Positions 1-45,320 of a stretch of 45,320 bases of DNA are shown piece after piece. This DNA is from an uncultured delta proteobacterium. GTDB lineage: Bacteria; Desulfobacterota; Binatia; Bin18. The notes under the pieces were generated by a model. That model did no database searches. It was not told the DNA's origin and worked only from the letters and a program-made list of their open reading frames with translations. The translations under genes were made by a program, and so were the position numbers. The DNA lies in the NCBI GenBank assembly GCA_963733195.1, contig CAVTCR010000016.1:1-45320 (forward strand). The letters run 5' to 3'. Position 1 is the first letter of the stretch; each line of letters starts with the position of its first letter.

Positions 1-3000
1 GGCCGACTTACCTCTCCCCCCGTGGCTCACAAAGCAGCAAGCCCTTGGCGTATCTGGGCAATCCCTTCTTCCTGTCCCTGTACAGCCAGCGCCCAGCCGC
101 GGAACGTCATCCCTCCCCACGCCAACCAGAACGCAGACCCTTGCTCGGTCGAGAGCATAATGGTTGCCTCGGCTCGCTCTCGGACTGGTTGGACCTCTCG
201 GCGGCATTTATAGAGCTGGGTAGCAAAAGCCAGGGCCGCCATCAAACTGGGGGGATGAGACAACCGCTGGACCAGGGCGAGCGCTTCGTGGCTCTTCTTC
301 AGGGCCTGGTCCACATAGCCAAGCAGCCATAGGGTCCAGGCCGCAAAGGACAGGCAATACACCCCCGGGTCTACTCCATAACGGAAGGCTAGGGAACGGT
401 GCTGCTGAGGGTCATAGAGGGCAATACCCTGTTCAAAGTGCACTCGGGCAGGGGTCAGCTCGCCAAGACAGAACAAGGCCTCTCCCAGCGCCCGGTGGGC
501 CGCTAGGAAGAAGGCCGGGTCTTGCGCACTCTGGGCCAGGGTAAGGAGCTGTTCCCCCAGCTCCCGCGCGGTCTGGTGCTCCGCCCGGACCAGAGAAAAC
601 TGCCACAATCCTGCCACTGCCAAGAAGAGCTGAGGAGTTTCTCCGATTTGCTGGCAGAGCTCTCGGGCTCGGGTGTAGGTCCGTTCCACCTCCGGGGTTG
701 CATAGCCCTTAGTAGCCGCCAGCGGTACGCCTAGGGCGACTTGCAGCGTGAGTTCTTGCTGGGCACGCTCGGGAGTGTCTGGCAGGGTCTTGAGCAACTC
801 CAGGGCAGCGGTGAGGTGACTGATCGCTTCGGCGTTGGCTGACCGCTGCACGGCCTGTTGCCCGGCCAGATGGAGATAGTCCATGGCTTTCTCCGTGTTG
901 CCGCTGCGACTGTAGTGATGGGCGAGGTCACTGTAGTGTTCCTCTAACTGGTCGTGAAATAGCGCTTCGATCGCCTGCGCCGTTGCTCGTGCAAGACCTT
1001 GCGTCGCTCGTGCAGCACCGAGTTGTAGGCCACCTCCTGGGTCAGCGCATGCTTGAAGAGGTACTCCACTTCCGGAAACGCCGGCTGTTCGTAGAGAAAC
1101 TCTTTGCGCTGGAGGGCCGCCAGCAGGCGATAAAGTTCGTCTTCCGGTTGGAGATAACCTGGCGGATCAAGACTCACCGGAAACTCCCGGCCAATGACGG
1201 CGAGCTGTTGGAGCAAGGCTTTCTCGTCCGGCTCGAGGCGGTCGATGCGGGCGGCCAGCACGCCTTGCACGGTGGGCGCACATGAAGCGTCAGTGCGTGG
1301 CGCGCTGCAGCCGGTAGCTGCCGCGCTCAGCCACTGAGAACGCCTTCCTCGGCCAACGTCTGCACTACCTCTTCCATGAAGAAGGGCGTGCCTTCGGTCT
1401 TCTCCAGGATGAGCTGCTTGAGGTGTGGAGGGGCGCACCGCTGCACGCTGTCCCGCTCCCTGGACGGCGGTCGCTCTCCCAACAACGGCGTCCAGAAATT
1501 CTTCGGCTTCCGCTTTCCCCAACGGCGCAAGCGCAGCTGGGTGTAGTACGTCTTCTGTCCCCACTCATGCCGATACTCCGGCCGATAGTTGTCGAGCAGC
1601 AGCAGCCTGGCGCTGGCCACACTCTCGCTCAGCATGTCCAGAAATCCTTGCGTCTCGTGTCGATCCAGTGCAGGTCTTCGAAGATCAGGATCAGGGGTTG
1701 ATTGAGACTCTCGCGCAGGAAGAGTTTCTTCAGGGCGTCAAAGGTCCGTCGCCGCCGGATCTGTGGGTCCATCTGCTGTAGAGGCGAAGGTTGGTCGTCG
1801 ATGCCCAGCAAGGCGAAGAGATAGGGCAGCGTGTCTTCCAGGCTGCGGTCGAGCATGAGCACTTTGCCGCCGACCTTCTCGCGCCGTTTGCGTTCGTCGT
1901 CCTGCGGTTGAATCGAAAGTAGCTCTTGAGCAGCTCGATCACCGGCAGATAGGGCGAGGCTTTGCCGTGCGAGACCGAGTAGGCTTCGAGCACGAGACAG
2001 CCGCTCTGAGAGAGGAGTTTGAACTCGTAGAACAGCCGCGACTTACCCTAACCCCGGCTCGCCCATCACCCCGACGATCTGTCCGTGCCCAGCTTTGGCT
2101 TGCTCCAAGGCCTGCTGTATCTGCTCCATTTCACTGTGGCGCCCCACAAAGCGGGTCAGCCCTCGCCGAGCGGAGACTTGCAGGCGCGTGCGCAGGGCCC
2201 TGCGCCCAGCACTTCGTAGACATTGAGCGGCTCTTCCACCCCTTTGATCTGCGTCTTCCCTAAGTCTTGAACTCAAAGTAGCCCGCTGTCAGCTTGTGGG
2301 TCTGGGCGGTCACCAGAATCGAGCCCGGCGCTGCTAACTGCTCCATCCGTGCCGCCAGATTGGTCGAGTGGCCAATAGGCACGTAGTCAGCGTGGAGGTC
2401 ATCCTTGCGAATCGAGCGCAGCACCACTTCCCCGGTGTTCACCCCCACCCGCATGAGCAGCGGAGCATAGCCTTTCCTCCGCAGCGTATCGGCATACCGG
2501 CGCATCTCCTCTTGCATGCGCAGTGCGGCATACAGCGCCCGTTGGGGATGATCCTCATGGGCAATCGGCGCGCCAAACAGGGCAAAGATGCCATCGCCCA
2601 AGGCTTGGGCCACATAGCCCTCATAGCGATGCACGGCGTCCATCATCAGTTGCAGAGCGGGATCAATAATCGCCCGCGCCTCTTCGGGATCGAGTCCTTC
2701 AATAAGCGCCGTGGAGCCTTTGAGATCGGCAAACAGGGCCGTGATCGTCTTGCGTTCGCCGTCGGTGATTACTGCCGCACGAATCCGCTCGGCGAGATGG
2801 GAAGGGGTGTAGGTGATTGGGGGTTGGGGCTGGGGCTAGGTGTTGGGTGGGACTGGCAACTGATGATGAGAACTGACAACTGGTTGTTCGCCGACCCATT
2901 TGAAGCCACGTCCCTCGTCATCGACGACTGCGGGATGGGTGTAGAGGAGTTCGGCTTTGAGATCCTCAAAGTAGTCGTCATCGAGCGCGAATTGTCGTTT

Positions 3001-3075
3001 GAGCGACCGGTAGGTCACCTGGCCACGCTGCTGCACGAGCGCGGCCACTTGATCGACGATCTCATAGAGGTCCAT
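1..3075 (-). pseudogene. Adenylate/guanylate cyclase (class III)-AAA ATPase-TPR (STAND) protein, paralog 1; multiple frameshifts; 3' end beyond window start
   Basis: Stitched minus-strand ORFs give the N-terminus MDLYEIVDQVAALVQQRGQVTYRSLKRQF, cyclase motifs (GDGIFALFGAP, RVGVNTGEV, TNLAARM), Walker A GEPGLG-K, Walker B LILIFEDLHWID, wHTH YLFKHALTQEVAY and TPR helices. GGAGG RBS upstream of 3075. Frameshifts may be sequencing indels. Confidence 0.9.
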
Positions 3076-3110
3076 CAGAATCCCTCCAACCCTTCTCCCT
3101 CGTTCTTACG

Positions 3111-3139
3111 TTGACAGCCCTGAGCTGAGGTCCTACAGT
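3111..3139 (+). promoter_or_regulatory. Putative sigma-70 promoter (TTGACA-N17-TACAGT)
   Basis: Perfect -35 at 3111-3116, 17-bp spacer, -10-like TACAGT at 3134-3139, followed by AGGAG RBS (3151) and ATG 3164. Confidence 0.6.
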
Positions 3140-3163
3140 ACTTCGCGTATAGGAGCATCTTTT

Positions 3164-3465
3164 ATGTCGTCGCCATCTGTTTCTGCCTTGCTTGATCCCA
3201 CCCTCACTCAGTACGAGGGACAGAAGAACTCACGCCCGAGGAATGGGAAGAGCGCTATGTGGACGCCTGGCTGCTCCTGCAAGTCACCGCGGAGGACGAA
3301 GCGGGTGAACCTGTACGAGCCAGATTGGTGGCGGTAACCACCGATCCGTTGACAGACGCCTTTCAACGACTCTGGCGTTCGTACGCTGACCGCGGGGTAC
3401 TGACCTTGTTCACCCATGGGCAGTACTCTGAACCGCGGCCCGCCGTGGTGGCATATGCCCCGTGA
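3164..3465 (+). CDS. Small hypothetical protein (DUF5678-like partner of Asp protease), one apparent frameshift near 3225
   Basis: AGGAG RBS and ATG 3164. After a frameshift it reads LTPEEWEERYVDAWLLLQVTAEDEAGEPVRARLVAVTTDP...; the stop overlaps the next gene. Confidence 0.6.
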
Positions 3466-3847
3466 GTGGGCGTCATTTCGTCCGCATTCGCTTCCGGTCA
3501 TTACCGTGCGCAAAGGGGCCTGGGCGATTCGTGCCCTGGCCGACACGGCGCCCAAACGAGTCTCATCCATCCACGTCTCGTCCTCCAGTTTGGCCTTCCC
3601 ACCATTGGTGAGTGCCATCGTGGGCATTGGCTCGGCGGTAGCTCGCGTACCTCGTGTACAGCTTACGGAGTTGCACGTCGCGCGGTGGCCGTTGCCGACA
3701 TGTGAGGCTGGTGTTGTCAACCTGGATAATCTCCGTTTAGGCATTGATCTCATCCTTGGCATCAGCGCGTTCGGTGGTTATTGTCTCCAGTTCGATTTCG
3801 TGAGGGACGGGAGGATTGTACTTGTTCTCGGAGTAGTGCGAGAGTGA
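3455..3847 (+). CDS. Retropepsin-like (clan AA) aspartyl protease, two compensating frameshifts
   Basis: Combining frames gives IRALADT[G]AQTSLIHPRLVLQFGLPTIGE..AIVGIGS..VPRVQL...IDLILGISAF...LQFDF, i.e. the D-T-G-A catalytic motif, flap GIG and the C-terminal ILG motif. Confidence 0.75.
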   Translation: MPREWASFRPHSLPVITVRKGAWAIRALADTAPKRVSSIHVSSSSLAFPPLVSAIVGIGSAVARVPRVQLTELHVARWPLPTCEAGVVNLDNLRLGIDLILGISAFGGYCLQFDFVRDGRIVLVLGVVRE

Positions 3848-3875
3848 TCGCTCACGCATGAGAAAAGTTCTTATC

Positions 3876-6800
3876 TCAATGGCCTCGTACCTCCAACAGC
3901 GCCTTCGCTTCTTGCAAATCCTTCGTGTCAAAGCCTTCGGTGAACCAGCCGTAGACTTCAGATAACATGCTTGTCGGCTTCGTGTGCTCTTGCCCTTGCT
4001 GCTGCCACAAGCGGCTCAGGCTCATCACCGCCCGCAGTTCCAGCGACTTCGCCTGCTGCTTCTGGGCGATCTCAATCGCCTTCAGAAAGTACGCCTCGGC
4101 TTCGGCTTGTGGGTGCTAGGGACTGGGGTTGGGACTTGGGACTGACAACTGAGACTTGACGACTGACAACTTTTGTAGTGTAAGTTCACCTTTGAGCCGA
4201 TACAGCTCCGCCTCGTAAAAGTGCTCTCCGTTTTTGTCCACCACCGTCAGCGCCTCAGCTAGCGCGGCAAGCCCTTCCTCTGCCTGCCCCGCTTTCCCAT
4301 ATGCCTCGGCCAGCAGGGCAAGAAAATAGGACTGAAATATCCCTGCCCCTAGGGCTTGGTGGGCGGCCAATCCTTGGCGGATCTGGCTAATCCCTTCTTC
4401 ACTCTGGCCCTGTTCGGCCAGCGCCCAGCCCTGCAGGATAGTTCCTTGCCTTAACCAACTGGAAATCCTTGCTCGCGCGCGAGGGTGATTGCTGCCTCGG
4501 CCCACTCTTGGGTCAGGGCTCTTTCCCGGCGGAACTGGTGCGACAGGGCAGCGAGAGCCCGGGCGGGCCCAAGCTGAAGGGATGAGCCCGCTCTTGGGCC
4601 AGGGTGCGCGCGGCCTCGCTTTTCTTAGCGCCTGGTCCGGATAGCCCAGATGCCACAGGACCAAGGCGGCATAGGAGAGGCAAAAGACCCCCGGCTCCAT
4701 GCTGTAGAGGAAACATGTGAGCGGTGGCGCTGAGCGTCATACAGGGTCAGGCCCTGCTCCAGGTGCGCTTGGGCCGCGCCGAACTCACCCAGATGGAATA
4801 AGTACTGCCCAGCGCCCGATATGCCTCCACAAGGAAGGCCGGGTCTTGCTCCCGCTGGGCCAGGCCCAGGAGTTGCTCCCCCAGCTCGCGCGCCGCTGGA
4901 AACTCGCCCCCCACAAGATGAAACGTCCGCAGCCCAAAGAGAACCGGGAAGAGCTGGCGGGTCTCCCCGACCTGCTGGCACAGCTCCCGGGCGCGGGTAT
5001 AGGTAGCCTCACTTCCGGTGAGGCATAACTCTTGGTGGCCTGTAACGGCACGCCCAGAGTGAGTTGCAGCGCGAGTTCTTGCTGGGTACGCTCGCGGGTG
5101 TCGGGCAAGGTGTTGAAGCAAATCTAAGGCGGTAGTCAAATGCGTGATCGCGTCCGCATAGGCCGAGCGTTGGACCGCCTGTTGTCCAGCTAGGTGCAGG
5201 TACTCGATCGGCTTTCTCGGTGTTGCCACTGCGCTGTAGTGATGCGCCAGCTCGCTGTAATGCTCGTCTAAGGTGGCGTGGTAGAGTGCTCCATGGCCTG
5301 GCCGTCTGCTCATGTAACGCTTTGCGTCGCTCATGAGCACCGAGCTGTAGGCCACTTCCTGCGTGAGCGCGTGCTTGAAGATATACTCGACTTCCGGGAA
5401 CGCGGGCTGTTCGTAGAGAAACTCTTTGCGCTGGAGGGAAGCGAGGAGGTGATAGAGTTCCTCTTCTGGCTGGGCAACAACCTGGCGCACCAAGCTCAGC
5501 GGGAACTGCCGCCCAATGACGGCGAGTTGCTGGAGGAGGGCTTTCTCGTCGGCGGCGAGGCGGTCGATGCGGGCCGCCAGCACGCCTTGCACGGTGGGGG
5601 AGATATGGAGTTCGGTCGGCGCTCTCTCTAGCCGGTACTGGCCGCGCTCGCCGCTGAGCACGCCCTCTTCCGCTAACGTCTGCACCACCTCTTCCATGAA
5701 GAACGGCGTGCCTTCGGTCTTCGCCAAGATGAGCTGCTTCAGGGCTTGTAGGGGCGCACCGATGTGTGCGCCTGCCCCTGAGGGCCGACACGCCGGTCGG
5801 CCCCTACGGAACGCCCAACAGGACATCAAGAATTCTTCGGCTTCCTCTTTGCCCAACGGTGCCAAGCCGCAGTTGGGTGTAGTAGGTCTTACTGCCCCCA
5901 CTCCTGCCGATACTCCGGGCGGTAGTTCGTCAGCAGCAGAATCCGGGCACTCGCCACACTCTCACTGAGCATGTCCAGAAACCCTTGCGTCTCGCCGTCG
6001 ATCCAGTGCAGGTCTTCAAAGATGAGAATCAGCGGTTGATTGAGACTTTCCCGCAGGAAGAGCTTCTTGAGCGCCTCAAACGTCCGCCGCCGCCGAATCT
6101 GCGCGTCCATCTGTTGCAGGGGGGAAGGCTGGTCTTCGATCCCGAGCAGGGCAAAGAGATAGGGCAAGGTGTCTTCCAGGCTGCGATCCAGCGTAAGACC
6201 TTGCCGGTGACTTTCTCCCGGCGCTGTCCGCTCGTCATCTTGCGGCTCAATGTGGAAGTAGCTCTTGAGCAGCTCAATCACCGGCAGATAGGGCGACGCT
6301 TTGCCATACGAGACCGAGTAGGCTTCCAGCACCAGACAGCCACTGTATGGCGAGAGCAGCTTGAATTCATAGAACAACCGCGACTTCCCTAACCCTGGCT
6401 CGCCCATCACCCCCACAATTTGCCCATGCCCTGCCTTGGCTTGCTCTAAGGCTCGCTGCAACTGCTCCATCTCGTTGTGGCGCCCGACAAAGCGCGTCAA
6501 GCCCGCGCTGGCCGATACTTGCAACCGCGTCCGTAACGGTCCCGCACCGAGTACTTCGTACACATTGAGCGGATCTTCGACCCCTTTGATCTGGGCTGGC
6601 CCAAGGTCTTTGAACTCGAAATAGCCGTCGGTGAGCTTGTGCGTGTAGGCGGTCACCAGAATGGAGCCCGGCGCCGCCAATTGTTCCATCCGAGCTGCAA
6701 GGTTGGTGGAATGCCCGACCGGAACATAGTCCGCATGTAAATCGTCCTTGCGAATCGAGCGCACCACCACTTCCCCGGTGTTCACCCCCACCCGCATCAG

Positions 6801-7448
6801 CAGCGGCGGACGCCGTTTCAGGCGCACCTGATCGCCATAGCGGCGCATCTCCTCTTGCATGCGCAACGCGGCATACAGCGCACGCTGGGGATGATCTTCA
6901 TGGGCAATCGGCGCGCCGAACAGGGCAAAGATGCCATCGCCCAGCGCCTGGGCGACATAGCCCTCATAGCGATGCACCGCATCCATCATGAGCTGCAGCG
7001 CAGGGTCAATGATGGCACGGGCCTCTTCCGGATCGAGCCCTTCAATCAGTGCGGTGGAGCCTTTGAGGTCGGCAAACAGCGCGGTGATGGTCTTGCGTTC
7101 GCCATCACTTGCCCCACGGGCTTCCAGCGCGGCTTGTTCAGCGCGAATGCGTTCGGCCAAATGAGGCGGAGTGTAGGAGATTGGGGGTTGGGGATTAGGG
7201 GTTAGGGATTGGGTGGAACTCGGAACTTGGAACTTGGAATTCGGAACTGGCGCAGCGCCGTCCCCGGCCCAGACCAACACTTCGCCGTCTTTATCGACCG
7301 CCAGCTCTTGCCCGGTGATGAGTTCGAACTTGAGGTCTTCGAGGGCGTCGTCATCCAAACTAAACTCGCGCTTCAGCGCCCGATACGTGATCCGCCCCTT
7401 ACGCTGGAGTAAGACGCTGGCTTGTTCGACCACTTCGGAAAACTTCAT
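3876..7448 (-). pseudogene. Adenylate/guanylate cyclase-AAA ATPase-TPR (STAND) protein, paralog 2; multiple frameshifts
   Basis: ORF 5889..7448 has ERKTITALFADLKGST, GDG, GEPGLGKSRL and FEDLHWID. It continues in ORFs 4747..5901 and 4116..4700 and ends with the family terminus WFTEGFDTKDLQEAKALL. Confidence 0.92.
5748..5807. repeat. GTAG-type REP doublet (60 bp) inside the cyclase coding sequence
   Basis: GTAGGGGCGCAC..GTGCGCC plus GGGCCGAC..GTCGGCCCCTAC: two GC hairpins bounded by GTAG/CTAC. Confidence 0.75.
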
Positions 7449-7843
7449 ATGGTGCTCTCACTGCGTGGACGGTCTGTTCTCGCGGTACGTCGGCCCCCCA
7501 TGTACAGACACCGCAAGCGTCAGGGCTCCGGTCCATGCCCGCTGTCCCCCAGGGGCAAGTATCTCCTGTTGTAGGCGCTTTGCCGCTTTCGTACAAGGAG
7601 AACGCCGCTTTCCTCACGCTTAGGCGGCCATCTTCTGTATGCTCATGGCCTCGAGGCACGCTATCCACACACTGCGCACCAGCATCCACGGCCTCTCGTC
7701 GCGCCGACTTCGTTCGCCCCAATAACTCCGTGACTTCTTCCTCTCTTGCTCTGTCTTTAAGTCAAGTCCCCTTCTTTACTGCCTATCTATGCCCTGCTAA
7801 GAGGCCCTGCTAAGTAACTGCCGAAACAGGGAGGAGATTGCCA

Positions 7844-8905
7844 ATGAACTTTGGTCTTTTGTTTCCTTTTCGCAATTCGGCACGCTCCCGCCTATCGTTC
7901 CCAGAGTTGTATCGTAAGCACCTCGATTTGACCGTAAAAGCTGAGGAGCTTGGCTTTGATACAATCTGGCTTACTGAGCATCACTTCGTTGAAGACGGAT
8001 ACTCGTCTTCCTTGCTTCCAATTGCAGCGGCGATTGCAGCACGGACCAGGAAAATTCGTATCGGTACGTTTGTCCTCCTTTTACCCCTCCACAATGCATT
8101 ACGGGTAGCTGAAGATGCGGCTACGGTTGATATTATTTCTAACGGTCGCCTTGATCTCGGAGTTGGTCAAGGTTACCGAGTCGATGAATTCACGGGTTTC
8201 AATATTCCTCGCAAAGAGCGTGGTCCACGGCTTGAAGAAGGGGCCGAGGTAATCCGCCGTGCCTGGACCAAGAACAACTGGTCGTTAGAAGGAAAATTTA
8301 ACCAACTCAACAACATCACAGTTGTTCCTAACGTTGTCCAAAAACCGTATCCACCAATCTGGTTTGCTGCACGGGGGCCGAAATCAACCGCCCGTGCAGC
8401 TCGCAACGGCTATCACCTGATGGGAACTGGTGGATCAGATCAGCAGCAGATGTATGACGCTGCGCTAAAGGAGAACGGAAAGCGTGTAGAGGACTTCTAT
8501 ATTGCTCAGCTCCGCACCGTCTTTGTAGCGACGCGACGGGAAAAAGCTTGGGATGAGGCTGAAGAAGGGGTGCATCACATGTTGAGCTGCTACGGGAGAT
8601 GGTTTACCGAAGCAAACGACCTGCCGGGCGATACCGCCTATGGTATGGACCTGCCACGTGTAGGCAAACTCCGTGAGAGTGACACGGCCCAACTCTTCGG
8701 TGAGCCGCTCATTATTGGCACCCCCGATGATGCAATTCGTTTAATCGAAGATTATCAACGGCGGACGCGTTGTACGCATCTCGTTGTGGCGATGCCGCTC
8801 CCAGGCGTCGATCCGAGAAAAGTGCAGAAGAGTATGGAACTCTTTGCCAAAGAAGTGATGCCGTATTTTCGTAAGAAAGCCAGAAAGAAAGTAGTCAGTA
8901 GTTAG
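7844..8905 (+). CDS. LLM class flavin-dependent oxidoreductase (luciferase-like)
   Basis: AEELGFDTIWLTEHHF, RIGTFVLLLPLHNALRVAEDAATVDIISNGRLDLGVGQGY; GGAGGAG RBS. Confidence 0.93.
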   Translation: MNFGLLFPFRNSARSRLSFPELYRKHLDLTVKAEELGFDTIWLTEHHFVEDGYSSSLLPIAAAIAARTRKIRIGTFVLLLPLHNALRVAEDAATVDIISNGRLDLGVGQGYRVDEFTGFNIPRKERGPRLEEGAEVIRRAWTKNNWSLEGKFNQLNNITVVPNVVQKPYPPIWFAARGPKSTARAARNGYHLMGTGGSDQQQMYDAALKENGKRVEDFYIAQLRTVFVATRREKAWDEAEEGVHHMLSCYGRWFTEANDLPGDTAYGMDLPRVGKLRESDTAQLFGEPLIIGTPDDAIRLIEDYQRRTRCTHLVVAMPLPGVDPRKVQKSMELFAKEVMPYFRKKARKKVVSS

Positions 8906-9038
8906 TAGGGAATCTGGGATAAAGGATAACGGAGAAAGGATAATGGAAGAGTAGAGAACAGCTCTCATTTGCCTTTATCCCTTATCCTTTGCCCTTTATC
9001 CTTCTACCGAGGACTGACAACTGAGAACTGACAACTGG
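8891..9038. repeat. Nested inverted heptamer repeat array
   Basis: GTAGTCAGTAGTTAGT..GGATAAAGGATAA..GGATAA followed by TTTATCCCTTATCC..TTTATCC..ACTGACAACTGAGAACTGACAACT. Confidence 0.7.
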
Positions 9039-9056
9039 TAAAGTAAGGAGGACATC

Positions 9057-9446
9057 ATGGCTGCGTTCGATGCGCGATGGATGGAACGCTGGCAAACCCT
9101 GGTCAACCAGGACAGCGTAACGAAAGTCATTGGTCGGCATTTGAGTGCTGATATATTGATGGAGTTTGGCAGTGCGGTCTACGTTGTTTCGTTCGTGAAT
9201 GGGACGTTATCGCGGGTGGCACAAAACATTGGGCCTGAAACCACGTACGATTTTGCGTTGCGGGGCCCTCAGGAAACCTGGGGAAAGTTCATCCAGCCTG
9301 TTCCTCCACCCATGTATAACGACATCTGGGCGATGGCACACCCACTGCACGGCCGCTTGAAGATCGAGGGTAATGTAAAAGTGATGTGGCAAAACTTGCG
9401 GGCGTTTACCTGGGCGCTCGACCTGATGCGCAACGTGAAAGAGTAA
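9057..9446 (+). CDS. Hypothetical protein, SCP2/sterol-carrier-like fold
   Basis: AAGGAGG RBS; YDFALRGPQETWGKF...GRLKIEGNVKVMWQNL resembles the SCP2-like C-terminal motif. Confidence 0.65.
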   Translation: MAAFDARWMERWQTLVNQDSVTKVIGRHLSADILMEFGSAVYVVSFVNGTLSRVAQNIGPETTYDFALRGPQETWGKFIQPVPPPMYNDIWAMAHPLHGRLKIEGNVKVMWQNLRAFTWALDLMRNVKE

Positions 9447-9459
9447 GGAGGGATATCCC

Positions 9460-10302
9460 ATGGCGAAGATTGAACCCATCACTGGACGTTATATTTACGT
9501 ACCCTACGAAGGCGAAGAGTACCGGGTCTATTATGAAGAGGCTGGTCAAGGGATACCCTTAGTGTGTTTGCATACGGCAGGGACCGACTCGCGTGAATGG
9601 CGACATCAACTCTGTGATCCCGATATCAATCGCAATTTCCGCGTTATTGCATTGGATCTCCCTCGACATGGGAAATCTATTCCTCCTAAAGGGTGGTGGA
9701 AGGAGGAATATAAGCTAACTGCGAAGTTCTATTCTGAGTTCCTCATGGCATTTTGCCGCGAACTCGGCCTCGAAAAACCCGTCATTATGGGCAGCTCGAT
9801 GGGAGGGAACATTTGCCTCCACTTGGCGCTCAATTTTGCCAATGATGTTCGTTCGCTTATTGCGATTGAAGCGTGTGACTACTCTCCAGGGTGGTGGTTA
9901 GACTGGTTGTGGAATCCGCACATGCACGGAGGCGAGGTTGCAGCCACCTCAGTGTATGGCCTCATGGCTCCGCAGAGTCCGCTCGAATACCGCCAAGAAA
10001 CTTGGTGGTATTATGCGCAAGGTGGCCCTGGAATCTTCAAGGGCGACCTCTACTTCTACAGTGTGGATCACGACTTCCGGCAACTCTGTAGTAAACTCAA
10101 TGGCAAAGTACCAATCTACTTTATGACTGGGGTGTATGACTTTGCCTGTACACCAGAAATGACCGAGCAGACAGCGAAAAAAGTCAAAGGTTCAGAATGC
10201 GTCATCATGGAAGAAATCGGCCATTTCCCGATGAGCGAGAACCCTGTCACCTTCAAGAAATACTTGATGCCAGTGCTGGCAAAGGTGCTGCAGAATCGAT
10301 AG
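9460..10302 (+). CDS. Alpha/beta fold hydrolase
   Basis: PLVCLHTAG, ALDLPRHGKS, nucleophile elbow GSSMGG, C-terminal GHF. Confidence 0.9.
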   Translation: MAKIEPITGRYIYVPYEGEEYRVYYEEAGQGIPLVCLHTAGTDSREWRHQLCDPDINRNFRVIALDLPRHGKSIPPKGWWKEEYKLTAKFYSEFLMAFCRELGLEKPVIMGSSMGGNICLHLALNFANDVRSLIAIEACDYSPGWWLDWLWNPHMHGGEVAATSVYGLMAPQSPLEYRQETWWYYAQGGPGIFKGDLYFYSVDHDFRQLCSKLNGKVPIYFMTGVYDFACTPEMTEQTAKKVKGSECVIMEEIGHFPMSENPVTFKKYLMPVLAKVLQNR

Positions 10303-10310
10303 GACACTAT

Positions 10311-10405
10311 GAAGAGTAAAGTGTAAAGAGTAAAACGTACACTGAAGACTGCGAAATCATGTATCACGCATTACGTATCACATGTTGCATATTACGTGTG
10401 ACGTA
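10311..10405. repeat. Short heptamer repeat tracts (GTAAAGA; CGTATCA/CGCATTA)
   Basis: AAGAGTAAAGTGTAAAGAGTAAA and TGTATCACGCATTACGTATCAC in the intergenic region. Confidence 0.5.
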
Positions 10406-10446
10406 CCATCGCAGTACAAACGAAAGGATAAGGAGGAAGACTCCTC

Positions 10447-11661
10447 ATGAAATTTAATCTCTTCATTTTACCGACGATTCCAGGAACGTCTGAGGAGCGT
10501 GAACGGTTACGACCGATTGGACGCAACAACGATAAGTACCAGCAGATGTTGCAAGAGGTACGCGATATCGCGCAGATGGCCGAAGACTTGGGCTTTGATG
10601 CTATGTCAACAACCGAGCATCACTTCCACTCTGAAGGCTTTGAGGCTTCGGTGGCTCCGTTGATGTTGTACACTGACCTTGCGGCCCGCACTAAGCGCAT
10701 CAAATTTGCCTCGTTGGGATTGGTGTTACCTACCTGGGACCCGATCCGCGTTGCTGAAGAGGTTGCAATCCTGGATCACCTCACTAAAGGACGCTTCATC
10801 GCCGGGTTTGCCCGTGGCTACCAAGATCGCTGGACTAACGTTCTCGGGCAACATTACCATGTGACCGGTGCGCCGATGGATGGTTCCGAAGTTGATGCCC
10901 ACAACCGTGCCGTGTTTGAAGAAGTTTTTAAGATTGTCAAAATGGCGTGGACGCAAGAAACGATCCGTTTCAAGACAAAATACTACGAGGTGCCGACCCC
11001 ACATGATGAGGGAATCCGCCGCTGGCCAGTGGCGAAAAACTGGACCGCAAAGTATGGTGCGCCTGGAGAGGTTGACAAAGATGGTGTTGTGCAGCGGATT
11101 TGCGTGATTCCGAAGCCTTATACCCAGCCGCATCCGCCAATCTGGCAGCCCTTCTCAGTGAGTGAAAAAACCATCAGATGGTGTGCTGCCGAAAATATCG
11201 TTCCGTGGATTCTCGTATCGCATCCCCCGTCGTTTCGGCAGCTCTGTGAGGCGTACAAAGAAGAAGCGGCAAAAGCTGGACGGAAACTAGAGATGGGGCA
11301 AAGTGTCGGAGTGTTCCGTTCCGTGCATCTCGGGCGTAATTATACCGAAGCGTATTCCTTAGGAACGCACGCACAGGGCACGGGGTTCATCGAATACTTT
11401 TCTGGGTTCGGCTTTTTTGAAGCCTATCGTTATCCAGGTGAGACAACGCCAGTGCCACAGACCTTTGAGCGTATGGTGGAAGCGAAGTATGCACTGGTTG
11501 GAACAATCGATGACATGAAGCGGGAATTTGAGGCGCTGCAGAAGAATGCTAACCCTGAATGGTTCGGATGGTATTTCGACCAGGGACTCCTATCCTGGGA
11601 TGAAGCAAAACGACAACTCGAATGGTTTGGCAAGCATATCATTCCTGAGTTTAAGGGCTAG
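10447..11661 (+). CDS. LLM class flavin-dependent oxidoreductase
   Basis: AEDLGFDAMSTTEHHFH, WDPIRVAEEVAILDHLTKGRF, PKPYTQPHPPIW; AAGGAGG RBS. Confidence 0.93.
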   Translation: MKFNLFILPTIPGTSEERERLRPIGRNNDKYQQMLQEVRDIAQMAEDLGFDAMSTTEHHFHSEGFEASVAPLMLYTDLAARTKRIKFASLGLVLPTWDPIRVAEEVAILDHLTKGRFIAGFARGYQDRWTNVLGQHYHVTGAPMDGSEVDAHNRAVFEEVFKIVKMAWTQETIRFKTKYYEVPTPHDEGIRRWPVAKNWTAKYGAPGEVDKDGVVQRICVIPKPYTQPHPPIWQPFSVSEKTIRWCAAENIVPWILVSHPPSFRQLCEAYKEEAAKAGRKLEMGQSVGVFRSVHLGRNYTEAYSLGTHAQGTGFIEYFSGFGFFEAYRYPGETTPVPQTFERMVEAKYALVGTIDDMKREFEALQKNANPEWFGWYFDQGLLSWDEAKRQLEWFGKHIIPEFKG

Positions 11662-11679
11662 GTGTAGAGAAAAGAGACA

Positions 11680-11753
11680 AGGGGCTTTAAGCCCCTGTTA
11701 ATTCAAGGGGCGTGTCGTAACCTGACCAAGAGGTGACACGCCCCTTATTTTTT
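11680..11753 (+). terminator. Rho-independent terminator (double hairpin)
   Basis: AGGGGC-TTTAA-GCCCCT, then AAGGGGCGTGTC...GACACGCCCCTT followed by ATTTTTT. Confidence 0.75.
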
Positions 11754-11772
11754 GTTTGAGGAAGAACAGGCG

Positions 11773-12615
11773 ATGAAGATTCTCATCACTGGAGCTGGTG
11801 GACAACTTGGGTACGCTTTACCTCAGGCGTTGGTGGACCATAAGATTCATGCCTTCACGCATGCCCAGCTTGATATTACGCAACTGTCAGCCGTGCGCAC
11901 AGAAATAGAACATGTGGAGCCTGATCTGGTCATCAATGCTGCTGCCTATAACAACGTGGATGGAGCAGAGAGTGAGCCAGAGGCTGCTTATCGTAGTAAT
12001 GCGCTCGGACCACGAAATCTCGCACTTGTAACCGCTGCTCACGGGATTCCACTTCTCCATGTCTCAACTGATTATGTATTTTCTGGCACCGGGAAACGAC
12101 CGTATCATGAGTTCGACCGTACGGGGCCGCAATCAGTCTACGGCGAGAGCAAACTTGCAGGAGAGGAAGCAGTCAGGGCACTTAATCCACGCCATTATAT
12201 TATCCGTACGGCATGGCTGTACCATATCATTGGCAAAAATTTCCTCAGAACGATGTGCACATTAGCTCGGCAACAATCGGAAGTACGGGTCGTCAACGAT
12301 CAACGTGGCTCTCCGACCTACGTCCCCCATCTGGTAGATGCGCTTGTACGTCTAATGACGACCAAAAGCTATGGACTCTATCATTTTGCTGGACAGGGAG
12401 AAGCAAGTTGGTATGAGTTGACGTGTATGCTGTACCAACTACTGGGCATTGAGACCTCGGTATCCCCGATACAAACTACTGAATTCCCCCGACCTGCTAG
12501 ACGCCCGGCCTATTCGGTACTCACAACGATCCAAGATCCGTACATTGTACTCCCTGCATGGGAAGTTGGAGTGCAGCAGTTTACTGAGGAGATTCAAGAG
12601 CGACCCTCTAGGTAA
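11773..12615 (+). CDS. rmlD: dTDP-4-dehydrorhamnose reductase
   Basis: MKILITGAGGQLG, NAAAY, HVSTDYVF, YGESKLAGE, DQRGSPT, ARRPAYS. Confidence 0.92.
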   Translation: MKILITGAGGQLGYALPQALVDHKIHAFTHAQLDITQLSAVRTEIEHVEPDLVINAAAYNNVDGAESEPEAAYRSNALGPRNLALVTAAHGIPLLHVSTDYVFSGTGKRPYHEFDRTGPQSVYGESKLAGEEAVRALNPRHYIIRTAWLYHIIGKNFLRTMCTLARQQSEVRVVNDQRGSPTYVPHLVDALVRLMTTKSYGLYHFAGQGEASWYELTCMLYQLLGIETSVSPIQTTEFPRPARRPAYSVLTTIQDPYIVLPAWEVGVQQFTEEIQERPSR

Positions 12616-12770
12616 TTCATTGTTAGTGAGGTATTATTCCTGCTCATTCTGGTGGTTTACTGACAAGATTGCGATAATATTAGGATTGTGTCGAACCTTT
12701 CTGAGGTTGCTGTTAGAAAAACTTTCTGTTACCGTTCGCTTCATTTTTGGCTATAAGGAGCGTGTGTATT

Positions 12771-13139
12771 ATGCCTCGCACGAAATCGTCACGGGATGCG
12801 GTTAATATTCTTAAGAAGCAAGCGGGTAAGATTCTTACCTCTCTCCGGCGTGAAATTGTACAAAAAGAGAAAGAGTTGGTTGCTTTGAAACAGGATGTCC
12901 AACGTTTGCAAACTGTTGTCAATGAACGGACGGGCGCGTTTGGTGGAAGCTCCTCGCGGATACGTCTTGATTGGAACCTTGTCCTCAAGGAATTGCCTGA
13001 AACCTTCACGTCCAAGGAAGTAAGCCTAAAATCCGGCAAACCTATGGAGCAGGTTTATGCAGGGTTAAATCGCTGGATCAAAGATCGCAAAGTGCGGAAA
13101 GGGAAGGACGGATATCAGAAGGTCACTGCAGGCCGGTAG
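12771..13139 (+). CDS. Hypothetical small basic protein (coiled coil plus probable winged helix)
   Basis: AAGGAG RBS; N-terminal heptad helix LRREIVQKEKELVALKQDVQRLQ; C-terminal FTSKEV...VYAGLNRWIKDRKVRK-GY pattern. Confidence 0.65.
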   Translation: MPRTKSSRDAVNILKKQAGKILTSLRREIVQKEKELVALKQDVQRLQTVVNERTGAFGGSSSRIRLDWNLVLKELPETFTSKEVSLKSGKPMEQVYAGLNRWIKDRKVRKGKDGYQKVTAGR

Positions 13140-13195
13140 CGAAAAGCGAGTGCGAGCTTGCTTCACGATAATGACACGAATCGACGTGCGGCCAT

Positions 13196-13444
13196 ATGCG
13201 GAAGCTGTTACATTACTGGTTTCAGCGGGGAACCGTGCTGCGCGCAGTGAAAGTTGCCGCAATTGTCGGCCCAATTCTCACCGTAATCAACCAATATGAA
13301 GTTCTATTGAGTGGAAATTATTCGCTTCGTACCATAGGAAAGATGTTGTTGACATTTCTTGTTCCTTATTGTGTCTCTTCGTTCTCATCAGCGAGAGCCG
13401 AGATCGAGCGGGAAGCTAAGAGAGAACGAAGCACGAGCCTATGA
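13196..13444 (+). CDS. nrtS: NrtS-like small nitrate/nitrite transporter family membrane protein
   Basis: RAVKVAAIVGPILTVINQ...LTFLVPYCVSS matches the NrtS family pattern. Confidence 0.7.
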   Translation: MRKLLHYWFQRGTVLRAVKVAAIVGPILTVINQYEVLLSGNYSLRTIGKMLLTFLVPYCVSSFSSARAEIEREAKRERSTSL

Positions 13445-14892
13445 ATCATTCCGAGGCGAAGCTGACCGCACAAAGGACTTTAGTCTCTCCTCAAAGACAA
13501 TTCCACCGCGAGCTTGGTCTGTTTGATGCCAGTGCCATCGTTGCCGGGTCGATGATCGGCTCGGGGATCTTTATCGTTTCAGCGGACGTAGCGCGGACGG
13601 TTGGCTCACCAGGATGGCTGCTGTTCGTGTGGGGTCTGAGTGCAGTTGTTACTATTCTTGGGGCGTTGTCGTACGGCGAACTTGCCGCGATGATGCCACG
13701 CGCTGGCGGTCAGTATATCTACCTCCGAGAAGCATATTCACCGTTGCTTGGCTTTCTCTATGGCTGGACGCTATTCCTGATCATTCAAACTGGAACGATT
13801 GCCGCAGTCGCGGTGGCGTTTGCTAAATTTCTTGGCGTCCTCATTCCGTGGATTTCACCGCAACACAGTTTATTTCAGATCGGCAGCGTTTCGTTTTCTA
13901 CGCAACGCGTCGTAGCGATTGGTGTTATCGCCTTGCTAACCTGGTCGAATAGTCGTGGGTTACGCGAGGGAAAAATCATCCAGAATATTTTCACCTCAGC
14001 AAAAATTATTGTACTGGTAACCCTCATTCTCTTAGGGCTCGTCTTCGCGCGTGAGACAACCGCGGTAAGTGCGAATTTCACGATGCCGTGGAAGGCTTCT
14101 TCTCTGTCACTGGGATTTCTGATGTTAGTGGGTGGGGCAATGGTTGGGCCGTTGTTCTCGTCAGATGCGTGGAATAATGTAACCTTCACTTCTGGTGAGA
14201 TAAAAAATCCACACCGGACACTACCGCTGAGTTTGCTCGGCGGTACGGTTATTGTAATGGTACTCTATCTGCTCACCAATGTTGCGTATCTCTGTTTACT
14301 ACCACTAGAAGGGGTAGGGACAGGGGTGACTGTAGCAGAGCGAGGTATTCAGTATGCAACTGAGGACCGGGTCGCGACGGCTGCCGCGTCGATCATTTTT
14401 GGTCCCAGTGCCGTGGCCATAATGGCCGTGGCCATTATGGTGAGCACTTTTGGTTGTCTCAACGGCCTTATTTTGGCTGGTCCTCGCCTGTATTACGCGA
14501 TGGCGCGAGACCGACTGTTTTTCGTACGGACAGGTCATCTAAATGAAGCTGGCGTACCTGCAGGTGGCTTATGGCTACAGATGCTATGGGCGTCACTCCT
14601 GACGCTGTCCGGGACTTACGGCAACCTGCTCGACTATGTCATCTTTGCTGCGTTACTATTTTACGTGTTGACAGTTATCGGTCTTTTTATTCTTCGCCAT
14701 ACGCGTCCAGAGGCCGAGCGCCCCTATCGAGTCTATGGGTACCCATGGGTACCAGGACTATATGTTCTAATTGCGTCTATTATTATGGTTAACCTATTGT
14801 TCGTGAAACCTGCGTATACTTGGCCAGGACTACTACTCGTTCTTACTGGAGTACCGGTTTATTTTCTCTGGCAACGTCGTATGGACGAGTAG
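13441..14892 (+). CDS. APC family amino acid permease
   Basis: GSMIGSGIF, YGELAAMMPRAGGQYIYLREAY, SSDAWNNVTF, RPYRVYGYP; about 12 TM segments. Confidence 0.93.
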   Translation: MNHSEAKLTAQRTLVSPQRQFHRELGLFDASAIVAGSMIGSGIFIVSADVARTVGSPGWLLFVWGLSAVVTILGALSYGELAAMMPRAGGQYIYLREAYSPLLGFLYGWTLFLIIQTGTIAAVAVAFAKFLGVLIPWISPQHSLFQIGSVSFSTQRVVAIGVIALLTWSNSRGLREGKIIQNIFTSAKIIVLVTLILLGLVFARETTAVSANFTMPWKASSLSLGFLMLVGGAMVGPLFSSDAWNNVTFTSGEIKNPHRTLPLSLLGGTVIVMVLYLLTNVAYLCLLPLEGVGTGVTVAERGIQYATEDRVATAAASIIFGPSAVAIMAVAIMVSTFGCLNGLILAGPRLYYAMARDRLFFVRTGHLNEAGVPAGGLWLQMLWASLLTLSGTYGNLLDYVIFAALLFYVLTVIGLFILRHTRPEAERPYRVYGYPWVPGLYVLIASIIMVNLLFVKPAYTWPGLLLVLTGVPVYFLWQRRMDE

Positions 14893-14977
14893 CGCGGAAT
14901 GGAAGAGTAAGTGCCTCTCGCTATAGAGGTGTCCACCATCGCCGATAGCTTCCTGATGGACAACTAAAGCGAGAGTT

Positions 14978-16405
14978 ATGGAACTGTATCACCCATCAGA
15001 GGTTTTTTCACTTCCTTTTATGCCAACTTCACCAGCAACTCGTGGTGTTTGGGGTGCTATTGCCCGCTACAAAGAGCTGAGTGCGCTTGCCCAAGATCTT
15101 GTGGCTGAACTCGAGAGCGGCCTCACTCTGCTCCAGAGACTTCCCGCAGCGATTACTTTTTTTGGCGGCGCGCGTATCCGTCCAGATGATGTGTATTATC
15201 AGGCTGCAGAACGTATGGGAGAACTCCTGGCGATGACCGGGATTCCACCCCGGACGGGAGCCGGGCCAGGGATCATGACGGCGGTCCCGGCGGGATTTCA
15301 CCGCAAGTTACATGAAAACGGTGTGTGGGGCGGAAACGGCAATGGTAGTGATGGTACGTCCTATGAACAGCACGAACGCCCGCAAGCGTTAACCCAAGGG
15401 TTCAACATCAAGTTACCGTTTGAACAAAGTATCAACCCGGCGATTGATGTGTCGCTCGATCTCGCCCACTTTCCGACGCGCAAGCTGATGCTCTATGCGA
15501 ACACCTTGGGCATCGTCATCTTTCCGGGAGGATTTGGCACCCTTGACGAACTGTTTGAAGTCTGGCGTCTCAAGAGTGCAGGCCGCCTCAATCACCCCTT
15601 TGTCCTTTTTGGTCGCGATTTTTGGGGACCATTGGCCGAGGCGCTTCGGCAAAGTACCTTGGGTGCAAGACGAGAGACCGTACCTCAGAACGTTTTTGCT
15701 CTGGTAAAGCTTTGTGACGAACCCGAAGAAACTCTACAGTCGCTTACAACTGACAGCGAGCAGACTGGTAGTGAAGAACCGCTTGAACAACTCGGACGAC
15801 GTATTGCCCACGAAATTGTGGAGGGACTCGAGTATCTTGAGCGGCTGACACCAGCCGTGACCGTGCTGGGCGGGTCGCGCCTGCGGAATGATGACCGGAG
15901 CGTCGTAGCATGCGAGGAGATTGCGCGGCGGTTAGCGATTGCTGGAGTGCCGACACGGGCCGGAGGTCCTGGGTCGTTATCTGTGGCGCTCGCACGAGGA
16001 GGGCACCGAGGTGCCGAGTATCTGCCTCAACAAGCCTTCGGTATGCGTCGGCGTGACGCACGGAATCTCTATGGTGCGGATCGTGTACACCTGGTCAATG
16101 ATCGCCTCACACATAAAGTGTTACTGACGGAAGGCTCGTTAGCGATTATTGCTCTGCCTGGTGGACTTGGGACGCTCGACGAACTTTGCAGCGTCCTCTG
16201 TCAGCTGCAAACCGGAAAGATTACGCCGCGTCCGATCGTTTTATTCGGGACGGACTTCTGGCAACCGTTGTGGTCGGCACTGCGAGCACAAATGTTGGAT
16301 GGACCGCGCCAAACGCTTAGTGCTAAGGATTTGCAGTTGGTAACGATCACGGATGATCCTGCCCATGCGGCTGAGTTGTGCCTGGCGACGGTGCCGGCCC
16401 AGTAA
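14978..16405 (+). CDS. Tandem two-domain LOG (Lonely Guy / nucleotide phosphoribohydrolase) family protein
   Basis: Two repeats, each with the PGG(F/L)GTLDEL signature and a DFWxPL motif. Confidence 0.85.
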   Translation: MELYHPSEVFSLPFMPTSPATRGVWGAIARYKELSALAQDLVAELESGLTLLQRLPAAITFFGGARIRPDDVYYQAAERMGELLAMTGIPPRTGAGPGIMTAVPAGFHRKLHENGVWGGNGNGSDGTSYEQHERPQALTQGFNIKLPFEQSINPAIDVSLDLAHFPTRKLMLYANTLGIVIFPGGFGTLDELFEVWRLKSAGRLNHPFVLFGRDFWGPLAEALRQSTLGARRETVPQNVFALVKLCDEPEETLQSLTTDSEQTGSEEPLEQLGRRIAHEIVEGLEYLERLTPAVTVLGGSRLRNDDRSVVACEEIARRLAIAGVPTRAGGPGSLSVALARGGHRGAEYLPQQAFGMRRRDARNLYGADRVHLVNDRLTHKVLLTEGSLAIIALPGGLGTLDELCSVLCQLQTGKITPRPIVLFGTDFWQPLWSALRAQMLDGPRQTLSAKDLQLVTITDDPAHAAELCLATVPAQ

Positions 16406-16452
16406 TGCACGTGACTGAGGTAGGGTGTGAGAGTTGTGTATCTCCATCTCTC

Positions 16453-17052
16453 TCAAAAGACGACCATCACTATTGAAACAAGCGGCGCGAGCACGACAGC
16501 GATAGATAATAATAAGGTGAACACACTGATAGCTGCCCAACCAGTAAAAGCGAGATGATCACGCATTGTTGGGGTAGGAATCGAGGCAGCAAGATGCAGC
16601 CGTTGTCGCAAGTCCCTAACTGTTGATGACAATAATTCATCATTAAATTCTTCTCGATACAAATTCTTCGTGTGCCGTCCACGGACGAACGCACGATAGA
16701 CCGCCCGTGGCGCGATCACCAACCCAATCGCCATGGCCTGCAAATTCAGTTGCCAGGCGGCATAATGATGGGCACAACCTGAGGCAATCTCCCACGCGCC
16801 GATTTCTGCCTCACCGGTCCACATGGTATCGTAGCCGGTGACCACATGGTGGAGGTCGTGAAAACGGACGGCACGAACCCGCGCCGCGGTGTTGGGGAAG
16901 TAGATCGGCAGTGGCCCTGCCTGGACTTTGACCCATGTGGCGGTGTATCCGCCATCACCAAAACCGTTCTCAGCAAAGTATTGGGCTCGGGCGTCACGGA
17001 TTATGAGTGCCTCAGCATAGGTTGTCATCATCTGCCTCGCTTCTTGCTCCAT
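16453..17052 (-). CDS. Coq4-like metal-binding protein with C-terminal TM helix
   Basis: HDLHHVVTGYDTMWTGE matches HDxxH-x11-E; hydrophobic C-terminus; start codon uncertain. Confidence 0.65.
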   Translation of the reverse strand: MEQEARQMMTTYAEALIIRDARAQYFAENGFGDGGYTATWVKVQAGPLPIYFPNTAARVRAVRFHDLHHVVTGYDTMWTGEAEIGAWEIASGCAHHYAAWQLNLQAMAIGLVIAPRAVYRAFVRGRHTKNLYREEFNDELLSSTVRDLRQRLHLAASIPTPTMRDHLAFTGWAAISVFTLLLSIAVVLAPLVSIVMVVF

Positions 17053-17148
17053 GCATTTGCCGTGTGGGGACACAACAAGTCTTCATTGACCTCTCTTCTC
17101 TGTAGCCAGAGAGAACTTTCTTATCAATTGCACAGTTGATAGTAAGGG

Positions 17149-17177
17149 TGAAACTTTTTCCTTCGTTGCGCATTTAA
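17149..17177 (+). promoter_or_regulatory. Putative ECF sigma promoter (TGAAAC-N16-CATTTAA)
   Basis: The same motif and spacing occur at 19620 (+) and 25419 (-); a 17-bp-spaced variant is at 17340. Confidence 0.6.
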
Positions 17178-17407
17178 CTGAACGTGACGGTCATCGAACA
17201 AGATGAGGAGAACAACGCTTGGAGGATTCGACAACGCTCACGAGATAGGCCACAATTGAGCCTTGTAGAGAAAGGAGGTGGACTGGAGACGCAACCCAGG
17301 ACGATGGTAAGAAGGGAGTTAGGACCGGGTACAGTGACGTGAAATCTATAAGTGGATGACAACATCTAAGCAATGGTCAGCGAAAAATCACGAAGGAGGT
17401 ACATACA

Positions 17408-17677
17408 ATGAACACATTCGGTAAAGGCATTATGATCGCAAGTGCAGTGGCAACTTTAGTAGCAAGTGGCTCGTTAGCTGCGCGGGCTGCTGACAAAGCC
17501 GGTGGCGATACGGTTAAGTGTGCCGGTATTAACTCATGCAAAGGAACGGGTGCATGCGGAGGAGGTGGGCATGGGTGCAAAGGGCAGAACTCTTGCAAAG
17601 GCCAAGGATGGGTAGAAGCCAGTGCGAAAGAGTGCGCTGACAAGGGTGGCAAAGTCGTTGCTGATGAGAAAAAGTAA
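17408..17677 (+). CDS. bufA2: Bufferin-type (six-Cys, BufA2-like) RiPP metallophore precursor with signal peptide
   Basis: AAGGAGG RBS; Sec-type signal ending AxA; C-x-G-x-N-S-C-K-G..C....C-K-G-Q-N-S-C-K-G-Q-G-W......C...GG; directly upstream of DUF692. Confidence 0.85.
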   Translation: MNTFGKGIMIASAVATLVASGSLAARAADKAGGDTVKCAGINSCKGTGACGGGGHGCKGQNSCKGQGWVEASAKECADKGGKVVADEKK

Positions 17678-17688
17678 GTGATGAAAGG

Positions 17689-17723
17689 AACGAGCCTCGG
17701 CAACAACTGAGGCTCGTTTTTTT
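17689..17723 (+). terminator. Intra-operon hairpin with U-tract
   Basis: AACGAGCCTC...GAGGCTCGTT-TTTTT between the precursor and the MNIO gene. Confidence 0.75.
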
Positions 17724-17737
17724 AGAGTCGTACACTC

Positions 17738-18586
17738 ATGAGTTGTACAGTTCCCTATCTTGGTCATGGTGTTGGCTTACGCACACAGCATTTCCCTCAC
17801 GTGTGGGATGGCACTGCACGTATCGATTGGTTCGAGGTCATCTCTGAGAATTTCATGCTGCGTGGCGGTCGTCCGTTGGCCGTGCTTGAGAAAGCAAGAG
17901 CCTTGGCTCCCCTGGTCTTGCATGGCGTATCCTTATCTCTCGGCTCAACTGACCCTCTTAATGAGCCTTATCTTTCTGATCTCAAGGCATTAGCGGAACG
18001 CTTTCAACCTGCCTGGGTCTCGGATCATCTGTGTTGGGGCAGTGTTGGTGGACATTACGCTCACGACCTACTGCCATTGCCGTACACTGACGAAGTGTTG
18101 GCGCATGTTGTCGAACGGGTTCAGCAGGTCCAAGACCGGCTAGGACGACAGATCCTGATCGAGAACGTGTCCAGCTATCTGACCTATGCCCATTCCACCA
18201 TGTCTGAGTGGGAGTTTCTTGCACAGATCGTGCAGCGGGCGGACTGCGGCATCTTGCTCGATGTAAACAACGTATATGTCAGCGCGACCAACCATGGGTT
18301 CGACGCACACGAATATCTTCTAGGCCTCCCCGTGGATCGTATCTGCCAAATACATTTGGCTGGTCACAGTACCTATGAAACGTACTTGCTCGACACACAT
18401 GACGGACCGGTGATTGCACCGGTATGGGAGCTGTATCGATTCGCGGTGCGACGTTTTGGTCGCGTTTCCACACTGATCGAGTGGGACGATAAAATTCCAG
18501 AGTTTCACGAACTGTGTGCTGAGGCAGAACGTGCATGTGCCATTGAACATGAGGTCTGGGAGCCTTCCTATGCTCAGTCTGCGTGA
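17738..18586 (+). CDS. bufB: MNIO (DUF692) multinuclear non-heme iron oxidative enzyme
   Basis: GVGLR, FEVISENF, HGVSLSLGS, SDHLCW, LLPLPYT, IENVSSY, LLDVNNVYV, QIHLAGH, DTH, LIEWD. Confidence 0.93.
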   Translation: MSCTVPYLGHGVGLRTQHFPHVWDGTARIDWFEVISENFMLRGGRPLAVLEKARALAPLVLHGVSLSLGSTDPLNEPYLSDLKALAERFQPAWVSDHLCWGSVGGHYAHDLLPLPYTDEVLAHVVERVQQVQDRLGRQILIENVSSYLTYAHSTMSEWEFLAQIVQRADCGILLDVNNVYVSATNHGFDAHEYLLGLPVDRICQIHLAGHSTYETYLLDTHDGPVIAPVWELYRFAVRRFGRVSTLIEWDDKIPEFHELCAEAERACAIEHEVWEPSYAQSA

Positions 18587-19379
18587 TTTGCAGTCGCGGT
18601 TTTTTTACTCGATTGCGCGTCCGATTCATTCTCCCGAAGAGGAATGGCAAGGGTTTGACCCATTGTTACTGCAGGTGATTCACACTCAAGGGAAACTCGG
18701 TGCAGAAGCACGGCTCGACATTTATGCGCAAATGTACTGCGCGCGTCTGCTAGATGCCTTGCAAGAAGATTTCCCGCGCGTCGCCGCAATTCTTGGTGAG
18801 GAGGATTTTCGCGAGATTGGTCGTGCGTATTTACGGCAGTTTCCCTCTTCTCATCCCTCACTTCGTTATCTTGGTACTCACTTCGCCGAGTTTTTGACTA
18901 CACGACCAGTAGGTACCTCATTGCCTTTTCTTGGCGATCTTGCGCGCCTCGAACGGATGCGCCTTGATGTCTTTGACGCGCCGGATGCCGAACCCTTGCG
19001 GCTGGAAGACTTGCAAGTAATTCCTGCTGAAGCCTGGGCGACGGTTCGGTTTCGACTCATTCCTGCGTTACTCATGCTGACTTGCGCCTGGCCAGTGCAA
19101 CAGATCTGGAAAGATGAAGGTTTCACTCTAAGTGACAAGCTGCAGCCGATGTCAACCGTACTTCGTGTGTGGCGGCAGGATTTTACCGTCTATCAAGCAA
19201 GTATGGATGCGATCGAACAAGCTGCTCTCACTGTGATGCAGGCAGGCGAATCATTTGCTAGCGTCTGCACTACCGTGGAGCCTCTCGTCAACCCAAGTGA
19301 GGACGTCTCCGCCACAGTTGGGAGTTTGCTCTTGCGGTGGATCGAAGACGGGATTCTCACCCGCACGTACGAAGTCTAA
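18570..19379 (+). CDS. bufC: MNIO partner protein (DUF2063/BufC-like)
   Basis: LRDLQ..F, RLDIYAQMYCARLLDALQEDFP, FPSSHPSL..LG..F..FL, DLARLE; overlaps the bufB stop. Confidence 0.88.
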   Translation: MLSLRDLQSRFFYSIARPIHSPEEEWQGFDPLLLQVIHTQGKLGAEARLDIYAQMYCARLLDALQEDFPRVAAILGEEDFREIGRAYLRQFPSSHPSLRYLGTHFAEFLTTRPVGTSLPFLGDLARLERMRLDVFDAPDAEPLRLEDLQVIPAEAWATVRFRLIPALLMLTCAWPVQQIWKDEGFTLSDKLQPMSTVLRVWRQDFTVYQASMDAIEQAALTVMQAGESFASVCTTVEPLVNPSEDVSATVGSLLLRWIEDGILTRTYEV

Positions 19380-19479
19380 ATCAGCCAGTAAGGATTCACA
19401 CTTCAGGTTCCAGCTGGAGCTTCATCCTGACGTGCGTGCGAAGGGCTGAAGGCAGGATAAATTCCACGAAGTTCTCAGA

Positions 19480-19586
19480 CCTGTCCTGAGCGGAGCGGAG
19501 ACGAAGGATTCTTCGCGGAGTTTATCCTAAGATCGTTAGACTTCGCTCCGCTTAGGATGAACGGAAGCGAGAGACTCAGAACGACA
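19480..19586. repeat. Nested REP/MITE-like palindromic element (CTGAGCGGAGCG family)
   Basis: CCTGAGCGGAGCG...CGCTCCGCTTAGG...CTCAGAACGACA; related to 29873-29933 and 34860-34925. Confidence 0.6.
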
Positions 19587-19619
19587 CGCATGAGTAGACA
19601 GGTTGTACTGCGTGACCTG

Positions 19620-19648
19620 TGAAACCCCGGAATCCCGTCCGCATCTAA
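19620..19648 (+). promoter_or_regulatory. Putative ECF sigma promoter (TGAAAC-N16-CATCTAA)
   Basis: About 35 bp upstream of the TVP38 start; spacing identical to the 17149 motif. Confidence 0.62.
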
Positions 19649-19682
19649 ATCACCAAATACGGCAGACAGGAGGAATTTTTTT

Positions 19683-20420
19683 ATGTCAGAAATGGTTGCA
19701 AAGATGTCGACGCCAGAGGTGAAAATGGAAAAGAGTGGACTCTCCGTGGGACGTATCGTTTTACTAGTAGCCGCCGTAGGCGGTCTGATCCTACTTGGGC
19801 GCCAAGGGGGTGCATACATTCCAATCTTTGCGGAATGGGTTAAGGGTCTGGGGGTGTGGGGACCTGTAGCGTTTATTGCGGGATATGTTGTTGCCGCGGT
19901 GATGTTCATTCCTGGGTCGTTGTTAACGCTCGCAGGTGGGGCGATCTTCGGACTAACCAAGGGTGTAATGATTGTTTTCCTTGCTGCTGTGCTGGGGTCC
20001 TCAGCCGCGTTCCTGGTGTCTCGCTATGTGGCGCGCAGCTCGATTGAACGCCGGTTGGCTGGCAACGCGCGTTTTGCTGCTATAGACCGTGCTGTGGGGG
20101 CACAAGGGCGGAAGATCGTTTTCTTATTGCGTTTGTCGCCGGTTTTTCCCTTTACGTTATTAAACTACGGATTGGGGCTGACCAACGTCCGCTTTGTCGA
20201 TTATGTGACCGCGTCAGTGGGAATGCTGCCGGGAACGCTGCTCTACGTCTATTATGGCAAGGTCATTGGCGACGTTGCCGCTCTGGCTGGTGGTATGGCG
20301 AGAGAGAAAGGCCCCGCTGATTATGCTATCCTTATTCTTGGACTAGTGGCGACGATTGTCGTGACCACGATTGTCACCCGGATTGCCCGCCGTGCGCTCA
20401 ACGATGTAACCAAAGAGTAA
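19683..20420 (+). CDS. TVP38/TMEM64 (VTT/DedA-related) membrane protein
   Basis: FIPGSLLTLAGGAIFG, LLRLSPVFPFTLLNY, GMLPGTLLYVYYG; AGGAGG RBS. Confidence 0.92.
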   Translation: MSEMVAKMSTPEVKMEKSGLSVGRIVLLVAAVGGLILLGRQGGAYIPIFAEWVKGLGVWGPVAFIAGYVVAAVMFIPGSLLTLAGGAIFGLTKGVMIVFLAAVLGSSAAFLVSRYVARSSIERRLAGNARFAAIDRAVGAQGRKIVFLLRLSPVFPFTLLNYGLGLTNVRFVDYVTASVGMLPGTLLYVYYGKVIGDVAALAGGMAREKGPADYAILILGLVATIVVTTIVTRIARRALNDVTKE

Positions 20421-20636
20421 AGATTTCAAATGCTTACTGCAACATAAGGGGGCGATAGGGAACGTGCGACTGTGGCAAAAGTACACCCTAAAGACTATTC
20501 GCTTGCTGCGAGAGTATCATTCTGGGGGCTCTAATTTTTATGTGTCATGTACAAGGGGGGATCTATGGACACACGCACGTTCTTGCGGCTTGATAGCGCT
20601 ACCGATTTTTCGTTCCGCGGGTCGCATGGTCGGAGA

Positions 20637-22007
20637 ATGGAGCGTCAGACCGTGACTGTACAAAGCCTGACCAGCGCTCTCAGACAGACCACGGCAATGA
20701 TTTTGGCTGGAGGCCAAGGGGAGCGCCTCGCACCACTCACTCGGGATCGTGCCAAACCGGCGGTCCCATTTGGTGGGAACTATCGCATCATCGATTTTAC
20801 CTTGTCGAATTGTCTCAATTCCGGACTCCGTAAAATTCACATTTTGACACAGTACAAGTCACGCTCTTTGGATCGCCACATCAAACAGGCGTGGAACGTG
20901 TTCACGAGCGAAATGGATGAATATATTGATGTCCTGCCACCACAACAGCGCAGTGTTGAACGGTGGTATGAAGGAACCGCCGACGCCGTCTTTCAGAACA
21001 TCTACACGCTGCAAATGGAGCAGCCCCAGTACGTGCTCGTCCTTGGCGGAGATCACGTCTACAAAATGGACTACAGTGAAATGCTTGCGGCTCATATCAA
21101 CAGTAGGTCAGAAATCACTGTTGCCTGCACTGAGGTGCCTAAAGCTGAAGCAAGACGCTTTGGAGTGATGGGCGTCGATCCCGACTGGCGCATTCAGCGT
21201 TTTCAGGAAAAACCGGCGGAACCTGATGGCATTCCCGATAATCCCGATTACGCGTTGGCGTCGATGGGAATTTACATCTTCAACACAGAGACCCTCGTCC
21301 GAGAGCTTCTTGCCAATTCCCGACAGAATGAAAGCCATGACTTTGGCAAAGACATTCTTCCACGGATGGTGCGCAGCGGCGAGTGTGTGTACGCCTTTCC
21401 CTTCCGCGATCGCAACAGCGGCGCGATCAAATACTGGCGCGATATTGGCACCCTCGATAGTTACTACGAGGCGCACATGGATCTGATCGCGGTCAGCCCA
21501 GTCTTCAACCTCTATGATCAAGATTGGCCTATTCGTACCTATCAGGTACAAGCACCGCCCGCGAAAACTGTCTTTCGTGGGGCAGAGCGTCAAGGTGAAG
21601 TGTTGGACTCGTTAGTCTGTAACGGTTGCATCATCAGTGGTGCACGAGTCGAACATTCTATTCTTGGACCTCGCGTGTTCGTCCACAGTTGGGCACATGT
21701 TGAGGATAGTGTGGTGTTTGATGATGTCGAAATTGGACGCCATGCGCGGGTTCGCCGCGCCATCATCGACAAGAACGTCAAGATTCCCGCGGGCGCAGTG
21801 ATTGGGTATGATCTGGAACGCGATCGGCAACGTTTTACGGTAACAGACAACGGTATCGTGGTTATCCCTAAGGGCGCGGCAATTGACGAAGAGTTAAGAA
21901 CCGGAACTTTTTTGTACCTGGGACTAAGAATCTTTGTTGGTCTGCTCGTCCTTCGGGCCGCGGTTGATGACATTCATGGCCATTGCGATCATCGAACCGA
22001 TATCTGA
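20637..22007 (+). CDS. glgC: Glucose-1-phosphate adenylyltransferase
   Basis: ILAGGQGERLAPLTRDRAKPAVPFGGNYRIIDF, WYEGTADAV, FQEKP, YWRDIGT. Start and last ~35 codons uncertain. Confidence 0.95.
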   Translation: MERQTVTVQSLTSALRQTTAMILAGGQGERLAPLTRDRAKPAVPFGGNYRIIDFTLSNCLNSGLRKIHILTQYKSRSLDRHIKQAWNVFTSEMDEYIDVLPPQQRSVERWYEGTADAVFQNIYTLQMEQPQYVLVLGGDHVYKMDYSEMLAAHINSRSEITVACTEVPKAEARRFGVMGVDPDWRIQRFQEKPAEPDGIPDNPDYALASMGIYIFNTETLVRELLANSRQNESHDFGKDILPRMVRSGECVYAFPFRDRNSGAIKYWRDIGTLDSYYEAHMDLIAVSPVFNLYDQDWPIRTYQVQAPPAKTVFRGAERQGEVLDSLVCNGCIISGARVEHSILGPRVFVHSWAHVEDSVVFDDVEIGRHARVRRAIIDKNVKIPAGAVIGYDLERDRQRFTVTDNGIVVIPKGAAIDEELRTGTFLYLGLRIFVGLLVLRAAVDDIHGHCDHRTDI

Positions 22008-22868
22008 CACACTGGCCGGTAAGATCATCGTGTTATTGGTTTTTGCTAATTCGCCAAACTGTGTGATGTATTGTTCGGCAACGCGTAGCTGGACAGCCTC
22101 ACGGCCACCCGGCAGTTGAATGGATCCCGCGACTTTGCGAATGCCCTCAGCCGTTGCGTCGGCGATCGACAAAATAGCCGCCGCCTCTCCCTCGGCTTCG
22201 TTCATTTCCTGTTGCTTCTTCGCTTCTGAAGCTTTGATCACTTGCTGTTTTTGTCCTTCAGCGGTGTTGATCGCAGCATCGCGTTCACCTTCGGAGGTGA
22301 GTACTAACGCCCGTTTCTCACGCTCAGCACGCATCTGTTTTTCCATAGCGGCGAGAATATCGGCGGGAGGAGTAATGTTCTTGATCTCATAGCGCAATAC
22401 TTTGATACCCCACGGCTCGGTGGCCTTGTCGAGTTCAGTCACGACGTTGGTATTGATCTGGGTACGTTCTTCAAAGGTGCGATCTAGCTCGATCTTGCCG
22501 ATCTCGCTCCGCAATGTCGTCTGTGCCAGTTGGATAATAGCGAATAAATAGTCCGACACTCCATACGATGCGCGCTCTGGGTTCATGACTTTGAAATACA
22601 ACACGCCATCAACTTGCACTTGAACGTTGTCACGCGTGATACAGACCTGGGCGGGGATATCGAGTGCAGTTTCTTTGAGCGAATGGCGATAGCGAACGTT
22701 GTCAAAGAATGGATAGAGCAGGTGAAACCCAGCGCTGAGCGTTCCTGAGTACCGCCCTAAACGCTCGACGACGTAGGCGCTCTGTTGGGGAACGACGATG
22801 GCAAGTTTGGTAAAAATAAACCAGATGAGAACGGCCAGGACAAGAACGAAAAGTAAAGTGCCATCCAT
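21924..22868 (-). CDS. SPFH/band 7 stomatin-like (paraslipin, QmcA-type) protein
   Basis: VVERLGRY, QVCITRDNV, LAQTTLRSEIG, MEKQMRAEREKRA. Confidence 0.93.
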   Translation of the reverse strand: MDGTLLFVLVLAVLIWFIFTKLAIVVPQQSAYVVERLGRYSGTLSAGFHLLYPFFDNVRYRHSLKETALDIPAQVCITRDNVQVQVDGVLYFKVMNPERASYGVSDYLFAIIQLAQTTLRSEIGKIELDRTFEERTQINTNVVTELDKATEPWGIKVLRYEIKNITPPADILAAMEKQMRAEREKRALVLTSEGERDAAINTAEGQKQQVIKASEAKKQQEMNEAEGEAAAILSIADATAEGIRKVAGSIQLPGGREAVQLRVAEQYITQFGELAKTNNTMILPASVSDIGSMIAMAMNVINRGPKDEQTNKDS

Positions 22869-22886
22869 AAGGGTGTTCCCTCCAAA

Positions 22887-23321
22887 TTATGTCGCGCTGA
22901 CTATGAGCATCAATCCATCGACTCGTTGCACGCGGCAGCGTTGGCCTTTGTAGAGTTGCTGCGTATCCCCATTTTGTACGTTCCAGGTACTGCCATGTAA
23001 TTCGGCTTTCCCGACCGCTCCAGGGAGTAGGTCGGCGCTGAGGAGTGCTACCTCACCCACCAGGGTATCGACAGCATCGGCTGTTTGCCGACGACCGCCA
23101 AGAGTGGCGAGAAGACGATTACGAAAAACTAGCAGTGAGACAACTGACAAGAGCGAAAAGAGCAACCATTGCCGGGCGAGCGAGCCACCAATGTCAACAC
23201 TGACCAGTAGAGCAACCAGGAAAGCACTGATTGCGAAGAATATAGCGTAGAAACCCCCTGGAGTGAGAGCCTCAAGAAAGAGGAGAGCTAAACCAAACAG
23301 TGCCCAGAGCCACCATTCCAT
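22887..23321 (-). CDS. NfeD/YbbJ family membrane protein
   Basis: WWLWALFGLALLFLEALTPG, GKAELHGSTW, C-terminal OB-like V..VDGLMLIV; classic partner of SPFH. Confidence 0.88.
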   Translation of the reverse strand: MEWWLWALFGLALLFLEALTPGGFYAIFFAISAFLVALLVSVDIGGSLARQWLLFSLLSVVSLLVFRNRLLATLGGRRQTADAVDTLVGEVALLSADLLPGAVGKAELHGSTWNVQNGDTQQLYKGQRCRVQRVDGLMLIVSAT

Positions 23322-23340
23322 AAGGTCGCAGAGAGTGACG

Positions 23341-23586
23341 TTACGTACTGCTAACGCGAGATTTAAGGATTGCTTGCACGAGATCTTCTGGTACTGCAGC
23401 AGGAATCTGTTCATTGGAAGCAATGATAGCAGTTTTGCCCATTCGTACCGTATCTTGATACTGCTGTAAGTATTTTACACAGTGCGGACACTTGGCGAGA
23501 TGGTCATCGAAGGTTGTACGTTCTGTGGGAGGAAGTTCATCTTCGATATAACGCCAGAGAAACTCGATAAACTCGCGACAGGTCAT
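23341..23586 (-). CDS. zf-HC2 (ZAS) anti-sigma factor family protein
   Basis: MTCREF..L..Y...EL......F..HLAKCPHC (HxxxCxxC); soluble, 81 aa; no adjacent sigma gene. Confidence 0.88.
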   Translation of the reverse strand: MTCREFIEFLWRYIEDELPPTERTTFDDHLAKCPHCVKYLQQYQDTVRMGKTAIIASNEQIPAAVPEDLVQAILKSRVSST

Positions 23587-23730
23587 ACGGGTTCCTTTAT
23601 TCAGCGCATCTTCTCTATGTTAACAAATACTGCTGTATTACAGAAATCACACCTCATCTTCTCGGAAGTGCGGGTCAAGTAATGTCCGTTGGGACCTCGT
23701 CCGGTACGTGTCTATCCAAGAATGAATTCC

Positions 23731-25344
23731 CTACCGTGTCCACGCGAGCCAACGGTGAAACATCTTTTTCACAAACGGTGTCAGTCGAGTACGGTTGAAT
23801 GCGTCACCCACTTTGCGAATTGCTTCGGCTTGGGTGGGATATGGGTGAATCACCGACGCGAGTGTCTTCAGGCCGATTTTGCCGACCATTGCTAAAGTGA
23901 TTTCACTGATCATCTCGCCAGCATGTCGCGCGACGATAGTTGCACCAAGAATTTGATCAGTGCCCTTTTTGACGTGGACTTTCACAAATCCATCTTCTTC
24001 ACCGTCGGCAATCGCGCGATCAACTTGACTCATGGAGATAGTAAACGAGTCTATGTCGATCCCTTTGGCTTGAGCATCGCGTTCGTACATACCGACATGG
24101 GCGATTTCTGGGTCAGTGTAGGTACACCACGGCATGGTCAAGGCGCTCAGCTTCTTACTGCCACGGAAGAGGGTGTTTTGGATGACAATCCGTGCGGCAA
24201 AATCGGCAGCGTGGGTAAACTTATAATCCATGCAAATATCGCCCGCAGCGTAAATCCGGGCGTTGGTTGTTTGTAATTGATCGTTCACCTTGACGCCGTG
24301 TTTCTTATCGTATTGCACACCAACGATTTCAAGATTTAATCCTTCCACGTTCGGCGCACGGCCCGCGCCAACAAGAATCTCATCGACAGCAATTGAGTCT
24401 GCTTTGCCTTGCGAGGTGAAGTGCAACACTTTTCCGTTTGCTGTACGCTCAACGTGCTGCACTTCGGAGTCGAGCACCAGACGGACGCCTTCGCGAATGA
24501 AGGTTTGCTGAACAATCTCTGCAGCGTCTGCATCTTCGCGATTGAGAATGTGACCGGCATTATGGAACAGCACGACCTCGCAGCCGAGACGATGAAACGC
24601 TTGTGCGAGTTCGCAACCAATCGGACCACCGCCAATCACGGCGAGACGGCGTGGACGTTCTGTGAGAGAAAAAACGGTTTCGTTGGTTAAGAATCCTGCT
24701 TCGGCCAAACCTGGAATATCAGGATTCACCGCGCGAGCACCACTAGCGATAACGGCACGCTTAAAGCGGAGCGTTTTTCCGCCAACTTCAACAGTATCAG
24801 GTCCAGAGAAGTGGCCATCACCGAGAAAAACGTCCACACCTAACTCTTTGTGGAAGCGATGAACGGAGTCGTGATGACTAATGCCAGCACGTAAACGACG
24901 CATCCGTTCCATGACGGCAGGAAAGTCAACTTCGACATCGCCACGGACACGAACGCCGAATCGTTCAGCGTCACGCATATCGCCTACAACGCGGGAGGAT
25001 CGGATAACGGCTTTGGACGGAACACACCCGACATTGAGGCAATCACCGCCCATGAGATGACGCTCAATCAGTGCGACTTTTGCTCCCAGTCCAGCAGCGC
25101 CAGCGGCGGTTACGAGTCCAGCGGTTCCAGCGCCAATCACCACCAGATTATAGCGCGGTGCAGGTTCTGGATTGGTCCAGTCTGTTGGGTGGACGTTGGC
25201 GACTAGTCGTGCATTGTGCTCGTCGTTCGGCAGGACTTCAGGAAAAGAGCCTTTTGCTTTCGTTGGCTGCCAATCGTGAGCAACACCGTTGCCAATTGGT
25301 ATAATTGAAGATTTCGTGCGCATCTGTTGCTGTCCCTGATTCAT
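23731..25344 (-). CDS. MerA-like pyridine nucleotide-disulfide oxidoreductase
   Basis: GAGTAG, GGDCLNVGCVPSK, GGGPIG, HPYPTQAE; lacks the MerA C-terminal CC pair and the NmerA domain. Confidence 0.9.
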   Translation of the reverse strand: MNQGQQQMRTKSSIIPIGNGVAHDWQPTKAKGSFPEVLPNDEHNARLVANVHPTDWTNPEPAPRYNLVVIGAGTAGLVTAAGAAGLGAKVALIERHLMGGDCLNVGCVPSKAVIRSSRVVGDMRDAERFGVRVRGDVEVDFPAVMERMRRLRAGISHHDSVHRFHKELGVDVFLGDGHFSGPDTVEVGGKTLRFKRAVIASGARAVNPDIPGLAEAGFLTNETVFSLTERPRRLAVIGGGPIGCELAQAFHRLGCEVVLFHNAGHILNREDADAAEIVQQTFIREGVRLVLDSEVQHVERTANGKVLHFTSQGKADSIAVDEILVGAGRAPNVEGLNLEIVGVQYDKKHGVKVNDQLQTTNARIYAAGDICMDYKFTHAADFAARIVIQNTLFRGSKKLSALTMPWCTYTDPEIAHVGMYERDAQAKGIDIDSFTISMSQVDRAIADGEEDGFVKVHVKKGTDQILGATIVARHAGEMISEITLAMVGKIGLKTLASVIHPYPTQAEAIRKVGDAFNRTRLTPFVKKMFHRWLAWTR

Positions 25345-25391
25345 AGCGGACCTCCTATTGCAATAATAGAGGGAAGTTCTGCTCTTCCTCT

Positions 25392-25419
25392 CTGATGCTG
25401 CACGGAGGCGGGGGGTTTC
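25392..25419 (-). promoter_or_regulatory. Putative ECF sigma promoter (TGAAAC-N16-CATCAG)
   Basis: Reverse complement of 25392-25419, about 50 bp upstream of the reductase start. Confidence 0.6.
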
Positions 25420-25449
25420 ATGGAATCAAGTCCGTTGCTCTCCCCTGTG

Positions 25450-28113
25450 TTACTCCCCACTTTGCTGCAAGAGCTTCGCGACCAATCCCGTCCATCCGGT
25501 CTGATGGCTCGCACCTATGCCTGCGCCGTTGTCACCGTGGAAGTATTCATAAAACAAGAGGAGATCACACCAATGCGGATCGTGCTGGAACTTCTCTGTC
25601 CCGCCATAGACTGGGCGACGACCGTTGGCATCCTTGAGGAAGAGCCGAGAGAGGCGGCGGGAAATATCTGCGGCGACCTCTCCCAATGTGTGGCGTTGTC
25701 CTGACCCCGTCGGACATTCGACCCGGTACTCATCGCCGAGGTAAAAGTGGAACTTTTGGAGCGACTCGATCAGCAAGTAGTTTACCGGAAACCACACCGG
25801 ACCGCGCCAGTTTGAGTTCCCGCCAAAGATTCCGGTGCTTGATTCCGCAGGTTCGTAGTGCACTTGGTGTTCGCGGCCGTTCACTGCCAGGGTGTACGGA
25901 TGGTCGTGGTGAAAACGCGAAAGTGCGCGGATACCGTACGGAGAAAGGAACTCCTGCTCATCCAACATATAGCGAAGGACTTGTTGTAACCGTGAGCGAT
26001 TCACTAATGACAGAAACCGTAGCACTCGCCCATCTGCCGTCGTCTGGGTTTCGATATGCTCGCTCAACTCAGGGCGATTCTCGATGAACCATTGCAGGCG
26101 ACGCTTGAACCCTGGAAGCTTATCGATGATATCCGAATCGAGTGTTTCAACCGCAAACAACGGTGTCAGCCCTACCATAGAGCGGATTTTCAGTGGAAAC
26201 GGCTTCCCGTGCTCTGGATGTAGGACATCATAGTAAAAGCCATCCTGTGGGTCCCATAACGAGAGCCCTTCATTGCCGAGGTTGTTAATCGCCCGACAGA
26301 TGTACACAAAGTGCTCAAAGAATTTACTGGCGACGTCTTCATATGCTGGGTCTTCTCGCGCCAGTTCTAAGGCAATGGTCAGCATATTCAGACAATACAT
26401 GCCCATCCAACTGGTGCCATCAGATTGTTCAAGGTGTCCGCCGGTTGGCAGCGGGGCACTACGATCAAAAACTCCGATGTTATCGAGCCCGAGGAAGCCA
26501 CCCTGGAAGACATTGCGCCCTTCCGCGTCTTTCCGGTTCACCCACCATGTGAAGTTAAGCAACAGTTTGTGAAACACGCGTTCAAGAAACTTACGATCAG
26601 CTACACCTCGGCGCTTTTCCTCGATCCTGTACACCCGCCATGCAGCCCAGGCGTGGACCGGCGGGTTCACATCTCCGAACGCCCATTCATAGGCAGGGAG
26701 TTGGCCGTTCGGGTGCATGTACCACTCACGTAGCATCAGGATCAGTTGTTCTTTAGCAAAGTCGGCATCGACTAGTGCGAGCGGGAGGCAATGGAACGCA
26801 AGATCCCACGCCGCGTACCATGGATACTCCCACTTGTCGGGCATCGAAATGACATCGGCGTTAAATAAATGCTCCCATTGATGATTTCGACCTTTCAGCC
26901 GTTCCGCGGGAGGAGCCGATTCATTGGGATCTCCTCTGAGCCAGCGGCTGACATTGTAATGATAGAACTGCTTGCTCCACAGCATTCCTGCCAATGCTTG
27001 TCGCATGACGTTACGAGCATCGAGCGAGAGAGTATCGGGAATGACCGTGGCATAGAATTCGTCGGCCTCGTGCTGACGCGTGGCAATGAGGTTGTCAAAG
27101 TCGTTTGCAAAGAGGGTGTCTGTGCTCATGCTCGGAGCGGTGTTCGTCAGCCGCAAACGAACAGTTGTCGTCTCACCAGGACGGACCGCCAACGGATAAT
27201 GGGCGGCGACCTTAGTGCCGTAGTGTGCTGGGTTCACCGCTTCCTTCATGCCGTGCACGATATTGTCGTTGATCCCATCTTTGACGTATGGAGAGAAATT
27301 TTCGTCTCCACACAACCGGTGAAGATTGGTCTCGTTATTGGTAAAGAGCAACGGCGGAGCACCATCACAGTACAACCAACGTTGACCGTAATACTCGTGT
27401 CTAATTTCAACTATGCCTTCCTCCATCTTGCGTAATGATGGGCGCCGGACATCAAGGCCAGCAGACCACGTATTACGGAACCACAGCGTTGGAAGTAAGT
27501 GAAGGGTAGCGGTTTCGGGGCCACGATTCACAACCTGTATGCGAATCAAGATGTCTTCAGCTGTCTCTTTCGCGTATTCGATAAACACGTCGAAATAGCG
27601 ATTGTCGGTAAACACTCCGGTATCGAGAAGCTCGAACTCGGAGTTTTCCCGCCCACGCCAACGGTTTTTTTCTACCAGCCACGCATACGGAAACTCCGCC
27701 TGTGGGTATTTGTAGAGAAATTTCATATACGAATGCGTTGGCGTCGAGTCGAGATAGAAGTAATAGTCCTTTACATCTTCCCCGTGATTCCCTTCGTTGC
27801 CGGTTAAGCCAAAGAGCCGTTCTTTGAGGATGGGGTCGCGACCATTCCACAAGGCCAACGCGAAGCAGATGAACTGCTGACGGTCGCAAATACCGCCGAT
27901 TCCATCCTCATTCCAGCGATACGCCTTCGAGCGCGCGTGATCATGCGGCAGATACTCCCACGCGGTCCCGTACGAGCTGTAATCTTCCCGCACCGTTCCC
28001 CAGGCCCGTTCGCTAAGATATGGGCCCCAACGTTTCCAGTTGATTTTGCGATTACGTGACTCTTGTAGTCTTTTTTCTTCTGCTGTCACAGTTGGTACAC
28101 CTTCCCTTTCCAC
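25450..28113 (-). CDS. MGH1-like / GH63-related glucosidase
   Basis: [63 protein letters not shown]. Confidence 0.92.
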
Positions 28114-28224
28114 CAGTGTAGCAGATCATCTACGCAACTTTATATTGCTCCTGCGTGGCTGCCTTCATGTCGGCTGGACTCTCCGTGCGAGACCAGCTAC
28201 AGGGGTATTCTTGAGGAGGCGGTT

Positions 28225-28632
28225 ATGAACGCGTTGGAAGAAGGAACGAAGCTCACACTCGATTTTCGCAAGTTGCAGAAGGTCGCTGAGACCAAGCAGG
28301 CAGTGGTTCCGGTCGTGCTACAGCACGCAGACACCAAAGAAGTGCTCTTTATCGGTTATGCTAATGAGTTGGCACTGCAAGAAACGCAGAAAACCCGCCG
28401 TGCTGTGTTGTGGTCAACCTCACGCAATGAGCTATGGCGCAAGGGCGAGACCTCTGGCGATGTACTCGATCTCGTTGAGATCCGTCTCAACTGTGAACAG
28501 AATTCACTGCTCTATATCGTGCGCCCGCGCAAAGGAGGCGTGTGTCATACGAAGGATGCATCGGGGCAAACCCGTATCGGTTGTTATTACCGGCGAGTGG
28601 CTGATAGTGCGGCTGAGTTAGAGTTTGTGTGA
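28225..28632 (+). CDS. hisI: Phosphoribosyl-AMP cyclohydrolase (variant active-site loop)
   Basis: WSTSRNELWRKGETSG, CHT...CYYR; canonical DCDxD reads NCEQN. Confidence 0.8.
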   Translation: MNALEEGTKLTLDFRKLQKVAETKQAVVPVVLQHADTKEVLFIGYANELALQETQKTRRAVLWSTSRNELWRKGETSGDVLDLVEIRLNCEQNSLLYIVRPRKGGVCHTKDASGQTRIGCYYRRVADSAAELEFV

Positions 28633-28702
28633 GATTCGCAATTCGGCGATGTTCCCGAGGGAGCAGGTCGCTGTATTGCCGTTCGGGTGAAGGGAGAACA
28701 TC

Positions 28703-29824
28703 ATGTCACAGCGCACCAATCCGCCGTTTCGGGCTGATGTTGTCGGCAGCTTGTTACGCCCCGCCTCGCTGCTGGTGGCGCGTGAGCAGCACAAGAAGAG
28801 CGAAATCACCGCGGCAGCCCTGCGTGCGCTTGAGGATGACGCCATCCGTGACGCTGTCAAGTTGCAAGAGGACGTGGGCCTACAGGTCGCTACCGATGGC
28901 GAGTATCGACGCGAGCTGTGGCATATGGATTTCCTCTCTAAGTTCGTGAATGCCGAGATGTACGAGGCAGGGATCAAGATCAAATTCCATTCCGAGCAGG
29001 GTGACATCGACTTCACGCCTCCTGGTATCCGCGTGGTCGGCAAGCTAGCGCGCCCACAAAACGGTATTTTCGTCAAAGATTTTGCGTACCTGAAATCTGT
29101 CACGAACGTCACGCCCAAGCAGACTATTCCGTCGCCGACCAACATGCATTTTCGCGGTGGTCGCAAGGTGATCGATGCGCAAGCCTATCCTGAACTTGAC
29201 GAATTTTATGCTGATCTCGCACGTCTCTATCGTGAAGAGATCGATAGCTTCGCCAAGGCCGGCTGCAGGTATCTGCAGATCGACGATGTCAACTTTACGT
29301 ATATGTGCGACCCTAAGCTCAGAGCGGACGTACGTACCAATATCAACGAAGAACCAGAACAGCTTACGTATACCTACGCTAAACTTATCAACGATTCGAT
29401 CGCGAGCCGTCCCATGGACATGGCGGTGTGCGTGCATATGTGTCGTGGTAATGCCTTTTCGACGTGGATGGCAGAAGGTAGCTACGATCCTGTGGCCGAG
29501 GTGATTTTTAACGAGATCAAGGTCGATGGCTTCTTCCTTGAGTATGACACGCCGCGTGCTGGGGACTTCACGCCGCTCCGTTTCGTGCCTAAAGGCAAGA
29601 TGATTGTGTTGGGTCTTGTGACGACCAAGCATGGACGACTCGAAAACAAGGACGACCTCAAACGGCGCATCGAAGAAGCTGCCAAGTACGTTCCGATCGA
29701 ACAACTCGCGCTGTCTCCGCAATGTGGGTTCGCCAGCGGTGCCGCGGGTAACAAACTGTCACATAATGACCAGCGGGCCAAGCTCGAACTCGTTGTTCAG
29801 ACTGCCCGCGAAGTGTGGGGCTAA
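28703..29824 (+). CDS. Cobalamin-independent methionine synthase II family protein (catalytic domain only)
   Basis: PPFRADVVGSLLRP, TDGEYRR, HMCRGN, FLEYD, LSPQCGF (Zn ligands). Confidence 0.92.
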   Translation: MSQRTNPPFRADVVGSLLRPASLLVAREQHKKSEITAAALRALEDDAIRDAVKLQEDVGLQVATDGEYRRELWHMDFLSKFVNAEMYEAGIKIKFHSEQGDIDFTPPGIRVVGKLARPQNGIFVKDFAYLKSVTNVTPKQTIPSPTNMHFRGGRKVIDAQAYPELDEFYADLARLYREEIDSFAKAGCRYLQIDDVNFTYMCDPKLRADVRTNINEEPEQLTYTYAKLINDSIASRPMDMAVCVHMCRGNAFSTWMAEGSYDPVAEVIFNEIKVDGFFLEYDTPRAGDFTPLRFVPKGKMIVLGLVTTKHGRLENKDDLKRRIEEAAKYVPIEQLALSPQCGFASGAAGNKLSHNDQRAKLELVVQTAREVWG

Positions 29825-29872
29825 ATCGAAGCACATGACATTCGTACACTTTATAATGTGACCACTCGGTTG

Positions 29873-29933
29873 TGTCATTCTGAGCGGAGCGAAGAATCTC
29901 TCGGAGAGACCCTTCGTTGCACTCAGGGTGACA
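29873..29933. repeat. REP-like palindromic element
   Basis: TGTCATTCTGAGCGGAGCGAAGAATCTC-TCGGA-GAGACCCTTCGTTGCACTCAGGGTGACA, an imperfect inverted repeat. Confidence 0.75.
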
Positions 29934-30113
29934 CCCCTGGTGCGCCAATCTTTTGTGGTCTGATTTAGATGTAGCCATATGGAGACTCCTACATATAGCC
30001 AGGCAGAGGTGTCTATATGTGACCATTTCTGTCTACCCATAGGAACGTGTTTCTGCTAATAGGAACAAATGGTGCAGTTGAATTGTCGCCAGACAGCTTG
30101 TGAGAGAAACTTA

Positions 30114-30678
30114 TGACTGTTAGCTTCGCCGATATCGAGGACAAGTTCGACCGCGTGTTTGGCTTCATCCGTCTGCGACCTTGAGCGAATTCTCACTCTC
30201 GATCCAGGAGCCAACTTTGCTGTAGCCACCCTTGTCGCTTGTGCATGCGAGACCTTAGCGCGATATCGCTACGTGAAGGAAGAAAGGTGCCGATGCCTTT
30301 TCACAGCTTTTACCCTCCGGTCCGTTCCAGACGATAGCAAAGACGCTCTACGAGGTTCTCAGGAACGGTTTCGTTCATCATTCCAATGCCGCAGACATTC
30401 GAGTCGGTGGAACAATCGTGCGCCTTGCTGTCGCTTGGAAGGAGCACCTGCACCTTTCGGTAAAAGAGATTGAGGGTGTTCCTAATCTCATCCTTAATGT
30501 AACGCAGCTTTGCCGTGACCTCTTTTCGTCCTTTGACGAGTATCGAGCTAAACTAGAAAAGAATGGCGAGGCAAGGGATCGCTTTTTCACGACGTATCGC
30601 CAAATCGGCATAAAGGAGGTGACGGTTCCTAGTGAAATCGCTGCCTGGCGGGAAATTCTAAAAATTGATCAAACGTAA
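30114..30678 (+). pseudogene. HEPN-motif hypothetical protein, frameshifted
   Basis: Stitched reading: MTVSFADIEDKFDRVFGFI..DLERIL..ANFAVATLVACACETLARY...AKTLYEVLRNGFVHH..(RxxxxH)...LILNVTQLCRDL. Confidence 0.6.
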
Positions 30679-30776
30679 CCAGAGTATCTTTCGGTAAGGT
30701 CGTCTCTTGATGCAGGTTGCATCCCTATGCTATGCCGCACCGCGTAGGCCCGGAAGCGACACAGAGAGGTTCTTTC

Positions 30777-31428
30777 ATGGATCAAAACACTCAGTGGCGA
30801 CGCCGACTTGACGAAACATTGGACCGGCTTTCTGCTCAACTCCGAGCAGATCTCTACGACAACGTAGTTGTTGAGGTAGTTCGTGACTGGTTCAGTTCTT
30901 GGGATTCTGCTGGCTGATCTGAACACGAGGATACGTACCAAACTTTCTGAGCAATCCCCCCTAGTCGAGCGAAAAGTAAAGAGCGCCCTTGGGGAGTTTG
31001 AGTCCTCTTTGAAAGCAGACCTCCAATCGGCAGCAACAAACAGTCCGAAGGGAAACATAGACCTTGCGGGTGCCGAAGAGCAGATCTCGGCTCGTATCGC
31101 AGACATAATTGGCATGATAATTACGGTCGTCGGTGCCACACTGGCGGGAGGAGGGGGAACGGCACTCCTCGCTAGTGGGCCAGTCGGGTGGATCATTGGG
31201 CTAATCGGGGCTGCGATCGTCTATGTGCTTGGCCGTGGAGTTGTAAAAGACATGATCGAGACACAAATCCGAACAATGAGCCTCCCGCCGTTCCTGAAGA
31301 GATCTGCGAAGAGCAAGGTTGCCACTGAACTGTCCTTGAATGCGGGTAGATTCGAGGCCGAGATCCATTCGTTACTCCGAGAGAAATGTGAACCCCTTTA
31401 CCGCGCGATTCACGAAATCAATGTCTGA
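30777..31428 (+). CDS. Hypothetical protein with glycine-zipper membrane hairpin, one frameshift near 30900
   Basis: AGAGAGG RBS and ATG 30777; helical N-terminus, then LAGGGGTALLASGPVGWIIGLIGAAIV. Confidence 0.6.
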
Positions 31429-32319
31429 CTACTTCCGCCGTCTATCGAAAGAACCTGAGCTTCCTCCAGTGAAATACCGCTGGGAGAGTAAGTATCATTC
31501 TCTCCTTTCGAGAGAACCTGCCGAAGTGTTGGGAGTCGCCCTCGCCACTCCGGATATCGAAAGCAGCATTAGCGGGGCTCTTGCGGCGCGTTTTAACTAT
31601 AATGGTGACAAGTACGATAAGGTCATCGACTACGTATACAACGAGATAAAAGTCGGCGGGTCCAGCCTGCATCACAATCTTGATGGCTCACACACGTTTC
31701 AAGGAGCCCTGGGGGCGCTACGACAAACCTTTCCCGAGGAACACGATTTCACGTTACGCCTCGAAGCCCTGGAGCATCTCGCTCGCGATTTCACAACGCC
31801 CTCTGGAATTAACCCGTTCTTGTCACCGACCAGCTTTGCTCAGGCCAAGCTCTTCTTACAAGAGACTGGTCTATCCCCCTCGCTAGCGAATGATCTTTTG
31901 AATCTGAACGCTGCGGAGATGGCTGGGGCGGTCTTTGGACCGGGTCTCCTCTTGCTGCAAGGCTCTCTGAATAACGATGAGTCCACGTGGAGTGCCGCAC
32001 GGCAGGTTGGCCGTTTAGCAGCAACCTATTTCTTTGCTGGAAATGCGATTGGTCTCTTGTGGCGCTTGTGCTTTGTTCATCCGTTCCGTGACTGCCGACC
32101 ATCGAGAGGACGTTGTAACCAGCTATGCTATCGGAATTGGTGAGGTGGTTTTGGCCGCCACCCTATTCCCTTTCGTTCCCTTATCGGTAACCTTGATTAT
32201 CGCAACAGCGGCAAGTGCCTGGGTGGCACAAGCTGTTTAGGGCAGATCTTGGCTCGGAGCTTGACGCCCTCTTTCGCGTGCAGTTTCCGCAGTACAGATC
32301 TTACCTGAGTCAGATCTGA
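31421..32319 (+). CDS. Hypothetical membrane-associated protein, frameshifted near the 3' end
   Basis: ATG overlaps the previous stop; HHNLDGSHT..EHLARDFTTPSGINPF, then hydrophobic helices; a probable end at TGA 32319 just before the attC. Confidence 0.55.
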
Positions 32320-32342
32320 AAACGTAGGTTACGGAAGGGGCT

Positions 32343-32403
32343 GTCTAACAAAAGCTCGCAGGCCGACGCTCGCTACGCTCGCGGCTGAAGTTTAGCGTTA
32401 GGC
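32343..32403 (+). mobile_element. attC recombination site
   Basis: R'' GTCTAAC, internal imperfect palindrome GCAGGCCGACGCTCGCTACGCTCGCGGCTGAAG, R' GTTAGGC; 61 bp. Confidence 0.8.
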
Positions 32404-32416
32404 TTCAGTGACACAT

Positions 32417-33013
32417 ATGGACACTTGGCTTTCAACCGATCTTTATGAAGAAGCCATATCGGGCTTGCATCTTGCCGCGGGCAACACTCGGGCAGTAGCG
32501 GAATACCCCTATCCTTGGAAATGGGCCATTCTTGGCCTCCAGAGTGCCCTTCAGGCTTTCATGGTCCTTGCATTGGAGAACAGCAACGGTCTCCTCGCGC
32601 TCAAAGATGACACCGTGGCCAAGTGGATGCGGTCATACCGGGAGGGTAAACCCCTACCCGAGGAAAAACTTGACTGGTTTCCCGCTCTCTATGACAAGAT
32701 CAAAAGTAATCGCATGCTTTTCTTGGTTGTCAGCAAGAAGTATGAGCCAGATCCAACGCATGACTACAGTGTCAATAAGCTAAACGAGTTTAGAAATGCT
32801 TTCATCCACTTCTTGCCCAGCCGGTGGCTTCTTGACGTCACCGGCCTGCCCCGCATCTGCCGAGATTGCCTGGATGTGATTAAGTTTCTCGCGTGGGAGT
32901 CGGGCAACGTGACTTGGTACGATGACCGCACGGCTGAAAGGGCGAAACATGCGATCGAAGAGCTTGCCCTTGCTCTTGAGGCGAGGCGATTGCAATATAC
33001 ACTCAACGTTTAA
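32417..33013 (+). CDS. HEPN-domain protein (gene cassette)
   Basis: WKWAILGLQSALQAFM..., KLNEFRNAFIHF (RxxxxH); starts 14 bp after the attC and its stop lies inside the next R'' box. Confidence 0.75.
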   Translation: MDTWLSTDLYEEAISGLHLAAGNTRAVAEYPYPWKWAILGLQSALQAFMVLALENSNGLLALKDDTVAKWMRSYREGKPLPEEKLDWFPALYDKIKSNRMLFLVVSKKYEPDPTHDYSVNKLNEFRNAFIHFLPSRWLLDVTGLPRICRDCLDVIKFLAWESGNVTWYDDRTAERAKHAIEELALALEARRLQYTLNV

Positions 33014-33099
33014 CGCGTGACTGGAGTGGACCACCAAGGAAGCGGCCCGTCTTGACCAGGCTCGCTCGTCCGACGAGCTTCAGCCGCCAAGCGTTAGGC
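33008..33099 (+). mobile_element. attC-like site (degenerate)
   Basis: GTTTAAC overlapping the stop codon ... CAGCCGCCAAGC-GTTAGGC; 92 bp. Confidence 0.6.
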
Positions 33100-33119
33100 C
33101 CTAAGAGCACAAAGCGCGC

Positions 33120-34127
33120 ATGGATAACGGCATTGTCGATTCAAAAGTCCATTTGTTGCGAGCCGAAAAACTCGCTTCAGAGTTTGAGGTTTTAGGTGTT
33201 TCAATTATTGCTCATTTGTTAGCAATTCCTCGCCTTTTCTCGAAAAAAGAGTTTGATAGGATACCGGAGTCAACGATCCAATGGTTTGGCTATCTGTACA
33301 GTCACCATGAAAAGATGTTGGGGTACCGGCAGGCTTGGATCGGAAAGGCTTTTGAATATGCGGTCGCCGAACTGTTCAATAATCACTCCGAACCCTACTG
33401 GTCGCTGATTTGCAGAGGAATCGACAGCGCCCTGTTAACAAGAAAGTCTTCTCGGGTAAGCGCGGTAAGCCTTGATATCGAACGGCTGTCATGCGTTCGG
33501 GTTTCCAAGGAATGTGTAGATGCCGAAGATTTGAAACGTGAATTTGGTCGCTTTCGTATTCTCTCGGACGCAAGACGTTCCATCGAAAATGTAGCGAAAA
33601 AATATCCAGAGCTAGAAACCAAGGTTGATGTACTTTTTTGTGAGAGAGGAACTGTGGAAGCTCGCCGATTTGCTATCATGGCTTCGCTCAAAGTAAACAG
33701 GAAGGCCTTTTTACAGGACAACGTTCGCCAGGTTTTTCGCAGCTTCCCAATTGATTTGGGAATCAGTGTCGAAACAGAAAAGTACCGAGCTGTCAGATTC
33801 GAGGAAAGTGTAGGTGTTCACGTCGTTTATCTACCGATGGATGTTACGGAAGTATATGCTTGGGAAAATGCAACAAAGATAGTGGAAAGAGCCTTAATCG
33901 ACAGAGAGAGTAACCGAATTATCCGGTACTTCCGAAGTTTTTTCCGGCCAGAGACTCCCACATACTATTGGGTTGATTTCCTAGCCAAGAGACTAGAAGT
34001 AGATATCAAGGACGTTGCTCAAGAGATTCGCCAAAGGCTTGGCCAAGCACCAAGGGAGCGGCTTATTACTGTACCAGTTCTCCTTGGAACTGAAGAAGAC
34101 GCGGTACTGGATCTTGTTGTACAGTGA
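33120..34127 (+). CDS. Hypothetical protein, PD-(D/E)xK nuclease-like (gene cassette)
   Basis: GKAFEYAV helix, KVDVLF, ASLKVN arrangement; visibly AT-richer than the backbone; bounded by GTTAGGC (33093) and the complementary GCCTAAC (34142). Confidence 0.55.
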   Translation: MDNGIVDSKVHLLRAEKLASEFEVLGVSIIAHLLAIPRLFSKKEFDRIPESTIQWFGYLYSHHEKMLGYRQAWIGKAFEYAVAELFNNHSEPYWSLICRGIDSALLTRKSSRVSAVSLDIERLSCVRVSKECVDAEDLKREFGRFRILSDARRSIENVAKKYPELETKVDVLFCERGTVEARRFAIMASLKVNRKAFLQDNVRQVFRSFPIDLGISVETEKYRAVRFEESVGVHVVYLPMDVTEVYAWENATKIVERALIDRESNRIIRYFRSFFRPETPTYYWVDFLAKRLEVDIKDVAQEIRQRLGQAPRERLITVPVLLGTEEDAVLDLVVQ

Positions 34128-34286
34128 AGAGGCACTGTCGGGCCTAACCCTTGTCAGGCTTCCGGTGTCAAGAGGGCAGCCGGATGCCTGCGCACAGGGG
34201 CGGAGTGACTGTCCGTGAAACAATTGGTGATCCTGTAGAGCCAAGCGGTCGAGGTTGACTTGTTTCGGTTGAGCATAAAACTGATC

Positions 34287-34490
34287 CTATTTCCCCGGCG
34301 CCTTCACCAGCGCGATCGCCCCGCTTGGGCACAGATCCACAACGTCTTCTGCTGCCTCGCGCAAATCATCACCGATTGTTTCAACGATCACCCGCGGCGT
34401 GCCGTCAGGGTCGGATTTGATCAATTCTGCGTGCAAGTATGAACACTGACCGGCCTTGCGGCACTTTTGATAATCAATCACCAGCCGCAT
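34287..34490 (-). CDS. Ferredoxin (3Fe-4S type, P450-associated), copy 1
   Basis: CRKAGQC...CPSGAI; ATG immediately follows the P450 stop. Confidence 0.88.
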   Translation of the reverse strand: MRLVIDYQKCRKAGQCSYLHAELIKSDPDGTPRVIVETIGDDLREAAEDVVDLCPSGAIALVKAPGK

Positions 34491-34491
34491 C

Positions 34492-34842
34492 TCAGCGCCC
34501 TTCAACGTGCAAACTGAGCGGTAACCGTTCGAACCCAAAGACGACCGGGCTTTGTGATTGACGTACTGCGGCAGCGGTGCCGTGTGTGATGGTGGAGAAA
34601 CGATCAAGAAACGCATTCAACGAGATCTTCGCTTCTGCTCGCGCCAATGGCGCGCCTAAGCAGTAGTGAAGGCCGACGCCAAAGGCGACATGATTACGCA
34701 GGTCGCGATCGAGCCGGAATTCATCCGGATTGGGAAACTCTTTTGGGTCGCGATTGGCGGCACCGAAGAAAACCGCCACCAGTTCATTCGCGGGAATTGT
34801 GATTCCTGACAGCGTCACTTCTTTGGTCGTCGTGTGCAGCAA
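34492..34842 (-). pseudogene. Cytochrome P450 C-terminal fragment (5' truncated)
   Basis: AANRDP, NHVAFGVGLHYCLGAPLARAE (heme Cys); no ExxR or N-terminal part upstream. Confidence 0.88.
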
Positions 34843-34859
34843 TTGCTAATTTTCTGGGG

Positions 34860-34925
34860 GATTGCTTCGTTGCAAAGCCCGTTCTGAGCGAAGCGCAGTG
34901 GGGTCGAAGGGCTCCTCGCAATGAC
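34860..34925. repeat. REP/MITE-like element at the P450 truncation point
   Basis: GATTGCTTCG...(CTGAGCGAAGCG nested)...CTCCTCGCAATGAC. Confidence 0.6.
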
Positions 34926-35019
34926 TCCTCAAAACCACCCAAACGGACCACTGAAATTGTTGCTCCACTCCCGTTCCGCAACATACACGCCAACGTGTGA
35001 CCAGAGGTGAAGGAGGTCT

Positions 35020-36942
35020 TCACTTGCCACTCGACAAAGGCTGGTCGGGTTGCATCAGCGGGAGGACGATCGAAAAAGTAGTGCCCTGGCCTGGATGACT
35101 GTCTACGGTGATCCGCCCGCCATGGGCTTGTACGATACTCTTGCAGATCGAGAGACCTAATCCCATACCTCCTTTGGTTTTCGTGGTGAAAAAAGGTTGG
35201 AAAATCTTGTCACGATCTCGTCTCGCAATACCAGGTCCGGTATCGTTTACACTGACGGTGACCTCTTGACTGTGAGCATCTCCATTTCCTATGGCGTCTG
35301 CAGTCATTGTTGCGCGAACGCCCAATTTTCCTCCCTGTGGCATGGCCTCGATCGCGTTGAAGAATAAGTTCAGCAGCACTTGTTGCAATTGCTGCGCATC
35401 GATGTGCAGCTGCGGGAGGGCTGTCTCAACTTCGACTGTCGTCTCGATGCGCTGCTTACGGAGGGGCGTTGCCACTAAGAGTAGACTCGTGGTGAGTAGT
35501 TTGTGTAAATCGGTCCACACGAGATTGGTTGGCGCTGGACGGACAAAATCGACGAGGTCGCGAACGAGTCGTTTACAGCGTTGCGCCTCGCTTTCGATAA
35601 TCTCCAGTCGACGGCGCAGGGGGACGTCTCCCGGTACTTCTTGGAGGAGATCTTGGGCAAAGCCGAGAATAATGCCAATCGGATTGTTAAATTCATGAGC
35701 AAAGGACGCCGCAAGGTCACCCACAGCCACCCGCCGATCAGAAAAGATAAGCTGCTGCTCCCGGTCTTTGGCTAATTGACGGAACTGTTCTTCACTGCGG
35801 CGGAGTCGGGTCTCCATCCGCGTGCGCGCTGCCACTTCTTTTTCTAGTTGCGCATTGCTACGTACGAGTTCGGCGGTCCGCTCCTGCACGCGTCTTTCCA
35901 ATTCAGCGTGGGCCCGCCGTAAAGCGTCGTCTGCCAACTGGTGTTCTGTGTTATCGCGTGTCGCTCCGTACACTTGGGTGAGCTTACCCTGTGCATCGGC
36001 GATAGCCCACATGGAGGATTGCAGCCAGCGGACCTCTCCTTGTTTAGTCACAATACGAAGCTGATACGTAATCGGCTGGTCGGGAGGCAGCCCAGTGATG
36101 GTCGTGGTGACCCGTTCCAAGTCGTCCGGGTGGATGTACAAGTCAAGCGGGTTTGGGTGATTCCGCGCTTCTTCGACGGTGTAGCCAGTGATTTTTGTGA
36201 AGCTGTCAGTGAGCCAATCCAACACTAGCGTGCCTGTCGCTGAGAAGTGAAACGAAAACGCGTAATCAGATGTGGACTGACTGACAATACGATACCGCTC
36301 CTCGCTCTCTCGTAGGGCCTGTTCTGCCTGCCGTCTTTCAGCGACTTCGGTTTGCAGCAGAGTATTGAGGCGCCGCAATTCCGCCGTCCGCTCGTGCACA
36401 TGATGTTCGAGCTCTTCTTGTGTGTGGAGTCGCTCCTCTTCGAGGCGCTTGCGACTCGTGATGTCTGCGGCGATCCCACAGATCGCATAGGGGACTCCCG
36501 CTGCGTTGGAGAGTGGGAACTTCGCGGACAGCAACGTGCGAGGACCATCCTCGAAGGTAAGCGTCTCTTCAAACTCTACCGGTGTACCTGCGGCTAGCAC
36601 GTGTCGGTCGTTGGCGCGATATTGGTCTGCGAGTTCGTGCGGCAGGAAGTCATAGTCGGTCTTGCCTTTGATGTCCTGGATGGCACAGCGGGCATAGAGT
36701 GCGCTTTGGCGGTTGACGAACAAGTACCGACCAGCGAGATCTTTAATGAAGATGGCAACCGGCGCATGGTTAAGGATTGCCTCCAACATGGTTTCGTTAT
36801 CGCGTAACGCCTGTTGGGCGTGATGCAAGTCACGATCGTGCGCGGCCAAGAGTTGCCGTTGGGCCTCGACGGTGCGCTCGAGTTCGGCCGTGTGTTGTAG
36901 GAGACGCTGCATCGTTTCCCGATCGACAAGGTTATTGTTCAT
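35020..36942 (-). CDS. PAS-domain sensor histidine kinase (NtrB-like)
   Basis: Two PAS/PAC domains, H-box FAHEFNNP, QVLLNLFFNAIEAM, DTGPGI, FFTTK, GMGLGL. Start at MNNN is more likely than 37317. Confidence 0.93.
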   Translation of the reverse strand: MNNNLVDRETMQRLLQHTAELERTVEAQRQLLAAHDRDLHHAQQALRDNETMLEAILNHAPVAIFIKDLAGRYLFVNRQSALYARCAIQDIKGKTDYDFLPHELADQYRANDRHVLAAGTPVEFEETLTFEDGPRTLLSAKFPLSNAAGVPYAICGIAADITSRKRLEEERLHTQEELEHHVHERTAELRRLNTLLQTEVAERRQAEQALRESEERYRIVSQSTSDYAFSFHFSATGTLVLDWLTDSFTKITGYTVEEARNHPNPLDLYIHPDDLERVTTTITGLPPDQPITYQLRIVTKQGEVRWLQSSMWAIADAQGKLTQVYGATRDNTEHQLADDALRRAHAELERRVQERTAELVRSNAQLEKEVAARTRMETRLRRSEEQFRQLAKDREQQLIFSDRRVAVGDLAASFAHEFNNPIGIILGFAQDLLQEVPGDVPLRRRLEIIESEAQRCKRLVRDLVDFVRPAPTNLVWTDLHKLLTTSLLLVATPLRKQRIETTVEVETALPQLHIDAQQLQQVLLNLFFNAIEAMPQGGKLGVRATMTADAIGNGDAHSQEVTVSVNDTGPGIARRDRDKIFQPFFTTKTKGGMGLGLSICKSIVQAHGGRITVDSHPGQGTTFSIVLPLMQPDQPLSSGK

Positions 36943-37075
36943 AAGGGGAACTTTACGCCGAGGTTTCACCATACGTTTATTTCCATACGCTGAGGTTGGC
37001 GCTTTCTCAAGGCTACGCGTCTGACTCTCGTGACCCAAGAACGATGCCAGGTGCCTCTGGCTCCGCGAGATTTCT

Positions 37076-37091
37076 TGGCCTGTCTTTTGCT
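37076..37091 (+). promoter_or_regulatory. Sigma-54 -24/-12 promoter motif
   Basis: TGGCCTGTCTTTTGCT (GG-N10-GC). Confidence 0.55.
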
Positions 37092-37153
37092 CTGCTGTCT
37101 GAATGTTGGAGGTAGTCCAATTGCGGTTTTGCTCGTCGAGATCACGTAACTGA

Positions 37154-37414
37154 TACAAGGAGGCAAGTAAGGTCGCCCGGCAAAAGCTGGCGGAACTCGC
37201 GCGTACGCATCTACCGGAGGTGAAGCACGAACCCATCCTCCATGTGAGTAGCGATCCCGCACGTACGATACTTGAAGTAGAAAAAGACATCGACGCTGAT
37301 TTGATCGTGATGGCCACCCATGGATTGAGAGGGATTTTTCATTTGGTACTTGGGAGTCTGACCGAGAAAATGATGCGTGAAGCCCACTGCCCAGTGTTGT
37401 CGCTGCGGCAGTGA
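37154..37414 (+). pseudogene. Universal stress protein, C-terminal fragment
   Basis: DADLIVMATHG..G..HLVLGSLTEKMMREAHCPVL; the N-terminal half is missing. Confidence 0.75.
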
Positions 37415-37503
37415 TATGTTCATAGTCGATGTGACGATATGGGGTGAACATTCGCTTACGCACCCTGACGAGCGATGTAGAGAGCAAAGGAGCACACATC
37501 AGT

Positions 37504-37959
37504 ATGACGCCAGCAGAACAAAAGAAGATGCACCTCCGACGGTACTTTGCCGAAATCGTGAGCAAAGGCAACCTGGAGGCGATCCCTGACTTTGTCGCGC
37601 CTGACCTCGTCTTCTGGGGACCTTACACCTCAGAACCTATTCACGGTATTAAACGCTTCACGGAGTTAATCGCGATGCTGCAGGCTGCCTTCGACGATTT
37701 CCAGATTACTGAGGAAGAAATGGTCGTGGAGGACGACACTGTCGCCACGCGTTGGATCGCGTCCGGTGTGCATCGTGGCGAGTTTATGGGAACTGGACCG
37801 TCGGGGGAACCGTTTCGTTTTACCGGTACGGGATTTTACCGGATTGTAGACGGGAAGATCGTAGAGGTATGGTCCTTCAACGACAGTGTAGAGGTGATCC
37901 GTCAGCTCCGCAGTACTTCCACGCCTGTCGAGCCCACAGCTACGACAATAAAGAACTGA
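37504..37959 (+). CDS. SnoaL-like ester cyclase family protein
   Basis: AAGGAG RBS; AAFDDFQITEEEMVVEDDTVATRW...GVHRGEFMG..PSG, YRIVDGKIVEVW. Confidence 0.88.
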   Translation: MTPAEQKKMHLRRYFAEIVSKGNLEAIPDFVAPDLVFWGPYTSEPIHGIKRFTELIAMLQAAFDDFQITEEEMVVEDDTVATRWIASGVHRGEFMGTGPSGEPFRFTGTGFYRIVDGKIVEVWSFNDSVEVIRQLRSTSTPVEPTATTIKN

Positions 37960-38079
37960 CTGCTCCTGCGTTAGTGGCTCGCGTATTTTAATTTTACTCG
38001 GAGGAAGGGGTGTTTTCGTTAGTGCAGTATTGAATAATGCTCACGTATGAGACAGGGTCAAATCGGAGATGACAAGCTC

Positions 38080-39495
38080 ATGCAAGAACGTATTTTAGTG
38101 ATTGACGACGAAGAGCATATGCTCGTCCTCTTTGAGAGCGTCTTGGGGAAAGAAGGCTACGCCGTGGTGTGTGCCGCCTCTGCAGAGGATGCACTCCGTC
38201 TGTTGGAAACCGAGGAATTCGATTTAATCGTCTCTGACCTGTTGCTGCCAGGCATGGATGGACTCACCCTTTTGCAGCAGGTAAAGGCGCTGCGACCGAC
38301 GCTGCCGTACATTTTGCTGACCGGTCATGGCACTGTCCGTTCCGCCGTAGAGGCCATGAAGGAGGGAGCGACCGATTATTTGACCAAGCCGGTCGATACG
38401 GACGAACTGAAAGTAGTTATCGCCAAAGCCCTGGAATTGCGCCGCTTGACACGCGAAGTCGAACACCTGCGTGCACAGGTTGCCAATGGCCACGTCTTTC
38501 CCCATATCGTTGGTCAAAGCAAACCCCTGCAGGCGTTGTTACGGTTGGTAGATCTGGTGGCGGGTAGTGATGCCACGGTGCTCCTACAGGGAGAATCAGG
38601 CACCGGAAAAGAGCTGATTGCTCGTGCGATTCACGATCACAGTGCACGGCGCGAGCGACCGTTTGTCATTCTCGATTGCGGGACAGTGCCAGAGACCTTG
38701 TTGGAAAGTGAGTTGTTTGGCTACACCAAAGGGGCCTTCACTGGTGCAGTGACTAATAAGAAAGGCCTCTTTGAGGAAGCCAACGGCGGGACACTATTCC
38801 TGGACGAAATCGGGGACATCACGCCCATGTTTCAAGCCAAATTGTTGCGGGTGCTGCAGACTGGTGAAATCCGGCCGGTCGGTAGTATCCGACGCGTAGC
38901 GGTGGATGTGCGCGTAATCGCCGCGACTAATCGCGATCTCAAGCAGATGGTGGCGGAGCGTCAGTTTCGCGACGATCTCTACTATCGATTAGCGGTGGTT
39001 CCTTTGCGTGTTCCCCCCTTGCGAGAACGGAGAGAGGACGTGCCTCTGTTGATTGACCACTTCCTTGCCCGCTCGTGTCAGCGCAATGGGCGCGAACTCA
39101 AGACGATGTCGCCTGCCGGTCTGCGCCTGTTGTTGGAGGCACCGTGGCCCGGTAACGTGCGCGAGTTGGAGCATACCATCGAACGAGCCGTCGTACTGAC
39201 ATCGAGTATGGAGATCCCACCGGAGAGCGTTATTCTCGAGTCAGCAGTGAGCGCTGGGTTAACCTTTCTGTCGCGGCAGGAGGTGCGTCATGCACGCGAG
39301 GTCCTGGACAGTGCTGAACGAGAGAAGCTACGTGCCGCCCTCACGCAGGCGAATGGTAATCGGTCTCGCGCCGCTAAGGTACTAGGGATCAGTCGCTCAA
39401 CGCTCTATGAGAAGCTCAAACACTACCGGCTGAGTGCGAATCCACTGCGGGAAGAGGAGCTGTTGTCCGACCCTAACAGACACGCTAACTCCTGA
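38080..39495 (+). CDS. Sigma-54-dependent response regulator (NtrC/AtoC family)
   Basis: REC domain, GESGTGKE, ESELFG..GAFTGA, LFLDEIG, WPGNVREL, Fis-type HTH. Confidence 0.95.
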   Translation: MQERILVIDDEEHMLVLFESVLGKEGYAVVCAASAEDALRLLETEEFDLIVSDLLLPGMDGLTLLQQVKALRPTLPYILLTGHGTVRSAVEAMKEGATDYLTKPVDTDELKVVIAKALELRRLTREVEHLRAQVANGHVFPHIVGQSKPLQALLRLVDLVAGSDATVLLQGESGTGKELIARAIHDHSARRERPFVILDCGTVPETLLESELFGYTKGAFTGAVTNKKGLFEEANGGTLFLDEIGDITPMFQAKLLRVLQTGEIRPVGSIRRVAVDVRVIAATNRDLKQMVAERQFRDDLYYRLAVVPLRVPPLRERREDVPLLIDHFLARSCQRNGRELKTMSPAGLRLLLEAPWPGNVRELEHTIERAVVLTSSMEIPPESVILESAVSAGLTFLSRQEVRHAREVLDSAEREKLRAALTQANGNRSRAAKVLGISRSTLYEKLKHYRLSANPLREEELLSDPNRHANS

Positions 39496-39651
39496 GAAGG
39501 TCAGCGAAAATATCACAGCTAGTTGATACTGTCCAGTTCCAGTGGACAGTGACCCGCACAGTGCATACGGATGCGTAATGGTCCACGTTTACAGATCTTT
39601 TTCGCGAAATGGGTGTGCTGGGTGAACATACTCTGTCCGATGTACCAGACA
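39464..39651. promoter_or_regulatory. Three TGTC-N10/11-GACA palindromes (putative bEBP enhancer sites)
   Basis: At 39464-39482, 39530-39548 and 39634-39651, 150-330 bp upstream of a sigma-54 motif. Confidence 0.55.
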
Positions 39652-39796
39652 CCTCGCTCTCTGCTCGAACTGCTCTTAGCTCTGCCATCGCTCCGTCTTC
39701 GTTTATGCGTGAGGAAAAACGCCACAAAACCGTGTATGTCTATTGCTTTTCTGGACTTCTGACGAGCACTCATATCCGTGACAACGGGTAATTGTG

Positions 39797-39812
39797 TGGC
39801 GTGACTTTTGCT
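39797..39812 (+). promoter_or_regulatory. Sigma-54 -24/-12 promoter motif
   Basis: TGGCGTGACTTTTGCT. Confidence 0.62.
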
Positions 39813-40165
39813 CCGACGTAGAAACGAGGACTACTGGCAGACGGACAGGAGATACGTTACCCAATAAAGAGAAGAAAACGATAAACCCTCGGCGTCCGAA
39901 CAAATCCGACTGACACCATGCCAACGGATAGTGACGCCTGGTGAGATCATTTGACCTCCTTGCCAGTATTCTCAACGAGGGAAAATGGCGGTTTGAGCCT
40001 CGTGTAAGTGCTGTGACCTTGCAAGGCCAAACCGCCTTCCCTCAATCGCCTTCACGCCACCGGATCACGTTGCTACACCAGTGGGCGATGTACGGTGGCT
40101 CCGCACACCTTTCAGGTGAAGGATGTGTAACTGTTGGAGTATGTAAGGAAACGTAGGGAGCTGTC

Positions 40166-40396
40166 ATGGCTACAATCGTCCTCAGCGAGCAAGAGCAACA
40201 GATGCTCATCGAACTACTGGAACGAGAGATCCCGAGTGTACGTGAGGAGATTTTACACACAGACACTGCGGATTATCGGGATTTTCTCAAAGACCGTGAA
40301 CACCGCCTGCGGGAACTCCTCAATCATTTGAAGGCGCAGGCTCTGATGCCGAATGCTTCTCCTTCTGGCGAAAAATCTTGGACGGAAATCACATGA
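40166..40396 (+). CDS. Small hypothetical helical protein
   Basis: GGGAG RBS; L.ELLERE...VREEILHTD..DYRDFLKDRE..LRELL. Confidence 0.7.
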   Translation: MATIVLSEQEQQMLIELLEREIPSVREEILHTDTADYRDFLKDREHRLRELLNHLKAQALMPNASPSGEKSWTEIT

Positions 40397-41047
40397 CAGA
40401 CACAAACCGCGGCCAAAGAAATTGCTAGCTGGAGACACGTTGTAATAGCCATGACAATTGGCTCATGGTCATGTAACGAGCGTTTCGGCGAATTCAGTCC
40501 GATGAGTGTAGTCACCCTACGTGATATTTCTATGGAATCATGGGGCTGTTCCTGAATTGACAGTTTACCGCGAGTCGGAGTAGTAGGGAAAAGACGCCCG
40601 AACGATGGAGGTGGGCGTTGTGGGGACAGGACAGGTGCGTATGGTCCGAGCGTCCCCAGTTCAACAACAACGAGGTGTTCTATGGGAGATCTCACGCCTC
40701 CTGGCTACAACCGCCCGCCGTGGTGGACACCGCCACCAGGTGGGTTTCCGAGCGACCGTTTCACTGTATAGACTAAGCCTTCATTGTGGTGCTTGAAAGC
40801 ACCGGCCGCTGTGCGGCCATACAAAAAGGAAGGTTTCACGTCACACGGAGCGATCAATTAACAGTGAACGGTGCAAACGGGAGTAACCTCCAGTCCATCG
40901 ACGGCGGGTGATGCGTAAATATGTAGTTGCATGAACCATGCGCGCATGGGACGTGTATGGCGGGCGACCTTCCTGAGAAGGTTGCCCGGATGGCACACTC
41001 GTGCGGCCTAAGGCGATGCCTGATGGATTCGATTTGGAGGGCCTCCA

Positions 41048-41835
41048 TGAAGACACTAGTGGGAATTTTTCGTTCTGCTGCGACCGCGGAAGCTGCCTTG
41101 CAGGCGTTACACGCATCAGGCCTGCCGGATGATGAGGTGCTTATGCTTACGCCGCGGTCGATCCTGAATCTCCATGTGGGACCATTACCCGAGTCGCATC
41201 CCCACGGATCCTGCGGGATCACTGCAGGTCACATTGCCGGAGCCATCACCGGCTTTGCTGGTGGTACGCTGAGTGGGGCCGTAATAATCCTCCTAGTACC
41301 TGGGGTTGGCCCACTACTCGCCACTGGTGCCTTGGCGCTTGCGAGCCTGATTGGCGTCGCTGTTGGTGCGGCAGTCGGTGATCTGTTGCAGAAGACTTTG
41401 GGACCACGCCTGTCGTACGAGGATGTCCTTGTCTATCGCGATGCGCTGAGACATGGACACGATATTGTGATTGTCCACCCAGCGGATGACGTGAAGACAG
41501 ACAAGGTGCAGCAAGTGTTCAGCGATTTTGGTGCTGAGAATCTTGAAGACGCACGCGACCATTGGTGGCACAGGCTACGGGATAGCCAGATTAAGGCTTC
41601 TGATACTCCTCACGACACATTCACTGCGACTGAGGTTGTCTACCTTCAGGGATTTGAAGCTGCGATAAACCCAGGCGTCTGGGGTCATTCGTACGAGAAG
41701 GCAGCGGCATTGCTACGTCAGCAAGAACCCGCGACCTATGAAGAGGTGGCGTTCCGGCATGGCTATGAACGCGGTCAGAGTTACCGGCGAGCGACACTAG
41801 AGACGAAACAGAAGGAAGTCATGCCAGTGCTCTGA
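41048..41835 (+). CDS. General-stress-protein-like (YflT-type N-terminus plus Gly-zipper) hypothetical protein
   Basis: GGAGG RBS before MKTLVGIFRSAATAEAALQAL..G, LLVPGVGPLLATGALA, Y.DALRHG..IVIV. Confidence 0.7.
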
Positions 41836-41886
41836 GATAATTGGTGATGTGTCAAAATCTGAAGGCATGGCTGACAGTAGGGGATT

Positions 41887-42456
41887 GTGGATAAAGTTGC
41901 CCGAGACGAGCCTATGAATCCACGTCTCCTCCTGCAACAGTTGATTGCCTATGAACAGCGCATTCATTGCTGGTACCAAACGTTGGCGGTAAGAGCCGTA
42001 ATGCCAGCCAAAGCACGCGCCTTTTGGCGGTCCATGGCCGAGGACCACCTTCAGTGTCTTGCGCTGTTGGAGCAATCGGAGCGGGTGTTGGACCTTATCG
42101 AATCGCTTCCGGAAGTTCTTCGTGACGTCTTTCTCAATGTGGAGAATCCGGTGGCAACCGCTGAAGCGGCGCTGCAGCGGGTTGACCTCAGCGTTGAGGA
42201 AGCACTGCAGCACAGCGTTAGCATTGAGTCCTCGGCGTTGAACGGACTTGTCCGTATGTGGCTCCAAGGGTTCTCAACCGCAGCTGGATCATTCTTGCCG
42301 GATCTGGAGCATGAACATCACGTACGCTACCGGCGTCTGGTCGAGACCATAGAGACCTTGAGTCACGACCCGCAGCTGTACGTGCAGGCCTTGGCGATTT
42401 GGCGTGCTGACCAGCCACATCTTAAGGGTCGAATTACTGTGCGCCTAAAATCTTGA
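41887..42456 (+). CDS. Ferritin/rubrerythrin-like four-helix hypothetical protein
   Basis: EQRIHCWY..L...FWRSMAEDH, IES, EHH..RL pattern; start uncertain. Confidence 0.5.
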   Translation: MDKVARDEPMNPRLLLQQLIAYEQRIHCWYQTLAVRAVMPAKARAFWRSMAEDHLQCLALLEQSERVLDLIESLPEVLRDVFLNVENPVATAEAALQRVDLSVEEALQHSVSIESSALNGLVRMWLQGFSTAAGSFLPDLEHEHHVRYRRLVETIETLSHDPQLYVQALAIWRADQPHLKGRITVRLKS

Positions 42457-42633
42457 GTCGGTTATTGATTCGACGAATGGTGCGGCCACACATCACGGTG
42501 GCTGTGCTTATCGGTTGCCTATGACTGTTCGCCGATGGATCGATGTCAGGAGAAAACGGACAGTTTCTCTCCCGCTGTTGTACAGCCCTACACAGTCGAA
42601 TCATTGTTTTCACGGTAACGATCATGTGTTTCT

Positions 42634-42649
42634 CGGCACGACCTTTGCG
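42634..42649 (+). promoter_or_regulatory. Sigma-54 -24/-12 promoter motif
   Basis: CGGCACGACCTTTGCG (GG-N10-GC). Confidence 0.55.
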
Positions 42650-42759
42650 GATATTTCCGGTTGAGGAGTATCGGCGGCCGTAAATAGAATGGGTGAACCG
42701 TAACGCTCATAATGAGGTGAAATACGAGAGCACGACTGCAGCGGAAGACGAGAAAACGT

Positions 42760-43275
42760 ATGGTGATCCAACGACGTGCATATCGTGATTCAATTATGGG
42801 GACCACCCCCATAAAAAATGCCGACGCCCAACGAAAATCCGGGGGAAGTATTCCCACTGGAGCGTGGCGGCGGCTGAGATCACTTACATCGACTGCCGGT
42901 ATTCCTCGTGAAAAAACGATAGAGGCCCCTGTCGATCGCAAGAGGCTTAGCTCCGTCAATGAAGGACCATTGCCAGTCCAGTTCTTTCCTGTCCCTATGG
43001 ACGCGGTCGCTACAGTGAACGGTGGCCAACGTCTCTTGCTCGCGGTACTCGAGAACGCATTGCATGTATGGGTGCGTTATTGTCACGCGCGCGATATCAA
43101 GGGGCACCGGATCTTTAAGGAGACCGAGAGCTGGTTCTGGTCTACCCAGCACGACTATCTGTGTTCCTTTGAGTGCATCTGCGAGCATCTGCAACTGGAT
43201 CCGAACTACATTCGTCGCGGCTTACGCGCTTGGCAACACGTCCAGACAGCGCCGCGCGCTTCTATACTCCCATAG
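42760..43275 (+). CDS. Hypothetical protein (RLLLAVLE..A...WF...SFE.IC..L.LDP..IR motif)
   Basis: The C-terminal half is protein-like; true start uncertain. Confidence 0.6.
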   Translation: MVIQRRAYRDSIMGTTPIKNADAQRKSGGSIPTGAWRRLRSLTSTAGIPREKTIEAPVDRKRLSSVNEGPLPVQFFPVPMDAVATVNGGQRLLLAVLENALHVWVRYCHARDIKGHRIFKETESWFWSTQHDYLCSFECICEHLQLDPNYIRRGLRAWQHVQTAPRASILP

Positions 43276-43485
43276 CAGTGGTGATGCCTGCGCGAGAATA
43301 TTCAAGATCGACCGGCCGGACTAAAGGGAGAGCGACAGTGTCCGGAGACTGTCCAAAGTGTCGTGTCCGATCGGACACGAGAAGGACACACTGAGATCGC
43401 CTTCCTGACCAAGGATGGTCTGACCCCAAGCGAATGACTCGGTTTGGGCTTGACCACCGTATTAACAGGGGAGGAGGGAAAGGGC

Positions 43486-44837
43486 CTTTTAGGGGTAGGG
43501 TTTTAGGCCGCCAGAAGCATCTCGGGAATTCCTCTCAGTGTGTTAGATTGAGCAGGCTGCGGCCACGGCTCTGGAATGAAGCGACCCCGCGGGAGACGAC
43601 GCTGATTGAGCAAGGCCACCAAGATGATGATCCAGCCTTGGCGAAAGATACTGACCAAGCGTAGTTGCGTCGCCTGTAGGGGCCGAGCTGCGGGAGCGTC
43701 GGCATCCGCCAACGGCAGCAACGTACTCACCGGAAGTGTCTCCTCCGCTAGGCCCCCGACACTGAGCAACCACACCGTCGCCACGGCCACCGCTAACCAC
43801 AATCGCGCGGCGCGCTGCGGATCACTCATACGGGTGCGCTGCCATTGCCACCCGCCACGTTTCGTAATCTTAAAGCCTTGTTCAATCCAGGCTCGTAATC
43901 CGTACCAACAGGCCTCCCCCGCACTGGGCGCGAGGTCGGTGAGCAACAACCACGGATCGTGATAGCTCTCGTCCCACCGCGCCAGTAGCGTGCAGTTGAG
44001 GCGCCGGCGCGCCCCCTGAAACGCCGTGCCCGTGCCCACCCACTGTGTACCAGGCTCCGGCACCAACTCGCGGAGCGGGTGATAGTGGGCGCTCTTGGCG
44101 GGCCGAAACGTCCCGCCGGTATTGATCCGCAGCAGCGGATGCCAGCCCAAGCGCACGATGCGCTGAAAGAGCCAGCGCGCATACAACCCGCGATCGGCGA
44201 GCACGATCACAAAAAACCGGCGCGGTACCACCGCCCGCACTTGGCGCAACATCCGCAACCATTCCCCACGCCACGCATGTTTCTCCGTGGCCGGTAACAC
44301 CGTCCACGCCACCGGAATCGCACAGCCCCGATAGACAACGCTGACCACTAACACGACGAACCGTTGCCCTAACGTCGTTGCATCTACAGCGAACGCCAGC
44401 TGCGTGCCCTCCCACCACCTCAGCACCCACGCCAATAACGGCGCAAAACAACTCTCCACCTGCAGCTCTTGCCGGGGACCGCCCCGTTTGGCCGTCGCCT
44501 CATAACACCATTCCCGCAATTGTTGCCGCACGCTATTGGGCTGACGCTCCAGCCCCGTCGCCAAAAAAAGACTCACCGCGGTCAGCGCACACGACCGCGC
44601 CAACACCATCCCCACACTCCACAACGCCAACACCGTCGCTTGCGGTTTGCTTAAGTGCGGCATATGGGTAGTGACCACCTGCGTCCATTGATACACTGCC
44701 TGTTGGCAAGACATCGCCTCCCTCCAACTCACTGAAATATGTCGCAATATCCCAGTATGCCGGTGGCGCGTCGTCTTGCCAGACCTCTCCCTTTGTAACT
44801 CGGTCAGCTCACTTCTCTAAAACCCTACCCCTGAAAG
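43486..44837 (-). mobile_element. IS4-superfamily insertion sequence with 21-bp terminal inverted repeats
   Basis: CTTTTAGGGGTAGGGTTTTAG (43486-43506) versus CTAAAACCCTACCCCTGAAAG (44817-44837), 20/21 match; imperfect flanking direct repeat GGGAA(G)AGGGC. Confidence 0.9.
43503..44714 (-). CDS. DDE transposase (IS4-like, DDE_Tnp_1)
   Basis: AVDAT, VLADRGLY, YGLRAWIEQGFKITKRGGW (YREK-like). Confidence 0.92.
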   Translation of the reverse strand: MSCQQAVYQWTQVVTTHMPHLSKPQATVLALWSVGMVLARSCALTAVSLFLATGLERQPNSVRQQLREWCYEATAKRGGPRQELQVESCFAPLLAWVLRWWEGTQLAFAVDATTLGQRFVVLVVSVVYRGCAIPVAWTVLPATEKHAWRGEWLRMLRQVRAVVPRRFFVIVLADRGLYARWLFQRIVRLGWHPLLRINTGGTFRPAKSAHYHPLRELVPEPGTQWVGTGTAFQGARRRLNCTLLARWDESYHDPWLLLTDLAPSAGEACWYGLRAWIEQGFKITKRGGWQWQRTRMSDPQRAARLWLAVAVATVWLLSVGGLAEETLPVSTLLPLADADAPAARPLQATQLRLVSIFRQGWIIILVALLNQRRLPRGRFIPEPWPQPAQSNTLRGIPEMLLAA

Positions 44838-44913
44838 GGGAAGAGGGCTAGATAGTTCTGCTGCGGATTCATTCCTGATAGAGCTTGGTTGAAGAAGGCT
44901 AGCATGGCACTGA

Positions 44914-45108
44914 TTACCCGTCGACTAGCACAATTGCTCCGCTCGGGCAGAGATCTACAACGTCTTCTGCTGCTTCGCGCAGAGCTTCATTAATTGCTTC
45001 GATGATTACTCGCGGTGTGCCGTCAGGGTCGGCCCTGATCAATTCCGCGTGCAAATATGAACACTGACCGGCCTTGCGGCATTTTTGATAATCAATCACT
45101 AGTCGCAT
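44914..45108 (-). CDS. Ferredoxin (3Fe-4S type), copy 2
   Basis: MRLVIDYQKCRKAGQC...CPSGAIVLVDG. Confidence 0.88.
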   Translation of the reverse strand: MRLVIDYQKCRKAGQCSYLHAELIRADPDGTPRVIIEAINEALREAAEDVVDLCPSGAIVLVDG

Positions 45109-45109
45109 C

Positions 45110-45320
45110 TCAGCGCCCTTCAACGTGCAAGCTGAGCGGTAGCCGTTCGAACCCAAAGACGACCGGGCTTTGCGATTGACGCACTGCGGGAGCGGCGCTG
45201 TGTGAGAGGAGGGAGAAGCGATCAAGAAACGCATTCAAGGAGATCTTTGCTTCTGCTCGCGCCAATGGCGCGCCTAAGCAGTAGTGAATGCCAACGCCAA
45301 AGGCGACATGATTACGCAGG
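45110..45320 (-). CDS. Cytochrome P450, C-terminus (continues beyond window)
   Basis: LRNHVAFGVGIHYCLGAPLARAEAKISLNAFLDRF...GFERLPL. Confidence 0.88.
   Translation of the reverse strand, partial: LRNHVAFGVGIHYCLGAPLARAEAKISLNAFLDRFSLLSHSAAPAVRQSQSPVVFGFERLPLSLHVEGR

Follow-up and report, generated by a model that had tools for sequence, protein, structure and literature searches.

Small integron cassette arrays without an integrase are described as CALINs or SALINs (PMC4889954, 10.1101/2022.09.11.507474). A CALIN comprises two or more attC sites on the same strand, within 4 kb, that are recognised by an attC covariance model. Integron cassettes can also carry defence genes: one report states that a third of the tested cassettes with unknown function protected against phage (10.1101/2024.07.02.601719), and another describes HEPN-only and Mrr-type cassettes that protect Vibrio (10.1101/2024.07.02.601686). 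Here we analyse a window of 45,320 nt (the whole stretch of DNA under study), for which a preliminary description had proposed a CALIN carrying several defence cassettes. The window contains at least one true attC site, the last cassette recurs in a different attC array, and no integrase is encoded on the contig. The locus is probably a chromosomal integron cassette array that has been orphaned and is decaying, and a defence role of its cargo is plausible.

Five GTTAGVY boxes lie between 30119 and 34148, all in the cassette orientation (there are 11 such boxes in the window), and the cargo is five genes (ORFs A to E), all from unnamed families. The clear site, attC1 (32343..32403, + strand), is at the 3' end of the unit formed by ORFs B and C and has the boxes that had been described, R'' GTCTAAC at 32343 and R' GTTAGGC at 32397-32403. 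We searched with two independent attC models, R1 and R2, which were trained without the window sequence and are small, home-made, and roughly calibrated. attC1 scored 27.2 bits with R1 (E = 3.7e-5), as the sole significant hit among 23 matches with E ≤ 10 (the runner-up had 12.1 bits), and 28.9 bits with R2 (E = 3.2e-6), as the sole significant hit among 11 matches with E ≤ 5. The preliminary description would have given up the integron reading if the attC covariance model had no match; our attC models do match 32343-32403. attC1 is also 75% identical to one attC of L004, an array from Ca. Binatia; a blastn search against plasmids gave only 4 matches, all spurious.

A second site, attC2 (33008..33099, + strand), had been proposed as degenerate. 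Its R boxes pair and are correctly placed (R'' GTTTAAC at 33008, overlapping the stop codon of ORF D, and R' GTTAGGC at 33093-33099), but its L boxes are irregular and its score in a local model search was not significant (6.0 bits, E = 3.6). attC2 does satisfy a positional test, which just 2 of the 61 ORF ends in the window pass, the other being a chance match within a gene. In four loci without an attC model match, none of 91 ends passed this test, and in class 1 plasmids 5 of 235 did, all of them true attC sites; it is insensitive, with 0 of 31 passes in the L004 array. A decayed attC that had been suggested at 30673-30749 was not supported: the model was silent, the positional test failed, and its 3' part can be translated in frame into sequence that two ORF B relatives conserve. 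Two other measures were dropped. Folding energies did not discriminate (the three proposed sites had z of 1.11, -0.12, and 0.12, no better than shuffles, and four control attC sites ranged from -0.7 to -5.4), and a strict L-box heuristic overlooked both real sites and gave 6 matches, versus 3-11 in shuffles. A second palindrome, suspected at 34855-34930, was not significant (folding z = 0.42).

The start codons lie 14, 21, and 28 nt downstream of three R' ends, in agreement with the earlier observation that genes begin shortly (14-27 bp) after these boxes. On the right, the last attC has been lost except for its R'' box GCCTAAC (34142-34148, + strand), which does exactly complement the GTTAGGC that opens that cassette, and homology to L004 stops there. 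This box is followed by a hairpin (34155-34190, folding z = -2.98) and then by a convergent ferredoxin gene. On the left, GTTAGCT (30119..30125, + strand) could be an R' box or an insertion junction. It comes from the box count and we give it low weight: it falls within the opening codons of ORF A, and the model search found no attC upstream. The same 7-mer also ends attC sites in L004 and in L001, an Alteromonas plasmid. The array is bordered by a methionine-synthase-like gene on one side and a P450/ferredoxin remnant on the other. A tblastn search with IntI1 against the whole 45 kb window gave a best E of 2.7, and no tyrosine recombinase was found in the 50 of 182 window ORFs that were scanned with Pfam. 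No tRNA was found in the window, and no Rfam family reached its gathering score (two sub-threshold matches are both outside the array).

The last cassette (about 33093-34148), which encodes ORF E, is shared with L004. Window 33087-34149 corresponds to L004 9972-11038 (77% over 1073 columns), starting from the R' end of attC2, and the flanks of the shared unit are unrelated. Because the homology is confined to R'..R'' in a different attC array, cassette E moves as a unit. L004 has six same-strand attC sites, of which 4 were absent from the model training set; cassette E is the last in this array, whose cargo includes TA, TIR, REase, and MTase genes. The recurrence of the same R'-R'' unit in another array identifies E as an integron gene cassette, and a relative of ORF D in L001 is flanked by complementary boxes (GTTAGCT / AGCTAAC); ORFs A, B, and C are outside that showing. 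None of L001-L003, which contain relatives of ORF D (3 of 14 plasmid matches were examined), has a significant attC. The second of the two genome contexts that we examined for ORF E, L005 from Nitrospira, does not contain an attC match either (best E = 0.79), and the neighbourhood has transposase, integrase, HNH, and type I R-M remnants. Homologs in fixed chromosomal operons had been named as grounds against the integron reading, and the relatives that we examined are not in fixed operons. The model match and the unit-length homology thus uphold an integron-cassette origin, as the missing intI upholds the description of the array as integrase-less. The GC content of the ORF E cassette region is 45%, versus 52-56% for host genes.

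ORF E (33120..34127, + strand) is intact, with 335 amino acids, and belongs to a family with 52 relatives, mostly of 333-342 amino acids. That it is nuclease-like holds as a lead: the candidate catalytic residues E79 (51/51, possibly inflated by the word-based homologue search), D170 (52/53), K191 (52/52), and D205 (44/51) are conserved in the family, but the fold match is weak. The core of the predicted structure (residues 73-242) aligned to BsaWI with a Z of only 5.2 (rmsd 4.0 over 119 residues, 16% identity). BsaWI was the best-aligned nuclease, with the same Z as MotA, and both fold-match lists contain many PD-(D/E)XK nucleases that align with residues 73-242. Foldseek gave no match at E ≤ 0.001, and the viral fold library likewise. 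The window copy has V205 in place of D205, as in 3 of 51 family members that have V here. We consider it likely that the family is a solitary, Mg-dependent PD-(D/E)XK DNase whose window copy lacks the last acidic residue. A tblastn search of ORF E against plasmids gave no match, and a quick-method tree with 45 of 53 family members added nothing.

ORF D (32417..33013, + strand; cassette 32398-33093) is intact, with 198 amino acids, and is HEPN-like (R126-N-x-F-x-H131). R126, N127, F129, and H131 are invariant in the three aligned ORF D proteins, and the motif agrees with the HEPN-type R-x4-6-H with a polar residue after the arginine. ORF A (30114..30678, + strand) is in three frame pieces, and the last piece (30277-30678) has RNGFVH, an R-x4-H of the HEPN type with a polar N after the R. 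The array had been said to encode two RxxxxH HEPN-type proteins; for ORF D the motif stands as a lead, but no Pfam HEPN family was reached (the best was Apea-like HEPN, with E = 0.036, for a relative). The nearest named atlas clusters to ORF D score 0.77-0.80, below 0.9, with HEPN_RiboL-PSP among them. For ORF A, searches of Pfam, PADLOC, plasmids (tblastn with its last piece), and phages found no family or homologue. The motifs make it likely that ORF D, and probably ORF A, is a stand-alone HEPN RNase.

ORF B (30777..31428, + strand; about 216 amino acids) is helical with a hydrophobic hairpin and is 93-94% identical to P0083, in two pieces. In PADLOC it matches positions 401-560 of the 601 in the LeoBC profile (E = 4e-9), and its intact relatives match positions 355-561 (E = 6e-13 to 3e-8), so ORF B appears to resemble only the C-terminal, non-GTPase part of the dynamin-like LeoBC. 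The region upstream (30673..30749, + strand) may be a decayed stretch that once encoded the N-terminus of ORF B: 30732-30776 is in frame, has a conserved counterpart in P0086, and can be aligned with the linker that follows a zinc ribbon in P0084 (p ~0.02-0.04). ORF C (31421..32319, + strand; 298 amino acids) overlaps ORF B by 8 nt and is 95-98% identical to P0054, in three pieces. It is a member of an unnamed family of membrane proteins, with 498 clusters at E ≤ 0.001, that has a soluble helical N-terminal part and, by hydropathy, hydrophobic helices at the C-terminus; D70, H84, D88, H91, and D123 are invariant in an alignment of 90 sequences. A likeness of this His/Asp pattern to YdjM-type metal hydrolases was considered, but Pfam gave it no support. 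Searches of Pfam, PADLOC, and folds found no match for the family. The model of ORF C (pLDDT 71, pTM 0.59) matched generic helical bundles only (best Z = 6.3), and these matches would neither support nor exclude a new fold. A BTH_I2691 / VasX-type pore-forming effector was considered and rejected (atlas score 0.93; recognition 1821, below the 2300 mark; no VasX_N in the 87 family members scanned). ORF B (query P0085) and ORF C (queries P0054 and P0092) had no tblastn matches in plasmids. The gene overlap is the sole basis on which B and C can be called a coupled membrane pair; a fusion was sought among the proteins examined but none was found, and the two profiles are unrelated. A prediction of the B-C complex gave a score of 0.00, with no verdict, and counts neither way. 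Tentatively, B and C may be a membrane-associated pair, with a putative His/Asp metal site in C.

The proposal of several defence cassettes was not borne out by PADLOC, which gave no complete system: it found nothing for A, C, D, and E and only the partial-domain LeoBC match for B, in version 2.0.0, which predates recent cassette systems. PDB sequence searches with the families of B, C, D, and E gave no credible match. We put the chance that at least one of D and E protects against phage or plasmids, in a toxin-like or abortive manner, at slightly under even. The cargo might well have other roles, with D and A as orphan toxin-type RNases, E as an orphan restriction enzyme separated from its methylase, and B and C as general membrane or lipid proteins; we rate this as a somewhat weaker but serious contender. 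It would account for the lack of defence-library matches for A, C, D, and E, for the N6/N4 methylase in the L004 cassette directly upstream of the E cassette, and for the ORF C family, in which 41 of 170 domain matches carry long extensions at the N-terminus, many of these extensions being low-complexity Ala/Lys/Thr repeats, and Pfam named no nuclease or NTPase fusion over 87 members. On the other hand, the E cassette itself contains no methylase, either in the window or in L004, none was found among the window ORFs scanned, and a scan of nine neighbouring ORFs in L005 recognised none; and the HEPN-only and Mrr-type cassettes reported from Vibrio are protective (10.1101/2024.07.02.601686).

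The array might instead be a SALIN, with one functional attC and cassette remnants that are dead or silent baggage, which we regard as possible though not favoured. This differs from an orphaned, decaying array mainly in the label and in present activity. The class of CALIN fits in that intI is missing from the contig and the cassettes are on the same strand, but by our home-made models just one attC is significant and the other is not. The valine in ORF E, the lack of a promoter signal (a scan found 1 versus 2.8 expected by chance), the frameshifts in A-C, and a report that SALINs outnumber CALINs (10.1101/2022.09.11.507474) also point to a SALIN. Against this, neither D nor E is broken or truncated, three cassettes keep R boxes, and B and C have nearly identical alleles that are intact. 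Relative to these alleles (93-98% identical), ORF B has one frameshift (near 30909) and ORF C has two (near 32060 and 32223), and these three testable breaks are all single extra bases, with no in-frame stop; ORF A has two, judged from reading frames alone. The frameshifts had been overlooked in the preliminary description. We favour sequencing errors over true decay as their cause with fair confidence. Since the long host genes that flank the array are unbroken, such errors would need to be local.

As an orphaned, decaying array, the locus could have arisen as follows. An IntI encoded elsewhere, or since lost, would have put the cassettes together in the order B-C (possibly with A), D, and E. 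Secondary-site insertion or rearrangement may have left the array between the methionine-synthase-like gene and the P450/ferredoxin remnant. It would now be mostly frozen, with the attC of E lost, that of D degenerate, and attC1 alone near canonical; no promoter for the cassettes is apparent.

ORFs A, B, and C could also form one three-gene unit from GTTAGCT at 30119 to attC1, with a HEPN RNase, a dynamin-like stalk/paddle, and a membrane metallo-protein. There is no attC between A and B and no GTTAGVY box in 30126-32342, and the decayed N-terminal extension of B would begin at the stop of A. We think this unlikely: the unit of 2.28 kb would exceed the largest cassettes, given as about 2 kb (PMC4889954), the box at 30119 is inside the first codons of A and matches the R'' of attC1 at 5 of 7 positions, and we saw no second locus with these genes. 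Chance palindromes in a fixed operon or generic island would fit folding energies not above those of shuffles and the two occurrences of GCGTTAGGC, reached by 6 of 100 shuffles, but this very improbable explanation appears to be largely refuted already by the independent model match (E ~1e-5) and by the fact that homology with an unrelated attC array ends at the R boxes.

Small arrays that lack an integrase occur commonly, and cassettes are already established as carriers of defence genes, so the locus alone alters the picture little. What makes it useful is that it points to two unnamed families, both well conserved and with candidate active sites (ORF E and ORF C), and to a dynamin-derived fragment without a GTPase (ORF B). 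Also, because we found no paper that joins Binatia and integrons, Binatia attC arrays such as L004 may be an unsampled source of cassettes. There is a modest chance that one or more defence systems not yet described are encoded in the array, with the methylase-free ORF E nuclease and the B-C unit as the candidates. If so, ORF E would be a nuclease carried on a cassette, with an active site permuted as in BsaWI, or B-C (possibly with the HEPN gene A) would combine a GTPase-less dynamin stalk/paddle with a membrane protein that has a new His/Asp metal site, as sensor and effector at the membrane.

Among described nucleases, ORF E is nearest to the CCGG-family type II enzymes BsaWI, AgeI, NgoMIV, and Cfr10I, as far as their published description goes (PMC4652773). 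E79, D170, K191, and D205 parallel E92, D145, K165, and D175 of BsaWI, and the family nearly fits the permuted motif PD-X21-53-K-X12-13-E, with 20 residues from D to K and 13 from K to D (PMC4652773). A CCGG-family type II R-M system was rejected: ORF E does not have the R-(D/E)R motif (the family columns after K191 are V/I/S, N, R, and variable), and the cassette has no methylase. ORF B matches LeoBC 355-561, which we take as the stalk and membrane paddle, from Eleos / LeoABC (PMC4159319, 10.1101/2022.12.12.520048). Eleos itself was rejected, as the array has no LeoA or GTPase match and the partner of ORF B is from an unrelated family. With the HEPN RNases, as described in PMC3710099, ORFs D and A share R-x4-H with a polar N after the R, and ORF D also has the upstream acidic residue.

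The arrangement itself is already known in kind, as a small CALIN/SALIN. Like those described (PMC4889954, 10.1101/2022.09.11.507474), it has cassettes bounded by attC sites on one strand within 4 kb, neither intI nor a remnant of it nearby, a small size, and cargo of unknown function; with one site that passes the models, it falls between the two definitions. The BRiCs (10.1101/2024.07.02.601719) and the Esos, Taranis, Epona, and Sucellos systems of Vibrio cholerae (10.1101/2024.07.02.601686) are reported as small one- or two-gene cassettes, and, compared by description, they have cargo types in common with those predicted for the window: HEPN-only proteins, Mrr/PD-(D/E)XK-type proteins, and membrane proteins.

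The preliminary description had proposed that 30114-34148 of the window is an integron cassette array without an integrase. We found that the window does contain a true attC site, that one of its cassettes moves as a single unit, and that it lacks a local integrase. We built two covariance models of attC solely from sites in other records. Model R1 combined 12 sites of class 1 integron plasmids with 2 of a locus (L004) in a Ca. Binatia MAG, 14 in all, with 93% of its cells paired and two badly aligning sites excluded; model R2 comprised 25 matches. With either model, the proposed clear site at 32343-32403, just upstream of ORF D (32417-33013), was the single significant match in the window (27.2 bits, E = 3.7e-5 with R1; 28.9 bits, E = 3.2e-6 with R2), and the runner-up scored about 12 bits. 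A search of the whole window with IntI1 from plasmid R388 gave no match (best E = 2.7).

A second, degenerate site had been suggested at 33008-33099. It was recovered at exactly these coordinates, but with a score of just 6 bits (E = 3.6). In its layout, R'' overlaps the stop codon of ORF D, and R' ends 21 nt upstream of ORF E (33120-34127). Among all ORF ends, 2 of 61 in the window and 5 of 235 in class 1 plasmids have this layout, against 0 of 91 in four loci where the attC models match nothing and 0 of 31 in L004. Because few ends elsewhere have the layout, and yet none in L004 does, the positional test is specific but insensitive. As described, GCCTAAC is present at 34142-34148; it is a lone R'' without the rest of a site, followed by a hairpin. 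At the other end, 5 of the window's 11 GTTAGVY boxes lie within 30119-34148, all in the cassette orientation, and the box at 30119 may mark the array's left end. For the third candidate, at 30673-30749, nothing supports an attC. It may instead be decayed coding sequence, because the region's 3' part is in-frame coding sequence in a relative of ORF B (P0086) and can be aligned to the linker that follows the zinc ribbon in another protein, P0084 (p about 0.02-0.04).

Scanning genomes for the ORF E family gave 88 pattern matches, which led to two loci. DNA homology to L004 covers 33087-34149 of the window, from R' box to R'' box (77% identity), and the neighbors of the cassette differ between the two. 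Upstream of the ORF E copy in L004, R1 detects six attC sites on the same strand, four of which are new to the model. This array (333-11370 of L004) carries PIN and HTH toxin-antitoxin genes, a DUF4365 nuclease, two methylases, a TIR fragment, and a PemK remnant. The same IntI1 query also detects a 19-residue intI-like C-terminal remnant there (9778-9834; 58%, E = 0.1), inside the array and in the cassette direction. The ORF E cassette is the last one in both places, and its own attC appears to be truncated at different points (34142-34148 in the window, 11031 onward in L004). In the other locus, from a Nitrospira MAG, the gene is surrounded by transposase, integrase, and HNH genes, and the model found no attC. 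ORF D has 14 plasmid matches; the contexts of three were examined, and none has a significant match to the attC model. GTTAGCT and the complementary AGCTAAC flank the Alteromonas copy, and an attC-like 3' half lies upstream.

ORF annotation shows chromosomal-looking DNA on both sides of the array: a cobalamin-independent methionine-synthase-like gene upstream (28703-29824, forward strand), and a ferredoxin with a 3' P450 remnant, convergent to the array, downstream (34287-34842, reverse strand). No tRNA genes or Rfam families were found in the window. The P450 3' end and ferredoxin are duplicated (34306-34702 and 44924-45320, 89% nucleotide identity); the copy adjoining the array lacks the 5' part of its P450, and the other adjoins an IS4 transposase (43503-44747). 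Elsewhere in the window, an MbnB/TglH/ChrH-family enzyme and a DUF2063 partner (17408-19379), with a small ORF upstream, have a RiPP-type layout, and three more ORFs at 40927-43275 match neither Pfam nor PADLOC. Between the upstream gene and the array is a strong palindrome (29870-29935; folding z = -3.46), with one full copy in the window, which may be REP-like or a terminator.

We propose that the cassettes were built by IntI and became stranded in the chromosome, either by insertion at a secondary site (10.1101/2022.09.11.507474) or by rearrangement (PMC4889954). They would now be largely immobile. They are probably also weakly expressed, because a promoter scan found 1 site versus 2.8 expected and because the hairpin at 29870-29935 stands between them and the upstream gene.

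Several of the ORFs are broken. Relative to intact alleles, ORF C (31421-32319) is in three pieces (298 aa, 95-98% identity) and ORF B (30777-31428) in two (215 aa, 93-94%); each break is one extra base, without in-frame stops. ORF A (30114-30678) is split over three frames in the same sense, as judged from the reading frames. That the damage is insertions only suggests local sequencing error, which would not be contig-wide because the long genes next door are intact. Two paralogous adenylate/guanylate cyclase-AAA-TPR genes (43-2861 and 4372-7227, 77% nucleotide identity) are each fragmented into numerous ORFs, and a rough alignment of the copies contains 56 one-base gaps; they are either noisy sequence or pseudogenes.

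The preliminary description also read the cargo as candidate defense genes, including two HEPN-type proteins and a nuclease-like protein. ORF D shares the HEPN signature (PMC3710099): R126-N-x-F-x-H131 is kept in all three aligned proteins. Its atlas look-alikes are 30 unnamed clusters (the best three at 0.97), and all named leads are below 0.9. ORF A carries RNGFVH and has no detectable relatives in the libraries tried. Most likely, ORFs D and A would be RNases and ORF E would be a DNase, with roles as toxins or as effectors of abortive infection.

For ORF E, none of 52 relatives (44-78% identity) matches Pfam. Its structure model is confident (pLDDT 87, pTM 0.89). Foldseek returned nothing significant, and in a wider structural search the top Z of 5.2 was common to MotA and BsaWI, but residues 73-242 repeatedly aligned to PD-(D/E)XK nucleases. 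The family's conserved E79, D170, K191, and D205 parallel E92, D145, K165, and D175 as given for BsaWI (PMC4652773), and D205 is predicted to be the second catalytic acid. Residue 205 is Asp in 44 of 51 family members and Val in the window (33732-33734).

ORF C belongs to a family of 498 clusters, with D70, H84, D88, H91, and D123 invariant in 90 aligned rows. Among 87 members scanned, PADLOC matched none and Pfam matched appended domains only. The structure model had no fold match, and in the atlas a resemblance to VasX-type effectors counts as weak on the tool's own scale. Many distant members (among P0107-P0228) have long, low-complexity Ala/Lys/Thr-rich N-terminal repeats; eight share an N-terminal region, which in four matches DUF413.

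The array as first described was confirmed in part, and its interpretation is partly supported. By analogy, cassette screens give prior odds for a defense role: as reported there, roughly one in three cassettes without a known function were protective (10.1101/2024.07.02.601719), and cassettes of the HEPN-only and Mrr types showed activity (10.1101/2024.07.02.601686). We regard it as possible, and on balance unlikely, that the array holds at least one new defense system, with the ORF E family or a B-C unit, possibly with A, as candidates. The parts that merit further work are the two unnamed families, those of ORFs E and C.

Compared with known systems, ORF E lacks the recognition motif of the CCGG-family enzymes. 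ORF B and three intact relatives, from a search restricted to 99-317 aa, match the LeoBC profile at positions 355-561 only. LeoBC is described as a dynamin-like protein and as half of the Eleos system (PMC4159319; 10.1101/2022.12.12.520048), whereas ORF B has neither a GTPase nor LeoA beside it. By the attC calls from R1 and R2, the array itself is a known kind of element, on the border between a CALIN (a cluster of attC sites without an integrase) and a SALIN (a single such site).
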